The translations under genes were made by a program, and so were the position numbers. A DNA stretch of 64,000 bases from Eubacteriales bacterium. Its GTDB lineage: Bacteria; Bacillota; Clostridia; Oscillospirales; CAG-272. Shown in pieces: positions 1-64,000 of this stretch. The stretch spans positions 7,126-71,125 of the forward strand of contig JAZRGD010000099.1 in NCBI GenBank assembly GCA_045644045.1. Reading direction: 5' to 3'. The notes below the pieces were generated by a model. The model did no database searches. It saw only the letters and a list, made by a program, of their open reading frames with translations, and was not told where the DNA came from. Each line of letters starts with the position of its first letter. Position 1 is the stretch's first letter.

Positions 1-1569
1 GGCGAGGAAGGCGAAATTATGATGGATGGAATTAAATCTCTCCTCGCAGGCCAAGGTGGCGTTGCCGCCCGTCATATAGATGGCGGCACCGTCGCGACAC
101 AGCTCCATAAAATCGCTGATCCTGTTATAGGCCACCTCCGCGTTACGCACGTTGACGCTCTCGCCCGCCTCGTAATGAACGGTGCTCCAGCCCCAACCGC
201 CGTACAGACCCGAGTAGCCGCACCCCTTGATGGTGTTGCGAAGGATCTTCGCCCCATCGCACACGCCGAGATAAATGGCGGCGGCGTTGGGGTAGTCATA
301 GGCGATATGCTCCATATAGTTGTTGATGACCGAGACGGCGTAGCTCCTGTTTTCGGGAATGTCCCAACGGCGGGTGGGGTTGCCCACAGACACCGCCGAC
401 ATGGCAATATCCACGAAGATACAGTCACGCACCGCCGCCCGCAGGGTGCGGTCGCACATCTGGACGGCGTTACAGCCAACCCCACGGAACTCGCAATCCT
501 TCACCGTCAGGTTCTTTACGTTTTCGGTGACGATCGCGCCCTGGCGAAGCCTGTCGCCTTTCAGGTCGTTCAGTCTGCGCTCCACGTTGGAAAGCAGAGC
601 GTAATAGCCCTTGTCACAGGCATAGGAGGAGGAAACACCCGTAAAGACCAGCCCCTCCACCGTCACGTCCTTCATGCCCTTGATGACGAAGAGGGTGTCA
701 AGGGTGGGACGGCTGAGCTTATACCGCCAGCCAAGACCCAACTCATCTACGATGAAGTACAAAACGCCGCTCTTGTGGTCGTACACGAAGGTGTCCTTCT
801 CGGTAAGGAAGGCAAGGTCGTTACGGAAGAAGGTGATGCGATTCATGGTGTTGTTGCAGATATGGATGCCGTGAACGAAATAGGGAACGAAATTCTCATC
901 AAAGGTGACAAGGGCATAGGTCTCGCCCTCGATCTCTTTCGTATCCGACAGATCCACACCCGTCACGCGAAGGGTGTAATGCTCCCATTGCACGTACATA
1001 CACAGCTCGGTAGCGTCGCTCTCGCTTGCCGCCACCTGTTTTGCCGTCTCGATGGGAACGTAAAGGCCGCGTCTGTCTACGGGTGCTTCGAAATCGTTGC
1101 ACATCCAAGTGCCGTCGCCGTCGTAATGCCCCGCGCCGCGCTCCTCTGCCGTCAAGGCCTCCTTGTTGAGCCAGATGGGAGAGGTGGCCATCTTCAAGCG
1201 TTTGCCTTGGTAATACACGTCGCGGAAGCGAGGATACTCGCCGTTTTCATCCTTGGAAAGCTGGCACTTGAAATAAGGCTTGCCCTCCACCCTCTCGTAT
1301 TCCTCGGTGATGGTAACGGCAGAGCTGACCGTGGGGCGCATGCTCTTTGCCGCCGTAAGATGAAGCTTGACCCTTGCGAGGGCAGGCTCCTCCGCCGCAT
1401 CCAGAACGAAAGGCTCGGTGAGAGTGTAAACGCCATGATCTAACGCAACCGTCAGCTCCATGCCGCTTTCGGGGGCATTTCTTGCCGCCTCAAGGGTGCT
1501 TCCGCGCACGTCGGACAGAGAGGTGTGGGTCTCTTTCGTGGATTCATATTTCTTTACGCTGATAGCCAT
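1..1569 (-). CDS. Beta-helix array paralog P0 (right-handed parallel beta-helix repeat protein); first 523 codons only, 3' end lies beyond the window start
   Basis: Absent from the ORF track because there is no stop inside the window. My minus-strand translation from the ATG (rc of cat 1567-1569, SD AAAGGAGA 7 nt upstream) gives MAISVKKYESTKETHTSLSDV... and stays open to position 1. It carries the family motifs VQWEHYTLRV, IAYDYPNAAAIYLG, NTIKGCGYSG and CRDGAAIYMTGGN. Confidence 0.8.
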   Translation of the reverse strand, partial: MAISVKKYESTKETHTSLSDVRGSTLEAARNAPESGMELTVALDHGVYTLTEPFVLDAAEEPALARVKLHLTAAKSMRPTVSSAVTITEEYERVEGKPYFKCQLSKDENGEYPRFRDVYYQGKRLKMATSPIWLNKEALTAEERGAGHYDGDGTWMCNDFEAPVDRRGLYVPIETAKQVAASESDATELCMYVQWEHYTLRVTGVDLSDTKEIEGETYALVTFDENFVPYFVHGIHICNNTMNRITFFRNDLAFLTEKDTFVYDHKSGVLYFIVDELGLGWRYKLSRPTLDTLFVIKGMKDVTVEGLVFTGVSSSYACDKGYYALLSNVERRLNDLKGDRLRQGAIVTENVKNLTVKDCEFRGVGCNAVQMCDRTLRAAVRDCIFVDIAMSAVSVGNPTRRWDIPENRSYAVSVINNYMEHIAYDYPNAAAIYLGVCDGAKILRNTIKGCGYSGLYGGWGWSTVHYEAGESVNVRNAEVAYNRISDFMELCRDGAAIYMTGGNATLACEERFNSIHHNFAFLA

Positions 1570-1601
1570 AGAAATTTCTCCTTTTTCCTTCGTTTTTCCT
1601 G

Positions 1602-3413
1602 TTATTCTGTCGCGCCTGCGCCGTCGGCGATCACCTTTGCCTCGGGGTGCTTTTCAAACAGCCCGTCAAGGCTTTCCTCTACCACAATGTTCTTGCAGAT
1701 CATATCGTTTCCGGGCCTGTGGTTGGAAGGATCGATGGGAGTAGTGGAATAAAAATTCTCTACCGTGTTGTGATGGGTGGATTGCGCCGGCACGTGATAC
1801 TGGGTAAAGAGGGGTAACAGACAGTTGTCAATGACGTTATCGTATACCGCGAAGTTGGAGCTGGCACCGTCGAGATAATAGCCGCGACGGAAGGAATGAC
1901 CGCCCTGATCCAGATAGGCATAGTTGTGATGGATGTAGTTGAAGCGGTCGGCGCACTTGACGGTGGCGTTGGCACCCGTCACGTAGATGGCGGCACCGTC
2001 TCTGCACACGTCCATAAAGTTGTGGATGCGGTTATAGGAAATATCCACCTCGCGCAGGTTGCAGTATTCGCCCGGCTCATACTGCACCATGCTCCAGCCG
2101 TATCCCGCCAAAATGCCGGAATAGCCACAGCCGTCAATGGTATTGTGAGAGACCTCCGCGCCGTCGCAGATGCCAAGGTAGATGGCGGCAGCGTTGGGGT
2201 AATCGTAGGCAATGTTCTCCAAGGTGTTGCCCTTGATCTTTACGTTATATTTGCGGTTGAGAGGATTGCTCCAAACGCGGTCGGGATTGCCCACGCAAAT
2301 ACCGCTCATGGCAATATCGTTGAACCGACAGTTTTCCACCGTAGCGCGAACAGAAGAGTCGCAAAGCTGCACGGCGTTGGTGCCAAGGAAACGGAAAAAG
2401 CAGTTTGAAACCTTAAAGTCGCGGACGTTGCTCGTAAGGATCGCCGCCTCGCGCAAGCGTCCTTTTTGCGCCTCACGGTTGCCGAGCTTGGCAAAATAGC
2501 TGCTCTCGCACACCTTGGTAGAGGTAAGGTCTTGGAAGCGCAAGCCTTCCACCGTCACGTTTTTCATGCCGTTGAACGTGAAATAATTAGAAAGATAGGC
2601 ATAGCCGAAATCTTTATTCTGAAAGCTTTCCGAATCGGGTATCAGGTACACCGTGCCCGTGTACCAGTCGTAAACGAAGGTGCCCGGCTCGGTGAGATAG
2701 GCAAGGTTGTTGGTAAAGAAGGTCTCGCGGTTTAGGATATTATTGGCGCGATGCACGCCCTTGACGAAGAACTCGTCAAACTCCTCGTAGAACTGAACGA
2801 GGGCATAGGTCTCACCGTTCACTTCCTTGGTAACAGTGAGGTCCACGTCCTTCACGCGAAGGATGTAATGCTCCCATTGCACGTACATACGAAGCTCCGT
2901 CGCGCCGATTCCGCTCTCCTTGATGCTTTTCGCGATTTCCATGGGCGCGTAAAGTCCCTCAAGTCCCTTCTCGCCGCTTCTCTCCTCGGGAAGCAGGGCG
3001 AAGGGGTTGCTCCAAACGGGAGACTTCGCCATCTTCATTCGCTTGCCGCCGCAAAAAAAGTCGTGAAAGAGGGGATAGTTCCCATTTTCATCCTTTTCAT
3101 ACTGATACTTGTAGTAGGGCTTGCCCTCCACGGGAGTCAGCTCTCTGCCCTTGACCTCCTTCGTGCTGGCCAGAATGACGTTGGCACCGGGGACGTTGCG
3201 AACGGTAAGGCTGATATTCTCAAGCTCGGGGTTCTCCTCGGTGGAAAACACGATGGGGGCGGCAGGACGGTAAACACCACTTAGCCGTACCTCTACGTGA
3301 AGGCGGTTTTTGGGGCTTGCCTCACGGGCAATGGCCAAGACCTGCTCGCGGGCCTCCTCTAACGTGTCCGCCGTCACGGCGGTGCGCTTGGTCTCTATTA
3401 TGTTGATTGACAT
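1602..3413 (-). CDS. Beta-helix array paralog P1 (603 aa), putative glycan-active right-handed beta-helix protein, no signal peptide
   Basis: ORF track. SD GGAGAG upstream of the ATG. Motifs YVQWEHYILRVKDVDL, NIAYDYPNAAAIYLG, HNTIDGCGYSGILAG, CRDGAAIYVTGAN, YYLDGASSNFAVYDNV. The repeated short hydrophobic/Asn/Gly rungs are typical of PbH1-type beta-helix repeats. The N-terminus is hydrophilic. Confidence 0.85.
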   Translation of the reverse strand: MSINIIETKRTAVTADTLEEAREQVLAIAREASPKNRLHVEVRLSGVYRPAAPIVFSTEENPELENISLTVRNVPGANVILASTKEVKGRELTPVEGKPYYKYQYEKDENGNYPLFHDFFCGGKRMKMAKSPVWSNPFALLPEERSGEKGLEGLYAPMEIAKSIKESGIGATELRMYVQWEHYILRVKDVDLTVTKEVNGETYALVQFYEEFDEFFVKGVHRANNILNRETFFTNNLAYLTEPGTFVYDWYTGTVYLIPDSESFQNKDFGYAYLSNYFTFNGMKNVTVEGLRFQDLTSTKVCESSYFAKLGNREAQKGRLREAAILTSNVRDFKVSNCFFRFLGTNAVQLCDSSVRATVENCRFNDIAMSGICVGNPDRVWSNPLNRKYNVKIKGNTLENIAYDYPNAAAIYLGICDGAEVSHNTIDGCGYSGILAGYGWSMVQYEPGEYCNLREVDISYNRIHNFMDVCRDGAAIYVTGANATVKCADRFNYIHHNYAYLDQGGHSFRRGYYLDGASSNFAVYDNVIDNCLLPLFTQYHVPAQSTHHNTVENFYSTTPIDPSNHRPGNDMICKNIVVEESLDGLFEKHPEAKVIADGAGATE

Positions 3414-3431
3414 AGCTTTCGTCTCTCCGTT

Positions 3432-5258
3432 TCAAATAAAGTTTTTTTGTCCCGCGCCGTCGGCAATGGCCTTTGCCTCGGGGTACTGATCAAACAGCTC
3501 TTCCAAGCTCTCGGTCACACAGCAGTTTTCCACATACACGTCGTGGTGCGGACGGTGGTCGCCCGGCTGCACGTAGGTACCGGAGTAGAAATTCTTTACC
3601 GTCACGTGATGCGTGTGCTGCGAGGAAATGTTGTACTGGGTATAGAGGGGCATTCCGCACTTGTCGGCCACGTTGTCCGTCAGCTCCCAGTTGGATGCCG
3701 AGCCGTCTAAATAATACCCCATGGTGTCACTGTTACCGAGAGTGTCTAAGTAGGTGAAATTATGATGGATGCGGTTGAAGCGTTCGGCGCAGTTTATGGT
3801 GCAGTTGGCACCCGTCACGTAGATAGCGCCGCCGTCTCTGCAACGTCTCATAAAGTTGTGCACGCGGTTGTAAGAGATCTCCACGTCTCTGAGGTTGACG
3901 CTCTCTCCCTTTTCAAAGTGTACGGGGCTGTATCCGTCTCCCGCGGCAATGCCCGAATAAGCGCAGCCGTGGATGGTGTTGTGAGAGATCACCGCCCCGT
4001 CTACGTAGCCGATGAAGATACAGGCGGTGCTGGGATATTGGTAAGCGATATCCTCGAAATAGTTATTGATCACGCGAACGTTATAGGTGCGACCGGAAGC
4101 ATCCTCCCAGCCGTTGCCCTCACGGTAATTTCCGATGGCGATAGCACCCATGGCAATGTCCTTAAACTCGCAGTTCGCGATCTCGGCAACAACGGTACGG
4201 TCACAGAACTGCACACCGTTAGAGCCGATATTTTGGAAGGAACAGCTTTTTATCGTCGTGTTGCGCGCGTTCATGCAAAGGATGGCCGCCTGACGGAGCT
4301 TGTAGCCGTTGCGGAACTCGCGGTTGGAAAGTGTGCCGAAATACCCCTTCTCGCACACGTAGCGAGAGGTCAGGCCCGAAAAGAGGATGCCCTCCACCGT
4401 CACGTTCTCCATACCCTTGAATACGAACAGGCTTTCCAGCTCCGTATACCCATACTGACAGGCGGCAATGCTTCTGTCGGCAGGCGGCATGACGTAGACC
4501 GTGCCCGAACGCCAGTCATAGGCGAAGCTGTCAGGATCGGTGAGAAAGGCGGGGTTGTTGATGAAATAGGTCTCGCGGTTTCGCGTATTATTGGCGCGAT
4601 GCACCCCGCAAACGAAATGCTCGTCGAATTCCTCGAAGAATTTCACGAGAGCATAGGGCTCTCCGTTTATCTCCTTGGTGACGGTGAGGTCCACGTCACG
4701 GACGCGCAGAATGAAATGCTGCCATTGCACGTATATGCGAAGCTCGGTCGTGCCCACGCCGTGCGCCTTCGCCGCCTCTGCCATCGCCATGGGGACGTAA
4801 AGACCCTCAAGCTTTTTTTCACCGCTTCTCTCCTCGGGGAGCATATCAAAAGGATTTCTCCAAATCGGGGAGCTTGCCATGGTCAGCCGCTTGTCGCCAC
4901 GGAAGAAATCGTGGAACTTGGGATAGGTGCCGTCCTCCTTGGCGGGGATCTGCGCCTTATAATAGGGCGTGCCCTCCACGGGAACAAAATCTTTTCCGGA
5001 AATAAAATTCAATCCGCTGACGGTTGGGCGCATTCTTTCCTGCGCCTTGATGGTCAAGCGAAGCTTTTTCAGCTCGGGGTTTTCCTCCGCATCCAAAACG
5101 AATGGCTCGGTGAGCGTGTATCTTCCATGCTCCAGCTCCACCGTGACGTCCGTCACACTCTCCACCCTTGCGGCAATATCCAAGAGCTGCTCCTTTACCT
5201 CGGCAAGACTTGTTTTTTGTGTTTTGATTTTTTCTACCTTTTCCGTTAAGATCGCCAT
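3432..5258 (-). CDS. Beta-helix array paralog P2 (608 aa)
   Basis: ORF track. Same architecture and motifs (YVQWQHFILRVRDVDL, HNTIHGCAYSGIAAG, CRDGGAIYVTGAN). Only 18 nt separate it from P1. No signal peptide. Confidence 0.85.
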   Translation of the reverse strand: MAILTEKVEKIKTQKTSLAEVKEQLLDIAARVESVTDVTVELEHGRYTLTEPFVLDAEENPELKKLRLTIKAQERMRPTVSGLNFISGKDFVPVEGTPYYKAQIPAKEDGTYPKFHDFFRGDKRLTMASSPIWRNPFDMLPEERSGEKKLEGLYVPMAMAEAAKAHGVGTTELRIYVQWQHFILRVRDVDLTVTKEINGEPYALVKFFEEFDEHFVCGVHRANNTRNRETYFINNPAFLTDPDSFAYDWRSGTVYVMPPADRSIAACQYGYTELESLFVFKGMENVTVEGILFSGLTSRYVCEKGYFGTLSNREFRNGYKLRQAAILCMNARNTTIKSCSFQNIGSNGVQFCDRTVVAEIANCEFKDIAMGAIAIGNYREGNGWEDASGRTYNVRVINNYFEDIAYQYPSTACIFIGYVDGAVISHNTIHGCAYSGIAAGDGYSPVHFEKGESVNLRDVEISYNRVHNFMRRCRDGGAIYVTGANCTINCAERFNRIHHNFTYLDTLGNSDTMGYYLDGSASNWELTDNVADKCGMPLYTQYNISSQHTHHVTVKNFYSGTYVQPGDHRPHHDVYVENCCVTESLEELFDQYPEAKAIADGAGQKNFI

Positions 5259-5280
5259 GTCGTATCCTTTCTTTGTTTAT

Positions 5281-5328
5281 TCGATGATTCGATGATTCGA
5301 TTATTTGATGATTCGATCATTTGATGCC
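5281..5328. repeat. 8-bp tandem repeat, about 6 units (plus strand TCGATGAT and variants), spanning the last codons of P3 and the P3-P2 spacer
   Basis: Read directly: tcgatgat tcgatgat tcgattat ttgatgat tcgatcat ttgatgcc. The P3 stop codon (rc of tca 5317-5319) lies inside unit 5. Confidence 0.8.
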
Positions 5329-7188
5329 CGTATCGCGGTAGCCTGCGCCGTCGGCGATTGTCTTGGCCTCGGGGTGCTTCTGATATAAGGCTTCACAGCC
5401 GTCCGCCTCAACGAAGCAGTTGTCAAGCAAAACGTCACGCCACGGAGTATGATTTCCCTCGCTTATGGGCGTTGTGGAATAAATATTCCAAGCCCTGTTA
5501 TGGTAGGTGAACTGCCCCGGTATGCTGTGCTGAATGAAGAGCGGCATCTGACAGTCGATGATTACGTTGTCGTACACGTCCCAGTTAGAGGCGGAGCCGT
5601 CCAGGTAATAACCGACTCTGTCGACGGGTCCCTCCTTCTCCAAAACGGCAAAATTGTGGTGAATGGTGTTAAAGCGAGGCGCGTGCTCCACCGTACAGTT
5701 GGCACCCGTCACGTAAACGGCGCCGCCGTCGCGGCAAACGTCCATAAAGTTCACCACGCGGTTATAGGCGATCTCCACGTCACGAAGATTGAACTTCTCG
5801 CCAAGCTGATACTTCACCTTGTGATAGGTATATCCGTCACCTGCGGCAATGCCCGAATAGGCACAGCCGTTGATGGTGTTGTACATGATCCTCGCCACGT
5901 CGCAAAAGCCGAGGAAGATAGCGGCGGAGCTGGGATAATCGTAAGCGATATCCTCAAGATAATTGTTCTCGATCATCACGTGATAGCTTCTGTTTTGCGC
6001 TTCATCACACGCGTATTCCCAAGCAATGAATTTTCCGTCACGATCCTCTCGATAGTTTCCGACGGAAATGCCGCACATAGCCACGCCCACGAAGCGACAG
6101 TCCTCGACGGTAGCCTTCACCGTGCTGTCGCGGAGCATCAGGCCGTTTCCGCCCAACTGCAAGAAATTACAGCTCTTCACCGTAAAATCACGAACGTCAG
6201 ACGTCAGAACGGCCGCGTGGCGAAGCTTGCCGGCGCGCTTCTCGCGGTTGGAAAGCGAGGCAAAATAACCCGTCTCACAGATGAAGGAGGAGGTAAGCCC
6301 CGTAAACGTCAGCCCCTCCAGCGTCACACCCGTCATTCCCTTGAAGACAAAGCAGTTCGAGAGTGTGCTATAGCCGTAGTTCTCTTTTGCCATATTGGAC
6401 GGATCGGTGGGCACCACGTACACAGCTCCCGACGTCCAGTCGTAAGCAAAGGTATCCGGCTCCGTCAAATAAGCGGGCGTGTTGGCGAAGAAGGTCTTGC
6501 ACCACCTGATATTGTTGTCAGAATGCACGCCGCGCACGAAATACTCATCGAACTCCTCGTAGAATTTCACCAGCGCGTAGGTCCTGTCTCTTACCACCAC
6601 GGTAGAGGACAAGTCCACGTCCTTCACGCGCAGGGTATACTGCTCCCACTGCACGAACATACGGAGCTGTGTAGCGCCGATGCCGCTTTTTTTGACAGCC
6701 TGGGCGATCTCGACGGGGGCGTAAAGCCCTTCCGCCTTCACCTCGCCGCTTCTCTGCTCGGGAAGCAGATGAAAGGGATGCCCCCAATCGGGAGAGATCG
6801 CCTTCTTCATACGAATGCCGCCATGGAAAAAGTCAAAAAACTTGGGATACTCTCCGTTTTCACTCTTTTCGAGCTGATACTTGTAATATGGCGTCCCCTC
6901 CACAGGAGTAAACTCCGCGCCCGAAACGTGGCGAAGTCCGCTAATGACGGGGCGCATAGAGGGCTTCGCCTTGACGGTCAGACGGATATTTTTGAGGGCG
7001 GGATCTTCCTCTGTGGAAAACACCAGCGGCTCGGTGACGGAATATCCACCCTGATCCAACTCAGCCACCACCTCGATGACGTTATCCTCCGAGGCGGTCT
7101 CTGCCACGGCCAGAATATGCTCTCTGATTTCGGCAAGAGTCGCTCTTTGCTCGACGCTCGCCACTCTCTTGGTTAAGGTAATTGCCAT
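5317..7188 (-). CDS. Beta-helix array paralog P3 (623 aa)
   Basis: ORF track. Motifs FVQWEQYTLRVKDVDL, YNTINGCAYSGIAAG, CRDGGAVYVTGAN. Its N-terminal 46 aa match P5 at every position but one (V/T). Confidence 0.85.
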   Translation of the reverse strand: MAITLTKRVASVEQRATLAEIREHILAVAETASEDNVIEVVAELDQGGYSVTEPLVFSTEEDPALKNIRLTVKAKPSMRPVISGLRHVSGAEFTPVEGTPYYKYQLEKSENGEYPKFFDFFHGGIRMKKAISPDWGHPFHLLPEQRSGEVKAEGLYAPVEIAQAVKKSGIGATQLRMFVQWEQYTLRVKDVDLSSTVVVRDRTYALVKFYEEFDEYFVRGVHSDNNIRWCKTFFANTPAYLTEPDTFAYDWTSGAVYVVPTDPSNMAKENYGYSTLSNCFVFKGMTGVTLEGLTFTGLTSSFICETGYFASLSNREKRAGKLRHAAVLTSDVRDFTVKSCNFLQLGGNGLMLRDSTVKATVEDCRFVGVAMCGISVGNYREDRDGKFIAWEYACDEAQNRSYHVMIENNYLEDIAYDYPSSAAIFLGFCDVARIMYNTINGCAYSGIAAGDGYTYHKVKYQLGEKFNLRDVEIAYNRVVNFMDVCRDGGAVYVTGANCTVEHAPRFNTIHHNFAVLEKEGPVDRVGYYLDGSASNWDVYDNVIIDCQMPLFIQHSIPGQFTYHNRAWNIYSTTPISEGNHTPWRDVLLDNCFVEADGCEALYQKHPEAKTIADGAGYRDTGIK

Positions 7189-7201
7189 TTCTCTTTTCTC
7201 T

Positions 7202-7238
7202 CCGCGCCCTCATCCGAGGGCGCGGCTCTTTCGTTTTT
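7202..7238 (+). promoter_or_regulatory. GC-rich intercistronic hairpin (CCGCGCCCTC-atcc-GAGGGCGCGG) with a T-rich tail on the plus strand, between P4 and P3
   Basis: 10-bp perfect stem read directly. The T-rich tract (ctctttcgttttt) follows it only on the plus (antisense) strand. On the mRNA strand the P3 SD follows it directly. Confidence 0.6.
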
Positions 7239-7241
7239 GCT

Positions 7242-9086
7242 TTAATCTACCGTAAGGCCTACTTCTCTGTAGCCCGCCGCATCGGCAATGGCCTTGGCCG
7301 CAGGATATTTTTCGTACAAAGCGTCAAGGCTCTCCTCCACGGCATAGAAGCCGAGAAGGGTGTCGTGATGAGGCTTGTGGTTGCCCTCCGGATCCACCCA
7401 CGTGGTGGAGTAGAAATTCCATACGCGGTTGTGGTGCGTATACTGATCGGGCACATGATACTGGGTGAACAGAGGAAGGGCGCTGTTGTCCATCACGTTG
7501 TCATATACGTCCCAGTTGGAAGCGGCGCCGTCAAGGTAGTAACCGCGACGGTCATGGTCCTTTTGCTCCTCCAAGGCGGCGAAATTATGGTGAATGGAAT
7601 TGAAGCGCTTTTCGTAACTCACTATGGCATTGGCACCCGTCACATAAATGGCGCCGCCATCCCGGTTCACATCCATGAAATTCAAAATACGGTTGTAAGA
7701 GATCTCCACATCCCGCAGATTGATCCGCTCGCCCGGCTCAAAGCCTACTTTGCTATAGCCGTCACCTGCGGAAATGCCCGAATAGGCACAGCTCTTGATG
7801 GTGTTGTGGGAAATGAGTGCCCCATCACAATACCCAAGCCAAACGCAAGCGGTGCTGGGATAATCGTAAGCGATATTTTCAAAATAGTTGTTGATCAGCT
7901 TGATGCCAAAGGTCTGATCTCCGTAATTCTGCCACTTGCAGCCATAGCGGTAATTGCCTGCAGAGAAGCCCCCCATAGCAATATTGCGGAAGGTGCATCC
8001 CGTTACCGAGGCTCTTACAGTGCGGTCGCAGATCTGCACGCCATTGCCGCCAAGTCCCTCAAAGGAGCAATCCTTGATCACAAGGTCGCACACATCAGAG
8101 GTCAGAATCGCGGCGTCGCGCAATCTGCCCATACGGCTCTCGTAGTTGGACAGACGGCCGAAATAGCCTGTGTCGCAAATGAAGGAGGAGGTAAGGCCCA
8201 CAAAGGTGATGCCCTCCACCGTCACATTCCGCATTCCCTTGATCACCAGCATGTTGGAAAGCTCGGTGTAGCCGTATCTCGTTCTGGTAAAGCTCTCGGG
8301 ATTTTTGGGAATCACATAAAGAGCACCCGACTGCCAATCGTAGGCATAGGTGTTTGGCTCGGTCAAAAAAGCAGGCGTGTTGATGAAGAAGGTCTCTCTG
8401 TTCCCCACATTGTTGCAGAAATGCATACCGCGCACAAAGAACTCGTCAAACTCCTCAAAGAAGGTCACCAGCGCGTAAGGCTCGCCCCCTACCTCCTTGG
8501 TGGTATTCAAGTCAATATCCTTAATGCGAAGCACATAATGCTCCCATTGCACGTACATATGCAGTTGGGCAGAGCCAATGCCCTGCTCCTTCACCGCCTT
8601 AGCCTGCTCGTAAGGAACATACAAACCCTCCAGTGTCTTTTCGCCCCGTCTTTCCTCGGGCAAAAGAGGGAAGGGATTGCGCCACACAGGCGAGGCGGCC
8701 ATTTTCAGCCGCTCAGGCCCACGGAAGAAATCATGGAATTTCGGATACTCCCCGTTTTCCTTCTTTTCGAATTGGTACTTGTAGTAGGGCGTGCCCTCCA
8801 CAGGAACAAAGTCCGATCCCATAATGGGCTTGAGAGGACTGATCGTGGGACGCATGCTCTCCTTGGCCTTGATGGTCAGACGAATGTTGGCGAGCTCCGG
8901 GTGTTCCTCCGCGGAAAACACCAAAGGCTCCTCCAAAAAGTAGTTTGCCTGATCCAAAACCACCTCAACGGCCAGATTCTTTTCGGGCGTGGCCTCGGCT
9001 GCCACAGAAAGCACATATTGCTTTAAGTCTGCCAGCGTCTCAATGCTGGTGCAGGTTGCCTCAATTCTTTTCAGTGCAATTGCCAT
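7242..9086 (-). CDS. Beta-helix array paralog P4 (614 aa)
   Basis: ORF track. Motifs YVQWEHYVLRIKDIDL, HNTIKSCAYSGISAG, NRDGGAIYVTGAN. The C-terminal ...ESLDALYEKYPAAKAIADAAGYREVGLTVD is nearly identical to P6. Confidence 0.85.
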   Translation of the reverse strand: MAIALKRIEATCTSIETLADLKQYVLSVAAEATPEKNLAVEVVLDQANYFLEEPLVFSAEEHPELANIRLTIKAKESMRPTISPLKPIMGSDFVPVEGTPYYKYQFEKKENGEYPKFHDFFRGPERLKMAASPVWRNPFPLLPEERRGEKTLEGLYVPYEQAKAVKEQGIGSAQLHMYVQWEHYVLRIKDIDLNTTKEVGGEPYALVTFFEEFDEFFVRGMHFCNNVGNRETFFINTPAFLTEPNTYAYDWQSGALYVIPKNPESFTRTRYGYTELSNMLVIKGMRNVTVEGITFVGLTSSFICDTGYFGRLSNYESRMGRLRDAAILTSDVCDLVIKDCSFEGLGGNGVQICDRTVRASVTGCTFRNIAMGGFSAGNYRYGCKWQNYGDQTFGIKLINNYFENIAYDYPSTACVWLGYCDGALISHNTIKSCAYSGISAGDGYSKVGFEPGERINLRDVEISYNRILNFMDVNRDGGAIYVTGANAIVSYEKRFNSIHHNFAALEEQKDHDRRGYYLDGAASNWDVYDNVMDNSALPLFTQYHVPDQYTHHNRVWNFYSTTWVDPEGNHKPHHDTLLGFYAVEESLDALYEKYPAAKAIADAAGYREVGLTVD

Positions 9087-9128
9087 TTTGCTATACCTTT
9101 CCTTTCGCAGTGTGCTTTACTGTTTGGA

Positions 9129-10982
9129 TCAATTGGTTTTTACGCCGGTATCCCGATAGCCTGCGCCGTCGGCGATCTCCTTTGCGTGGGGATGCTTTTC
9201 GTACAAGGTATCCAGATCCTTTTCCACCGCCCAGAAGCCCAAGAGCGTGTCGTGGTTGGGCTTGTGATTGCCTTGGGGCTCAATGTCCGTGGTGGAATAA
9301 ATGTTCCACAAACGGTTGTGATGGGTATACTGCCCCGGTACGTGATACTGAGTAAAGAGGGGAAGCTGGCAGTTGTCGATCACATTGTCGTACACATCCC
9401 AGTTGGAGGCAGAGCCGTCAAGGTAATAGCCCCGTCTGTCCCGATGTCCGCTTTCGGTCAGGAAGGCGGCGTTGTGGTGAATGGAATTGAAGCGAGGGGC
9501 GTAATCCTTGGTGCAGTTTGCGCCCGTTACGTAGATGGCCGCGCCGTCGCGGCACACGTCCATAAAGTCACGGATGTCGTTGTAGGCGATCTCTACGTTT
9601 CTCAGATTGACCTTCTCACCGGGATAATAGCTCACCTGACTGTATCCGTCGCCCGCCGCGATGGCGGAGTAGCCACAGCCCCGCACGGTGTTGTGAGACA
9701 ACTCTCCCCCGTCGCAGAAGCCGAGGAAGATACAGGCGGTGCTGGGATAATCGTAGGCGATATGCTCAAAATAGTTGTTTCGCACCTTGACGAAGAAGGT
9801 CTCCTCGCCCTGCTTCCAGCCGTTGCCCACCTTGCCGTCGGTGCGGTAGTTGCCGATAGCGATGGCACTCATCGCGGTGTCCTTGAACACGCAGTCCTCT
9901 ATTTTCAGGCCCACCGTCTTATCGCAGACCTGAACACCGTTACAGCCCAGGGCGCGGAAGCAGCAGCGCTTCACCGTCATATTTCTCATGTCCGAGGTGA
10001 GAATGGCGGCGTGGCGCAGTCTGCCCGCCCGCATCTCGTAGTTGGACAGGCGACCGAAGTAGCCCGTGTCGCAGGCGTAGGGAGAGGTCAGACCCACGAA
10101 GTCGATGCCCTCCACCGTCACGTCCTTCATCCCCTTGAACACAAGGTAGTTCGACAAGGTGGTGTAGCCAAAGGAATGTCTTGCCATATTGGCGGCGTCG
10201 GCGGGCAAAACATACACCGTCCCCGCCTTCCAATCGTAAACGAAGGTATCGGGCTCGGTGAGAAAAGCTAAGTTGTTGACGAAGAAGGTCTCACGGTTTC
10301 CGATATTGTTGGCTCTGTGCATACCGCGGACGAAGAACTCGTCAAACTCCGCGTTGAGCTTCACCAAGACGTAGGGCTCGCCGTCCACGTCCATGGTGGT
10401 ATCCGGGTCCACGTCGGTGACGCACAGAATGTAATGCTCCCATTGCACGAACATACGGAGCTGGGTAGCACCGATGCCGCTTTCCTTGATCCTTTCCGCA
10501 ATTCCCACGGGCGCGTAGAGGCCGTCCATCTTCATTTCTCCCTTGCGATGCTCAGGAAGAAGGGCGACGGGGTTGCGCCAGACGGGCGACTTGGCCATGG
10601 TCAGCCGCTTGTCACCGAGGAAAAAGTCACGGAATTTCGGATACTCGCCGTTTTCGTCCTTTTCAAACTGATACTTGTAGTAGGGCATACCCTCCACGGG
10701 GGTAAACTCCGCTCCCGAAATGCGGCGAATACCGCTGACGGTAGGGCGCATAGAGGGCTTTGCCTTGACGGTCAGACGGATGTTTTTGAGAGCGGGGTTT
10801 TCCTCTGCGGAAAACACCAGCGGCTCATCGACGAAATATTTGCCCTGATCCAGCTCCGCCACCACCTCGATGACGTTATCCTCCGAGGCGGTCTCTGCCA
10901 CGGCCAGAATATGCTCTCTGATCTCGGCAAGAGTCGCTCTTTGCTCGGTGCTTGCCACTCTTTTGGTTAAGGTAATTGCCAT
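9129..10982 (-). CDS. Beta-helix array paralog P5 (617 aa)
   Basis: ORF track. Motifs FVQWEHYILCVTDVD, HNTVRGCGYSAIAAG, CRDGAAIYVTGANCTKDYA. The N-terminus is shared with P3. Confidence 0.85.
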   Translation of the reverse strand: MAITLTKRVASTEQRATLAEIREHILAVAETASEDNVIEVVAELDQGKYFVDEPLVFSAEENPALKNIRLTVKAKPSMRPTVSGIRRISGAEFTPVEGMPYYKYQFEKDENGEYPKFRDFFLGDKRLTMAKSPVWRNPVALLPEHRKGEMKMDGLYAPVGIAERIKESGIGATQLRMFVQWEHYILCVTDVDPDTTMDVDGEPYVLVKLNAEFDEFFVRGMHRANNIGNRETFFVNNLAFLTEPDTFVYDWKAGTVYVLPADAANMARHSFGYTTLSNYLVFKGMKDVTVEGIDFVGLTSPYACDTGYFGRLSNYEMRAGRLRHAAILTSDMRNMTVKRCCFRALGCNGVQVCDKTVGLKIEDCVFKDTAMSAIAIGNYRTDGKVGNGWKQGEETFFVKVRNNYFEHIAYDYPSTACIFLGFCDGGELSHNTVRGCGYSAIAAGDGYSQVSYYPGEKVNLRNVEIAYNDIRDFMDVCRDGAAIYVTGANCTKDYAPRFNSIHHNAAFLTESGHRDRRGYYLDGSASNWDVYDNVIDNCQLPLFTQYHVPGQYTHHNRLWNIYSTTDIEPQGNHKPNHDTLLGFWAVEKDLDTLYEKHPHAKEIADGAGYRDTGVKTN

Positions 10983-10996
10983 TTCTCTTTCCTCCT

Positions 10997-11032
10997 CGCG
11001 CCCTCATCCGAGGGCGCGGCTCTTTCGTTTTT
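10997..11032 (+). promoter_or_regulatory. Second copy of the same intercistronic hairpin (CGCGCCCTC-atcc-GAGGGCGCG) between P6 and P5
   Basis: Near-identical sequence to 7202-7238 in the same position relative to the flanking genes. Confidence 0.6.
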
Positions 11033-11035
11033 GCT

Positions 11036-12883
11036 TTAATCTACCGTAAGGACTACTTCTCTGTAGCCCGCCGCGTCGGCAATGGCCTTGGCCGCAGGAT
11101 ATTTTTCGTACAAAGCGTCAAGGCTCTCCTCTACGGCGTAGAAGCCGAGAATGTTGTCTTGGTTCGGCTTGTGGTTGCCGCTTGGCTCAATGTCGGTGGT
11201 GGAATAGAAGTTCCGGGTGTGGACATGGTGGGTATACTGGCTTGGCACGTGATACTGGGTAAACAGGGGCATCGCGCAGTTGTCGATGACGTTGTCGTAC
11301 ACGTCCCAGTTAGAGGCCGAGCCGTCAAAGTAGTAACCGCGACGGTCGCGGTGTCCGATGTCCGTAAGAAGGGCAATATTGTCATGCACCGAGTTGAAGC
11401 GAACAGCATAGTCCTTGGTGCAGTTGGCCCCCGTCACGTAGATGGCGGCGCCGTCACGGCAGACGTCCATAAAATCACGGACGTCGTTGTAGGCGATCTC
11501 CACGTTTCTGAGATTGACCTTCTCACCCGGCTCGAAATCTACCTGACTATAACCGTCTCCCGCGGCAATACCCGAATAGGCACAGCCCTTGATGGTATTG
11601 TGAGAGATCTCACCCACGTCGCAGAAGCAGAGGAAGATGGCGGGGGAGCTGGGATAATCGTAAGCGATATTTTCAAGATAATTGTTGACGATCTTGACGT
11701 TATAGTTCTGATTTTGGGGATCTGACCAACCCCCGACACCCACGCGGTAGTTGCCCACCGAAATACCGCACATGGCCACGTTCACGAAGCGGCAGTCCCG
11801 CACCGTGGCGCTCACGGTGTGGTCGCAAAGCATCACGCCGTTGCCGCCCAGATCAAGGAAGGAGCAGCCCTTCACCGTAAAGCCTCTGGTATCCGAGGCA
11901 ACGATGGGAGCGTGGCGCAGCTTGCCCGCGCGGAACTCGCGGTTGGCAAGCGTGCCGAAATAGCCCGTGTCGCACACGTAGGGAGAGGTGAAGCCGGCAA
12001 AGGCGATCCCTTCCACCGTCACGTCCTTCATGCCCTTGAAGATAAAGGCGTTGGCAAGGGTGGTATAGCCAAACCTCATTCTCGCCATCTTTTCGGGATC
12101 GGAAGGGACTACGTAGATGGTACCTGTAAACCAGTCGTAGACAAAAGTATTAGGCTCGGTAAGGTAAGCAAGGTTGTTGACAAGGAAGGTCTCGCGGTTT
12201 CCAATGTTGTTGGCCTCATGTACCCCCTTGACGAATTGCTCGTCAAACTCCTCGTAGAACCGAACGAGGGCATAGGTCTCGCCCTTCACCTCGGCGGTGA
12301 CCGACAGATCCACTTCCTTCACGCGAAGGATATAATGCTGCCATTGCACGTAAATACGGAGCTGGGTGGCACCGACGTCCTTCCCCGCCACCTTTTCGAC
12401 AATATCGATGGGGGCGTACAAGCCCTCCACCTTCTCCTCTCCGCTTCTTTGGGCAGGGAGCAGAGGGAAGGGGTTACGCCACATGGGAGACCTTGCCATC
12501 TTCATGCGCTTCGTGCCGCAGAAAACGTCGTAGAACTTGGGGTACTCACCCGCTTCGTTCTTTTCCAGCTGATATTTGTAATAGGGAGTGCCCTCTACAG
12601 GGGTGAAGTCTGCGCCCGAAATAGATTTCAAAGGACAGACGGTGGGATACATGGAGGGCTTCGCCTTGATGGTCAGGCGGATATTTTGGAGGGCGGGGTT
12701 CTCCTCGGCGGAGAACACCAGGGGCGCGTCCAGGGTGTAGCTTCCCCTGTCAAGCTCCACCGTCACCTCGATCTTATTCTCGGGCGTAGCACCCTCTGCC
12801 AGAGCGAGAACCTTGTCAAGAAGCCCGTCAAGGGCATCGAGCGTCTCGGTCGTACTCGTTTTTTTCGTGATTGCAATAGCCAT
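11036..12883 (-). CDS. Beta-helix array paralog P6 (615 aa), promoter-proximal first gene of the array
   Basis: ORF track. SD AGGAGAGG upstream of the ATG. Motifs YVQWQHYILRVKEVDL, HNTIKGCAYSGIAAG, CRDGAAIYVTGANCTKDYA. Confidence 0.85.
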   Translation of the reverse strand: MAIAITKKTSTTETLDALDGLLDKVLALAEGATPENKIEVTVELDRGSYTLDAPLVFSAEENPALQNIRLTIKAKPSMYPTVCPLKSISGADFTPVEGTPYYKYQLEKNEAGEYPKFYDVFCGTKRMKMARSPMWRNPFPLLPAQRSGEEKVEGLYAPIDIVEKVAGKDVGATQLRIYVQWQHYILRVKEVDLSVTAEVKGETYALVRFYEEFDEQFVKGVHEANNIGNRETFLVNNLAYLTEPNTFVYDWFTGTIYVVPSDPEKMARMRFGYTTLANAFIFKGMKDVTVEGIAFAGFTSPYVCDTGYFGTLANREFRAGKLRHAPIVASDTRGFTVKGCSFLDLGGNGVMLCDHTVSATVRDCRFVNVAMCGISVGNYRVGVGGWSDPQNQNYNVKIVNNYLENIAYDYPSSPAIFLCFCDVGEISHNTIKGCAYSGIAAGDGYSQVDFEPGEKVNLRNVEIAYNDVRDFMDVCRDGAAIYVTGANCTKDYAVRFNSVHDNIALLTDIGHRDRRGYYFDGSASNWDVYDNVIDNCAMPLFTQYHVPSQYTHHVHTRNFYSTTDIEPSGNHKPNQDNILGFYAVEESLDALYEKYPAAKAIADAAGYREVVLTVD

Positions 12884-12955
12884 AGTGCTTTTCCTCTCCT
12901 GTGTGTGCGCGCGTGCGCGTAATAAACAAAAAGCAGCGAAGGCGCAAAAAGCGGA

Positions 12956-13075
12956 CTACGCAAGAAAAAGGCAACGGGCGGGGGGCTCTTGCCATAGTCT
13001 CGCGAAGTCTCCTTGAGCCTTCACTGCTTGAGGGGTGCGGTGATACCGCACTCGTCGTCTTATCGGGTTTCGCAT
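12956..13075 (-). CDS. Candidate leader sORF (39 codons: MRNPIRRRVRYHRTPQAVKAQGDFARLWQEPPARCLFLA) in the array leader
   Basis: The ATG (rc of cat 13073-13075) is preceded by AAGGAG (rc of 13082-13087) at 6 nt. The frame reads through a weak hairpin plus U-tract (GGCAA-N14-TTGCC-TTTTT) and stops at TAG 12956-12958. There is no homology evidence, so this is speculative. Confidence 0.25.
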   Translation of the reverse strand: MRNPIRRRVRYHRTPQAVKAQGDFARLWQEPPARCLFLA

Positions 13076-13154
13076 ACCTATCTCCTTTCGAAAGCGCGCA
13101 GCACTTTCCGCGGGAAGCGTCGGTTTTTCGGTCGGGACACGCCCAACCGTGGGT

Positions 13155-13183
13155 ATTATATCAAAAAAAACAGATATTGTCAA
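13155..13183 (-). promoter_or_regulatory. Sigma-A-type promoter of the beta-helix array (TTGACA-17 nt-TATAAT)
   Basis: The reverse complement reads TTGACAatatctgttttttttgaTATAAT, a perfect consensus at both hexamers with optimal spacing, ~265 nt upstream of the P6 ATG. Confidence 0.65.
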
Positions 13184-13294
13184 TGAAAATCGAGAATTTT
13201 CTGCAATTTTTTTTGCAAATTTTCGGTCATTTTTCGCCCTTTTTTCTTTCTCGCCCTCTTCTTTTGACTTTTCTGCTTTTTCTCTCCCCCGCCC

Positions 13295-13323
13295 TTGACT
13301 TTTCCCTTCTTATAAGGTATAAT
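13295..13323 (+). promoter_or_regulatory. Sigma-A-type promoter of ribF (TTGACT-17 nt-TATAAT)
   Basis: Read directly: TTGACTtttcccttcttataaggTATAAT, ~35 nt upstream of the ribF start. Confidence 0.6.
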
Positions 13324-13356
13324 GAAGAGTACGATGAAAAACGAAAGGAGAGCGGT

Positions 13357-14232
13357 GTGAAGGTCTGTTCCTATCCTTATCCCAAAGCCTTGTCCCCCAC
13401 CGTGGTGGCACTGGGCTGCTTTGACGGCACGCACGTGGGACACGCGGCGCTTTTTGCCGAGACGGTAAAGCTGGCAAACGCCTTGGACGCCGTCCCCGCC
13501 GTCTTTACCTTTTCGGATTTTCTGCCAAGCAAGGGCACGCCCCTCTCCACCCTCGACGACCGTCTCGCGGTCATGGAGGAGGCGGGTGTTGAGACCGTCT
13601 TTCTCTCCCCCTTTCACGAGGTCAAGGCACTGTCCGCCACGGATTTTATCCGCACCGTTTTGAAGGACGGGCTGGGTGCATTGGCCACCGTTTGCGGCTT
13701 TAATTACCGCTTCGGCGCGGGGGCGACGGGAGACGGTGAGACCTTAAAGCAGGCCTTTCCTCTCGCCGTACAGGTCCCTGCCGTCACCTATGGTGACGCC
13801 CCCATCTCCTCCTCCCGCATCCGAGCCGCGCTGACGGCGGGAGAGGTGGAGGAGGCCGCCGCCATGCTCGGCCGTCCCTATACCGTCAGGGGAGAGGTCA
13901 GCCACGGGAAAAGCGTGGGTCGCGCCTTCGGCTTCCCCACCGCCAATCTTGCCGTTTCCACCCTTCTGCCCGCCTACGGCGTGTACGAAACGAGGGTGAC
14001 GGTGGACGGCGTCGCCTATGCCGCCCTGTCCGACGTTGGGGTGCGTCCCACCGTGGAGGCGAAGGGCGAGGCAAGGGTGGAATCCTTCCTTTTGGATTTT
14101 GAGGGCGACTTATACGGAAGGACGCTTTCCGTCTCCTTCCTTCGCCGTCTGCGGGACGAGATGCGCTTTGATGGGGTAGAGGCTCTGAGGGCGCAGATAG
14201 AAAAAGATGTAAAAAGTATAAGAAGCAAATAG
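13357..14232 (+). CDS. ribF: Bifunctional riboflavin kinase / FAD synthetase
   Basis: GTG start with AAGGAG 6 nt upstream. Contains GCFDGTHVGH (nucleotidyltransferase motif) and a C-terminal riboflavin kinase-like region (GFPTANL...). The longer track ORF starting at 12901 is an upstream read-through artefact. Confidence 0.9.
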   Translation: MKVCSYPYPKALSPTVVALGCFDGTHVGHAALFAETVKLANALDAVPAVFTFSDFLPSKGTPLSTLDDRLAVMEEAGVETVFLSPFHEVKALSATDFIRTVLKDGLGALATVCGFNYRFGAGATGDGETLKQAFPLAVQVPAVTYGDAPISSSRIRAALTAGEVEEAAAMLGRPYTVRGEVSHGKSVGRAFGFPTANLAVSTLLPAYGVYETRVTVDGVAYAALSDVGVRPTVEAKGEARVESFLLDFEGDLYGRTLSVSFLRRLRDEMRFDGVEALRAQIEKDVKSIRSK

Positions 14233-14240
14233 AGGTGCTT

Positions 14241-15155
14241 ATGGAAAACGAATGGATCAAGCTTTCTTTAAAAGGAGAGCAAAAGGACGTAGAGATCTTA
14301 ACCGCCGTTATCGGCATGATCGACAGCGGCGTTCTCATTGAGGATTACAGCGACGTGACCACCGACGGTATGTACGGCGCTCTCATCGACGAGTCGATTT
14401 TAAACACGGACAAGACCAAGGCCACCGTCTCGGTCTTTCTGTCGGCGGACAAAAGCCTTACCGAGGCAAAGGCATTTCTTGCCGAGCGCATCGACACCTT
14501 GGGTCTTTCCGCCGAGGTCGTCACCGAGGGTATGAAGGAGGAGGATTGGGCGGAGACCTGGAAAAAGCACTACCATCCCATCCCCCTCGGTAAGATCACC
14601 GTGGTGCCCGCCTGGGAGGACTACACCCCGAAGGAGGGGGAAAGGATCATCCGCATGGACCCCGGTATGGCCTTCGGTACGGGCACACACGAGACCACCC
14701 GTCTGGTAATGGAAATGCTCCAAGACGAGATAAAGGGCGGCGAGCGTGTTCTTGACGTGGGCACAGGCAGCGGTATTCTTTCTCTTTGCGCCTCCAAGCT
14801 GGGCGCTTCCGTTTGCTACGCCTACGACATTGACCCCGTGGCTGTGCGCGTGGCAAGAGAAAACGTGGCGGCGGACGGCGCGGAAAACGTATTTTGCGGC
14901 GTGGCGGATCTTTTGGACGGCGTGGATACCGCGGGCGGTAAGTTTGATTTCGTGGTCGCCAATATCGTTTCGAGCATCATCCTGCGCCTGCTTCCCGACC
15001 TTGCCTCGGTGATGACCGAGGGCGGCCGCGCCATCCTCTCGGGCATTATCGGAGAGAGAGTGGAGGAGATCAAGGAGGCGGCAAGAAAATACGGCTTCAC
15101 CCTGCTCCGCGAGGCGGAGGACAGAGACTGGTACGCCCTTCTCATTCAGAACTGA
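14241..15155 (+). CDS. prmA: Ribosomal protein L11 methyltransferase
   Basis: Motifs GTGTHETTRL and VLDVGTGSGILS, with typical length. The ATG at 14241 is preferred over the GTG at 14235. Confidence 0.9.
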   Translation: MENEWIKLSLKGEQKDVEILTAVIGMIDSGVLIEDYSDVTTDGMYGALIDESILNTDKTKATVSVFLSADKSLTEAKAFLAERIDTLGLSAEVVTEGMKEEDWAETWKKHYHPIPLGKITVVPAWEDYTPKEGERIIRMDPGMAFGTGTHETTRLVMEMLQDEIKGGERVLDVGTGSGILSLCASKLGASVCYAYDIDPVAVRVARENVAADGAENVFCGVADLLDGVDTAGGKFDFVVANIVSSIILRLLPDLASVMTEGGRAILSGIIGERVEEIKEAARKYGFTLLREAEDRDWYALLIQN

Positions 15156-15185
15156 TCAACACCAACTGACGTAAGGAGGCATCCT

Positions 15186-15920
15186 ATGCCCCGTTTCTTT
15201 TTATCCCGACCCATGACCGTAGGCGAAACGGTGACCGTAACGGGAGACGACGCCCGCCATATCTCCTATTCCCTCCGCATGGCGGTGGGAGACGAGGTGA
15301 CCCTCCTTGACGGGGAGGGCGGCGCGTTCCGCGCCCGTCTGTCCGCCCTTGACGGCACCGACGTGCGTGCGGAGATCACGGAAAGGCTGACCGCCACGGC
15401 GGAAAGCCCTCTTCATATTCACTTATATCAAGGCTATCCCAAATCCGACAAGCTGGAATTTATCGTGCAAAAGGCGGTAGAGCTGGGCGCGTGCGCCGTC
15501 ACCCCCTTTGAAAGCGAGCATTGCGTCAAGCGTCCCAAGGCGGAGAAGCTTGCCCACATCACCGAAAGACAAAACCGCATCGCCACCGAGGCGGCGAAGC
15601 AGTGCGGCAGGGATCTTCTTCCCACCGTACACCCCTGCATCTCCTTTGACGGGATGCTGAAGGAGGCCGCCTCCTTCCCTCTCTGCCTTTTCTGCTATGA
15701 GGGCGAGGGCACCCTTTCCTTGAAGGAGATCTGCCTTTCCCATCCCGACGTCCGCCGAGTCGCCGTGGTGGTGGGGAGCGAGGGCGGCTTCTCGCCCCGC
15801 GAGGCGGAGGCGGCAAGAGCGGCAGGGCTTGTGATGACGGGCCTTGGCGCGCGCATTTTGCGCTGTGAGACTGCCCCTCTTTACGCTCTCAGCGCCCTAT
15901 CCTTTTTCTACGAGCTATAG
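15186..15920 (+). CDS. rsmE: 16S rRNA (uracil1498-N3)-methyltransferase
   Basis: N-terminal MPRFF...GD.ARHI pattern and C-terminal SPOUT-like GSEGGFS..E motif. The position after prmA is canonical. Confidence 0.85.
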   Translation: MPRFFLSRPMTVGETVTVTGDDARHISYSLRMAVGDEVTLLDGEGGAFRARLSALDGTDVRAEITERLTATAESPLHIHLYQGYPKSDKLEFIVQKAVELGACAVTPFESEHCVKRPKAEKLAHITERQNRIATEAAKQCGRDLLPTVHPCISFDGMLKEAASFPLCLFCYEGEGTLSLKEICLSHPDVRRVAVVVGSEGGFSPREAEAARAAGLVMTGLGARILRCETAPLYALSALSFFYEL

Positions 15921-15990
15921 GCATTTTTCACCCCTCACAAAAAAATCAATAAAATTTTGTGCATTTTTTATAATTTTTTTCATTTTCCTA

Positions 15991-16019
15991 TTGCAAAATG
16001 ACAAAATATGATGTAAAAT
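15991..16019 (+). promoter_or_regulatory. Candidate sigma-A promoter (TTGCAA-17 nt-TAAAAT) for the CdaR/PucR-family gene
   Basis: Read directly in the AT-rich spacer upstream of 16077. Confidence 0.45.
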
Positions 16020-16076
16020 ATAGTGCAGTATAGACAATTAATTTTACCAAGTTTGAAGTAAAAGGAGTTTTCCGCT

Positions 16077-17165
16077 ATGGCAAACCGTTTATTCCAAAGC
16101 GTTATCCACCAAATGAAGGATTCTGTCAGCCGCGTCATTGGCGTGATAGACGAAAACAGCATGATCACCGCCTGCACCGATATGAAGCGTATCGGTGAGA
16201 TGGTTCCCGAGGTCAGAGAGGAGCTGGTCTTCTCCGCCGTCACCTTACAGCAAAACGGCTATACCTACCGTTTTCTGACCACCTCCACGGGCAAGACCGA
16301 CTGTCTCGTTTTCGTTGAGGGAGAGGACAAGAAGGCAGAGGAGCTTTGCTCGGTTTTGTCGGTGTCTCTCGGTAGCATCAAGAATTTCTACGACGAGAAA
16401 TACGATAAGGGCTCCTTTATCAAGAACGTGATGCTGGACAACATCCTGCAAAGCGATATTTACATCAAGAGCAAGGAGCTGCACTTCGACAACGAGGCAC
16501 TCCACGTGGTCTTCCTGATCAAGTTTTACAGCCACACCGAAATGCTTCCCTACGAGATCGTGCAGGGTCTCTTCCCCGACAAGAACACCGATTACGTCAT
16601 CGGCGTGGGCGAGCAGGACATCGTGGTGGTGAAGGAGGTCGCCGTGGGCGAGGAGCCCGAGGATCTGGAGGAGCTGGCGGGCAGCATCGCCCACACCCTC
16701 AACTCCGAGTTCTACTCCAAGGTGGCCATCGGCATCTCCACCGTTGTGACGGGCTTGAAGGATCTGGCCCGCGCCTACAAGGAGGCGAGAGTCGCCCTTG
16801 AGGTAGGCAAGATGTTCGACACCGAAAAGAGCATCATCAGCTACGACAACCTGGGCATCGGCCGTCTCATCTATCAGCTTCCCACCACCCTGTGCGAGAT
16901 CTTCCTCCAAGAGGTGTTCAAGAAGGGCTCTCTCGAATCCCTCGACAGAGACACCCTCGACACGGTACAGCGCTTCTTCGAGTACAACCTGAACGTGTCC
17001 GAGACCTCTCGCAATCTTTTCGTACACCGCAACACGCTGGTCTACCGTCTGGAAAAGATCCGCAAGATCACAGGACTTGACCTGCGCAATTTCGACCAAG
17101 CCATCACCTTCAAGGTGGCACTGATGGTCAAGAAGTACCTGACCAACAAGCCCACCAAGTTCTGA
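16077..17165 (+). CDS. CdaR/PucR-family transcriptional regulator
   Basis: N-terminal diacid-recognition-like region (...VIGVIDENSMITACTD.KRIGE) and C-terminal PucR HTH (SETSRNLFVHRNTLVYRLEKIRKITGLDL). Confidence 0.8.
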   Translation: MANRLFQSVIHQMKDSVSRVIGVIDENSMITACTDMKRIGEMVPEVREELVFSAVTLQQNGYTYRFLTTSTGKTDCLVFVEGEDKKAEELCSVLSVSLGSIKNFYDEKYDKGSFIKNVMLDNILQSDIYIKSKELHFDNEALHVVFLIKFYSHTEMLPYEIVQGLFPDKNTDYVIGVGEQDIVVVKEVAVGEEPEDLEELAGSIAHTLNSEFYSKVAIGISTVVTGLKDLARAYKEARVALEVGKMFDTEKSIISYDNLGIGRLIYQLPTTLCEIFLQEVFKKGSLESLDRDTLDTVQRFFEYNLNVSETSRNLFVHRNTLVYRLEKIRKITGLDLRNFDQAITFKVALMVKKYLTNKPTKF

Positions 17166-17205
17166 TACATTTCTCGGAAGACACCGTCTTCGGAAAGGCT
17201 TATCT

Positions 17206-19101
17206 ATGGCACGTAAGCATTATTGTTCCCGCCTTTGTGCCGTTTTCCTGCTTCTCGCGCTTCTCTTCAGTGTCCTTTCTCCCATCTGCCTTTACGCAGA
17301 GGATACGGCAGAGGACGGGATCACCGTAGAGCAATACGTCCGTCAGGTCGAGCTGGCCGTAAAGGCCGCCTTGATCAAAAAGGCCGACGCGCTGGCGTCG
17401 GCGGGTGACTCGGAACGCGCCGCCTATTTGCGTGGCTTCACCTTTCACCCCTACCGCATTGCCATCGTGGACATCGCATACTCTCAGTTCTACGTCAAGA
17501 CCCATGAGGGCGCGGCAGACGTGGCGGATGAAATGGCGGATCTTCTCGCCGACGGCTTTTATCTCGACAAGCTGACCACGGCCGAGCTGGTAACGGACGC
17601 TCTCGTTTTGTGCTACGTCCGCGCCGTAGACGACGTGTACGCCAGCTATGCCAACGAGGAGACCTACGTAGCACCGGAGGACGAGGAAACGGAATACGTA
17701 GGCATCGGCATCACGGTAGAGCTGCTGACCGACGGCTACGCCAAGGTCATCGAGGTGGCCCACGGCTCCCCCGCGGAGTCAGCCGGCATAAGGCTCGGTG
17801 ATATTCTCACCGCCGTGGAGGGCGAGGATTTTGCCCAGCTGGGCTATGACAACGCAGTAAGCAGGATCCGTGGAGAGGAAGGCACCTCCGTCACCGTTAC
17901 CGTAAAGCGGGGGGAGGAGTCCTTGGATTTCACCATGACCCGCCGAAAGATGACCGTCCGTACCGTCTCCTACCGCGTTATGACGGAGAGTGAGGAGAAG
18001 ATCGGCTACGTTCGCATCACGAAGTTTGACGGCACCACCTTTGCTCAGTTCGTGGAGGCGGTGGAGGCCTTGGAGGACGAGGGGGTCGACTCCTTCGTTT
18101 TCGACGTAAGACAAAACCCGGGCGGACGGCTGGACGTGATCGTGGCGATCCTCGATTATATTCTGCCCGACGGCACGGGCGCGCCCATCGTCAGACTGAA
18201 ATACAAATACGGAACCGACGAGATCACCTCCATCACGGATTATTTCTACGACGAGCTGGTCGATGAATACGGTCATGAGCTTGCCCTGCTTTACAGCGAG
18301 ATGCTGGTAGAGAGATACGGCTACGCCCCCGCCGCAAACCACGTCATCGACAAGAAAATGACCGTGCTGTGCGACGGCTACACCGTTTCGGCGGCGGAGC
18401 TGTTCACCTCCTGTCTCAAGGATTTCGGCGTGGCCGAGGTCTTTGGCGACACGACCTACGGCAAGGGCATGGGACAAAGAGAGATCCCCATTCCCTACTC
18501 CTACACGGGCGTAGAGCTGGGGGAGAACGACCCCACCGCCTGCATCCGCATCTCCACCTTCTACTATTCCCCGCCCGTCTCCGAGAATTACGAGGGCGTG
18601 GGTGTTACGCCCCATCACACGGTCACTCTGTCCGATGAGCTGGCAGACACCTCCATCACCGAGCTGACCTTTGAAACCGACCTCGCCCTGCAGGCCGCCG
18701 TGGCCTTTATCGAAAGCGGCGCGCCCATTACCGAGGGCAAGGTGGATCTGACTCCCGACCCCCCCGCCGACGGCGAGGGTGGCACGGATAAGCCGTCCGA
18801 CAGCCCCTCGGACAAACCTGTGAACAAGCCTACGGACAAACCCTCGGACACCCCCTCCGCCCCCTCGGACGATCCGACCGACGAGCCTGCCTATCCTCTC
18901 GGATACGTGATCGCCTTTTGGATCACCTTCGGCGTTTTGGCCTGTGCCGCACTGATCTTGCTGGCGGCGGGGCTTTATATGCGCCACCAAAGGCAAAGGG
19001 AAGAGGATGCGCTCGCGTCGGAGATGGCCTCCGCGCACCCTTCGGGCGAGGAGTTACCCGACGACGCCACCGATCTTGACGACACAAACGATTTTGAATA
19101 A
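17206..19101 (+). CDS. S41-family C-terminal processing peptidase with PDZ domain, Pro/Asp-rich linker and C-terminal TM anchor
   Basis: N-terminal signal/anchor (LCAVFLLLALLFSVL), PDZ-like GIGITVE...GSPAESAGIRLGDILTAVEG, S41 core VLCDGYTVSAAELFTSCLKDFG...YGKG, a DKP[STV]-type repeats linker and a hydrophobic C-terminal segment. Confidence 0.85.
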   Translation: MARKHYCSRLCAVFLLLALLFSVLSPICLYAEDTAEDGITVEQYVRQVELAVKAALIKKADALASAGDSERAAYLRGFTFHPYRIAIVDIAYSQFYVKTHEGAADVADEMADLLADGFYLDKLTTAELVTDALVLCYVRAVDDVYASYANEETYVAPEDEETEYVGIGITVELLTDGYAKVIEVAHGSPAESAGIRLGDILTAVEGEDFAQLGYDNAVSRIRGEEGTSVTVTVKRGEESLDFTMTRRKMTVRTVSYRVMTESEEKIGYVRITKFDGTTFAQFVEAVEALEDEGVDSFVFDVRQNPGGRLDVIVAILDYILPDGTGAPIVRLKYKYGTDEITSITDYFYDELVDEYGHELALLYSEMLVERYGYAPAANHVIDKKMTVLCDGYTVSAAELFTSCLKDFGVAEVFGDTTYGKGMGQREIPIPYSYTGVELGENDPTACIRISTFYYSPPVSENYEGVGVTPHHTVTLSDELADTSITELTFETDLALQAAVAFIESGAPITEGKVDLTPDPPADGEGGTDKPSDSPSDKPVNKPTDKPSDTPSAPSDDPTDEPAYPLGYVIAFWITFGVLACAALILLAAGLYMRHQRQREEDALASEMASAHPSGEELPDDATDLDDTNDFE

Positions 19102-19123
19102 TAATAAGGGAGAATAAATTACC

Positions 19124-19609
19124 ATGGCAGAAATGAAGAATTACACCCAAGCGGGCTACGACGCCCTGCAAAAGGAGCTGAACTTCTTAAAGAACGTTCG
19201 CCGCGAGGAGATCAAAAACGAGGTCGCTAAGGCAAGAAGCTACGGCGACTTGTCCGAGAACAGCGAGTACGACGAGGCGAAAAACGAGGAAGCCAAGGTT
19301 GAAATGCGCATCCACGAGCTGGAGGAGATGATCTCCCTCGCTCACGTCATCGACGAGTCCGAGATCGACCACACCAAGGTGTCCGTCGGCTCTATCGTTG
19401 AGGTCAAGAACCTCGACACGGGTGCGAGCAAGACCTACCACATCGTCGGCTCCTACGAGACCGACCCCCTGCTGGGCAAGATCTCCGACCAATCCGCCAT
19501 CGGCATGGGCATTCTCGGCACCTCCGCAGGCGAGAAGGTAGAGATCGAGCTTCCCAACGGCAAGACCATCCGTCTTGAGGTTTTAGACGTGCGCCGCGCC
19601 GGCGCGTGA
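19124..19609 (+). CDS. greA: Transcription elongation factor GreA
   Basis: Canonical GreA sequence (GYDALQKELNFLKN.RR.EI...ARSYGDLSENSEYDEAK). Confidence 0.95.
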   Translation: MAEMKNYTQAGYDALQKELNFLKNVRREEIKNEVAKARSYGDLSENSEYDEAKNEEAKVEMRIHELEEMISLAHVIDESEIDHTKVSVGSIVEVKNLDTGASKTYHIVGSYETDPLLGKISDQSAIGMGILGTSAGEKVEIELPNGKTIRLEVLDVRRAGA

Positions 19610-19635
19610 CCCTTTGAAAGGAAAAAGAAAAGACA

Positions 19636-21117
19636 ATGGCAGAAGAAACCAAGCTGAACGCAACCTCGGAGCTTCAGGTGCGCCGCGACAAGCTGGCCGC
19701 CCTGGTGGAGAACGGCAAGAACCCCTTCACCGTCACCAAATTTGACGTGACCGCCACCGCTCCGGAAATTTTAAACGACTTTGACGCCTATGAGGGCAAG
19801 ACCGTCCGTCTTGCCGGCCGTATGATGAGCCGCCGCGTGATGGGCAAGGCCTCCTTCGTGCATCTGTACGACGGTGAGGGCAAGATCCAGCTTTACGTCC
19901 GCCGCGATGACGTAGGCGAAGAGGATTACGCCGATTTCAAAAAGTGGGACATCGGTGATATGATCGGTGTCGAGGGTGTGGTATTCCGCACCCAGACCGG
20001 CGAGATCTCCATTCACCTGAGCACCATCAAGCTGCTCTCCAAGTCCCTCCTTCCCCTTCCCGAGAAGTTCCACGGCTTAAAGGACACCGAGACCAGATAC
20101 CGTCAGAGATACGTGGACCTCATCGTTAACCCCGAGGTGAAGGACACCTTCGTGAAGCGCTCCCGCATCTTGAAGGAGCTGCGTGCTTACCTCGACGAGC
20201 GCGGCTTCCTTGAGGTAGACACCCCCATCCTCGTTCCCCTTGAGATCGGTGCCTCCGCACGCTCCTTTGCCACCCACCACAACACGCTGGACATGGATAT
20301 GTATCTGCGTATCGAGACCGAGCTTTACCTCAAGCGTCTTATCGTGGGCGGTATGAACCGTGTGTACGAAGTAGGCCGTATCTTCCGTAACGAGGGCATG
20401 GACCCCAAGCACAACCCCGAGTTCACCACCATTGAGCTTTACCAGGCGTATATCGACTACGAGGCACTGATGGACCTGGTGGAGGATATGTACTCCACCC
20501 TGACCAAGAAGATCTGCGGCGACACGAGGATCACCTACCAGGGCACCGAGATCGACATGGGCAAGTGGACGAGAATGACCATGGTAGAATCGGTGAAGAA
20601 GTACGCGGGCGTAGACTACTACGATTGGAAGACCGACGAGGATGCCCGTGCCGCCGCCAAGGAAAAGCACGTAGAGGTACCCGCGAACGCCACCAAGGGC
20701 ACGGTGCTTGCCGAGTTCTTTGACGCTTACGTGGAGGAGCATCTGATCCAACCCACCTTCATTTACGACTATCCCGTGGAGAACAGCCCTCTCGCCAAGA
20801 GAAAGCCCTCCGACCCCGCCTTTACCGAACGCTTTGAGTATTTCATCAACGCCACCGAGTACGGCAACGCCTTCTCGGAGCTGAACGACCCCATCGACCA
20901 GAGGGAAAGATTCGAGAAGCAGGTCGCCGCCAAGCACGCCGAGGATCCCTCCTCGAAGAGCGAGGTGGATTACGACTTCGTTACCGCGCTTGAGTACGGC
21001 ATGCCCCCCACGGGCGGCCTCGGCTTCGGCATCGACCGTCTGGTGATGCTGCTGACCGACAGTGCCTCCATCCGCGACGTACTGCTCTTCCCCACGATGA
21101 AGCCTCTGGCGGAATAA
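19636..21117 (+). CDS. lysS: Lysine--tRNA ligase (class II)
   Basis: OB-fold N-terminus, class II motifs (FRNEGMDPKHNPEFTTIELYQAY; GGLGFGIDRLVMLLT). The greA-lysS pairing is typical. Confidence 0.95.
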   Translation: MAEETKLNATSELQVRRDKLAALVENGKNPFTVTKFDVTATAPEILNDFDAYEGKTVRLAGRMMSRRVMGKASFVHLYDGEGKIQLYVRRDDVGEEDYADFKKWDIGDMIGVEGVVFRTQTGEISIHLSTIKLLSKSLLPLPEKFHGLKDTETRYRQRYVDLIVNPEVKDTFVKRSRILKELRAYLDERGFLEVDTPILVPLEIGASARSFATHHNTLDMDMYLRIETELYLKRLIVGGMNRVYEVGRIFRNEGMDPKHNPEFTTIELYQAYIDYEALMDLVEDMYSTLTKKICGDTRITYQGTEIDMGKWTRMTMVESVKKYAGVDYYDWKTDEDARAAAKEKHVEVPANATKGTVLAEFFDAYVEEHLIQPTFIYDYPVENSPLAKRKPSDPAFTERFEYFINATEYGNAFSELNDPIDQRERFEKQVAAKHAEDPSSKSEVDYDFVTALEYGMPPTGGLGFGIDRLVMLLTDSASIRDVLLFPTMKPLAE

Positions 21118-21140
21118 CGAAAAAACACCGTTTACGGCGC

Positions 21141-21178
21141 AAGAAAGCCGCACCCGATGGGTGCGGCTTTCTTGTTTG
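21141..21178. terminator. Rho-independent terminator after lysS (possibly bidirectional)
   Basis: AAGAAAGCCGCACCC-gat-GGGTGCGGCTTTCTT followed by gttt. An A-rich tract lies upstream. Confidence 0.8.
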
Positions 21179-21272
21179 CTTTATACGTACCGCTCTGCCG
21201 CGGCTCATCCTTCGTTGGCTTTTCGCCGTTATCCTATAGCCGAACGCTGTCGGCTCTCTTAGGTTATAGCCG

Positions 21273-22130
21273 TCAAAGCAGCTTTTTTCGATATTCGGTG
21301 GGGGTCATACCCTCGTGCTTTTTGAAAAATTTAATAAAATACGTGGCGCTTTCAAAGCCCAGCTTGGCGGCAACCTCGTTCGTCGTTGCTTTTTCGCGCA
21401 GCAGTAGCTTGGCCTCCTCGGCTTTCAGCTTGTGATAATACTGTATGATCGTAAAGCCGGTGCATTTTTTGAAGATGGAATTGACGTACGTCTTGCTGTA
21501 AAAGGTATCCGCGCTGATCTCATCCAGCGTGATCCTTCCGTACACGTGACGCTTCAGCAGTGAGACAATATCCTCAGCAAGCTTATTTTCCAATTCCACG
21601 CTGTTCATAATGGGGCGTATAAACTCGCTTTCCTTCAGCTCGTTTCTGATCAGCTTGATCAAAAGCTCTTCAACCCTTCCCACCACCAGCTGAACCGCGC
21701 CAAAGGAAGGGGACGCAAGGGGGATCAGCTTGCGGTTAAAGGGAAAAGCAAAGGCCTTTTTCGCTTCGTTCACAATTTTTGAAAAAAGCTGCCGCTCCTC
21801 GCTTCCCAGCGCGATGACCTTGTCAAGAATGCCGAGCGACGCAGAGGCGGAATGAAAGCAAAGAATGAAAAACGTGGCGGGCGCATTCTCAAGGGCGCGG
21901 TAGGAATGCGAATGAAATGGCGAAATAAGCAAAAGCTTCCCCTGCTCGAGCAAAAGCGGCTCTTCTTCAAGACGGCAGAGCAGCTTTCCACTGTCAACGT
22001 ATACAAGCTCGTAAAAATCGTGCTCCTCGGTGGGATAGGAAAAGCTTGGTGACACCTCTAAGGATTCAATGGTGGTCAGATTTTTTACGGTTACCGTTTT
22101 TTTGATTGAAAAGTTATAGTATTTCCTCAT
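21273..22130 (-). CDS. AraC-family transcriptional regulator (cupin-type sensor plus HTH)
   Basis: C-terminal AraC HTH (...YVNSIFKKCTGFTIIQYY...LGFESATYFIKFFKKHEGMTPTEYRKK). Start chosen at MRKYYNF (AGGAG 7 nt upstream). Confidence 0.85.
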   Translation of the reverse strand: MRKYYNFSIKKTVTVKNLTTIESLEVSPSFSYPTEEHDFYELVYVDSGKLLCRLEEEPLLLEQGKLLLISPFHSHSYRALENAPATFFILCFHSASASLGILDKVIALGSEERQLFSKIVNEAKKAFAFPFNRKLIPLASPSFGAVQLVVGRVEELLIKLIRNELKESEFIRPIMNSVELENKLAEDIVSLLKRHVYGRITLDEISADTFYSKTYVNSIFKKCTGFTIIQYYHKLKAEEAKLLLREKATTNEVAAKLGFESATYFIKFFKKHEGMTPTEYRKKLL

Positions 22131-22312
22131 AATCATTCTCCTACCTACATTGTAGCACAAACGGTGGGATTTTTCAACAGAAAAGTAGAATAAAGTAATA
22201 AATGAATAAAATGACTTTTATTTTTTACCATTTTTCCGCTTGTTTTTCCCTTGCTTTTACTGATTTAATATAATAAAATGTTTTTAGATAACAATTAAGC
22301 GGGAGGTACGGT

Positions 22313-23707
22313 ATGAAAATTTTGGTTGCTGCCTTTCAATGCGAATCCAACAGCAGATCGGCTCTTCACCCCGAAAAGCACGATTTTGAGTATTTCCGTG
22401 GGGAAGAGATATTCGGGAAGCTCGCTGTCAGAGATATTTTCCGCCAAAAGGGCTATGAGGTCATCCCGGCAATATACGCCGTGGCACTCCCCTCCGGCAC
22501 CGTTGAGCTTGACACCTACCGCTTTTATGCGGATCAGATCCTCGACTGTGTAAGAGCCAACCCCGATCTGGACGGTGTGTATATCTTCTTTCACGGCAGT
22601 ATGGAGGTGGAAGAGATCGGAAGCGGTGAGCTGTTCCTTTTGAAGGAGATCAAAAAGCTCGTTTCGGAAAACTGCCTGTTTGCCATTTCAATGGACGCGC
22701 ACGCCAACGTCACGGACGAGCTGTGTGACTACGCCGATATTGTCAGCGGATTTAAGACCGTTCCTCACGTCGATCAGGTAGAGTGTCAGCAGAGAGCGGC
22801 GACGGCATTGGTTTATTGCTTGGAAAATCACGTCAAGCCGCATACGTACACCGTGAGAGTTCCGTTCCTCTTGAAAAACGACACACTTCTAACCGCCTAC
22901 GAGCCTCTTAAGGGGTTGATCGGGGAGACCTTGCGGCTTGAGCAAACGGACGGGATATTGACGGCCAACCTTTTTTTGGGGCATTGCTGGATCGATGCGC
23001 CAAACACGAGTGCCTCGACCGTCGTAACCGCGCTCGATCGGGAAACGGCGAAAAAAACGGCCGAAGAGCTTGCCAACAAGCTGTGGGCAACACGCCGTGA
23101 CTATCGCTTCCTCATAGAAGCGGAGGCACCCGAGGAATGTGTCAGACGCGCGATCGCGGGCGAGGAGAATCGGATCTTTATCACCGACAGTGGCGACAAT
23201 ACCACGGCGGGCTCCGACGGAAACAGAACCGACCTGTTAAAGCTGATCCTGCGCGCGGCTCCCGAAAAGCCAACCTGTGTAGCGGGAATTACCGATTACG
23301 AAACGGTATCCGACCTTTGGCATCTCGCGGACGGCGAGGAGGCCACGGTAGAAAAGCTTGACGGAATACGCGGGCGCATCAAGGCGCACGGCGAGATCCT
23401 CGGCTGGACGAAGGAGATCATCGGCAGAAGCCTGACGGTCTCGTTCGGTTGCGTTGACGTCGTTTTCACGGAATACAGAAGCGCTTTTATCGAGAAGGGG
23501 AATTTTGACCTGGCAAACGTGGATCTTCTCTCCTATCGAATCGTCGTCGTCAAGCTCGGTTATCTTTTTACCGAGCTGAAGCCCTTTGCCGACAGAGAGC
23601 TGTTTGCGCTTTCGGACGGAGCAAGCTGCGTGGAGCTTTCTCGGCTCGGACTGACCAAAATCATTCGTCCCATGTTCCCGCTCGATGATTTCGAGTGGAA
23701 AGCATAA
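22313..23707 (+). CDS. M81-family (MlrC-like) metallopeptidase
   Basis: The N-terminal MKILVAAFQCESNS pattern resembles the MlrC DUF1485 start (I..GGF.HETN.F). Length is ~460 aa. Recognised by eye only. Confidence 0.55.
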   Translation: MKILVAAFQCESNSRSALHPEKHDFEYFRGEEIFGKLAVRDIFRQKGYEVIPAIYAVALPSGTVELDTYRFYADQILDCVRANPDLDGVYIFFHGSMEVEEIGSGELFLLKEIKKLVSENCLFAISMDAHANVTDELCDYADIVSGFKTVPHVDQVECQQRAATALVYCLENHVKPHTYTVRVPFLLKNDTLLTAYEPLKGLIGETLRLEQTDGILTANLFLGHCWIDAPNTSASTVVTALDRETAKKTAEELANKLWATRRDYRFLIEAEAPEECVRRAIAGEENRIFITDSGDNTTAGSDGNRTDLLKLILRAAPEKPTCVAGITDYETVSDLWHLADGEEATVEKLDGIRGRIKAHGEILGWTKEIIGRSLTVSFGCVDVVFTEYRSAFIEKGNFDLANVDLLSYRIVVVKLGYLFTELKPFADRELFALSDGASCVELSRLGLTKIIRPMFPLDDFEWKA

Positions 23708-23732
23708 ATAATATTTTTTGGAGGAAAACAAA

Positions 23733-24908
23733 ATGGCTTATTACAACAAGCAAGAAACCGAAAAGAGAGTTGCAAAGGTCGTCAAGCTTCTCAACGAGAA
23801 GGACACCGATATTGCAATCATCTATTTTGACGAGTTGAACGTGGCAAACGGCTGGTATCTGACCGGTTGGTGCGGTCAATTTGAAAAGGGTGCCGTTCTC
23901 GTAGGAAGAGACGGAACCACGATGCTTCTCGGCGGCCCCGAAAGCGAGCCCTTCGCAAAGCAGGATTCCGCGATCACCGACGTTCGCTGCTTCCCCGTAT
24001 TTATGGTGCCCGACGAGGAATATCCTTTGGCGACCATCATCAGCTTCAGCGATCTTTTCGCGGAGCTTTCCGAGAAATTCCCCGTAAAGAAGGTCGGTCT
24101 TGTCGGCACGACGGATATGCCCTACGCAGTACATCAGGACCTGGTAAAGGGCTTTGAGGGCTGTGAGATCGTAGACTTGACCGACGATTATTTGAAGTTC
24201 CGCTACGTCAAGAGCGATTGGGAGGTCGAGCAGGCCCGTCAAGCGACTCAGCTTGCCTGCAAGGCATACAAGGCAATGGCGGAAAAGGTCAAAGCGGGCA
24301 ACAAGGAGTACGAGGTCGCCGCGGCAGGCGAGGCAGTATGCCGTGAGAACGGTGCTGACAGCTTTGCCTATCGCACCATCGTCGGCAGTGGCATCCGCTC
24401 CAACGCCGTTGTTCCTACGGCCACCAACAAGATCATGGAGAACGGCGAGATGGTGATGCTCGGTATCGCGCCTCGCATCAACGGCTACGCAGGTACCTTT
24501 GGGCATACCGTTCCCGTCAGTGGAGAATACACCGCGGAGCAGAAAAAGTGCCTCATCGATATGATTGAGGTCATGAAGCTCACCAAAAGCATGCTGAAGA
24601 TCGGCAATAGCGGAAGACAGATCGATGCCGAGGGCAGAAAGCTGTACGAGCGTGGCGGCTATTTGAAATATCTCGTATGTCCCTTCGCACACACGATGGG
24701 CTTGATGGAAGCCGAGGCACCCTTCTTTGGCCCCAACAGTGACGACGTATTAGAGAAGAATATGATCGTAAACGTGGACGTCAGCTTCTTCGGACACCCC
24801 ACCCTCAACGGACTTCGTGTGGAGACCTGCTACGTGATCACCGAAAACGGCGCGGAGCCGCTCTGCCCCGAATTTGAAGAAGAGCTTTTCAATTACGTAA
24901 AAGATTAA
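23733..24908 (+). CDS. M24-family metallopeptidase (Xaa-Pro peptidase/creatinase-like)
   Basis: Pita-bread-fold-like region (...FAYRTIVGSGIRSNAVVPTATNKIMENGEMVMLGIAPRINGYAGTFGHT...). ATG at 23733 with GGAGGA upstream. Confidence 0.7.
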   Translation: MAYYNKQETEKRVAKVVKLLNEKDTDIAIIYFDELNVANGWYLTGWCGQFEKGAVLVGRDGTTMLLGGPESEPFAKQDSAITDVRCFPVFMVPDEEYPLATIISFSDLFAELSEKFPVKKVGLVGTTDMPYAVHQDLVKGFEGCEIVDLTDDYLKFRYVKSDWEVEQARQATQLACKAYKAMAEKVKAGNKEYEVAAAGEAVCRENGADSFAYRTIVGSGIRSNAVVPTATNKIMENGEMVMLGIAPRINGYAGTFGHTVPVSGEYTAEQKKCLIDMIEVMKLTKSMLKIGNSGRQIDAEGRKLYERGGYLKYLVCPFAHTMGLMEAEAPFFGPNSDDVLEKNMIVNVDVSFFGHPTLNGLRVETCYVITENGAEPLCPEFEEELFNYVKD

Positions 24909-24921
24909 GGAGGAGCGGAAA

Positions 24922-25287
24922 ATGAAAAACGGAAAGAAAAATTGGGTATTTTGTGACGGCGATCTTCCTCCCTGCGGAAACGACCCCTCGTTTCCGGGTC
25001 ACGAGGCACTGATGATCACCAACGTTTCGAAAAAGGACGCGAAGATCAGGATCAAGGTCCTGTTCGTGGACGAGGCCCCCTACGATCAGATCACCATCGA
25101 TCTTGCCGCTGAGCGTACGACCTGTTTAAGACTCGACGGCCCCATCGGCAACGAGGGCTATCAGATCCCCTTCGGCCAATACGCGTTGCACGTGATCTCC
25201 AACGTTCCCGTGTGTGCCTGCTTTGGCAGACTTGACGTGAGACAGGCCAATATGGCGTATTACAGTCTGTCCGGCTACGGATTTTAA
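24922..25287 (+). CDS. Sensory-rhodopsin-transducer (ASRT)-family small beta-sandwich protein
   Basis: 121 aa. The pattern W...G.LPP.GN.P...HE...I.N....DA.I.I...F.D..P......L.A.RT..LRL......IP....A..I.SNVP....GRLD.RQ matches my recollection of Anabaena ASRT. Confidence 0.55.
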   Translation: MKNGKKNWVFCDGDLPPCGNDPSFPGHEALMITNVSKKDAKIRIKVLFVDEAPYDQITIDLAAERTTCLRLDGPIGNEGYQIPFGQYALHVISNVPVCACFGRLDVRQANMAYYSLSGYGF

Positions 25288-25303
25288 TTCACAAAATATA
25301 AGA

Positions 25304-25341
25304 AAAGATGCCAACCGTAGGTTGGCATCTTTCGTTTTTTT
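25304..25341. terminator. Bidirectional rho-independent terminator
   Basis: AAAGATGCCAACC-gta-GGTTGGCATCTTT followed by cgttttttt. It sits between convergent genes. Confidence 0.8.
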
Positions 25342-25381
25342 AATCTTGCCGCTTGCATCACGGGACCGTGGGTAGGCGAGG

Positions 25382-26497
25382 TTATTTTTTCTTGAACACT
25401 TCCTTGACGGCGTCGAGGTAGCCGTAGCCGTAAAGGTTGTCGGGCTCCAGATAGCTGGTCTCCGTCCACTCGTTCCAAGAGTTGACCGTCACAAGACGCG
25501 GCCGATCAGGATGCTCGTCCAAATATTTTTTCGCCATCCGCAAGGCCTTTTCTATCTGCTCAGGCGTGTTGTTGGTCACCACCCGTGGGCGAAATTGCCG
25601 ATAGCGGGGATTGTTATCCCATCCGCAGGAAATGTGAGGAATATACGGAACGGTATATGCGGCATCGATTCGATCCCATTCCTTCTTTACGTCCGAGAGG
25701 ATCTCCGTGTAATCCCTATTCACATCAGTAAAATGCACGAACTGATAATGGGTCACACTATCTACCTCCAACAAGGACACAATGTCCTTAGTAGACCCTT
25801 GCATGTTGGAGTCGAAGCCGCTCAGATCCACCGTCTTTTCGCCCCATATGGTAATCTGCAAATGCAGGTCGGGAAATCCCGCAAGCCTGGTTTGCTCTCG
25901 GAACCATGCGATGGCCTCCTTGGTGCTTTGGATGCCGCCAAGACCGGATATCAGATTCTTTATGTCGTATATCATAAACACAGGCGCGCCGTCTATTTTG
26001 TAATAATTCGGCTGCTTAAAATATTTTTCGATGACCCTTTTGGCCACCGTCTCAAACCCTGCGCGCCCCACCGCACCTTGCCATATGACCGTTTTTCCGC
26101 ATTCGTCTGACAGCTCCCTATTCCAGCAGTGGTTGGCATCGTGATTCGCCCACATCAGATAAAATTTCATTTTTTCTCTGTTGTCTGCCTGTAAAAAGCC
26201 GTCGTTCAGACAATTCTCAAGAAACGGACGGTTGTCATACCAGTACCAATCATAAATAAACACGTTCACACCGTGAGAAACAGCAGCCTCGATCTGCTCC
26301 TTCATCACGGCAGGATCTGCCTCGTTTTGATACCCCCAAAGGGGCTTCCTGCTCCAAAAATATCCGTTTTCCTTGGGCATACTGTTTTTTACGGTCTGCC
26401 ATTCGCCTATCCCCTCGGGCCAAAACATTCTTGTTCTCGGCTCATCCCCTGTGTAGGCAGGCCAAACGTAGGCCGCAACGTCGTATTTTTTATCCAT
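25382..26497 (-). CDS. GH99-like / WbsX-family glycoside hydrolase-like protein, copy A (371 aa)
   Basis: MDKKYDVAAYVWPAYTGDEPRTRMFWPEG.GEWQTVKN..., ...VNVFIYDWYWYD.RPFLE..L, ...NSWNEWTETSYLEPD: the characteristic WbsX/GH99-like pattern. No signal peptide. Confidence 0.75.
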   Translation of the reverse strand: MDKKYDVAAYVWPAYTGDEPRTRMFWPEGIGEWQTVKNSMPKENGYFWSRKPLWGYQNEADPAVMKEQIEAAVSHGVNVFIYDWYWYDNRPFLENCLNDGFLQADNREKMKFYLMWANHDANHCWNRELSDECGKTVIWQGAVGRAGFETVAKRVIEKYFKQPNYYKIDGAPVFMIYDIKNLISGLGGIQSTKEAIAWFREQTRLAGFPDLHLQITIWGEKTVDLSGFDSNMQGSTKDIVSLLEVDSVTHYQFVHFTDVNRDYTEILSDVKKEWDRIDAAYTVPYIPHISCGWDNNPRYRQFRPRVVTNNTPEQIEKALRMAKKYLDEHPDRPRLVTVNSWNEWTETSYLEPDNLYGYGYLDAVKEVFKKK

Positions 26498-26521
26498 AGC
26501 TCCCTCTCAAAGCAATTATCG

Positions 26522-28771
26522 TTATATCGAAACCCGAACACGTATCGTAAGAGTATCCTCGTCCCGTTCTTCCTTGATTTCCGTAATGCTTTGTATGGCA
26601 AGCGTGTATGCCATGCCCAACGGAACTCTCGCCGTATATTCGAAGCCGCCGTCAATTTTTGTCCAAGCGGCCTCTATCCTTCCTTTTTCCGCATCGTAAT
26701 GACCGCGAGCCGAGGTGATTTTGCCGCTTTCATCAAATACAGGAGCAAAAATGACCCTTTGAAAGCCACCCTCCTCAGCGTGTCGGATGCCAAGGCAATA
26801 TTCATACATCCATTCCACGCACGAGCCAAAGGAATAGTGATTGAAGGAATTCATCCCTTTTCTGATTCCACCCTCCACGGTATAACTGTCCCAATGCTCC
26901 CAAATGGTGGTAGCACCGTTTTGGATGGAATACCCCCAGCCGGGAAACTCCCTGCTTGTCAGAATGGAGTAAGCTATATCCGCCCTGCCGATATCGCAAA
27001 GCGTAGGTAGCAAAAACTTGGTTCCAAGGAAACCGGTGGTTAATTTTCCACCCGACTCCTCTAACTTGCGCGAAAGTTGCTTTGCCGCCTCGTCTTTGCT
27101 GATGATATCAAACTTGTAGGCGATCACGTACACGCTTTGGGTGTCGGAAAGGAGGATGCCGTCCTTATCCATAAATTTCTGTCGGAAGGCCGCCTTGATC
27201 TTTTCGAAAAGGTTTTTATAATATGCCTCTTCGGTGTCGCCCAAGATCCCACACATAAATGCGGCCAAGCTCGCCGCTCTTGCATAATACAGCGTGGAGA
27301 TCACCGACAAGTCAGACGGTTGCCCCAGCGACAGCCAATCGCCATACGCGCCCTTGCCGCTTCGAATGCCGTCGGGGCTTTCCACCTCATAATAGCCGAT
27401 CAGCTTTTCAAGGGCGGGAAGGTTATCTCTTAACACCCGCTTGTCCCCGTACATCATGAAATGATCGTACGGAATTTGCGCAATGGCCTCGCACCAGCCT
27501 GCCGCCGCATCCCGTCCTGTATAGGCATAGCTTCCCACGGGCGGCATGGGGGCAACGCAGGGGATCACGCCGTTTCCCAGCTGTGCATCCCGCACGTCAC
27601 TCAAGTATTTTTCAAAAAAGGCGCGACAATTCATATTCCACATGGCGCTTTTGGCGAAAATCTGGGCATCCGCCGTCCAACCAAGCCGCTCGTCCCGTTG
27701 GGGGCAATCGGTGGGAATACTTAAAAAATTATCTCTTTGTCCCCACAACGCGTTTTGGTATATTCGATTGACAAGTCCATCCGAGCAAAAAAAATCGCCC
27801 GTCGCAAAAAGATCGGTATACATGGCCTCCGCCCCGACGGAAAGGATCTCGGCTTTGCCAATGATCTTGATCTCGGCGTACTGAAAGCCGTGGTACGTAA
27901 AAAGCGGACGAACCCGCTCCACACCCACTCCCGAAAGAATATAGGTATCCACGGCCTCCGCTTTTCTTAAATTCTCGGTGTAAAGCTTGCCTTCCTTCAG
28001 CAGTTCGCCATGGCGAAGGATGAGCCGCGCGCCCCTTTTCCCTTTTACCACCAAGGAAAGCGCCCCTGCGATGTTTTGCCCCACATTGTAAAGATAAGTG
28101 CTCCTTTTCTTGGATATCAGGGTAGGCGTGAAAATATGCTTGGTAACGATGGGGGGGATCTTTACCTCCTCCAAATATAAGTTTCTCGAAAACTTAAACA
28201 CGCTTTCCTCGGCATAGCCCCAGGCCGTGTCGTCATAATCGGGTGCAGAAAAATCGCCGAGATCCAATCGGGCATCCACCAGCTCGCCCATATAAATGTC
28301 ACTTCGTCTGATGGCACCTGCCGAGGCGCGCCAATCCACATCCGCGCCGATCTCTTCTACCCGTCCGTCCTTGTATTCGATCCTAATTAAGGCCGTAAGC
28401 TCGGTGCGCGTACTGTAGCCGCAACGCTTGAACGCGTAATGAGATCCCAAGTGGCCCACTGCCCAACCGTCGGAAAGAACGATGCCGACAGCATTTTTCT
28501 GTCCAATCTTATCGGTAATGTCATACCGAACCAGCGGAAGCTTTTTGCGATAGTCCACCCATCCGGGCGAAAGATAATCGTCTGCCACAGCCGCCCCATT
28601 CAGGTAAGCCTTGTAAACACCCAACGTACTGACAAAAAGCGTTGCCCGTTCGACCAAGGCCTCCTCTGCAAGAAAAAAACGTCTGAAATAGGATGCAGGG
28701 TTGCCATATTTATCATCGGCCGATTTTTGCCTTCCTGTTTTATATGTGATCCATTTGGATTCGAGTATCAT
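26522..28771 (-). CDS. Alpha-L-rhamnosidase (GH78)
   Basis: N-terminal rhamnosidase-type beta-sandwich (GVYKAYLNG...SPGWVDY) and (alpha/alpha)6 core with TDCPQRDERLGWTADAQIF. No signal peptide. The start overlaps the upstream stop as ATGA. Confidence 0.9.
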   Translation of the reverse strand: MILESKWITYKTGRQKSADDKYGNPASYFRRFFLAEEALVERATLFVSTLGVYKAYLNGAAVADDYLSPGWVDYRKKLPLVRYDITDKIGQKNAVGIVLSDGWAVGHLGSHYAFKRCGYSTRTELTALIRIEYKDGRVEEIGADVDWRASAGAIRRSDIYMGELVDARLDLGDFSAPDYDDTAWGYAEESVFKFSRNLYLEEVKIPPIVTKHIFTPTLISKKRSTYLYNVGQNIAGALSLVVKGKRGARLILRHGELLKEGKLYTENLRKAEAVDTYILSGVGVERVRPLFTYHGFQYAEIKIIGKAEILSVGAEAMYTDLFATGDFFCSDGLVNRIYQNALWGQRDNFLSIPTDCPQRDERLGWTADAQIFAKSAMWNMNCRAFFEKYLSDVRDAQLGNGVIPCVAPMPPVGSYAYTGRDAAAGWCEAIAQIPYDHFMMYGDKRVLRDNLPALEKLIGYYEVESPDGIRSGKGAYGDWLSLGQPSDLSVISTLYYARAASLAAFMCGILGDTEEAYYKNLFEKIKAAFRQKFMDKDGILLSDTQSVYVIAYKFDIISKDEAAKQLSRKLEESGGKLTTGFLGTKFLLPTLCDIGRADIAYSILTSREFPGWGYSIQNGATTIWEHWDSYTVEGGIRKGMNSFNHYSFGSCVEWMYEYCLGIRHAEEGGFQRVIFAPVFDESGKITSARGHYDAEKGRIEAAWTKIDGGFEYTARVPLGMAYTLAIQSITEIKEERDEDTLTIRVRVSI

Positions 28772-29799
28772 ACGCTTTCCTTCTTATCACGCTTGTATCC
28801 TTTGTAAAGATGAACGATATTGATGTCCTCGGGCATATCAAGTCCGTGAGAGCCGCATCCGCCATCTATCTCATGGCAACCGTGATCCATGGCAAATCCA
28901 AGCAAGGTATGGTGATGTTTCCAGTGAGTTTTTATCAGGTTTGAAATAGCACAAAATGCGTGGTCGTTTACCCGCAGCTCCGCAAGCGCCTTTGGGCTCT
29001 CAGGACCGTTTGCGTGCATCATAGCGTCATAATTTCCGTTGTAGATCGCAATGAAGTCGTGTTCATCGTGCAGTATGATCTCCGCCACCTTTGCGTTGAC
29101 CTCCTCGATCCCGCCTTCGTCAAAATGGTAGTAGTCCATATTACGATGGAGGAAAATCTTTGCCAGACTGCATTCCTGATAGGTGATCAGCGCAACCCTT
29201 TTCCCCGCGCGGATGAGTGCGTCAAAGAGGGTGTCTATGGTAATGACGGGCTTTTCATATTTTTGTATCCCGTGAACGTCGGGCTGTGCGCCTGTATACA
29301 TTGTAGCAAAGCAAACAGGGGTAACGGATGGCATAACGGAGGCCAAATAAACCTCTTTTTCCGTGTGGCTCTTCACCCCTGCCAAATACGTGGGGTACTT
29401 CTGATAGACCCATTGCGCGATGGCGTCGGGATTATACATAACCACTCTATCGACTTTTTCTCCATCAAACACCTTGTCGATATAATTCGCCAACTCTTCA
29501 TTCTTTTTTGCCGCAAAGCTCGGCGGTTCAACTCCCATGGCATAGGCCAGTGCTCCGCATATCGTATCAAGGGAATCCGAATTGTGCTTTTCGGATTTGA
29601 CCTCACCGGAAGAAAGCATTTTGTCAACAGACACGCCAAAGATATCCTTTAATCTGAGAAGATTGTCAAGTGTCGGCAATGTCTGATCCGTCTCCCATAA
29701 GCTGATCGTTTGTCTGGAAACGCACATTTTTTCAGCAAGTTCTTCTTGCGACATTTTTTTAAGTTTTCTTAAATTTAGTATATTTGCACCAATTGTCAT
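28768..29799 (-). CDS. Fusion protein: N-terminal XRE-family HTH plus nucleotide pyrophosphatase/phosphodiesterase (alkaline-phosphatase superfamily) domain
   Basis: The start MTIGANILNLRKLKKMSQEELAEKMCVSRQTISLWE (HTH_3-like) has AAGGAGG 7 nt upstream. Downstream are MPSVTPVCFATMYTGAQPDVHGI (NPP nucleophile-Thr motif P-S-x-T-x-P...TG..P..HG), AMDHGCH and GSHG (metal-ligand motifs). Confidence 0.7.
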   Translation of the reverse strand: MTIGANILNLRKLKKMSQEELAEKMCVSRQTISLWETDQTLPTLDNLLRLKDIFGVSVDKMLSSGEVKSEKHNSDSLDTICGALAYAMGVEPPSFAAKKNEELANYIDKVFDGEKVDRVVMYNPDAIAQWVYQKYPTYLAGVKSHTEKEVYLASVMPSVTPVCFATMYTGAQPDVHGIQKYEKPVITIDTLFDALIRAGKRVALITYQECSLAKIFLHRNMDYYHFDEGGIEEVNAKVAEIILHDEHDFIAIYNGNYDAMMHANGPESPKALAELRVNDHAFCAISNLIKTHWKHHHTLLGFAMDHGCHEIDGGCGSHGLDMPEDINIVHLYKGYKRDKKESV

Positions 29800-29821
29800 G
29801 CTGCAACCTCCTTTTTTATTC

Positions 29822-29850
29822 ATTATAACACGCCCATTCCCATAAGTAAA
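29822..29850 (-). promoter_or_regulatory. Candidate extended -10 promoter (TTTACT-17 nt-TATAAT, the last spacer bases giving TGt before the -10) for the HTH-NPP/GH78/GH99-like operon
   Basis: The reverse complement reads TTTACTtatgggaatgggcgTGtTATAAT, ~20 nt upstream of the SD. Confidence 0.5.
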
Positions 29851-30111
29851 GCACAAAAAACTTGCTTTTTGCCAAGCGTTGCTTGACAAAAAGCGCCCTT
29901 TCCATCCCCCTCGCACAGGGCAGAAAAGGCGCTTGCTTTCAGCCGCTTCTCACAAAGTTGTTTTCATGTTTGAATCGTATGGGAGGGCCTTCTTTCGCAA
30001 AGAACCGCTCTTTCATTGTAGGTCCGGAGGCGAAACGCCTCTCTTGCAAACAGATCACGCAAAAGCGCGTCACCTCACCGCAAGAGCAAGTGACGGGCTG
30101 TATTGTATTTT

Positions 30112-31239
30112 TTATTTCTTTTGATCCTCATCGGGAACAAACACTTGTTTGACCGCCTCTAAATAACCGTACCCATACAGATTATCGGGTTCCAGATAGC
30201 TGGTCTCCGTCCACTCGTTCCAGCTGTTGATGACCACCAGCGGCGCGGGAAGCTCGTGGGTGTCCACGTATTCCTTTGCCTGCAAAAGCGCGGTTTTGAT
30301 GTTTTCAGGGGTATTGTTTTTCATCACGTTAGGTTTGAAGGCGCGGTATCTGGGATTGTTGTCCCAGCCTAAAGAGACTTGGGGAAAATAGAGGCTTCCC
30401 GTGGTGTCCATCCTCTCATATTCCTTCCTGTGATACGCGATCATCTCGGTGTAATCACAGTTTCGGTCGGATTGCTTGCCCATATTGTAGTGGGTCACGC
30501 TGTCAAAGCCCAGAAGGGTGTACACGTCCCCCGCCTCGCCGCCGAAGCGTCCGTCATAATCGAAGCCCTCAAAGGCATTGTACACCGCCTGCAAATGAAG
30601 GCCGGGGAAGCCCGCCTTTTTCACCTCTTCCCTGAAATAGCGGAACGCCTCTCTCACGCCCTCCGTTCCGCCAAAGCCCTTGAACAGATTTTGCATCGTG
30701 TAGATCATAAGCACGGGCTTGCCGTCTATTTTATAATACGACGGATGGGAAAAATATTTTTCGATCCAACGCCCCACCAGCTTTTTGAATACGTCGAGGG
30801 TAACGTCACCGCGCCATATGGTTTCCGTCTCCGTGCTTGACAGCTCCACGCTCCACATGTGATTCGCGTCATGATTGGCCCACATCAAATAGAACTTTAC
30901 CAGATCGTTGTTTTTGGCCTTAAGATAGCCATCGTTGAGACAGTTTTCGAGAAAAGGCCTGTCGTCATACCAATACCAATCGTAAATAAAGACGTTGACC
31001 CCGTGGTCATAAGCGCACTTGATCTCCATCTCCATCACGTCGGGGTTTGCCTCGTTGACGTAGCCCCACAAGGGCTTTCTGTTCCAAACGTAGTCCGCAG
31101 GCTTTTGCGCCGTATTCATGGGCGCATTCTTGACAGTTTGCCATTCCCCATAGCCCTCCGGCCAAAAGATCCTCGTGCGAGGCTCGTCTCCCGTGTAAGA
31201 GGGCCAGACGTACGCCGCCACGTCGTATTTTGCTTTCAT
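30112..31239 (-). CDS. GH99-like / WbsX-family protein, copy B (375 aa)
   Basis: MKAKYDVAAYVWPSYTGDEPRTRIFWPEGYGEWQTVKN... The same motifs as copy A throughout. No signal peptide. Confidence 0.75.
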   Translation of the reverse strand: MKAKYDVAAYVWPSYTGDEPRTRIFWPEGYGEWQTVKNAPMNTAQKPADYVWNRKPLWGYVNEANPDVMEMEIKCAYDHGVNVFIYDWYWYDDRPFLENCLNDGYLKAKNNDLVKFYLMWANHDANHMWSVELSSTETETIWRGDVTLDVFKKLVGRWIEKYFSHPSYYKIDGKPVLMIYTMQNLFKGFGGTEGVREAFRYFREEVKKAGFPGLHLQAVYNAFEGFDYDGRFGGEAGDVYTLLGFDSVTHYNMGKQSDRNCDYTEMIAYHRKEYERMDTTGSLYFPQVSLGWDNNPRYRAFKPNVMKNNTPENIKTALLQAKEYVDTHELPAPLVVINSWNEWTETSYLEPDNLYGYGYLEAVKQVFVPDEDQKK

Positions 31240-31437
31240 AGACGCATCTCCTTATTGCTGTTACCTGATAAGAACGTCTTTATTGTAGCACACGGGACCG
31301 CCGCTTGTAAATGCCTTCATTTTACTTTTTCGCCCAAAAGTGTAGTGTTTTTTTACTTTTCTCTCGAAAATAAAAAAACGGGATCAAAAAGTGCCGCCAT
31401 TTATCGCCTCACAGGGGCAGATCGTCACCGTCTCTTC

Positions 31438-31466
31438 TTGACATCTTCACAAAAGAGTGATATACT
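31438..31466 (+). promoter_or_regulatory. Candidate sigma-A promoter (TTGACA-17 nt-TATACT)
   Basis: Read directly, ~38 nt upstream of the 31504 start. Confidence 0.5.
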
Positions 31467-31503
31467 ATGTAGGATATCAGATCAAAACGAAGGAAAAACA
31501 AGC

Positions 31504-32289
31504 ATGGAAGAAAAGGATAAGATTCAGGGCGACGTAAAAATGAAGTCTCCCTTCTTAACGAAGCTTGACAACTTTTTTTATCATTATAAGTGGCATTCCG
31601 TCATCGCGCTGTTCTTGGTGATCGTCTTTCTCGTCTGCGCCCTGCAAATGTGCGGACAGAAGCAGTACGACCTTGAGGTCATGTACGCGGGCCCCAAGAA
31701 TCTCTCCGACAGGCAGACCGTCCTCGACATTCAAAACGCCTTTGCGGAGATCGCTGACGACAGAACGGGGGACGGTGAAAAAACGGTGAATTTGGTCTCC
31801 TATTGGGTGGACGACTCCCTTTGGGAGGAGCTCACCGACGGCAAGGAGGAGGGTGTCGAGGACGAGGACACCGCCGGGCGCGGTCAGCTGATGAACAACT
31901 CCTACAATAACGAAAAGGCCTTCGTGGACGAGATCGCCGCAGGCAACGTGGTCATCTGTCTCGTCTCTCCCTACCTTTTCCATATGGTAGACGACGAGGC
32001 GGGCTTTATGCGCGTGACCGACGTATTCCCCGATCTGGCGGAGTACGAGGAGGAGCTCTGCGTCTACGACGAGGACGGAGACATCAATCGCTTTGGCGTG
32101 TATCTTTCCAAGACCGCCTTTGGCGAAAAGGCGGGGCTTTCCTCCCTGCCGACCGACACGGTGCTTTGCGTGCGTAAAAAGGCGGCACTGAGCTTTTGGT
32201 ATAACGGCGACAAGGCGGAGGAAAAGCACGCCCTCTCGGTGGAGGTATTCCGCCGCGCCTTGGCACTCGGCAAAAGGGAGAGCGATTAA
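31504..32289 (+). CDS. Hypothetical membrane-anchored protein (single N-terminal TM, acidic ectodomain)
   Basis: In-frame ATG inside track ORF 30859..32289. The upstream part of that ORF is antisense to the GH99-like gene. Hydrophobic segment WHSVIALFLVIVFLVCALQM. No recognisable family. Confidence 0.5.
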   Translation: MEEKDKIQGDVKMKSPFLTKLDNFFYHYKWHSVIALFLVIVFLVCALQMCGQKQYDLEVMYAGPKNLSDRQTVLDIQNAFAEIADDRTGDGEKTVNLVSYWVDDSLWEELTDGKEEGVEDEDTAGRGQLMNNSYNNEKAFVDEIAAGNVVICLVSPYLFHMVDDEAGFMRVTDVFPDLAEYEEELCVYDEDGDINRFGVYLSKTAFGEKAGLSSLPTDTVLCVRKKAALSFWYNGDKAEEKHALSVEVFRRALALGKRESD

Positions 32290-32389
32290 AAAGTTCGCTT
32301 TACCCTGTAAAAGGTCGTTTTTTTACATTGTAAATTTTCTTTGCGAATGATACAATTAAGGTGTCAAATCAAATAAAAGGAGAATGATC

Positions 32390-33625
32390 ATGGCAATTCC
32401 CGTCCCACCCAAATACGTTCGTGATTTTGAAAAGCTCGGCTTCGGTATGTTCGTCCACTTCGGCCTGTACTCACAGATGAAAAAGGGAGAATGGGTCAAG
32501 CACATTTTCGGCATTCCGAAGGCGGAATACGAAAAGCTGTTCGACACCTTCACCGCCGAGGACTTTGATGCCAAGGAGCTGGTGCGCACCGCCAAGGAGG
32601 CAGGTGCCAAGTATATTGTTCTGACCACCCGTCACCACGAGGGCTTTTCGCTCTTTGATGCCGACGGCGTATCGGAATTTGATGCCCCCCATTCCCCTGC
32701 CGGCCGCGACCTGATCCGCGAATACGTGGACGCCTGCAACGAGGAGGGCATTATCCCCTTCTTCTACCATACCACTCTTGACTGGCATATGGATAGCTTC
32801 AACGATGCCTTTACCTCTTACCTGGAGTATTTGCGCAAGAGCGTGGAGATCCTTTGCACCAGATACGGCAAGATCGGCGGTCTCTGGTTCGACGGTAACT
32901 GGTGGCGTCCCCACGACGACTGGCACGAGGATGAGCTGTATGCCACCATCCGCAAGTATCAGCCCGAGGCCATCATCGTCAACAACACAGGCATCGGCGC
33001 GCGCGGAAAGCTCGGTCACCCCGAGATCGACAGCGTGACCTTTGAAAACGGCCGCGCTCAACCGATGGACAGAGAGGGTGCGCCCCGTTACGTTGCGGCC
33101 GAGATGTGCCAAACCATCAACGATCACTGGGCTTGCGCCGAGGCCGACTTCCACAGCAAATCCACGGGCGAGCTGATCGAGACCCTTTGCGCTTGCCGTA
33201 AGGTAGGTGCCAACTATCTGCTGAACATCGGCCCCACCGAGCAGGGCGGCATCGACCCCTTGCAGAGAGAGCTTCTTCGCGTGGTGGGAAGATGGGCAAA
33301 GATCTTTGGTGAAGCCATCTACGAGACCGTTCCCTGCGGTGTCGAGGGCGAATACAAGAACTTCGGCTTGAAGAACGAAAAGGGCGAATACTTCCTCTTC
33401 GTTCACGATCTTGCCCGCGTGGGCAACGTAAACGTTACGGTGCCCGGCGGCGGAAACGGCCCCAAGAGCTTTACGGGTGTCCCCGCAGGCGTAAAACGGA
33501 TCGCTTGGATGGACAACGATGAAGCCCTTTCCTTCAAGGAAGAGGACGGCAAGCTGACCGTAAACTGCACGGGCTACCCCTATGGCAGAAGCTACGTGGT
33601 ACGCGTGGCCAAGGTCACATTCTGA
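32390..33625 (+). CDS. Alpha-L-fucosidase (GH29)
   Basis: FGMFVHFGLYS...EW, AKYIVLTTRHHEGFSLFD, WFDGNW: canonical GH29 motifs. ATG at 32390 has AAGGAG 7 nt upstream. No signal peptide. Confidence 0.9.
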   Translation: MAIPVPPKYVRDFEKLGFGMFVHFGLYSQMKKGEWVKHIFGIPKAEYEKLFDTFTAEDFDAKELVRTAKEAGAKYIVLTTRHHEGFSLFDADGVSEFDAPHSPAGRDLIREYVDACNEEGIIPFFYHTTLDWHMDSFNDAFTSYLEYLRKSVEILCTRYGKIGGLWFDGNWWRPHDDWHEDELYATIRKYQPEAIIVNNTGIGARGKLGHPEIDSVTFENGRAQPMDREGAPRYVAAEMCQTINDHWACAEADFHSKSTGELIETLCACRKVGANYLLNIGPTEQGGIDPLQRELLRVVGRWAKIFGEAIYETVPCGVEGEYKNFGLKNEKGEYFLFVHDLARVGNVNVTVPGGGNGPKSFTGVPAGVKRIAWMDNDEALSFKEEDGKLTVNCTGYPYGRSYVVRVAKVTF

Positions 33626-33649
33626 TCTAAAAACTGATTTTAAAAACAA

Positions 33650-33685
33650 AAAGCAACCATTTGCAAATAGATGGTTGCTTTTTCT
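33650..33685 (+). terminator. Rho-independent terminator after the GH29 gene
   Basis: AAAGCAACCAT-N10-ATGGTTGCTTT followed by ttct. Confidence 0.7.
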
Positions 33686-33696
33686 CGGGAGATAGC

Positions 33697-35145
33697 ATGA
33701 AGCTCAAAGCATTTTTTACGAACGTTTTAGGAGACAGGGTGTTTTTCCGCAACGCCGTGCGTCTGGCTCTGCCCATCGCGGCGCAAAACCTGCTCATCTC
33801 CTCCTTTGCCTTAGTGGACACCGTCATGGTGAGCCAGTTAGGCGGCATCGAGCTTTCCTCGGTGGGCATGGCAGGACAGTGGGTATGGCTGCTCAACATT
33901 TTCCTCTTCGGCATCGCCTCGGGCTGCTCCATCTTCTTTTCGCAGTTCTGGGGCGCGCGAGACAAGGCGTCCATCCACAAGGTCATGGGTGTGGCGCTCC
34001 TCTTGTCGGTCGGTGTTATGCTTCCCTTCCTGATTCTCCCCATCTTTGCTCCCGAATTTATCGTTTCCTTATTCAATAAGGACGCGGCCGTCGTCGCCTG
34101 CGGCAGTACCTATCTGTCCGTCGCCCTTTGGTCCTACCCCGCCATCGCGGTAAACAGCGCGGTGGGTGCCCTGCTCCGCTCCACCGAGCACGTGAAGCTT
34201 CCCATGGTGGTGGCGGCGTTCACCACCGTAGCAAACGCTACCCTCAACTATATGTTTATCTTCGGCCTCGGTCCCATCCCCGCCATGGGGGTGGAGGGGG
34301 CCGCCCTCGCCACCGTCATCTCCTCTTGGCTGGGTCCTGTCCTTCTCATTCTCATTTCGCTTTTCAAGAAAAACGTCCTGTACGCCTCCCCCCGTGCCTA
34401 TCTGGCGGTCAAGCGGGCGGAATTCGTATCCTATCTGCGCCGCATCCTCCCCGTGGTCTTTAACGAGATGCTGTGGGGCGCGGGCACTCTGGTGCTGACC
34501 ATGATCTACTCCAACATCGGCAAGGACGAGTACGGTGGTGTCACCATCCTCCGCTCTTGCGAGAATATCGTCTTCTCCTTCTGTCAGGGTCTCGGTGCCG
34601 CCTGCTGTGTGATGGTAGGCAAGCAGGTGGGCGCGGGACAGGCCCGCGAGGCGGTCCGCGACGCCCGTCGCTTCACCGTCCTGACACCCCTCTTCTGCCT
34701 GGCTTTGGGTGTCGCCGTCATTCTTTTACGCCATCCCATCGTCACTCTCTTTAATATGGAGGGCAAGCTCTCCGCCGTGACCCTCGCCACCGCCACGGGT
34801 CTGCTCTGCATCTACGGTGCTGAGGTCGCCATCCGCAACGTTCCCTACACCCAGGTCATTGGCATCTTCCGCGCAGGCGGCGACACCTTCTTTGCCACCC
34901 TATACGACACGGGCTGTCTTTGGCTGCTGGCCATTCCCGTGGCCTTCTTCACGGCGAGAGCGGGCGTTCCCTTCCTTTCGGTCTTCGCCCTGACCACCGT
35001 GGCGGAGGACTGGCCCAAGGCGGTGCTGTGCCTCCATCGCTTCTTCAGCGAAAAATGGATCAAGCCCGTCACCGTGGCGGGAAAAGAGGGTCTTGCCCGA
35101 TACAAGGCAGAAAAGGCAAATAAGAAAACGAAAAAAACAGTTTAA
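33697..35145 (+). CDS. MATE-family efflux transporter
   Basis: N-terminal LALPIAAQNLLISSFALVDTVMVSQLG pattern, ~12 hydrophobic segments, ~480 aa. Confidence 0.85.
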   Translation: MKLKAFFTNVLGDRVFFRNAVRLALPIAAQNLLISSFALVDTVMVSQLGGIELSSVGMAGQWVWLLNIFLFGIASGCSIFFSQFWGARDKASIHKVMGVALLLSVGVMLPFLILPIFAPEFIVSLFNKDAAVVACGSTYLSVALWSYPAIAVNSAVGALLRSTEHVKLPMVVAAFTTVANATLNYMFIFGLGPIPAMGVEGAALATVISSWLGPVLLILISLFKKNVLYASPRAYLAVKRAEFVSYLRRILPVVFNEMLWGAGTLVLTMIYSNIGKDEYGGVTILRSCENIVFSFCQGLGAACCVMVGKQVGAGQAREAVRDARRFTVLTPLFCLALGVAVILLRHPIVTLFNMEGKLSAVTLATATGLLCIYGAEVAIRNVPYTQVIGIFRAGGDTFFATLYDTGCLWLLAIPVAFFTARAGVPFLSVFALTTVAEDWPKAVLCLHRFFSEKWIKPVTVAGKEGLARYKAEKANKKTKKTV

Positions 35146-35270
35146 AATGCGAATCAATTTGTAACTAAGTCACATTTTTTTACAAAATTTTATGCTACAA
35201 TATTCTCGCAAGGGTGAGAAGCCCAAAACAATTTGATTAAAATTTCAAACATAAAGAGGAGAAACAAACA

Positions 35271-35831
35271 ATGAAAAAATGGAAATGTTCCGTATGCGGT
35301 GAGATCGTAGTAGGCGAGAATCCCCCTGCCGCTTGCCCCCTGTGCAAGCAGCCCGCCGAGAAATTCGTCGAGGTCATCGAGGAGGAGAAGGATCTCCGCT
35401 CCTATGCCACCGAGCACGTGGTAGGTGTTGCCAAGGAGGCCGACGTTCCCGCCGAGATCGTAGAGGGTCTGCGCGCCAACTTCAACGGCGAGTGCTGCGA
35501 GGTCGGTATGTATCTTGCGATGGCAAGAATGGCATTCCGCGAGGGCTACCCCGAGATCGGTATGTACTGGGAAAAGGCCGCTTACGAGGAAGCGGAGCAC
35601 GCTTCCAAGTTTGCCGAGCTGCTTGGCGAGGTCGTATTCGCTTCCACCAAGGAGAACCTTGAAGCCCGCGTCGCCGCCGAGAACGGTGCTTGCGAGGGCA
35701 AGTTCGAGCTGGCAAAGCTGGCCAAGAAGCTGAGCCTTGACGCTATCCACGACACCGTACACGAGATGGCCAAGGACGAGGCTCGTCACGGCAGAGCCTT
35801 CCAGGGCTTCCTTGACAGATACTTCAAGTAA
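35271..35831 (+). CDS. Reverse rubrerythrin (N-terminal rubredoxin-like Cys4 plus ferritin-like diiron domain)
   Basis: WKCSVCGE...CPLCKQP at the N-terminus, followed by four-helix-bundle E..H motifs (EEAEHA, DEARHG). Confidence 0.85.
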
Positions 35832-35839
35832 TTCGAGCT

Positions 35840-35874
35840 GAAGAAGCCCTTGCTTTCGCAAGGGCTTCTTTTGT
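35840..35874 (+). terminator. Rho-independent terminator after the rubrerythrin gene
   Basis: GAAGAAGCCCTTGC-tttc-GCAAGGGCTTCTTTT. Confidence 0.8.
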
Positions 35875-35903
35875 AAAAAGACCGTATCATAAGGAGACGA
35901 TCT

Positions 35904-37424
35904 ATGAAAAAAACACTTCTAACGTTATTTTTTGCCTTTGTTCTCGCACTTTCGGTTGCATCCTGCAATGGAGGAGAGACGCCCTCTGACGGCCCCGAGA
36001 ATGGGCCCGCCGAATGCGTCCACGAGTATTCGAAGATGGGCTACCACGCGAGTGCCCATTATAAGGTCTGCGCGCTCTGCGGTGAAAAGGACGCGTCCAC
36101 CACGGAAGCCCACACGCTTGACCTCAGCGGTGTCTGCGGATGCGGATGCACCTTTAAGGTCATCTCCTACTTGGATGACGGCTGGCGTGAATATCGGATC
36201 CTCTTTGGAGATCTGGTAGTCAAGGAAGGCGCTGTTTATCTCGACGGCTCGGAGTTCTATCTCCTCACCACGTATGACGAAAGCGGCAAGATCATCAAGG
36301 AGGAGGACATTGACACCTACGGCGAGCTGTTTCTTATGGAGCACTATGAATATAACGCCGCGGGAAAGCTCACGAAACGCTCCGCCTACTATGAAGAGGT
36401 CTTGGTCGGATATTATCTTTACGAATACGATGCGGAAGGAAAGCTCTACAAGGAGTCGGACTATGATTCGGACGGCACGCTTGACGATTACACCGTTTAT
36501 ATCTACGACGCAAACGGTCGCGTGATCCGAGAGGACGATTACCATGAGGACGGTGAGCTCGACGAATATCACGTTCTCGAATACAACGCACAAGGCACAC
36601 TGATCAAAAAGAGCACCTATGACGAGGATGGCGTCCTCAACGACTCTTACGAATACGGCGAAGACGGCACTCTCCTCAAAGAGATCTACGACTACCCCGG
36701 GGAATACTATGAGTATATCGAATACAATACGCTCGGTGCCCCACTCAAGAGCACTTATGAAGATTACGAGAGCGGAACTCGCCAAGAAGACGTTTATACC
36801 CGCGACAAGGACAGCAATCTCTTAACCGTAACCGTTCAGTATTTTATAGACGGTGTTCTTGACTTCACCGAGCTGCATACGTACAACGACAAGGGCCTGC
36901 TCTCGCGTTTAGACGTTGACCACCCGAGCTCCCCCGAGTATAACAGCTATACCGTCTACACCTACGACGAAAAGGGCAAGCGCATCGAGCAAAGCACCTA
37001 CCAAAACGGCGAACTCCACGAGCGCGTGAGATTTGAATACAACGACAAGGGAGAAGAGACGAAGCAGATCTTTCTTGACGCGGACGGAAACGTGCTTTTT
37101 GTCCAAGTTAACGAGTATACCGACGAAAACACGCACGTGCAAACCGAATATTACGGCGATATGGTCAGCCTGAAGGAAATCGTCATATGGTCGAACGAAA
37201 CGGGGTATATCATACTTGAAAAGGAATACGCCAAAAACGGTGACGTGACCTATTTCTACGAGGGAACGCCGTACGGCGAGGGTGTCATCCATCAAAGCGA
37301 GATGGATGACGGTGATTGCACAACGGCAAGGCATTGCACCGACTGCGACTTTATCTTCGCCCCCGCGCGAGAGCACGTCTTTGAAAACGGCTACTGCCAA
37401 AGCTGCCACAAAGCGGCAGAATAA
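35904..37424 (+). CDS. Lipoprotein with ~14 YD/MORN-like ~22-aa repeats flanked by Cys-rich clusters
   Basis: Signal peptide plus lipobox (LALSVAS-C). Repeats of the type Y.YD..GKL.KE..YD.DG.L (e.g. YEYDAEGKLYKESDYDSDGTLDDYTVYIYDANGRVIRE). Cys clusters sit near both ends (CALCG...CGCGC; CTTARHCTDC...CQSCH). Confidence 0.7.
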   Translation: MKKTLLTLFFAFVLALSVASCNGGETPSDGPENGPAECVHEYSKMGYHASAHYKVCALCGEKDASTTEAHTLDLSGVCGCGCTFKVISYLDDGWREYRILFGDLVVKEGAVYLDGSEFYLLTTYDESGKIIKEEDIDTYGELFLMEHYEYNAAGKLTKRSAYYEEVLVGYYLYEYDAEGKLYKESDYDSDGTLDDYTVYIYDANGRVIREDDYHEDGELDEYHVLEYNAQGTLIKKSTYDEDGVLNDSYEYGEDGTLLKEIYDYPGEYYEYIEYNTLGAPLKSTYEDYESGTRQEDVYTRDKDSNLLTVTVQYFIDGVLDFTELHTYNDKGLLSRLDVDHPSSPEYNSYTVYTYDEKGKRIEQSTYQNGELHERVRFEYNDKGEETKQIFLDADGNVLFVQVNEYTDENTHVQTEYYGDMVSLKEIVIWSNETGYIILEKEYAKNGDVTYFYEGTPYGEGVIHQSEMDDGDCTTARHCTDCDFIFAPAREHVFENGYCQSCHKAAE

Positions 37425-37433
37425 AAACCGACC

Positions 37434-37683
37434 ATACGCAAAGAAGAGCGACCACGGTCGCTCTTCTTTTTTCTTTTTTCCATGGAAAAACCATGAAACT
37501 TTTATGCTTGCGCTTCCCTATTAGAGCTCAAAAATGGAAACGGGGAAAGTGGAAGTTTTTAAGCAATGATATTATATCGCAAAACATAGCACTTGCTACC
37601 TTGACAGATACTTTAAGTAAGATACCCGTAAAAGGCAGACTGCGGTCTGCCCTTTTTTGTATGAATTTATAGACTTTCAAGGA
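37434..37683. repeat. Left copy of a composite terminator-pair repeat (T1 37441-37472, T2 37630-37658, plus shared tail TTTATAGACTTTCAAGGA)
   Basis: The 39-nt run atacgcaaagaagagcgaccacggtcgctcttctttttt is identical to 38814-38852. aaaaggcagactgcggtctgcccttttttgtatgaatttatagactttcaagga is similar to 38952-39008. The interior between T1 and T2 differs. Confidence 0.8.
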
Positions 37684-37948
37684 AAGTAAGGAGAAGCGTT
37701 TTTTGCTTAGGAGAAAGCCTAGAAAAAGCGGACGCTATTTCATCTGAGTCCGCATCGTCCTTGAAAAATTCTTGCATGGAAATGCTCATAGCATCACAAA
37801 GGAGCTGCAGATGTCCAACGGTAATATCCGCCTGACCAAGTTCAACGCGCCGAAGGTGGGTTTGAGATACGCCCGCTCTTTCCGCTAAGCCGTTTTGCGT
37901 AAAGCCGCACCGCTCCCGCAGACTAATCAATCTCTTGCTTACATCCAT
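37667..37948 (-). CDS. XRE-family HTH transcriptional regulator (93 aa)
   Basis: LISLRERCGFTQNGLAERAGVSQTHLRRVELGQ (HTH_3-like). AAGGAG 7 nt upstream of the ATG. Confidence 0.8.
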   Translation of the reverse strand: MDVSKRLISLRERCGFTQNGLAERAGVSQTHLRRVELGQADITVGHLQLLCDAMSISMQEFFKDDADSDEIASAFSRLSPKQKTLLLTFLESL

Positions 37949-38018
37949 AACGTTTCTCCTTGTTAGTCCTATAAGAATATATTATCACAATTTTTCTAAA
38001 AACATTATCCTTATAGGG

Positions 38019-38047
38019 TTGACATTTTAGTCTTATAATGTTATAAT
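38019..38047 (+). promoter_or_regulatory. Perfect-consensus sigma-A promoter (TTGACA-17 nt-TATAAT) for the AT-rich ORF, overlapped by TTAGTCYTATAA motifs
   Basis: Read directly. The motif ttagtcctataag (37963-37975) recurs as ttagtcttataat (38027-38039). The inverted pair CCTATAAG (37968-75) / CTTATAGG (38010-17) is a plausible operator. Confidence 0.55.
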
Positions 38048-38106
38048 AGGCTTGCTCAGCTCTTCGCTAGCAAATCAATAAAGCAATCCGATTGGAGGAA
38101 TGAACA

Positions 38107-38757
38107 ATGACAGAAGGAAAAAGTGAATTTGATACAAGGTATCAAAACTGGGAAACGTGGGTGATTCCAGGCAAAAATTGGTGGCCAATGCATGATCCAT
38201 GGAATTTTGAGCGCCAAAGGCTATACAAATTGCTCGGAATTAAAATAATCAAAAAAATTAAAAAAACCTATGGCGGCACCTATGAAACAGGAGAATACCA
38301 AATAACTAAAACCTCTGCGAACACATATAGCGTCGGCAAGAAAACTGAATCTTATAGTGTTCGCGATACTTATTATATCATTGGATATGATAAGGATAAA
38401 ATCACCGATCTTGAAAAATATGAAAAACTCAGGGAAACAATGGAACTCTTTTTAGCAGAAGCTGAAAAGAAATTCCCAACAAAGTATAACGACCGTGATA
38501 AATGGGAAAATATAACTCCCGCATATTTTAATTTCAAGACAAGACTTAAGCTGCGTTGGAAAAACGAGTTGATATTGTTTGCGACCTCCTGTCTTCTTAT
38601 TCTACCGGCACCCATTGTCTTAATTAAAACAATATTATATCATACAACTTTCAATAAAAAATTTTCAAAATATAGACCTTTGGCAAGCGATTACTTCGAT
38701 CGATTGAAAGAATTCGAAGAAGAGATTAAGAAGATTTGCAACTTTGACAACAATTGA
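38107..38757 (+). CDS. Hypothetical protein (216 aa), strongly AT-rich gene, Trp-rich N-terminus, one hydrophobic segment near the C-terminus
   Basis: ORF track. GGAGG 8 nt upstream of the ATG. Composition is visibly far more AT-rich than all neighbours. Hydrophobic LILFATSCLLILPAPIVLIKTIL. No family recognised. Confidence 0.6.
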   Translation: MTEGKSEFDTRYQNWETWVIPGKNWWPMHDPWNFERQRLYKLLGIKIIKKIKKTYGGTYETGEYQITKTSANTYSVGKKTESYSVRDTYYIIGYDKDKITDLEKYEKLRETMELFLAEAEKKFPTKYNDRDKWENITPAYFNFKTRLKLRWKNELILFATSCLLILPAPIVLIKTILYHTTFNKKFSKYRPLASDYFDRLKEFEEEIKKICNFDNN

Positions 38758-38813
38758 AGCAAAAGAAAATTTATCATTATGGAAGAAACAAGAACAACCG
38801 AATGCACGCAGTT

Positions 38814-39008
38814 ATACGCAAAGAAGAGCGACCACGGTCGCTCTTCTTTTTTGCTTTCACTATGAAATACACTTATTTGGTCATGATGAATGCAAATGGG
38901 CAAGGCGGAAAATTTCATGCTAACGTTACTTTTACAGTTGTTGCAGAAAGCAAAAGGGCAGACTGTGAAGTCTGCCCTTTTGCGTATGTATTTATAGACT
39001 TTCAAGGA
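38814..39008. repeat. Right copy of the composite terminator-pair repeat (T1 38821-38852, T2 38952-38984, plus shared tail)
   Basis: See the left copy. T1 is identical. T2 and the tail are similar, with a few substitutions or indels. Confidence 0.8.
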
Positions 39009-39012
39009 TTTT

Positions 39013-40514
39013 TTAGTCTTTAAGCAGCTCGTTGATGGTCTGCACCGTTTTGCGGACCAAGAGGTCGCCGCCCTCGTGACCTGTCACGCCACTGGAAACG
39101 TAGGCGGAATAATGGCTTCCCTGCTCCGCCTTTTCGGTGGGAAGATAGCCGTAGTAACCGCAGGCAAGCTGCACGAGGAAGGTTTGCGAGGCGTGGCTTC
39201 TCGCGCGCATTTGGTTGCCGTAATCCAAGAAAAGCTCGTAGGGGTTGGTGGCAAAGGCCACGTCTCCCAAGCGAATGACGTGTATCTCGTTAGGAAGGGT
39301 ATCCACGATCTCCTGCGCCTTGCTTCTGGCGACCACGCCCGCGTGCACGTACATCTTCGCCTTTTCGTTAAAGGTGATGACGCCGTCGCCCACCTCATCG
39401 GCAAACTCCCTAATGGCCTTCACGGCGGCATCTCTCTCGGCGGGAGTCACGCGGCGAAGGGGAACGTCTACCGTCAGCGTTTTGTGGATCAGTACCGTGT
39501 CCTCTACCCGATCCGCCTCGGTCAAGCCCTCGTAGGCATACAAAACCTCGTTGGCGATCCTGCGACCCACCAAGGCACAGCCTTCAAGTCAAACATGGAG
39601 GGGTCCGCGTTGCGGACGGTCACATCCTCTCTTACGATGTTGGGGTCGTTGATGGGGGTCTCGGGCTCTACCCAGCGGATCATATCGCGGGGGCACTGAT
39701 CGCCCGCAGGGGCGCAAAGACCCAAAAGAAGGATCTCCTCTCCCAGCTCACGGCGCAGAAGCTCCTTCACCTTGCCCCAATAATCCGAGGAAATAAAGCT
39801 TCTATGCTCAAGGACCTGGGCGGGGCAAGCCACGTTTGCCACCACACCCGTCAGCTTCCCCTTCTTGTCAAAGGTAAAAAGCAGCTCGATGCCACTGTCG
39901 TTGCCTCCCTCCAGCGCGGTAAAGGCGGCGGTGTCGGTATCGCCCCACATCTTAGCCGAGCCGTCGCTGTAGCAAACGCGGCGGCACATACCCACGGCGG
40001 CTCTGCCAAAGCCCTTGGCGTAAGAGCCCTGCGCGCGGCTTTCCCAAGCTGTCTGTGCCGCCTCGGCAATGCGATCGGCAAAGAAATCGAACGCCTCTTG
40101 TCCCCTAAAAAGATCGTCTCCCGCATACTTGACCAGCTCCTCGTATTTAAGACTCGGGCAAAGGGAAAGCAGCACGTCGAGCGCTGTACCACTGGTGACC
40201 GACATATCCGAGCGAAACGCGAATTCAGGCGCGGTATGGGTGTGGATGGCGCTGATCACGACCTTATCCAAGGGAAGGCCCTCTACCGCCGCCAGTCTTT
40301 CTCTGACGGCGCACAAAAGCTTGTGGCTGACAGAAACCAGGTCGCAGGCACAAAAGATCATGCTATCCTCCCCTGCCTCCATCGCCATAGCGGTGACGGT
40401 GATGGGGCTCTCCACCTCGTCGGTGATCCTCTCGTAAAACTGACCTGCCAGATTCACCTTTCTTCCTTTGGGAATGAGGTCGATCTCACTCCAACCGATC
40501 TTGATGCTTGCCAT
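39013..40514 (-). pseudogene. Neutral/alkaline ceramidase-like hydrolase, split by a single -1/+2 frameshift near 39575-39595 (track ORFs 39522..40568 and 39013..39573)
   Basis: Two overlapping same-strand ORFs in different frames. The upstream frame reads ...VRNADPSMFDLK, and the downstream frame continues LEGCALVGRRIANEVLYAYEGL... N-terminal IGWSEIDLIP...AIHTHTAPEF resembles the ceramidase_alk-type N-terminus. Likely start MASIKIG at 40514. Confidence 0.6.
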
Positions 40515-40714
40515 AATGATCCATCCTTTCAATTTTAAATAGCGGACGACAAAGGACCGTGCGGGCACGCCCGCGCTTCTGTCACCCTATACTACGCTTT
40601 TCATTATAACATAAACAAAAAAGAAAAAGCATGCAATTTCTGTCAAAATGCATGCAATTTCTTTCATTTTTTCGGTGTTTCTTCCCTTTGCGCAAGCCGT
40701 TTACAAGCGACTTC

Positions 40715-41707
40715 TTAACAAAGGAAAAGCACGCGGTCCTCGCCGTCGCCAAAGCGAAAAATATAAAGCTGCTTCTTCTCAGGGACCCAGACGGGAACGT
40801 CGATGGCAATGCCTGTTTTGTCCGCCGTTTCGGGCATGACGGGTCGGGTAGTTACGTATTGCGGACAAGGAAGGGGATTTTTGTCCTCTCCCCTTTTCTC
40901 GCCTGCCAACCAAAGCTCCTCATCATGCATATGTCCGCTGAGGCAGACCTTCACCCTGCCCGAAGCCTTAATGATACGCACCGCCTCTTCCACGTCCTCG
41001 ATCCAACCGCACAACGCCCCGACATAGGAAGTGGCAGTGTCGTGACCGTTCCACACCTCCAGCATCGCCTCGGCATCCTCGCGATATTCGTAATAAAAGG
41101 GCACGTGAGAAAACAGCAGCACGTCGTACTCCGTATCCAGCGCCACCTTCTCCAACCAAGCAAGCTGCGTCTTGCCGAACGCCCAAAGAGGGGTGGGATG
41201 CTCCGCCTCAATATCCGAGCCGTAGGGGATGGACAAAAAGACGAGGCGGGTGGCGGAAGAAGGAAAATCTACGTAATAATAGCACCCGTCGGTGTGATAG
41301 CGCGCAAGACCCGCGTCGTATTTTCCCTTGGTAAGCTCGTTCCAAAGCTCCGCCTTGAAGAAATCGGTGCCGACACCGTCGTGGTTGCCATTGATGAGCA
41401 ACACGGGACGCTTTACCGCCTCCGCAACGCGGTCAAAAAGCGCGGTCAGCGTTGCTTTCAACTTCTCGTTCGTAATATGCTGTCTTCTGCCGAGCATGGT
41501 CAAATTATCGCCAAGGTTTACGACCGCGTCGGGCGAGACCGCGTCCGTAATCAAGGCGAGCATCTCGCAAAGACGTGTCACCGCCTCCGCATCCGCCGCC
41601 GCAGCGTGAAGATCGGAAAACAGAGGGAAAACGAGAGACATGGGCGTTCTCACAGCCGCTACCTTTTGCGCCAAAGCTCTTGCGGCTTCCTTGAAATTAT
41701 CTTTCAT
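40715..41707 (-). CDS. Calcineurin-like metallophosphoesterase
   Basis: Motifs FSDLH, NLGDN, INGNHD, LFSHVP and SGHMHDE in canonical order. Confidence 0.8.
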   Translation of the reverse strand: MKDNFKEAARALAQKVAAVRTPMSLVFPLFSDLHAAAADAEAVTRLCEMLALITDAVSPDAVVNLGDNLTMLGRRQHITNEKLKATLTALFDRVAEAVKRPVLLINGNHDGVGTDFFKAELWNELTKGKYDAGLARYHTDGCYYYVDFPSSATRLVFLSIPYGSDIEAEHPTPLWAFGKTQLAWLEKVALDTEYDVLLFSHVPFYYEYREDAEAMLEVWNGHDTATSYVGALCGWIEDVEEAVRIIKASGRVKVCLSGHMHDEELWLAGEKRGEDKNPLPCPQYVTTRPVMPETADKTGIAIDVPVWVPEKKQLYIFRFGDGEDRVLFLC

Positions 41708-41977
41708 CGTGATTACTCTTTTCTAAAGTCATAGTACTTATGAGAAATCTCCTCACCGCGCGTATTATATCACGCTGTTCCATTTCTGTCAAGAGACTTT
41801 TACCTTTTGCCGCGCGGCAAGCCGAAAGCGCGCCATTGCGCGCGATCTCTTAACACCCCCGTAAATGCAAAATGCTTGCGCCGCAAAAATGGAACAAAGC
41901 ACCCGAAAGCCCTTGCATTTTCCTTCTCGGCATGCTATACTGTACCCATAAAAAACATTCCGCAAGGAGATCAGACG

Positions 41978-43057
41978 ATGACGGATTTTGCTTTTTCCGC
42001 CCCCAATATTCTTTCCTTCTCCCCCACCGTCTATGATGCGCGTCGCGCCCCCTTTCGCCTTCACGGGCTTTATAGACCCGATGAAGGGGGGCTTTTCCGC
42101 CGTATGCCGCGAGAAGTGGCAGAGGCCACAAATGAGGGAGTAAAGCTTCTTTATACCAACACGGCGGGAGCAAGAGTGCGCTTTGCCACAGATTCCGCCT
42201 TCGTTGCCGTGGGTGCGGTCTATCCCCCCATGGAATTTCTCTCCAAGGGCTCCGCCGCCCTTTCGGGCCTCGGTGCCTTTTGCTTCGACCTTTACGCGGA
42301 TGGCAGGCATATGGGCGTCTTACAGCCCGAATGCCTTACCGCAAGCAAAAACACCGCTTATTTCGATCTGTCGGGGGAGCGATACGAGGCAGTTGCCCAT
42401 TTTGGAGGTAAAAGGATGCGTGAAGTCACCCTTTTCTTCCCTTCCTTCGTCAATATCGAGGCGGTATATATCGGGTTGGAGGACGGCTGTACCTTAAAGG
42501 AGGCCGCCCCCTATAAAAACGAAAAGCCCGTGGTGATCTACGGCTCTTCCATCACCCAAGGGGCTTGCGCCTCTCGTCCCGGTAACACCTACCCCGCCAT
42601 TCTTTCCCGCCGACACGGCTTTGATTTTATCAATCTCGGCTTTGCGGGGAGCGCGAGAGCGGAGAGTGCCGTTATTGATTATCTTTGCTCCCTTGATGCC
42701 TGTATGCTGGTCTTCGACTACGACCACAACGCCCCCACGCCCGACTATCTGAGGCGCACCCATCTGCTTGCCCTGAGAAAGCTCCGCGAAGCCCATCCCG
42801 ATATTCCGTTTTTACTTTTGTCCAGACCCAACCAATGCGGCGGCGAAGCACAGGCGAGGGAGCGGGTCGCCATCATACAGGAAAGCTACGAGGCGTTATG
42901 CGCCGACGGCCACGGCCCTGTCCACTTTGTAAACGGACAGGATATTTTCGCAAGCCTTGACGGCGAGATGATGACCGCCGACGGCACCCACCCCAACGAC
43001 CTTGGCTTCTATGCCATGGCGAAAGCACTGTCGGAGGTCTTTGAAATCTATTTTTAA
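41978..43057 (+). CDS. SGNH/GDSL-family hydrolase (carbohydrate esterase-like) with N-terminal beta-sandwich domain
   Basis: ATG at 41978 with AAGGAGA 7 nt upstream. VIYGSSITQG (block I Ser), GFAGSARAE and DGTHPND (block V Asp/His). Confidence 0.75.
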   Translation: MTDFAFSAPNILSFSPTVYDARRAPFRLHGLYRPDEGGLFRRMPREVAEATNEGVKLLYTNTAGARVRFATDSAFVAVGAVYPPMEFLSKGSAALSGLGAFCFDLYADGRHMGVLQPECLTASKNTAYFDLSGERYEAVAHFGGKRMREVTLFFPSFVNIEAVYIGLEDGCTLKEAAPYKNEKPVVIYGSSITQGACASRPGNTYPAILSRRHGFDFINLGFAGSARAESAVIDYLCSLDACMLVFDYDHNAPTPDYLRRTHLLALRKLREAHPDIPFLLLSRPNQCGGEAQARERVAIIQESYEALCADGHGPVHFVNGQDIFASLDGEMMTADGTHPNDLGFYAMAKALSEVFEIYF

Positions 43058-43065
43058 GCGTATAA

Positions 43066-43116
43066 AAAGAAAGCTATGCGTGTTATTCTTAACAACGCGC
43101 ATAGCTTCTTTTTTTA
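43066..43116. terminator. Bidirectional rho-independent terminator
   Basis: GAAAGCTATGCG-N17-CGCATAGCTTC followed by tttttttt. An A-run lies upstream. It sits between convergent genes. Confidence 0.7.
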
Positions 43117-43821
43117 TTCTTTTATCGTTTCACGTGTATCCCAAAGGAAGGGAGTAAGCTCGCCCTGCTTGACACGGGCAACGAAGTCGGCCTCGTCGGC
43201 AATGGGGGTGTCTGCCCACATACCCGCGAGAAGGGTCTGCCTCGATGCCCAATGATTGTCCGAGCCCGCAAAAGGAATCAAGGCGTACTGCTCGGCGTAA
43301 TGCTTCGCCATACCGTCAAGAAAGGCGCGGTTCGCGACGGCGGCGTTATGGATCTCCACACCGTGAACGTGACGGGGGAAAAGACGGATGTGGTCGATAT
43401 AGCCTGCCTCAAGGAAGGGGTGGGCTTGGATGATAAGTGCCCCCGCCTCCGCCATTTCCGTCAGGCGCTCTGTGGTTTTCTTCGTAAGGCTTTCGGGGTG
43501 AGCGAGAAACCAATCCTTATCCAAACCGTATATAAGAAAATCCGTTCCCTTATAGCTGCACTCCACGCCAAGAAAGACAGGGAGACCGATTTCTCTGCCG
43601 ACGCGCACCCCTTCCTCGTAATCGACAAAATAAAAGTCTATCTGCTCCTCATAAGGCAAGCTTTTATCACACCCCACGTTACCGTCGAGAAAATGGTTGG
43701 TGATAAAAACCCCCGCATAGCCGAGACTTTTGTAATATTCAAGGCTCTCACGGACGGATGCCCTCGCGCATTTGCTGGCGGGCGAGGTATGTAAATGGGT
43801 CTCGTATAAATAAGGCTTCAT
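43114..43821 (-). CDS. PHP-domain metal-dependent phosphoesterase
   Basis: YETHLHTSP.S.C at the N-terminus, ITNHF, a later IQAHPF, and GSDNH. Confidence 0.75.
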   Translation of the reverse strand: MKPYLYETHLHTSPASKCARASVRESLEYYKSLGYAGVFITNHFLDGNVGCDKSLPYEEQIDFYFVDYEEGVRVGREIGLPVFLGVECSYKGTDFLIYGLDKDWFLAHPESLTKKTTERLTEMAEAGALIIQAHPFLEAGYIDHIRLFPRHVHGVEIHNAAVANRAFLDGMAKHYAEQYALIPFAGSDNHWASRQTLLAGMWADTPIADEADFVARVKQGELTPFLWDTRETIKE

Positions 43822-43898
43822 CTTTCTCTTTTCTCTCTTTTCTCACAAAATAACGGTGTTTCAAAAAAGCTGACGGGTGAAAACGCATCGGCTTTGGT

Positions 43899-44135
43899 TT
43901 ATTTCACGGTAAAGCCAATGTGGGAGATGGCATCCTCCACCGAGCGAAGAGAGGTGCCTCCGCCGTTGGCAAGGCAGATGCGCGCCGTCGCCGCGCCGTC
44001 GGGGACGTCGCCCTCGGCGGTATGCTCCATGGGAACGAAAACCTCGTATTTTTCGCGCAGGCGCGCGGCGAAGGTATGAATGAGCGCCGTTTCTCTCGCA
44101 TTAAAAAACGGCCCTGCCAAATAGATCTTTTGCAT
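43899..44135 (-). CDS. Nucleoside 2-deoxyribosyltransferase-like fragment (78 aa; about half the usual length)
   Basis: MQKIYLAGPFFNARE...EVFVPMEH matches the N-terminal half of the family. The expected C-terminal half (catalytic Glu region) is not seen. Possibly a remnant. Confidence 0.35.
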   Translation of the reverse strand: MQKIYLAGPFFNARETALIHTFAARLREKYEVFVPMEHTAEGDVPDGAATARICLANGGGTSLRSVEDAISHIGFTVK

Positions 44136-44179
44136 ATGCTCTCCTTTTGCCGCTTTGCGCGGTCTTTCGCCTCGTTCCG

Positions 44180-45490
44180 TCAGCCTTCCCACTCTACCAA
44201 ATATACGTCATTGGGCTCCAAGGCGCAGGCGCCGTTGGCGACGCAAATACGCGGTGTCCAAGAAAGCAACCGTTCGTTGTCGATTACGTAAAAGCGTGCG
44301 CCCGTAAAGTCTACCCCTTCAAAGGAAAGAGGCTGTCTTTTGCCCGACAGATTGGCCAGCATCATGGCATGCTTCTTGCCATTCGATGCCGCCAAGGCAT
44401 ACACTCCCTCGGTATCACTTTCACAAACTACCTGTGTTCCCAAACGATACAGGGTATTAAAGGCCACCAAAGGATAATATCCATGAATGGGCTTGTGGGT
44501 AATGGGGCTGAACAGGGGGCAGAAGGGCGCGTTTGCGGTACGCATATCATAGATAAACGCCGCGTCGGTGTGTCCCTTTTGCAATCCGATCAGAGTAGCG
44601 GCGATCTCGGCCGCATGGTGCGCCGTTCCCAGCTCCCAGTGGTAAGGGTCCCACTCGTTGAGGTGGGTCTCTAAGTCCCCGTAGCCGTAAGAGACCAGCT
44701 GTCGGTGAAGCCAAGCATCCATGGCAAGGGTCTTGTCGGCAGGAGCATAGCTGTGCCAGGAGAAGAAATCAATGGGAGAGCCCTTCTCCTTGATAAACTT
44801 CATAAAGGCGTGGAAATAGTCGATCAAATGGCGTCCTGCCTCGGGATTGTCGGGATTCCAAGGGTCGCCGCCACCCACCTCGGCGTAAAAGCCGCAGGCG
44901 GCATAGCCGCCGAACTTCAAATGGGGGAATTTCCCCTTCAAGTAGGTGGCCACCGTGTGATAGAAGCGGAAGTATTCCTCTTTGGTGCTTTTCCACATCA
45001 CACCGTAATTTTCAGGCTCGTTCCAGATCTCCCAATAGGTGATCTTGTAACGGAAGCCATCCGCCCAACCCTCGGTATAATGGCGAATGATATGCTCGCA
45101 AATGCGCGCCCACTTTTCGTAATCCGAGGGTGGGTCGATGCGATAGCTTTTGATCCCCGCGGCGTTCTCAATGGTGACACCCAAACGATAGTAAGGCTCT
45201 ACCCCCGCCTTTACCAGCTGTGCAAGTAGGCTGTCGGTAAAGGTGAAGTCATAGGAAGCGGGGTCGTTTTCATCCGCATCAAAATTACGGAAAATATTGG
45301 GAATATCCACGTAGCGATTACAACCGTAGGCACCGCCCACGTCGTGTAAGCGAGAATAGGGGATGCCCGCCTCGGTCAAATAGTGAAAATATCCGTCGCC
45401 ACCACCCGAAACCACAGGCGGCTGTCCGCCCGCGTGCATGGGCTTCATGGGCTTGACGCTTTGCGCAAGATTGAGTTTGATATTGGTCAT
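44180..45490 (-). CDS. Clan GH-A (GH39-like) TIM-barrel glycoside hydrolase
   Basis: YWEIWNEPEN (acid/base Glu motif of clan A), an overall TIM-barrel-like pattern, no signal peptide. The family assignment is tentative. Confidence 0.55.
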   Translation of the reverse strand: MTNIKLNLAQSVKPMKPMHAGGQPPVVSGGGDGYFHYLTEAGIPYSRLHDVGGAYGCNRYVDIPNIFRNFDADENDPASYDFTFTDSLLAQLVKAGVEPYYRLGVTIENAAGIKSYRIDPPSDYEKWARICEHIIRHYTEGWADGFRYKITYWEIWNEPENYGVMWKSTKEEYFRFYHTVATYLKGKFPHLKFGGYAACGFYAEVGGGDPWNPDNPEAGRHLIDYFHAFMKFIKEKGSPIDFFSWHSYAPADKTLAMDAWLHRQLVSYGYGDLETHLNEWDPYHWELGTAHHAAEIAATLIGLQKGHTDAAFIYDMRTANAPFCPLFSPITHKPIHGYYPLVAFNTLYRLGTQVVCESDTEGVYALAASNGKKHAMMLANLSGKRQPLSFEGVDFTGARFYVIDNERLLSWTPRICVANGACALEPNDVYLVEWEG

Positions 45491-45517
45491 GATCACACCT
45501 TCTTTGGCTTTTGGGTG

Positions 45518-46009
45518 TTATTTGTCCACCTTAAAGGAAAGGACCACGTCCTCCTTATCGGTGCGGAAGGGACGGGTGCGAACGCCCGCCGAGGCAAACA
45601 TTCTTTTAGAGGCCAAGGTAGAGGGGGTAAGGGCGTACTTATCCGACAGATACACGACCTCCTTGATGCCCGACTGAATGATGGCCTTGGCACATTCGTT
45701 ACAGGGATAAAGAGCCACGTAGATGCGAGAGCCTGTCAGGTTCTTGCCACGGCAATTGAGGATGGCGTTCAGCTCGGCGTGTACCACGAAGGGGTATTTG
45801 GTAAAGCCCTCGTCGCCCTCTCTGTCCCAAGGGTATTCGACATCGGAGCTGCCGTAGGGGAAGCCGTTGTAGCCGGTGGAAAGTATGCGATCGTACTCGT
45901 CCACGATGCAAGCACCCACCTGGGTGTTGGGGTCCTTGCTTCGCTTGGAGGCAAGAAGCGCCACTCCCATAAAGTATTCGTCCCAGTTCAGATAGTCTTT
46001 TCTTTTCAT
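45518..46009 (-). CDS. dCMP deaminase (cytidine/deoxycytidylate deaminase family)
   Basis: WDEYFMGVALLAS.RSKDP.TQVGA, HAELNAI and PCNECAKAI zinc motifs. Start at MKRKDYLNW. Confidence 0.85.
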   Translation of the reverse strand: MKRKDYLNWDEYFMGVALLASKRSKDPNTQVGACIVDEYDRILSTGYNGFPYGSSDVEYPWDREGDEGFTKYPFVVHAELNAILNCRGKNLTGSRIYVALYPCNECAKAIIQSGIKEVVYLSDKYALTPSTLASKRMFASAGVRTRPFRTDKEDVVLSFKVDK

Positions 46010-46047
46010 TTTCGTTACCTTTCTGTCGGTCGTATTTTTGAGAAGGA

Positions 46048-46740
46048 TCAAAGGAAAAACTTTTTCGCCAGATATCTTTGGAAGGGCTTGACGATCCCGA
46101 CGATGATCAGGGCAAGGCCGATGATGCCAAAGCCGATGATGGGATAGAGAGACCAAAAATAGAAGCGCACGCCGAAGGTGTAGCAGATGAGGCACTCAAG
46201 GAGAAAGCTGTACGCGCCCGTGGCCAGCACCGCGCCGCCCGAAATATAGAAATACCCCCGCTTGACGTAGCGCACGAGAACGACGACGCTTGTGGTAATG
46301 AGGGCCGCGCCGAGAATAGTGGGCAGGGCGAAGGTCAAAAACCATTTGCCGTCCGCCATAAAGTTCACGCCAAAAAGATAAAGAAGCGCGGTGGCAAAGG
46401 AGACGGGCACGAAGACGACGGGGTTGGGTCTCCGAAACCACATGGGCAAAACGGCGATGACGTAGAGCATCAAAAGCCCGCCCGCAGGGTAATAGGACCA
46501 GCTTACCCCCTCCGTGAAGCGCAGGTCAAAGGTGAGAAGCTGCACCGCCACGAGGAAGACCGTCACCGCCAAAAGAAAGAGAATGGTGCGGCGATTCATT
46601 TTTTTCACCACGGGGTCATGAGGGGGATAGAGAGGCGGCGCGTCCGACGCCGTCAGCTCGGGATGATAGACGCGGGTATGGCACAAAGGGCACTGCTTTT
46701 CCGCGTCGCCCAGCTCCACACCGCATTTGATACAATACAT
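46048..46740 (-). CDS. Zinc-ribbon membrane protein (N-terminal CxxC...CPLC, 5 predicted TM segments)
   Basis: MYCIKCGVELGDAEKQCPLCH followed by multiple hydrophobic stretches. Confidence 0.6.
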   Translation of the reverse strand: MYCIKCGVELGDAEKQCPLCHTRVYHPELTASDAPPLYPPHDPVVKKMNRRTILFLLAVTVFLVAVQLLTFDLRFTEGVSWSYYPAGGLLMLYVIAVLPMWFRRPNPVVFVPVSFATALLYLFGVNFMADGKWFLTFALPTILGAALITTSVVVLVRYVKRGYFYISGGAVLATGAYSFLLECLICYTFGVRFYFWSLYPIIGFGIIGLALIIVGIVKPFQRYLAKKFFL

Positions 46741-46773
46741 AGGCTTCCTTTCTCGCCCAAGGGCGTCAGAAGG

Positions 46774-48936
46774 TTATTTTTTGAGATTACTCTCCACCTT
46801 GGCGGTAAGCCCCTGCTCCCGCAGGACCTGATAGAAGGTGGCCTCCAGCACGCTCTCCTCCACGTTGCGCACGAAGGTCATGCGCAAAAGATCACCGTAG
46901 GAGATGGCACTGACGTTGTGATGGGTCAGGTGAGGAGGGCTGAGGACGAAGTCCATCTGCTTCACGTAGGGTGAAAGAGGATCGGGCACAGCCGTTCTGC
47001 CCAGATTGGAAAAGGTCAGACAGCATTTTCTTTCTCCCACCGCGTTATAGATCAGCTTCATTACCAAATTTTTGATAAACAAGGGCATAACTCTGACGAT
47101 ACGGAGCTTTTCGCTGTTGACGTTGGTGGTAATGCGCGCCGCCATGCGCTGCGGGGTGATCTCCGTTCCCATCTGATGGTGAACGCTTCGGCAAAGCTCG
47201 GAGAAGGTATAGTCGCCCATGCGAGGATCTACACCGGGGGTCACGAACAAAACGAAGTTACGCAAGCTCCCCGACGGAAAAAGATTACGCAGATTGACGG
47301 GAAGCAGCACCTTGACAGGCTTGCGCCGCTTGCGGCGCGGCACTCTTTCGGCCTGAATGCGCTGAATGGCGTCCATCAAGGCGGCAGTCAGGTAGGCGGT
47401 AACGCTGACCCCCTCCGCCTTCGCGCGGCTGTGAACGGCAGAGGCGGACAGGGAAAACACCGTGGTGTTGATGAAGCCGTCCTTTTCGGGCGTGCCCCGC
47501 AAAAGGTAGGCGGTCTCCTCCTTACGGCTCATGGCCTTCTCGCCACTGTATTTGAGGAAGCAATCCTCAAGCTCCCCATCAAGGGGCGGCTCTCGCCTGT
47601 CGAGAACACCGTGGGTAGCGGGAGCGTCCACACCGTATTTTTGCTTGATATACTCCGCCACCAGGGATTTGAGGAAGATCAGACCGCCGTTGCCGTCGGT
47701 GATGGCGTGGAAGATCTCAAGCGCGATGCGCTCCCTGTACACCAAAACGCGGAAGGCGCAGGTGTGAATGTCTCTTCCCTGCATACATTTCAGGGGATAG
47801 GAGTAGTCCTCCCCGATGTCGGGCAAAACGGACAGCTCCTCCAGATAGTACCAGAACGCTCCCGTGCCAAGCCTCACCGCCATGCCCGGGAAGCGGCGCG
47901 CCGTCACGTCAAGAGCGGTACGCAGCACGTCGGTGTCCACCGTCTCGGTGAGGGAAACGGACAGACGGAAGGCGTTGCTCCAGTTGCGACTGCGGGCGGC
48001 GGGGTATATCTTGGCGGCGTTGTCAAGCCGCATCCACCTGAGCTTACGGGGCGGCGGCAAAACGTGACGTAAAAACTGCTCGATATGCGCATAGTCCCCC
48101 GACCGCTCCTTTAGGTCGTAAAGGGGATAGGCGTGCCAGCATCCGGGTGCCACCAAAAGCTCGCTCTCCACTCCAGCCGCAAGCAGCTTTTCGTGCATCA
48201 GGCGGGCGTCGTCCAGCATGATCTCATCTCCTCCCACCAAGGACAGAACGGGAGGAAAGCCCGTCACGTCCGCGAACAGAGGAGAAACGAGAGGATCCTT
48301 CACCTCGCCCATATAGTGAGAAGCAAAGAAGCGAAGACGGCGAAGGGACATGGAGGGATCCTTTTTGGCGTTTGCCACGTAGGAGGGGCCCGACGCGGTC
48401 AGATCCGTCCAAGGCGACATGGCTAAGATCCCCGCAGGCATTGCCATCTCCCTCTCCCGCAAGAGAGAGCAAAGGGCAAAGGCAAGCCCTCCCCCCGCGC
48501 TTTCTCCGCAAAGCAGGATCTCTTCGGGGGAAAAGCCCACCGAGAGCAGATAAAGATAAGAGTCCAAGGCATCCTCCAACGCGGCGGGGTAGGGATGCTC
48601 GGGTGCGAGACGGTAGACCGAGGCAAAGACCTTGATGCCGTAGCGAGAGGCAAGCCCTGCCCCTACGCCGCGCGCGTAGGCCTTATCGCCACAGCAATAC
48701 CCACCGCCGTGGAGATACAAAACCACGCCCTCTCGCGTCTCATCCTTCGTTAAGCACCAAACGCCCTCGAAGCGGTCGAAGCGATGGGTCTCAAAGGCGA
48801 CCTCCTTGCGATGCGACTTTGCCATCATGGAGCCGAGGAGCTCTTGTCCCTTTCGGGCACTCTCCAAGGAAGAGCCGGTGAACAAGGGCTTGAACAGCTC
48901 AAGCTGACGTCTGACAAATTTCTGCGACAAGGACAT
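46774..48936 (-). CDS. Fusion protein: HSL-type alpha/beta-hydrolase (esterase) plus C-terminal condensation/acyltransferase-like domain (HxxxD)
   Basis: Start MSLSQKF (GGAGG 7 nt upstream). LYLHGGGY (oxyanion HGGG) and CGESAGGG (GxSxG), then ~420 aa with HAITDGNGG (HxxxDG acyltransferase motif). Confidence 0.7.
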   Translation of the reverse strand: MSLSQKFVRRQLELFKPLFTGSSLESARKGQELLGSMMAKSHRKEVAFETHRFDRFEGVWCLTKDETREGVVLYLHGGGYCCGDKAYARGVGAGLASRYGIKVFASVYRLAPEHPYPAALEDALDSYLYLLSVGFSPEEILLCGESAGGGLAFALCSLLREREMAMPAGILAMSPWTDLTASGPSYVANAKKDPSMSLRRLRFFASHYMGEVKDPLVSPLFADVTGFPPVLSLVGGDEIMLDDARLMHEKLLAAGVESELLVAPGCWHAYPLYDLKERSGDYAHIEQFLRHVLPPPRKLRWMRLDNAAKIYPAARSRNWSNAFRLSVSLTETVDTDVLRTALDVTARRFPGMAVRLGTGAFWYYLEELSVLPDIGEDYSYPLKCMQGRDIHTCAFRVLVYRERIALEIFHAITDGNGGLIFLKSLVAEYIKQKYGVDAPATHGVLDRREPPLDGELEDCFLKYSGEKAMSRKEETAYLLRGTPEKDGFINTTVFSLSASAVHSRAKAEGVSVTAYLTAALMDAIQRIQAERVPRRKRRKPVKVLLPVNLRNLFPSGSLRNFVLFVTPGVDPRMGDYTFSELCRSVHHQMGTEITPQRMAARITTNVNSEKLRIVRVMPLFIKNLVMKLIYNAVGERKCCLTFSNLGRTAVPDPLSPYVKQMDFVLSPPHLTHHNVSAISYGDLLRMTFVRNVEESVLEATFYQVLREQGLTAKVESNLKK

Positions 48937-48973
48937 ATTGGCTCCTCCCTTCGTTTTTCTTATTATCCTTATT

Positions 48974-49002
48974 ATTTTACCATATTTTTTCGCCAATTGC
49001 AA
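48974..49002 (-). promoter_or_regulatory. Candidate promoter (TTGCAA-17 nt-TAAAAT, the last spacer bases giving an extended -10 TGg) for the fusion gene
   Basis: The reverse complement reads TTGCAAttggcgaaaaaataTGgTAAAAT, downstream of the 49012-49041 terminator. Confidence 0.5.
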
Positions 49003-49011
49003 GCAATTAAA

Positions 49012-49041
49012 CAAAAAACAGCGCAAAAGCACTGTTTTTTG
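49012..49041. terminator. Hairpin with flanking A/T runs (bidirectional terminator-like)
   Basis: aaaaaaCAGCGC-aaaa-GCACTGtttttt. One pair is a G-U wobble on the minus strand. Confidence 0.55.
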
Positions 49042-49044
49042 TCA

Positions 49045-49255
49045 TATTTAAGTAAAAGACGGTCGCTTTCGGAAATACCGAGGGCGTCAAAATACCCCTT
49101 CAGCCGTGAGATGTCCGCAAGGCGATCCTTCGTCCCGCTTCAAGCGCGGATATGGCACAGGCGGAGTGACTGTGCTTCGGCGGTGTGAAAGGATTCAAGG
49201 ATCGCACCTATGGGAAAACGAAGCATATCGCTCTCCTGCCTCATAACTTTTGTAA
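49045..49255. ncRNA. Candidate structured RNA region (strand and class unknown) between two esterase genes
   Basis: A 322-nt non-coding gap. A 9-bp long-range helix (49122-49130 gcgatcctt with 49197-49205 aaggatcgc) encloses two local hairpins (49155-60/49170-75 GCACAG/CTGTGC; 49135-38/49146-49 CCGC/GCGG). No Rfam family recognised by eye. Confidence 0.3.
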
Positions 49256-49258
49256 ATA

Positions 49259-50023
49259 TTAGTTGTCATTTTTCAGGTTTTTCAATACAAAGGGAGCAAT
49301 GAGCTTGCCAAACACGCTCTCCCCGTTTTCATCCTTCGCTCTGCAATAAGCGCAGTGCTTGCCCTGCATCACCACGTGGGGGTGATTTTCCTTGGGGTCA
49401 CCCATATGGGAAAGCGTGGCAAGCGTCAGCATGGTCTGCTCGTAGCGGCAGGTCATATCGTTGTCCGACACGATAAAGAGCATAGGGGGATAATTCTTCC
49501 CCGCCTTGATGTGATACAAGGGAGCCGCCTCGTCCACTACCACGCGGCGGGTATCCAGTCCTCTCTCACGCAACACGTTGAAATGGGTGGTAGGCTGACC
49601 TGCGTCATGCACGTAGCCCGCGATATCCGAGGGCTTCATGCGGTGGGAGACAAGATAGGAGCTGTCAAAGCAAAGCATCATGGAAAGATACCCGCCTGCC
49701 GAGCTGCCGCCGACGAAAAGCCCCTCGCATTTTCCGTATTCCTCTATATGCTTTTTCGTCCAAGCCACCGCCGCCGCCGCGTCGCGGATAAATTCGGGAT
49801 ACGCCGCTCTGGGGTACATACGGTAGTTGGCGGACACCACGGCGATGCCGCAGGCGACGAGATGCTCAAACATAAGAATATTGTTATCCTTATCTCCTGT
49901 CTCAATGCCGCCGCCGTGGAAATACACGAAAACGGGAAACGCCTCTCCTTCGGGGAGATACAGGTCCAACCGTTGCTCGGGATTGCCGTAGCCGACGTAA
50001 TCAATATCCTTAAAGATCTTCAT
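49259..50023 (-). CDS. Alpha/beta-hydrolase esterase (HSL/family IV-like)
   Basis: VYFHGGG (oxyanion) and GGSSAGG (GxSxG). Confidence 0.75.
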   Translation of the reverse strand: MKIFKDIDYVGYGNPEQRLDLYLPEGEAFPVFVYFHGGGIETGDKDNNILMFEHLVACGIAVVSANYRMYPRAAYPEFIRDAAAAVAWTKKHIEEYGKCEGLFVGGSSAGGYLSMMLCFDSSYLVSHRMKPSDIAGYVHDAGQPTTHFNVLRERGLDTRRVVVDEAAPLYHIKAGKNYPPMLFIVSDNDMTCRYEQTMLTLATLSHMGDPKENHPHVVMQGKHCAYCRAKDENGESVFGKLIAPFVLKNLKNDN

Positions 50024-50074
50024 ATTTCGCCCTCACTTTCTTTTCTCCATTGTACCCCCCAAGGAGCTTCTTGT

Positions 50075-50098
50075 CAAGCACAAAATAAATTTTGCTTG
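50075..50098. promoter_or_regulatory. Inverted repeat CAAGCA-N12-TGCTTG, candidate LysR-type operator in the divergent intergenic region
   Basis: Read directly. It lies between the divergently oriented esterase and LysR genes. Confidence 0.35.
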
Positions 50099-50104
50099 CA
50101 TCAC

Positions 50105-50133
50105 TTGAAAGTTATGCTAATGTGTGATACAAT
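50105..50133 (+). promoter_or_regulatory. Candidate sigma-A promoter (TTGAAA-17 nt-TACAAT) for the LysR gene
   Basis: Read directly, ~30 nt upstream of the start codon. Confidence 0.5.
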
Positions 50134-50162
50134 AGAAACGAAAACATTCCAAGGAGACAAAA

Positions 50163-51011
50163 ATGGATCTGTTACAGCTTCGCTATTTCTGCTACGCCGC
50201 CGAGACGGAAAGCTTTGCCAAGGCGGCAAGCCGTTTTCGCGTCCCCCCTTCGGGCATCTCGCAATCCGTCAAAAGACTGGAAACCGAGCTGGGTCAGCCT
50301 CTCTTCGACCGAAGTGCCAACCGCATCAAGCTGAACGAGGCAGGAAGATGCTTCTACCAAAAGGTGTCGGAAGCCCTCAAAATTTTAGAAAACGCAAAGA
50401 GTTCTTTACAAAACGCATCAAAAAAGGTGTTGCGGGTGTTGGTGGAAAACAACCGTCACCCTGTTACGCTGGCGGCCGAGAGGTTCAGCAAGAGCCATCC
50501 CGACGTCTCTCTGTCCTTTGACTATGTGGCGAGGGATGGCGTGATGTACGACGTCGCCGTCTCCGCCCGTCCCCTTTCGGACACAGCCATGGATAGCCTC
50601 CCCCTCGTCACCGAGCCCTTCGTCCTGGCGGTCAAGCGAGGACATCCCATGGCCTCCTTCCCTCTCATAACGGGAAAGGAGCTGAAGGACGCGCGCTTCG
50701 TTTGTATGTCCAAAAGCAGTAGTCTGTACGAGACACTCCTTTCCTTTTGCCGCGCGCACGGCTTTACCCCCACTCTTGCTCTTGAAAGCGACGATCCCGC
50801 CACCGTCCGCCATTGTATCGAAAGCGGCGTGGGCGTGGGGCTTGTCCCCGCATTCTCCTGGCGAGGGCAGTTTTCCGAGGCGGCGGTGCTGATCCCCGTA
50901 GAGGGTCTCACCCGCACCACACGCCTGTATCATCGGTCGGACAGCCCTGCTTCACCCGAAAAGCAAGCCTTTCTCGCGGCAGTGCGCTCTGTGTTTCGTC
51001 AAGACCCTTAA
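50163..51011 (+). CDS. LysR-family transcriptional regulator
   Basis: MDLLQLRYFCYAAETESFAKAASRFRVPPSGISQSVKRLE.ELG..LFDR (LysR HTH) plus a substrate-binding domain. Confidence 0.9.
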   Translation: MDLLQLRYFCYAAETESFAKAASRFRVPPSGISQSVKRLETELGQPLFDRSANRIKLNEAGRCFYQKVSEALKILENAKSSLQNASKKVLRVLVENNRHPVTLAAERFSKSHPDVSLSFDYVARDGVMYDVAVSARPLSDTAMDSLPLVTEPFVLAVKRGHPMASFPLITGKELKDARFVCMSKSSSLYETLLSFCRAHGFTPTLALESDDPATVRHCIESGVGVGLVPAFSWRGQFSEAAVLIPVEGLTRTTRLYHRSDSPASPEKQAFLAAVRSVFRQDP

Positions 51012-51472
51012 AGGAGCAACGAAAGAATTTTTTCGGCATTCGGCGCGGCCGCATAGGCCACCGCTCTTCCCTTGCGACGCACCCCTGCCTCCTTTAAGGA
51101 AGGAGCATAGGCCTCCTCTCCCGTTTTTTCGATCTCCGACAGTCTGACGGCAAGCTGCTCCGCTAAGGACACCGCCCGTGCCTCGGTCTCGCACACCGCG
51201 ACTAAAATTTCGGTGAGGCAATCTCCGTCATTTCCAAGGAAAAGGCGGTATTTGATCCCCTCGTCCATCTCCTCGCCAAAGAAAACAGGGCGCAGGGCAT
51301 CGGGCAGATACCCCTCCTCCCAAGGCCGCGCCTCCTCCCCGTACCAGACACCCACGGGCAGCTCGCACCCCGACCGCACGCGGCTTGCCGCCTCCTCGGG
51401 CGCAAGGACGGGAGAGCAAGCGGCAAGCAGGAGCAAAAGGCAAGCCAAAAGAACCAAAGACACCCGACGCAT
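51008..51472 (-). CDS. Hypothetical lipoprotein
   Basis: Signal peptide with lipobox LLLAA-C. Its stop overlaps the LysR stop (convergent TTAA). Confidence 0.6.
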   Translation of the reverse strand: MRRVSLVLLACLLLLLAACSPVLAPEEAASRVRSGCELPVGVWYGEEARPWEEGYLPDALRPVFFGEEMDEGIKYRLFLGNDGDCLTEILVAVCETEARAVSLAEQLAVRLSEIEKTGEEAYAPSLKEAGVRRKGRAVAYAAAPNAEKILSLLL

Positions 51473-51550
51473 ATCCCTTCCTCCCCTTTGTTCGTTTAAA
51501 TAAGATTATGCGGCAAGTCCGCTCAAAATACCCAAAGAAAGGAACCAAGT

Positions 51551-52747
51551 ATGGAAAGCACCTCCCGTTTTTATGACAAGACCGACCCCGTTTCGGTGAT
51601 CCCCCTGGGAGAATACGACGCCACACAGGCAGAGGCGGCACTCCGCGCCCTGCTCGCCCCCATCGGCGGTCTCGACTTCGTAAAGGAGGGGATGAAGGTC
51701 GTCATCAAGGCCAATCTCGTCTCCGCCATGAAGCCCGATGCCGCCGCCACCACCCACCCCGTTTTACTTTCCGCCCTTTGCCGTCTCTTAAAGGAAAGAG
51801 GGGCAAGCGTCGTCATCGGGGACAGCCCCGGCGGTCTCTACAACGCCGCCTTCGTGGGGCACGTGTACAAGGTCAGCGGCATGACCGAGGTGACGGACGC
51901 CGCCCTCAACAAGGATTTTTCCGAAAAAGAGACCGTCTTCCCCGAAGGCAAGGTCTTGCGCTCCTTTACCTATACGGGATACCTTGACAACGCCGACCTC
52001 ATCATCAACTTTTGCAAGCTCAAAAGCCACGGTATGATGGGGATGTCCTGCGCCGCCAAAAATATGTTCGGCACGATACCCGGCGTGATCAAGCCCGAAT
52101 ATCACTATCGCTTCCCCCGCTACGAGGATTTCGCGGATATGCTCCTCGACCTTGACGAATATTTTCACCCCGTTCTCTCCATTGCAGATGCGGTTGTGGG
52201 TATGGAAGGCAACGGCCCTACGGCGGGCACGCCGAGGCCCATCGGCTGTCTGCTGGCCTCCCACTCTCCTCACACCCTCGACATGGTGGCCGCCCGTCTT
52301 TTGGGCTTCGCTCCCGAGGAGATCCCTACCCTTGCCGCCGCCATCCGCCGCGGACTTCTGCCCGAAAAAGCGGAGGATGTGGTGCTGTACGGTGCCCTCG
52401 ACTCCCTCTACGTCAAGGATTTTGAGAGAGTGGTGGAAAGACGCTCCCTCGGCTTTACGGGAGACGGCAAAAACCCCGTCAAACGCCTTTTCGGCAGTAT
52501 TGCGGGGCGCATCCTTCGCACCCGTCCCGTGGTAAAATCCTCCCTTTGCGTGGGGTGTGGCGTGTGCGCGAATATCTGCCCCGCCAAGACCATCGTAATA
52601 GAAAAGAAAAAAGCAAGGATCAAGCGCGACGCCTGTATCCGTTGCTTTTGCTGTCAGGAGTTTTGTCCCAAGAGTGCCATCAAGGTGCATAGGACTGCCC
52701 TCGCCGCTCTCTTCCACAGAGAAAAGGGCAAGAGCAAAATTCATTGA
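51551..52747 (+). CDS. DUF362-domain protein with C-terminal 2x[4Fe-4S] ferredoxin domain
   Basis: VVIKANLVSA...HP pattern typical of DUF362. CVGCGVCANICP and CIRCFCCQEFCP clusters. Confidence 0.7.
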   Translation: MESTSRFYDKTDPVSVIPLGEYDATQAEAALRALLAPIGGLDFVKEGMKVVIKANLVSAMKPDAAATTHPVLLSALCRLLKERGASVVIGDSPGGLYNAAFVGHVYKVSGMTEVTDAALNKDFSEKETVFPEGKVLRSFTYTGYLDNADLIINFCKLKSHGMMGMSCAAKNMFGTIPGVIKPEYHYRFPRYEDFADMLLDLDEYFHPVLSIADAVVGMEGNGPTAGTPRPIGCLLASHSPHTLDMVAARLLGFAPEEIPTLAAAIRRGLLPEKAEDVVLYGALDSLYVKDFERVVERRSLGFTGDGKNPVKRLFGSIAGRILRTRPVVKSSLCVGCGVCANICPAKTIVIEKKKARIKRDACIRCFCCQEFCPKSAIKVHRTALAALFHREKGKSKIH

Positions 52748-52873
52748 ATTTCGTCTTGCACGTCATTTGCATAGCAAATGACCCCTCCCCGTCCGAGAAA
52801 ATTTCTTTCTTGAAATTTTCTCTCTAAAAAATGTTGCTTGGGTTCCTGCTGCGCAGAGCCAAGCGGCTTTCTT

Positions 52874-53596
52874 TTAGTTTTCCCAGTTGTGGTAGACGGC
52901 GGTGATGTCCTCACAGTCGTCGAAGTAGTCGAGCATCTTTTCCATGTTGGCAACGGCCTCCTCGTCCTCAATGGTCACGTAGGAGGAGGGGATCTTGGTC
53001 AGCTCGGCGGTGGTGATCTTGTAGCCCGCCGCGCGAAGCACCTCGCTGACGGCCTCCAGGTCGTCTGCCTCGGTGGTGATCTCATACACGTTGTCCTCGC
53101 CGCTGAAGTCTGCGGCACCCGCCTCAAGAGCGGCCTCCATCAAGGCCTCCTCATCTACCTCCTCGTCCTCATCGTCGATGGTGATGAGACCCATTTCGGT
53201 AAACATAAAGCCAACGCATCCCTGCACGCCCAGGTTGCCGCCGCACTTGTCGAAATAGTGGCGAACGTCACCTGCGGTACGGTTGCGGGAGTCGGTGGCG
53301 GCCTCAACGATCACGGCCACGCCTGCGGGGCCATAGCCCTCGTAGGTGATCTCCTCGTATACCACGTCGGAGTCCTTGAACTTCTTGATGGCGCGCTCAA
53401 TGTTATCGTTGGGCACGTTGTTGGCCTTTGCCTTGGCGATCAGCTCACGGAGCTTGGAGTTGTTATCGGGATTAGGGCCTCCCGCGCGGATGGCCACCGC
53501 CATCTCCTTGCCGATCTTGGTAAAGATCTTGGCGCGTGCGGCGTCCGTCTTTTCCTTTTTGCGCTTGATATTATTCCATTTGCTATGTCCTGACAT
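52874..53596 (-). CDS. yebC: YebC/PmpR-family DNA-binding transcriptional regulator
   Basis: MSGHSKWNNIKRKKEKTDAARAKIFTK..KE: the canonical family N-terminus. Confidence 0.9.
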   Translation of the reverse strand: MSGHSKWNNIKRKKEKTDAARAKIFTKIGKEMAVAIRAGGPNPDNNSKLRELIAKAKANNVPNDNIERAIKKFKDSDVVYEEITYEGYGPAGVAVIVEAATDSRNRTAGDVRHYFDKCGGNLGVQGCVGFMFTEMGLITIDDEDEEVDEEALMEAALEAGAADFSGEDNVYEITTEADDLEAVSEVLRAAGYKITTAELTKIPSSYVTIEDEEAVANMEKMLDYFDDCEDITAVYHNWEN

Positions 53597-53616
53597 GATA
53601 TTCTCCTATATCCTGT

Positions 53617-55329
53617 TTAAATTTTTTCGGGGGTGGGCATACAGATCAGACGCAGAGCGGTGCGAAGCACGGTGCCTGCGGCGCGGGTAAAGGCCAGACG
53701 GTTCTCCGCCACCTCAGCCTCCTCGGCGGAGAGGATCTTGCACTCGTGATAGAAGCGGTTAAAGGCGGCGCAAAGATCGAGAATATAACGGGTGATGAGG
53801 GAGGGCTCGCTTTCGGCGATGGCCGCCTCCACCTTTTCGGGGAAGAGGGACAGCACGCGAGCAAGCTCCGCCTCCTCCTCGCACATGGCGACGGGCGTGA
53901 CCGCCTTGCCCTTGTCGCCCGCCTTTTCAAGAATGGAGCAGGTACGGGCGTAGGTGTATTGCGCGTAGGGGCCCGTGTTGCCGTCAAAGGTGAGCGCATC
54001 CTCCAGCATAAAGTTGATGTCGCGCATTCTGCCGTTGGAGAGGTAATAGAAGATGATCGCGCCCACACCCACCTGCTCGGCAACGGCGTCGTTGTCGGCG
54101 GTGGCGGAGCCCTTCTCCTTCATGATCGCCTTGACCTTATCGATAGCCATGGCAAAGAGATCCTTGAGGAGAATGACGTTGCCCGTACGGGTGGCCAGCT
54201 TCGCGCCGTTGATGCTGACGGTGCCGTAGGGCACGTGCAAAAGACCGTCGTGCCAATCGTAGCCCATCAGCTCTACCACCTTGAACCACTGGGCAAAGTG
54301 AAGGCTTTGTCCCGCAGAGGTCACGTAGATGCACTTATCAAAGCCGTAATGCTCCTTGCGGTAAACGGCGGCGGCAATGTCACGGGTGGGATAGAGGGTG
54401 GAGCCGTCTCTCTTGAGGATCAGGCAGGGGGGCATATTCCACTCCTCCAGATTGACGACAGACGCACCGTCGTCCAGCTGCAAAAGGTTCATTTCCTTCA
54501 TCTTCTCGATCTGACGGGGCATCTTATCGGTGTAGAAGCTCTCGCCGTTGTAGCTGTCGAAGGAGATGTTCAGCATCTTATAGGTCTTCTGGTACTCGCG
54601 CAGGGAGATCTCGATAAACCAACGCCAAAGGGCCAGGTTTTCCTCGTCGTGGGCCTCCAGCTTTGCGAACTCGGCTCTTGCCTCGTCGTTGAGGGCAGGG
54701 TCGGCCTCGGCCTCGCTGTGGAACTTCACGTACAGAGCGACAAGCGCGTCGATCTCGTTCTTTTCGATCTCCTCACGGTTGCCCCACTTGCGATAGGCCA
54801 CAATGAGCTTGCCAAACTGGGTGCCCCAGTCGCCAAGGTGGTTGATGCCGACGCAGGAGTAGCCCGCAAACTCGTGAAGGAGCTTCAAGGAGTGACCGAT
54901 CACCGTGGTGCCGAGATGCCCGATGTGGAAGGGCTTGGCCACGTTGGGGGAGGAATAGTCAAGGACTACCGTTTTGCCCTCTCCGCAAGCGGGGGAGCCG
55001 TAAGCCTCTCCCTTTTCGAGAACCGTATTCACCACGCGAGCGGCAAAGGCGGAAGCATTCTTTTTAAAATTCAAATAACCGTTCACCGCCTCGATAGAGG
55101 AAAAGGCCTCGTCGGACAGAGCCTCCGCCAGGGAAGCGGCGATCTGCACGGGAGAGCGGCGCAAGGCGCGGCTGAGCTTGAAGCAAGGGAGTGCCAGGTC
55201 TCCCATCGCGGTGTCGGGGGGGTATTCGAGCATCCCCACGACCTCCTCCGCCGTAAGAGTGGCGGGGGCAAACAGGCGGCAAGCCGCCTCGGCCACGAGA
55301 GCGGCCGCTTTGTTTTTGAGTTTCTTCAT
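53617..55329 (-). CDS. argS: Arginine--tRNA ligase
   Basis: SPNVAKPFHIGHLGTTVIG (HIGH region), ~570 aa, and a DALR-like C-terminal anticodon-binding domain. Confidence 0.95.
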   Translation of the reverse strand: MKKLKNKAAALVAEAACRLFAPATLTAEEVVGMLEYPPDTAMGDLALPCFKLSRALRRSPVQIAASLAEALSDEAFSSIEAVNGYLNFKKNASAFAARVVNTVLEKGEAYGSPACGEGKTVVLDYSSPNVAKPFHIGHLGTTVIGHSLKLLHEFAGYSCVGINHLGDWGTQFGKLIVAYRKWGNREEIEKNEIDALVALYVKFHSEAEADPALNDEARAEFAKLEAHDEENLALWRWFIEISLREYQKTYKMLNISFDSYNGESFYTDKMPRQIEKMKEMNLLQLDDGASVVNLEEWNMPPCLILKRDGSTLYPTRDIAAAVYRKEHYGFDKCIYVTSAGQSLHFAQWFKVVELMGYDWHDGLLHVPYGTVSINGAKLATRTGNVILLKDLFAMAIDKVKAIMKEKGSATADNDAVAEQVGVGAIIFYYLSNGRMRDINFMLEDALTFDGNTGPYAQYTYARTCSILEKAGDKGKAVTPVAMCEEEAELARVLSLFPEKVEAAIAESEPSLITRYILDLCAAFNRFYHECKILSAEEAEVAENRLAFTRAAGTVLRTALRLICMPTPEKI

Positions 55330-55347
55330 ATCGTTATCCTTTCTCCG

Positions 55348-56193
55348 TCAAAAGGTGTCGGTCATGCGCACGAACACACCGTAGGGCTTTTGACCCACGG
55401 TGAGCTTGGTGGGAACGAGAGGCTCGTCCGAAATGGCGTGTGCCAAGGCCACCTCGGCGTTGTCGGTCAGGTAAATATCGCCGTCACATTCCACGGCGTA
55501 GGCGTCGCCCGCGTCCACGCCCGCGTCAAGAAGCTCGGAAAGCTTGGCGGCTCTGCCCTCATCCGTGCCCTCGTCGGGGTATAAGAAGCGGCGGGGGCAG
55601 ATATAGGCGTAGCGACGGGAGTGATCCTCCTGCCAATCGGCAAAGCAGGTGAGGATGCACTCGGCCACCTCCTCGGGGGTAGCGTAGGTGCTGTCCACCA
55701 CCAGAGAGTAATTGTCAAGATTTTTGCAATCCACACCGTACATCTCGGCGTATCTCTTTCTCTCGCTGGCCTTGCGGGTGCGGATCTTCTCCGCCAGCTC
55801 CTCCACCGTGGTAGCGGTCTCCCCTTCTCTGCCCGCCCGCAAAATACGCTTGGCGGACTCGGCAAGCTCGGTGGTCATATAGACCTTGAAGGTGTCACGG
55901 ACGAAGTGCCAAGCCATGCGGGAGTCGATGATCATGCACTCGTCCTTGTCGGACAGGGCGCGCAGACCGTCGTCGATCTCGGTGTCGATCTCGGGATGGG
56001 TCTCCATGTACAGGTTCATCTCCACGATGTCCATGCCGTGCTTGGCGGCAATGGCGCGGCAGATGGCACCCGTGGAATAATAGGTGGCGCCAAGGCGCTC
56101 GATGAGAATTTTGGATACGGTGCTTTTTCCGCTACCTAAGTCTCCCGCTAAGGAGATCTTGCCGTAACGGCTATTTTCACAATTCTGGCTCAT
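55348..56193 (-). CDS. Cytidylate-kinase-like P-loop protein with ~100-aa C-terminal extension
   Basis: ISLAGDLGSGKSTVSKILIERLG (P-loop). The remainder resembles the CMK-like family. The C-terminal third is unassigned. Confidence 0.55.
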   Translation of the reverse strand: MSQNCENSRYGKISLAGDLGSGKSTVSKILIERLGATYYSTGAICRAIAAKHGMDIVEMNLYMETHPEIDTEIDDGLRALSDKDECMIIDSRMAWHFVRDTFKVYMTTELAESAKRILRAGREGETATTVEELAEKIRTRKASERKRYAEMYGVDCKNLDNYSLVVDSTYATPEEVAECILTCFADWQEDHSRRYAYICPRRFLYPDEGTDEGRAAKLSELLDAGVDAGDAYAVECDGDIYLTDNAEVALAHAISDEPLVPTKLTVGQKPYGVFVRMTDTF

Positions 56194-56374
56194 GTCTTTT
56201 TTCCTTATAAATATAGAATAATATAAAATTACATTATATTTTACCGCAAAACCAAGCTTTTGTCAACCGTAAGCCTATATTTTTTCTAAATTTTACAGTT
56301 TGCTTGCTTTTTCTACTCTTTTTTTCTTCTTTTTTGCGGTAAGATAACATATATAAAGCAAAGGAGGACGCGCC

Positions 56375-57442
56375 ATGCCGTTTGCAAGCAAGCTGTTAAA
56401 AACCGTTTTCCCCTCGGTCGCCGATTTCTTTTTGGCAGAGGGCAGAGCACTTCCCTGGCGCGCCGACCGCGAGCCATACCGCGTTTGGCTCTCCGAGATC
56501 ATGCTTCAACAGACCCGCATCGAAGCGGTCATTCCCTATTATGAAAAATTTTTAAGCGTTTTCCCCACCGTAGAGGCCTTGGCCGCCGCCGACGATGACA
56601 CCCTCTTTAAATGCTGGGAGGGGCTGGGGTACTACGCGAGAGCGCGCAATCTGCGCCGCGCGGCGCAAGCCGTGGTAGCCCTCGGCCGCTTCCCCGAAGA
56701 CTACGAGGGCCTTTTGGCCTTGCCGGGTGTTGGCGAATATACGGCGGGTGCCGTCGGCAGCATCTGCTTCGGCCTTCCCACCCCCGCCGTGGACGGCAAC
56801 GTCCTGCGCATTCTCGCCCGTCTGTTTGCCGTAACGGAGGAGATCACCTCCCCCTCCGTAAAGCGTGCCGCACGCGAGGCCCTGGCAGCGGCATATCCCA
56901 CGGGTGACGCCTCTGCCGCCGTGACCCAGGGGCTGATGGAGATCGGCCAACGCTTTTGCTTGCCCAACGGCGCGCCGAGGTGCGATGCCTGTCCGCTTCT
57001 CGCCTACTGCAAGGTCGGCAAGGAGGGCGGATATGACACCATCCCCGTCCGCGCCGCGAAAAAGGCAAGAAAAATACAAAAAAGAACCGTCCTTCTCCTC
57101 CTCTCCGAGGGAGAAAACGGCTCTCGCTTTGCCCTGCGCAAGCGACCCGACGAAGGGCTTCTCGCAGGTCTTTGGGAGTTTCCAAACGCGGAGGGTACCT
57201 TATCCGAGGAGGAGGCCGTGGCCTATGCCGCGCGCCTGGGCTTTTCCCCCACGGGTGTCTTGGCATCGGTCACGGGCACCCATATCTTCACCCATTTGGA
57301 ATGGCATATGAGCAGCTTTCTTATGCCCATAGGCGACACGCTTCCCGACGGCTTTGTACTCGCCTCGCCCGCCGATATGAAGAAGCGTTTCCCCATCGCC
57401 TCCGCCTTCCGCGCGTTTAAAAATCATATTTTAAACGAATAA
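56375..57442 (+). CDS. mutY: A/G-specific adenine DNA glycosylase
   Basis: LPWR...PY.VWLSEIMLQQTR, GLGYYARARNL, the 4Fe-4S cluster loop C..C..C.L...C, and a NUDIX-like C-terminal domain. Confidence 0.9.
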   Translation: MPFASKLLKTVFPSVADFFLAEGRALPWRADREPYRVWLSEIMLQQTRIEAVIPYYEKFLSVFPTVEALAAADDDTLFKCWEGLGYYARARNLRRAAQAVVALGRFPEDYEGLLALPGVGEYTAGAVGSICFGLPTPAVDGNVLRILARLFAVTEEITSPSVKRAAREALAAAYPTGDASAAVTQGLMEIGQRFCLPNGAPRCDACPLLAYCKVGKEGGYDTIPVRAAKKARKIQKRTVLLLLSEGENGSRFALRKRPDEGLLAGLWEFPNAEGTLSEEEAVAYAARLGFSPTGVLASVTGTHIFTHLEWHMSSFLMPIGDTLPDGFVLASPADMKKRFPIASAFRAFKNHILNE

Positions 57443-57471
57443 TGTAACCTTTTGTTTACAATAAAGAGGGT

Positions 57472-58365
57472 TTAGCGATTCTCATACCACGGAATATGGG
57501 TGTTTTTATCGTGCTCATACCGTATATTGGGATGCCGCATGGAAGTGGCGATGGCGACAGCGCAGATGCGTTTCGCGCCGTTGCTCCGCAGGATTGAGGC
57601 GGCGGCCACCATGGTCGCGCCCGTGGTAATGAGATCGTCCACGAGCAATACCGTCTTTCCCATAAGGGACTCGCGCGCGCAATAGCGAAAGGAACGCTTT
57701 GCGTTTTCCACTCTCTCCTTCATGGTCTCCTGCTCCTTTTGCGTTCGCGTAAGGAGAGCGCGGCGAAGCGTCCTGACGACGGGGATACCCAACCGCTCGC
57801 TGAGTGCCTCGGCCAAGCGTCTCGATTGGTCAAAGCCGTATTCGGCGCGTCTGACCCAGGGCCTTGGGATAAAGGTCAGCACCGTTTCCCCGCTTTTGGG
57901 GATCAACCTTCTCACAGACTCCTCCAGCTCAGCCGCAAAGAAGCGAAAAAGCACCCGCTCGTCCTTGCGCTTGAGCGTGAAGATAATGTAATTCTCCACC
58001 GCGTCCTTCCTTCCGCTTTGATAGTGGATGAGCTTGGCGGCGCGTGGGATACGGTTGCGAAACAGATATGCCGAGGAGCAATCGCACACCGAAACGGGGC
58101 GGGAGCAAACGCCGCAACGCCAGGTCTTCGCTCTCCTGTATTCAGGCTCACAACGCGGACAAAACCGAAAGGGGTCGGGCATGCGACGACCGCATCCCAC
58201 GCAATTGGAGGGGGTCAGGGGCATCATGCGGTGCAAAAACCGCTCCAACGGCGCGTCGCTGTAAAAGGCACCGTTGGGGAGTGCCACCAGGTCCTCGGTG
58301 CTTTTCGGCAAGGACTCTATGAGCGTCTTTTTTCCCACCGTCTTATATGAGGCCTTATATCCCAT
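57472..58365 (-). CDS. comFC: ComF-family protein (phosphoribosyltransferase-like, Zn-finger N-terminus)
   Basis: CxxC...CPRC, then LLVDDLITTGATM (PRT motif). The start is uncertain (58365, or the MMPLTP start at 58227; the track ORF extends to 58422). Confidence 0.7.
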   Translation of the reverse strand: MGYKASYKTVGKKTLIESLPKSTEDLVALPNGAFYSDAPLERFLHRMMPLTPSNCVGCGRRMPDPFRFCPRCEPEYRRAKTWRCGVCSRPVSVCDCSSAYLFRNRIPRAAKLIHYQSGRKDAVENYIIFTLKRKDERVLFRFFAAELEESVRRLIPKSGETVLTFIPRPWVRRAEYGFDQSRRLAEALSERLGIPVVRTLRRALLTRTQKEQETMKERVENAKRSFRYCARESLMGKTVLLVDDLITTGATMVAAASILRSNGAKRICAVAIATSMRHPNIRYEHDKNTHIPWYENR

Positions 58366-58491
58366 CGCTGTTCCCCGATCCGTAATTTTACCTATTCCCC
58401 CACATTTTAACATAAAACCCACTTTTCGTCAACTTTTTTGCCCCAAAATTCCCATTTTCGCCCCACTTTTCGCCTTTTTGAGCCAAACGGG

Positions 58492-58520
58492 TTGCTTTTT
58501 TCGCAAAATCATGCTATAAT
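58492..58520 (+). promoter_or_regulatory. Candidate promoter (TTGCTT-17 nt-TATAAT, the last spacer bases giving an extended -10 TGc)
   Basis: Read directly: TTGCTTttttcgcaaaatcaTGcTATAAT. Confidence 0.55.
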
Positions 58521-58534
58521 ACGGTAGATTCCTT

Positions 58535-58573
58535 TTGACGGTAACTAATCAAATTTGACAGTAACGAATCAAA
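58535..58573 (+). repeat. Two tandem 19-nt direct repeats TTGAC(G/A)GTAAC(T/G)AATCAAA (period 20) in the 5' UTR of the lipoprotein gene
   Basis: Read directly, between the predicted -10 and the SD (GAGG) of 58587. Confidence 0.7.
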
Positions 58574-58586
58574 AACGAGGTATCCT

Positions 58587-59828
58587 ATGAAAAAGAAGCT
58601 TTTATCCTTGGCTTTGACGCTGTCGTTGCTTCTCTCATCCCTCTCTCTTTGGAGCTGTGATGATGGCATCGCTCCCCCACCCGAAACGGTCACGGGAGAA
58701 TACAGCCGCATCACCGTGGAGGCCAATTGCTCCATCGAGATCCTGGCGGACAACAAGGGCAAGACCTTATCCGTCTCCCCTCTTGACGATGAGGCCGCCG
58801 TGCTTTTGGTGGGTGAAGCCTCCTTCGTGGGGTTGAGTGCCGAGGAGGCGGTCGAGCGGATCGTAAATATCGCGGCCGACACCGGCTACCTGATCCACGG
58901 CGCGGCCGAGGAAAGCGACAACACCCTCCGCCTTTCGGTTTCGGGCGACTCGGATTATGCCGAAAAGCTCTACGACAGCGCGAAAAAGAAGGCATCCGGC
59001 GTTATGGTCTCTCACGGCATCAGCGGCAGGATCGAGCGCGTGTCCTCCATGGACGTCAAGGCACTCCGCGATCTGACGCAAGGTGCCACCCTTCTCACCA
59101 AGGAGGAGGTAGACGGCTTGAACGATCAGGAGCTGTACCAAGCCTTAGCGGAAGGTCGTGCCGAAACGGCAGGGCTCTTGACGCAGGACCTGCGCGACGC
59201 TTACCTGCAAGCCAAAAGGAACGAAATGGCCTTCGCTGAGCGAGAAGAAACCGCCAAGGTCATCGAATCCCTCGGCGCGCCCCACAGCGAGACCCACGAT
59301 GCCTACACCGCCGCCTTGGAAAAATATGAATCGGCGGCAACCGCCTTGGAGGACTATCGCTACGAAATGCTGGTAGCCCCCGATTCCATTTATCAACAGG
59401 CTTTGGCACTTTTGCGTGACAAAAAAGCGGAGATCTTAGAGCAAAAGGGCCTTATCGCCGCCTTGGGCGCAGACAGCGAGGCAATGGAGGAGGCCTTATC
59501 CGCCTTGGAGAAAAAGGAGGAGGCCTACAAGACCGCGCTTCTGGCTCTGACCGCCTTGGGCGAAAACGCCGCCACCGCTATCGTCGGCTTAATATCCTCC
59601 CTGCAAGGGGCCGAGGCCTCCTTGCAAGGCATCGAAAACGCGCTTGACGGCGACGTCAAGGCCGCGCTGGAGGCCAAGGCCGCGCAGATCGAGGCAGGTC
59701 TGAAGAAAAGAAGTGAGAGCTTCGCCGCCGCCTTCCGTGCCGAGTACGGCGAGGACATTGCCGCCGCAGAGGAATCCTTGAAGGCATACAAGGAGGCCTT
59801 GATCGCGGCCACCAACGAAAACAAATAA
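58587..59828 (+). CDS. Ala/Glu-rich predicted lipoprotein (coiled-coil-like)
   Basis: Signal peptide ending LSLWS-C (atypical lipobox). The long A/E/L-rich remainder has no recognised family. Confidence 0.6.
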   Translation: MKKKLLSLALTLSLLLSSLSLWSCDDGIAPPPETVTGEYSRITVEANCSIEILADNKGKTLSVSPLDDEAAVLLVGEASFVGLSAEEAVERIVNIAADTGYLIHGAAEESDNTLRLSVSGDSDYAEKLYDSAKKKASGVMVSHGISGRIERVSSMDVKALRDLTQGATLLTKEEVDGLNDQELYQALAEGRAETAGLLTQDLRDAYLQAKRNEMAFAEREETAKVIESLGAPHSETHDAYTAALEKYESAATALEDYRYEMLVAPDSIYQQALALLRDKKAEILEQKGLIAALGADSEAMEEALSALEKKEEAYKTALLALTALGENAATAIVGLISSLQGAEASLQGIENALDGDVKAALEAKAAQIEAGLKKRSESFAAAFRAEYGEDIAAAEESLKAYKEALIAATNENK

Positions 59829-59829
59829 G

Positions 59830-59876
59830 AAAAACCGCTTTTGTGTAAAGCTTTGTTTACACAAAAGCGGTTTTTT
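59830..59876. terminator. Bidirectional rho-independent terminator
   Basis: AAAAACCGCTTTTGTGTAAA-gctt-TGTTTACACAAAAGCGGTTTTTT. Confidence 0.85.
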
Positions 59877-60411
59877 AATAATCCTTGTTCTTTTTCACGT
59901 AAGAGCGGATAAAGGAAAAGGTAGCCTTCTCCCCCTCCTCCGCCAGCATCCGAAGCAGCTTTTCGAGAAAAGCCGAGGTCTCGGGATGGATGCGGCGACG
60001 GTCTCGTCCTCTGTCGAAATAGGAAAAGGGCTTGTCGTCGGTATATCCCTTTCCGCTATATATTTTGCTGGCCGCCACGCGGTCGCAAAACATCTCCACC
60101 ACGAAGCGCAAGGGCATCTTCACGGGAGCATATTCCTTCTTCACAGGGTCAATGTCCACCCAATACTCAAAATGGTGTCGGTTGCGCCCCTTGTGGTGCA
60201 TCCAAGCCAGGGAATATCCGTTTTTCTCCCGTTCTCCCTCGTTGGGGCTTCGGGTACCGAAATAGTATTTTGCCCCGGGAATAAATTCCGTAGGGGTATA
60301 TTTGGACAGATCGTGAAACAGCCCCTGCCAACCGATGCCTGCGCGGAAGCAATGGCGTATCACCTTGTGGCGGTGCTTCGTAATGGTGCAAAAATGCTTA
60401 ATGGGATGCAT
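59875..60411 (-). CDS. Conserved hypothetical protein (DUF5662-like, His-rich)
   Basis: Start at MHPIKHF. HDLSKY...WMHHKGRNRHHFEYW pattern. The family name comes from memory only. Confidence 0.5.
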   Translation of the reverse strand: MHPIKHFCTITKHRHKVIRHCFRAGIGWQGLFHDLSKYTPTEFIPGAKYYFGTRSPNEGEREKNGYSLAWMHHKGRNRHHFEYWVDIDPVKKEYAPVKMPLRFVVEMFCDRVAASKIYSGKGYTDDKPFSYFDRGRDRRRIHPETSAFLEKLLRMLAEEGEKATFSFIRSYVKKNKDY

Positions 60412-60548
60412 GACGTGCCTCTCTTTTTCTTTTTCCTTGCGTTTCCCTTCCATTTTATATTCAAAGGCGTGATTTGTCAATCTTTTTGCGCAAAAAACAC
60501 GTTGCTTTTCATTTTTTCTCTTTTTTTCTCTTTTTTTCATTTTTCCTA

Positions 60549-60577
60549 TTGACAAACGTTTTTCTTTGTGCTACAAT
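60549..60577 (+). promoter_or_regulatory. Sigma-A promoter (TTGACA-17 nt-TACAAT) of the riboswitch-controlled symporter
   Basis: Read directly. Confidence 0.6.
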
Positions 60578-60595
60578 ATGCCCATATTCATATCC

Positions 60596-60763
60596 GATGA
60601 AGCTTTTTGGGAAAGTCGCCGTCAGGCGTGCCGAAGGAGTCATACTCTCAGGAATCCGCAAGGATAGGACCGAAAGCAGAGGAATCTCTGGAGAATCTCA
60701 CCCCGTGTGAGTGCCGAAGGTGCAAGGCGAAAGCCGAATCTCTCAGGCAAAAGGACAGAGGAA
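60596..60763 (+). ncRNA. Tandem glycine riboswitch (two aptamers)
   Basis: Aptamer 2 is CTCTGGAGAAtctcacc...gtgCCGAAGGTGCAAgg...CTCTCAGGCAAAAGGACAGAG. Aptamer 1 is more degenerate (...gtgCCGAAGGAGtcatactCTCAGGaatccgcAAGGAtAGGAC). A terminator and an AGCS symporter gene lie downstream. Confidence 0.85.
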
Positions 60764-60814
60764 AAATAAGCGTCCCCCGCGCTTCCCCTTTTCCTATTCT
60801 TTTTTCTTCACGAT

Positions 60815-60840
60815 GCCGTCGGATTCCGACGGTTTTTTGT
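60815..60840 (+). terminator. Riboswitch expression-platform terminator
   Basis: CCGTCGG-att-CCGACGG followed by tttttt. Confidence 0.75.
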
Positions 60841-60881
60841 TTTGTTTATATTTTTTGGTATAAAAAGAAAGGAAAAATACC

Positions 60882-62351
60882 ATGCAAGAATTTTTACTCA
60901 ACATCGTGGCAAACATCAACACCTACCTCTCGAACTACGTTCTGCTCGTTCTTTTGGTAGGCACCGGTCTCTACTTCTCCATCCGTACCCGCTTCGTTCA
61001 GGTCCGTTGCTTCGGCGAGGGCATGAAGAACGTATTCGGAAATATTAAGCTTAAGGGCGGAAGCAAGGAAGGCGGCATCTCCTCCTTCCAGGCACTTGCC
61101 ACCGCCGTTGCCGCGCAGGTCGGTACGGGTAACATCGTCGGTGCCTGCGGCGCCATCCTCATCGGTGGTCCCGGTGCCATCTTCTGGATGTGGGTCATCG
61201 CCTTCCTCGGCATGGCTACCATCTACGCCGAGGCGATCCTCGCGCAGAAGACCCGCGTGACCAACCCCGACGGCTCTGTGGAGGGCGGTCCCGTTTACTA
61301 CATCAAGACAGCGTTTAAGGGCAAGTTCGGCAAGTTCCTCGCCGCTTTCTTCTCCGTGGCCGCTATCATCGCCCTCGGCTTCGTAGGCGCAATGGTACAG
61401 TCCAACTCCATCGCCTCCAACTTCGCCAACGTATTCAGCTCCTTGGGCATTAACGCCTCCTTCACCATCGGCAACACCGAGTTCAACTGGATCATGCTCA
61501 TCGTCGGTGCTATCGTGGCCGCCTTCGCGGGCTTCGTTCTGCTGGGCGGTGTTAAGCGTTTGGCCTCCGTTACCGAGAAGCTGGTTCCCCTGATGGCTAT
61601 CATATATCTGGTTGGCGGCCTTCTCGTCCTTTGCATCAACATCACCAGCGTACCCAAGGCCTTCGGCATGATCTTCAAGTATGCCTTCGCGCCTCAGGCT
61701 CTCGTCGGCGGTGCCTTCGGTGCGGCCATCTCCAAGGCCATCACCCAGGGTGCTAAGCGCGGCCTGTTCTCCAACGAGGCAGGTATGGGTTCTACCCCTC
61801 ACGCCCACGCTCTTGCTGACGTAAAGAAGCCCCACGACCAAGGCACCTCCGCCATGATCGGCGTGTTCATCGACACCTTCGTCGTGCTGACCATGACCGC
61901 TCTCGTGGTCATCTCCACCCTCTACTGCAACGGCACCATCACCCCCGAGACCTATGCGGCAGGCAACGCGGGCATTTCCAACGCCACCATGGCGCAGAGT
62001 GCCTTCGCCTTCACCTTCAGCAAGCTCTTCGGTGCTACGGCAGGTACGGTCATCGGTAACATCTTCGTTGCCGTCTGTCTCCTGTTCTTCGCCTTCTCCA
62101 CCATCCTCAGCTGGAACTACTTCGGTAAGGTAAACTTCACCAACCTCTTCGGCAAGAAGTCCGTGACGGTTTACTCCGTTCTGGCTACCCTCTTCGTATT
62201 CCTCGGCTCCGCCTTCAAGAACGACCTGGTTTGGGAGCTGACCGATATGTTCAATAACCTGATGGTCATCCCCAACGTCATCGCCCTCTGGGCACTCGCA
62301 AGCATGGTGGTCGTTGCCGCTAAGAACGCCAAGAAGAACACGCTCGAATAA
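60882..62351 (+). CDS. Alanine/glycine:cation symporter (AGCS family)
   Basis: GGISSFQALATAVAAQVGTGNIVG... and GLFSNEAGMGS motifs, ~11 TM segments, glycine riboswitch upstream. Confidence 0.9.
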   Translation: MQEFLLNIVANINTYLSNYVLLVLLVGTGLYFSIRTRFVQVRCFGEGMKNVFGNIKLKGGSKEGGISSFQALATAVAAQVGTGNIVGACGAILIGGPGAIFWMWVIAFLGMATIYAEAILAQKTRVTNPDGSVEGGPVYYIKTAFKGKFGKFLAAFFSVAAIIALGFVGAMVQSNSIASNFANVFSSLGINASFTIGNTEFNWIMLIVGAIVAAFAGFVLLGGVKRLASVTEKLVPLMAIIYLVGGLLVLCINITSVPKAFGMIFKYAFAPQALVGGAFGAAISKAITQGAKRGLFSNEAGMGSTPHAHALADVKKPHDQGTSAMIGVFIDTFVVLTMTALVVISTLYCNGTITPETYAAGNAGISNATMAQSAFAFTFSKLFGATAGTVIGNIFVAVCLLFFAFSTILSWNYFGKVNFTNLFGKKSVTVYSVLATLFVFLGSAFKNDLVWELTDMFNNLMVIPNVIALWALASMVVVAAKNAKKNTLE

Positions 62352-62363
62352 AAAAGAAAAGCA

Positions 62364-62398
62364 AAAGGACTGTGCCACGGCACAGTCCTTTTTTTTAA
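62364..62398. terminator. Bidirectional rho-independent terminator (symporter / dnaJ)
   Basis: AAAAGGACTGTGCC-acg-GCACAGTCCTTTTTTTT. Confidence 0.85.
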
Positions 62399-63525
62399 TT
62401 TTTCTTCAAGAACTTCTTGAAAAATCCCGTCTTCTTCTCGTTGTTCTTCTCCCCGCAGGAGGCGGCGAACTCACGAAGCTCGGTCTTTTGCTTTTCGTTT
62501 AAGTTCTTCGGAACCTCGATGGTAACGGTAAAGATCAGGTCGCCCCGTCTCTTGGTATTCACGTTGGGCATACCCTTACCGCGCATGGTAAAGGAGGTAC
62601 CGTATTGCGTTCCCTCGGGTATCTCATACTTCTGCGTTCCGTCCAGCGTGGGAATGTCCACCTCCGCGCCAAGGGTCGCCTCGGTAAAGGTGATGGGAAT
62701 TTCGCAATAAATGTTGTCTCCCTCTCTTTGGAAAAGGTTGTGGGGTCTGACCGTCACCTCGACCACCAGGTCCCCCGCAACACCGCCGTTCCGTCCCACG
62801 TCTCCCTTGCCTCTCAGCACGATACGGTTTCCGTTGTCGATACCGGCAGGGATAGAGACGGCAATGCTTCTCTCCACACGGATGTACCCCTTGCCGCTAC
62901 AGTTGCCGCAGGGATTCTTGATGGTCTTTCCCTTGCCGCGACAGGAGGGACAGGGGGAGGAGGATTGCATCACGCCGAACATGGTGCGCTGTTGGGTGGT
63001 GACCTGACCCGAGCCGTGGCACTGCGAGCAGGTCTCTACCGTAGAGCCCTTATCCGCGCCGCTTCCCTTACAGTCGGGACACTCCTCAATATGGCGATAG
63101 GAGAACTCCTTTTTCACACCCGTGACCGACTCCTCAAACTTGAGGGTCACGCGGGCATACACGTCGTCTCCGTCCACAGGGCCGCGGGCGCGACGGCCAC
63201 CGCCGCCTCCGCCACCACCGAAAAAGGAGGAGAAGATGTCACCGAAATCAAAGCCGCCGAAGCCGCCGCCAAAGCCGCCGCCTCCGCCCATGGAGGGATC
63301 AAAGGCCGCGTGGCCGTATTGGTCGTACTTCTGGCGCTTGTCGGCGTCGGACAACACCTCGTAGGCCTCGTTGGCCTCCTTGAATTTAGCCTCCGCCTCC
63401 TTGTCGCCCGGATTCATATCGGGATGATATTTCTTCGCCAAGGCGCGGTATGCCTTCTTTATGTCGGCATCGGTGGCGTTCTTCGCCACGCCCAGCACTT
63501 CATAATAATCTCTTTTTTCCGACAT
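62395..63525 (-). CDS. dnaJ: Molecular chaperone DnaJ
   Basis: RDYYEVLGV...YHPD J-domain, a G/F-rich region and four CxxCxGxG zinc motifs. Start at MSEKRDYY (AAGGTG 6 nt upstream). Confidence 0.95.
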
Positions 63526-63552
63526 TGCTGTCACCTTTCAAAAATACCCGCA

Positions 63553-63577
63553 GGGAAGGCCGCGTCGCGGCCTTCCC
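63553..63577 (-). promoter_or_regulatory. GC-rich hairpin between dnaK and dnaJ (possible partial terminator or mRNA stabiliser)
   Basis: GGGAAGGCCG-cgtcg-CGGCCTTCCC, a 10-bp stem. On the mRNA strand a U-tract follows after ~9 nt. Confidence 0.5.
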
Positions 63578-63594
63578 CTTCAGGCTTTGGTCTA

Positions 63595-64000
63595 TCAGTT
63601 GGTCTTATCCTCGAAATCGGCATCGTAGTAGGTGCCGTCGTTTGCGCCGCCCTGCGCGCCCTGTGCGGCATCTGCCGCGCCGCTTGCCTGATACATCTTT
63701 TCGGCTACGGCGTGGAAGGCCTTCTCAAGGGCGTCGGTGTCGGCCTTGATGGCCTCGGTGTCGGTGCCCTTCAGGGTCTCCTTCAGCTTTTCGGCGGCAG
63801 CCTTGACGGGAGCCTTATCCTCCTCGGTGAGCTTGTCGCCCATCTCGTCAAGGGTCTTGTCGGCCTGAGAAGCCATATGCTCGGCACGGTTGCGGATCTC
63901 CACGGCCTCCTTCAGCTTCTTGTCCTCCTCAGCGAACTTCTCGGCGTCCTTCACGGCGCGCTCGATGTCCTCCTTGGACATATTGGTGGAGGAGGTGATG
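63595..64000 (-). CDS. dnaK: Molecular chaperone DnaK, C-terminal part (5' end beyond the window)
   Basis: ...SKEDIERAVKDAEKFAEEDKK.KE.VE.RN.AE...: the canonical DnaK lid/C-terminal tail. The frame is open to the window edge. Confidence 0.9.
   Translation of the reverse strand, partial: ITSSTNMSKEDIERAVKDAEKFAEEDKKLKEAVEIRNRAEHMASQADKTLDEMGDKLTEEDKAPVKAAAEKLKETLKGTDTEAIKADTDALEKAFHAVAEKMYQASGAADAAQGAQGGANDGTYYDADFEDKTN

Follow-up and report, generated by a model that had tools for sequence, protein, structure and literature searches.

An AT-rich islet of two genes lies within a 64,000-nt stretch of DNA (assembly GCA_045644045.1, contig JAZRGD010000099.1, positions 7,126-71,125, forward strand) from a Eubacteriales bacterium (GTDB lineage Bacteria; Bacillota; Clostridia; Oscillospirales; CAG-272); we refer to this whole stretch as the window. 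Between duplicated hairpin-containing repeats we found only an XRE-family repressor gene (XRE) and a cargo gene, orf216, which is transcribed divergently from it (Table 1). An earlier sequence-only reading had described the segment as AT-rich and compositionally foreign, and our measurements agree: windowed GC is 0.33-0.37 across 37950-39000, the lowest stretch in the whole 64-kb window, and per-gene GC is 0.344 in orf216 and 0.472 in XRE versus 0.51-0.58 in the flanking genes. The same holds for third codon positions, where orf216 (GC3 0.35) and XRE (GC3 0.45) both fall under the minimum of 0.51 among host genes (0.68 +/- 0.07), placing XRE 3 sd below them. As the XRE value lies between those of host and cargo, it fits arrival of XRE either together with orf216 or before it. 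Pfam and homologue searches detected no integrase or transposase within about +/-12 kb of the islet, as the sequence-only reading had stated. Rfam matches over the islet were confined to terminators far under gathering scores, and no tRNA or Rfam family adjoins XRE in other loci, on which grounds we rejected an RNA-based explanation.

Table 1 Features of the islet and its flanks, in window coordinates
Feature	Position	Strand	Description
Rubrerythrin-like gene 3' end	35810-35831	+	last 22 nt (..LDRYFK*) of intact gene; left copy of direct repeat
506-aa lipoprotein gene	35904-37424	+	signal peptide, Cys lipobox; ends 10 nt before T1
T1 left copy	37434-37487	+	13-bp-stem hairpin and T-run; lipoprotein gene terminator
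Motif AAATGGAAACGGGGAAAGTGG	37532-37552	+	in left spacer; local alignment
Rubrerythrin 3' remnant	37599-37620	+	..LDRYFK*; 9 nt upstream of T2
T2 left copy and tail	37630-37683		bidirectional hairpin, XRE gene terminator
Conserved XRE switch module	37661-38048	-	blastn to 30 other loci, 66-79% nucleotide identity
XRE-family HTH repressor gene	37667-37948	-	93 aa; Pfam HTH_3 E=1.7e-11
Operator O2 (TTAGTCCTATAAGAATAT)	37963-37980		near-palindrome; invariant block in 19-locus alignment
Operator O3 (TTATCCTTATAG)	38005-38016		conserved block in 19-locus alignment; between two promoters
P_div promoter	38019-38047	+	TTGACA-17-TATAAT, 12/12 matches, upstream TG
Operator O1 (TTAGTCTTATAA)	38027-38038		inside P_div spacer
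orf216, cargo gene	38107-38757	+	GGAGG ribosome-binding site 8-9 nt upstream of ATG
T1 right copy	38814-38867	+	orf216 terminator
T2 right copy and truncated XRE-module 3' end	38952-39008		18 nt coding, stop, 3' flank
Right-hand neighbour gene	39013-40568	-	conserved ~500-aa protein; 1-nt frameshift near 39582

The XRE protein passes the Pfam gathering score for HTH_3 (44.4 bits against a cutoff of 23, residues 9-61), confirming the HTH gene that had been read from the sequence. Its conservation extends beyond the coding region to a 388-bp module, consisting of the gene and ~105 nt of upstream DNA, at the borders of which the blastn matches stop sharply (37661, on the side of the XRE stop, and 38048, on the side of the P_div -10 box). 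Within the module lie the XRE gene with the promoter that drives it, three operator boxes, and both hexamers (-35 and -10) of the divergent promoter P_div, which is the perfect consensus promoter noticed previously. The sequence-only reading had also pointed to repeated motifs resembling operators; TTATARGACTAA indeed occurs in exactly two copies in the window (37963-37974 and 38027-38038) against 0.19 expected, the operator motif is found nowhere else in the window, and the boxes are conserved across 19 loci. All three boxes are akin to an 18-bp dyad, TTAGTCTTA.TAAGACTAA, with the ideal form TTAGTCTTATAAGACTAA, and O3 takes the form of a full TATAAGACTAA box in loci L107, L110, and L111. On the minus strand, 37981-37989 reads as the extended -10 box of XRE (TGTGATAAT), and O2, which overlaps the predicted XRE transcription start, is a site that we infer XRE to bind. 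Relatives of the XRE protein fall into >2,300 clusters, the best 120 of which are 85-92% identical to it. With dN of 0.05-0.2 and saturated synonymous sites (pS 0.6-0.97), the substitution pattern indicates an old gene that purifying selection constrains strongly; the GC3 of XRE roughly follows host GC across loci.

The predicted orf216 protein is rich in Trp at its N-terminus (six within the first 33 residues), contains a single hydrophobic segment close to the C-terminus, and had been noted as belonging to no recognised family. This description stands: we obtained no Pfam, PADLOC, or NCBIfam match and no credible PHROG match, and an AF2 model (pLDDT 80, pTM 0.67) gave no fold match in a structure search. 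Relatives are few: a search of 5.8 billion proteins returned 3 clusters and one of 1.84 billion returned 21 representatives, and apart from the islet itself the family never occurs beside this XRE; exact-protein look-ups for orf216, XRE, and rubrerythrin returned nothing. We describe orf216 from its sequence as a probable membrane-anchored protein of a rare family. The proposal that it is a toxin or defence protein was not supported, given the lack of any PADLOC or fold match, the single hint being one relative in a defence-island-like neighbourhood. Our guess for its role is that of a conditionally expressed envelope effector acting in phage exclusion, abortive infection, or inter-element competition.

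The islet is bracketed by two pairs of hairpin-containing repeats, T1 and T2, all of which fold strongly (z = -3.9 to -9.4; left T1 -20.6 kcal/mol, z = -6.1). Both duplications described in the sequence-only reading were recovered. T1 is a perfect 39-nt repeat (37434-37472 = 38814-38852; 0 expected by chance) that widens to 54 nt at 89%, with the 15 nt past the perfect part at 60% identity. Between the copies of T2 and its tail there are 5 substitutions and an indel of 2 nt in the loop (about 88% identity), and the T2 stem occurs in two places only in the window. The left tail encodes the last 5 XRE codons and the stop (..FLESL*), as had been observed, and the right tail, along with its 3' flank, can be aligned to the XRE 3' end that other loci conserve. 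This alignment upholds the earlier suggestion of a second cassette, and on sequence comparison the right copy is the remnant of a second, truncated XRE-module 3' end. Just 4 nt separate it from the stop codon of the right-hand neighbour gene, which it now serves as terminator. We also considered whether an in-frame 'KILESL*' past this stop could be the old C-terminus of the neighbour gene, and rejected this because about 45 orthologues all end in ..IN.M(F/K)*.

The spacers between T1 and T2 measure 157 nt (left) and 99 nt (right), correcting a previous estimate of 130-190 nt. They had been called unrelated, and there is no detectable homology between them, but the left spacer does carry a recognisable element, a remnant of the rubrerythrin 3' end. 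Homology of the T1-T2 intervals over their full length, which a forced MAFFT alignment had produced, was rejected by blastn and by shuffle-controlled local alignment (p about 0.13). The motif AAATGGAAACGGGGAAAGTGG recurs upstream of the orf216 relative in locus L003 and weakly in the right spacer (38888-38908), with an alignment score of 31 against 18.2 +/- 2.5 for shuffles, 0/1000 of which reach 31. Searches for further copies of T1 or for empty sites found none: the T1 core had no exact match in JGI metagenomes, and a scan of genome contigs yielded no empty site, the best neighbour-gene orthologue being 74% identical and showing no synteny. T1 and T2 are absent from all 129 loci that we compared. 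A genome-wide REP-like repeat found no support as an account of T2 or of the GACACAT hairpin of related elements: T2 occurs twice in the window and in 0/129 loci, and the GACACAT hairpin only in XRE loci.

The flanking genes bear on how the site may have looked originally. The rubrerythrin 3' remnant matches the end of an intact gene 1.8 kb upstream at 21/22 positions (E=2.5e-4, blastn), and the lipoprotein gene sits between these two copies. For the lipoprotein we obtained a weak match to a lipoprotein N-terminus only, and none of the fetched loci encodes a homologue; bounded by the two copies of the 22-nt rubrerythrin 3' sequence, its gene looks like a later insertion. On the other side, the frameshift reported in the neighbour gene is real, orthologues being single ORFs, but its designation as ceramidase-like found no support in Pfam or in a PDB sequence search. 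In locus L010 a rubrerythrin gene is convergent with the orthologue of this neighbour gene, and the original junction was probably rubrerythrin -> T2 <- neighbour gene.

We compared the genes that the XRE module faces in other genomes. Across 19 distinct loci these comprise about 13 unrelated cargo genes, nearly all of which start 120-185 bp upstream of XRE. With orf216 relatives occurring without XRE, this does not uphold the view of XRE and orf216 as a private pair. Most kinds of cargo are lipoproteins, including proteins of 559 aa, and membrane proteins; genes for DNA methyltransferases or for an SNF2 helicase of 1,099 aa are neighbours only of distant XREs with 52-63% identity (L107, L111, and L119). 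PADLOC returned no match for orf216 or seven other cargos; the one cargo to score was MTase-like and belongs to a distant XRE. Replacement of the cargo is evident where flanking genes are the same: L099, L105, and L123 have in common int (C7), C8, a resolvase (C3), and C9-C11, and carry cargos of 434, 357, and 138 aa, respectively, and L085 and L091 again combine identical flanking genes with differing cargo. A literature search returned nothing relevant on a conserved XRE with variable divergent cargo.

In one lineage, represented by L099 and L123, the module is part of an element of 8-9 kb that encodes both a tyrosine integrase (E=1.6e-28) and, on the same element, a serine recombinase (E=1.2e-20). 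This element is flanked by duplicated 3' ends of its target gene, GGGtGRT, together with a hairpin. The repeats of L123 are laid out as in the window, with a near-identical block, an unrelated spacer, and a hairpin with kept stems and a differing loop. Locus L085 carries a two-gene XRE-cargo unit that lacks an integrase and is bracketed by copies of the L099/L123 element hairpin, and it also contains additional units delimited by hairpins as well as a remnant of the GGGtGRT 3' end. Insertion at terminator-containing repeats, as proposed in the sequence-only reading, fits these related loci. The att of the full elements (GGGtGRT 3' end and GACACAT hairpin) is not in the window, where T1 and T2 have no sequence in common with the att hairpin, and the integrase, resolvase, and Rep-like genes of the full elements have no homologue there.

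These comparisons lead us to favour, with a probability of roughly 55%, an explanation in which small integrative cassettes of gut Clostridia form a family, with the 388-bp XRE switch as its candidate hallmark, and the islet is either a minimal member without an integrase or what decay has left of one. XRE stands back to back with the consensus sigma-70 promoter P_div, whose spacer contains O1; O2 covers the predicted start of XRE transcription, and O3 falls between one promoter and the other. The repressor would hold P_div shut and limit its own synthesis until a signal lifts repression, upon which the gene plugged in downstream of P_div would be expressed; this slot would turn over, orf216 being its present occupant. 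The duplicated hairpins can be read as attachment-type scars, with the rubrerythrin -> T2 <- neighbour-gene terminator used repeatedly by cassettes in a process of tandem accretion followed by decay. That the site served more than once is suggested by the second truncated XRE 3' end and the rubrerythrin 3' remnant beside T2, and the perfect T1 copy would be a younger duplication. The three repeat pairs are interleaved, and a simple two-step model does not explain the perfect T1 duplication. Given that no integrase, resolvase, or Rep-like gene is present in the window, a site-specific origin is argued by analogy, and RecA-type homologous insertion-duplication would leave the same scars. The elements reported in the sequence-only reading are all present and non-random, and its interpretation is supported in part.

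A somewhat unlikely but serious alternative is that XRE is a long-standing resident and that only orf216 (about 38049-38813) was swapped in behind P_div by ordinary recombination, homologous or illegitimate, the hairpins being by-products of local duplication and deletion in which a mobile element had no part. The antiquity and strong constraint of XRE and the rough tracking of host GC by its GC3 would fit this scenario, as would the preservation of synteny around XRE within lineages while the cargo changes, the lack of recombinase genes in the window, and the far more AT-rich composition of orf216. We had ourselves regarded XRE as a mere resident core gene with a swapping neighbour, and revised this view once the conserved surroundings of XRE in L099 and L123 turned out to belong to an integrase-bearing, repeat-bounded element: the synteny is that of an integrative-element backbone with att-like repeats. 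Moreover, a second XRE 3' end, truncated and at a distance of 1.3 kb, means that the site must have undergone at least two events involving an XRE module, and XRE remains compositionally distinct from host genes in its GC3.

The cassette explanation finds its closest parallel in cis-mobilizable elements (CIMEs) and in the way integrative elements accrete in tandem at the 3' end of a target gene, both described in the ICESt1/IME literature (PMC5704250). Like these, the islet is a short gene set devoid of integration and transfer genes and located between direct repeats that include a gene end and a terminator; two such pairs bracket it (T1 39/39; T2 and tail about 88%), with a putative role as recombinase sites. 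Repeat-delimited units stand in tandem in the window and in L085, and related full-length integrase-bearing elements exist (L099 and L123). The islet differs from CIMEs in that its repeats are not those of the full-element att, each set being absent from the other's loci, and in that the target is a rubrerythrin or XRE 3' end rather than GGGtGRT. At 1.3-1.4 kb it is also much below described CIMEs in size, and its mobility would be extrapolated from the larger elements. Integron cassettes are a poor fit: there is no integrase in the window, the cargo has its own consensus promoter, and the hairpins resemble intrinsic terminators.

More tentatively, the module may be a portable, strongly conserved XRE-operator-promoter 'expression socket' with which small integrative elements of gut Clostridia carry and gate an open-ended set of conflict genes; orf216 and the other uncharacterised cargos of membrane or lipoprotein type would then be new effector families, and two-gene units lacking an integrase would be mobile via terminator hairpins; this broader proposal is possible, though we do not consider it probable. 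Conflict genes are meant here in the sense of phage exclusion, abortive infection, and inter-element competition. P2-like prophages and P4-like satellites are known to carry variable anti-phage hotspots (Rousset et al. 2022, PMC9122126), and the arrangement resembles these as a 1-5 kb slot of high gene turnover between conserved mobile-element genes. The variable locus lies within a mobile element in L099, L105, and L123, the backbone of which is missing from the window. Differences from the hotspots are that the conserved flank here is a repressor-operator-promoter unit that should directly control the cargo, that the module hosts are gut Clostridia, and that PADLOC recognises no defence protein among the cargos of the closest XREs. 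If the explanation is correct, the 388-bp module (93-aa XRE, three TAAGACTAA-type boxes, and consensus promoter) would be a searchable marker for a large reservoir of accessory genes, as yet unexplored, in gut Clostridia that have received little study, most of the genes reached by it having no known family. Such use would parallel that of P2/P4 hotspot flanks, an earlier route to new anti-phage systems. It would also provide a defined switch (repressor, 18-bp dyad, and two promoters) for organisms with few genetic tools, as well as concrete cases of terminator hairpins and gene 3' ends serving as reusable docking sites for very small cassettes.

An origin as a prophage remnant or moron, in which XRE would be a cI-like repressor and orf216 a gene for lysogenic conversion or superinfection exclusion, is improbable. 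In NCBIfam and PHROG, XRE most resembles phage repressors (RstR, with E=1.1e-10 but under the cutoff of that model, and phrog_3), and L123 is on an IMG/VR contig where it adjoins tail-like and holin-like genes; the XRE of this locus is nonetheless in a separate int-bearing block with its own bounding repeats, which neighbours the phage genes instead of lying within them. The back-to-back promoters, three related operators between them, and putatively autoregulated HTH repressor do recall the lambda cI/cro switch, but the islet contains no cro-like regulator or lytic operon, and the divergent transcript seems to comprise a single variable accessory gene or a few. Database searches weaken the phage-derived moron proposed in the sequence-only reading: orf216 is absent from 50,697 phage records, 72,556 plasmids, and IMG/VR, the 391-nt XRE module DNA has no match in the same phage or plasmid records, and the XRE protein has a single IMG/VR match versus thousands in metagenomes. 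There are also no phage genes around the islet in the window.

A toxin-antitoxin-like pair, with orf216 as membrane toxin and XRE as antitoxin or repressor, is very improbable. XRE-type HTH proteins are frequent antitoxins, XRE weakly matches HipB-like (Y4mF family) proteins and PezA, its partner is a small membrane protein, and the strong consensus promoter would require tight repression. Type II systems, however, combine an operon with steady pairing, and here the genes are divergent without co-transcription, orf216 relatives are found without XRE, and XRE has about 13 unrelated partners; an XRE whose partners include methyltransferases, lipoproteins of 559 aa, and a helicase of 1,099 aa cannot be a specific protein antitoxin. 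Weak PADLOC matches of XRE (Control_protein, E=1e-4; capH, E=7.6e-9, 34.6 bits; HTH_VI, E=3e-10) point to other regulators. Like R-M controllers and CapH, XRE would be a small protein with repeated boxes at its own promoter that gates a possibly harmful neighbour; it differs in having no adjoining restriction enzyme, methylase, or CapP-type metallopeptidase in the window, in its divergent rather than operonic genes, and in a cargo set of mostly envelope proteins. A type VI retron is not indicated, as the HTH_VI match is accompanied by no RT ORF and no Rfam match.

Lastly, joining of low-GC foreign DNA through the 39-nt T1 repeat during assembly is barely credible: the locus appears to come from a single 89-kb NCBI contig, no second assembly of it was found, and the junctions coincide with a perfect repeat, but the foreign piece would need T1 at both ends, the T2 and tail duplicate links the XRE 3' end to the nearby stop of the neighbour gene, the GC3 of XRE is shifted host-ward, and comparable architectures recur in independent assemblies of other organisms (L085-L089).

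The islet, an AT-rich insert holding a divergent XRE gene and orf216, contains the GC minimum of the whole window, and every element that the sequence-only reading had described there is present; its interpretation of them is partly supported. Third-position GC in both genes lies below that of the host genes (0.68 ± 0.07, minimum 0.51). The XRE protein carries an HTH_3 domain (E=1.7e-11), and the 216-aa protein, previously assigned to no recognised family, indeed had no match in Pfam, PADLOC or NCBIfam and no credible match in PHROG. The TTGACA-17-TATAAT promoter reported between the two genes matches the consensus at 12 of 12 positions with an upstream TG, and exactly two copies of the operator-like repeat TTATARGACTAA stand in the window, as against 0.19 expected; both are in the islet.

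Coordinates of features in the window and in loci fetched from other genomes and metagenomes (L handles)
Feature	Sequence	Position	Strand	Composition
GC minimum	window	37950-39000		GC 0.33-0.37
Hairpin T1, two copies	window	37434-37487; 38814-38867		
Hairpin T2 plus tail, two copies	window	37630-37683; 38952-39008		
Motif AAATGGnAACGGGGAAnGnGG	window	37532-37552; 38888-38908		
Stretch with motif AAATGGnAACGGGGAAnGnGG	L003	247-290		
XRE module boundaries	window	37661; 38048		
XRE gene	window	37667-37948	-	GC 0.472, GC3 0.45
Divergent promoter P_div	window	38019-38047		
orf216	window	38107-38757	+	GC 0.344, GC3 0.35
Right-hand neighbour gene	window	39013-40568	-	
382-aa protein gene	window	28768-29916	-	GC 0.46
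Integrative element	L123	2207-10204		
Integrative element	L099	about 640-9670		
Hairpin-delimited units	L085	3977-10010		
108-nt direct repeat	L085	6326-6433 = 8880-8987		
GGGtGRT 3' remnant	L085	6451-6555		
Second HTH gene and 258-aa protein gene	L091	2024-3224		
orf216 relative and flanking genes	L124	4236-8228		

More than 2,300 clusters matched the XRE protein at E<1e-8; identity is 85-92% throughout the best 120, almost all of which are exactly 93 aa long. In DNA alignments of loci from unrelated contexts, the XRE gene and ~105 nt upstream are conserved as one module. Its boundaries emerged from blastn against all 129 fetched loci, of which 30 match at 66-79% identity; the rest of the islet had no match among these loci, except for the orf216 coding sequence in L001 and L002. 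The conserved upstream DNA comprises the -10 and -35 boxes of P_div, which faces the cargo gene, the extended -10 box of the XRE gene, and three boxes in the same orientation related to the dyad TTAGTCTTA.TAAGACTAA: O1 within the P_div spacer, O3 between the two promoters and O2 over the predicted XRE start. Together these parts make up a conserved switch. Against every sampled relative, synonymous sites of the XRE gene are saturated (pS 0.6-0.97) while dN is 0.05-0.2, and the gene is therefore old, strongly constrained and not recently transferred from any sampled relative. XRE dimers would be expected to bind the three boxes, shutting P_div through O1, which is placed between the -35 and -10 boxes of that promoter, and limiting XRE synthesis through O2 at the XRE start site; an unspecified signal would end repression, and the cargo would then be produced.

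Within lineages the XRE gene at first seemed to stay in place while its neighbour changed, a view that was overturned for L099 and L123, in which the conserved flanks are the backbone of an integrative element of ~8-9 kb. This backbone encodes a tyrosine integrase (Phage_integrase, E=1.6e-28), a serine recombinase convergent with the XRE gene (Resolvase, E=1.2e-20; also found downstream of XRE in L105 and L106) and further common genes, including one for a large unknown protein; the XRE cargo is variable. Duplicates of the final ~30 codons of a GGGtGRT-family gene bound the block together with a hairpin, GACACAT..ATGTGTC, and the element is integrated at the 3' end of that gene. In L085-L087, four co-oriented copies of the same hairpin (GGACACATCA..TGATGTGTCC) set off three small gene units beside XRE: a two-gene unit without integrase (a 559-aa lipoprotein gene and XRE), a 700-aa gene, and two small genes. 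A 108-nt direct repeat in L085 and a GGGtGRT 3' remnant at one unit junction also delimit these units, which look like tandem accretion at one att site; in L091, XRE directly abuts GGGtGRT without these insertions. The pattern agrees with published accounts in which elements integrate site-specifically at target-gene 3' ends, decay to cis-mobilizable elements (CIMEs) keeping just attL and attR, and accrete in tandem (PMC5704250). A slot bounded by the repressor and the integrase side is also reminiscent of prophage and satellite hotspots with variable content, including one located between cI and int (PMC9122126). The L123 element directly follows genes that appear tail-like and holin-like by eye, for which Pfam found nothing.

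The duplicated terminators bracketing the islet were borne out. T1 is a perfect 39-nt repeat (0 expected by chance) that extends to 54 nt at 89% identity, the T2 plus tail copies differ by five substitutions and a 2-nt loop indel, the T2 stem occurs in the window at its two sites only, and all hairpins fold far more strongly than shuffled sequence. The T1-T2 spacers, previously put at 130-190 nt, measure 157 and 99 nt. The left spacer repeats the final 22 nt of the rubrerythrin-like gene 1.8 kb upstream at 21 of 22 positions; this copy stops with the stop codon, 9 nt short of T2, and the three repeat pairs in the window are interleaved. The composite layout of the bracketing elements that the sequence-only reading described is also that of the L123 repeats, in which a near-identical block and an unrelated spacer are followed by a hairpin whose stems are conserved and whose loop differs. 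A 45-nt part of the left spacer is similar to DNA upstream of the orf216 relative in L003 (0/1000 shuffles reach the score); it includes AAATGGnAACGGGGAAnGnGG, and in L003 the low-GC gene at this place adjoins a high-GC gene. Separately, terminators right after neighbour-gene orthologues in L030, L031, L037 and L042 have T1-like arms (AAGAAGAG..CTCTTCTT) and different stem interiors, which could reflect convergence or a remnant of an old shared terminator.

The right T2 tail and its 3' flank align with the conserved XRE-module end of other loci, and an origin as a former C-terminus of the neighbour gene was rejected; the tail is therefore a second, truncated module 3' end, in keeping with the earlier suggestion of a second-cassette remnant. 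From one intact module and one truncated copy it follows that this site has seen two or more XRE-module events. The left T2 is abutted by the rubrerythrin 3' remnant, and in L010 a rubrerythrin gene is convergent with an orthologue of the neighbour gene. In the simplest history, the rubrerythrin and neighbour genes would originally have converged on T2, XRE cassettes would have used this junction more than once, and the lipoprotein gene would have been inserted additionally, flanked by the 22-nt rubrerythrin repeat. This history accounts for neither the interleaving of the repeat pairs nor the perfect T1 duplication. No recombinase gene lies within about ±12 kb of the islet, which agrees with the sequence-only reading, and the window holds no homologue of any L099/L123 element gene; homologous insertion-duplication would leave identical scars, so site-specific and homologous origins are indistinguishable here. 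By analogy, the islet is probably a CIME-like minimal cassette combining a variable slot like those of prophage and satellite hotspots with a repressor switch similar to C-protein or cI systems. We give limited weight to a resident regulator that has undergone simple cargo replacement.

We surveyed the cargo at 19 distinct loci (XREs of 58-89% identity, host GC 0.31 to 0.52), almost all of which have an opposite-strand gene starting 120-185 bp upstream of XRE. These genes are of about 13 unrelated kinds, including three different lipoproteins, zinc-ribbon and other membrane proteins, an SPFH-double-zinc-ribbon protein, several proteins without family and, beside more distant XREs, DNA methyltransferase-like proteins and a 1,099-aa SNF2 helicase. 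What stands out is a widely conserved, sharply bounded repressor-promoter unit that appears to gate an open-ended set of mostly uncharacterised genes. In L091, a second, unrelated 90-aa HTH gene is divergent from a gene for a 258-aa membrane protein that by eye partly resembles the 214-aa lipoprotein carried as cargo by the main XRE, 3 kb away; if this resemblance holds, the locus would carry two repressor-cargo modules in tandem.

The orf216 protein is very rare, with 3 clusters among 5.8 billion proteins (one being the protein itself) and 21 representatives among 1.84 billion in a profile search. Relatives lie in non-XRE contexts: beside a Fic gene (L001), beside a high-GC gene that is prmA-like by eye (L003), adjoining a LytTR two-component system (L127), and downstream of type I R-M genes (L124). 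The L124 relative has on one side a gene homologous to the L109 XRE cargo (38% identity, E=1e-22) and on the other one for an IetA-like AAA ATPase that carries a peptidase M41 domain; small membrane-anchored proteins here seem to cluster in the manner of a defence island. Searches of phage, plasmid and IMG/VR collections found neither orf216 nor the module, bar one XRE match, which weakens the earlier option of a phage-derived moron and makes a prophage moron improbable. A toxin-antitoxin pair is more doubtful still, since the two genes are divergent, about 13 different partners go with XRE, and relatives of orf216 occur without it. XRE and orf216 form no fixed pair. An assembly chimera we consider scarcely credible.

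Aligned, the orf216 family has a soluble N-terminal region that is conserved, a single hydrophobic segment and an amphipathic helix at the C-terminus. An AlphaFold model of reasonable confidence (pLDDT 80, pTM 0.67) had no credible structural relative in PDB or BFVD. Because no N-terminal signal peptide is seen by eye, the protein is likely tail-anchored with a cytoplasmic N-domain. Given the envelope bias of the cargo, the restriction- and defence-type genes near distant XREs and the L124 neighbourhood, our leading guess, a tentative one, is that the protein acts in exclusion or abortive infection as a conditionally expressed effector.

The neighbour gene, earlier called a frameshifted ceramidase-like gene, does carry a 1-nt frameshift near 39582 (..gacttgaag|gctgtgcc..), and neither Pfam nor PDB sequence matches supported the ceramidase label. 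L005 is one of the relatives that have the gene as a single ORF of ~499 aa; the split copy in the window may be a pseudogene, or the split may stem from an assembly error. L010, L020 and L046 carry this ~500-aa family as two tandem copies side by side. Elsewhere in the window, a 382-aa protein encoded at slightly low GC joins an N-terminal HTH_3 domain to a type I phosphodiesterase/nucleotide pyrophosphatase domain.
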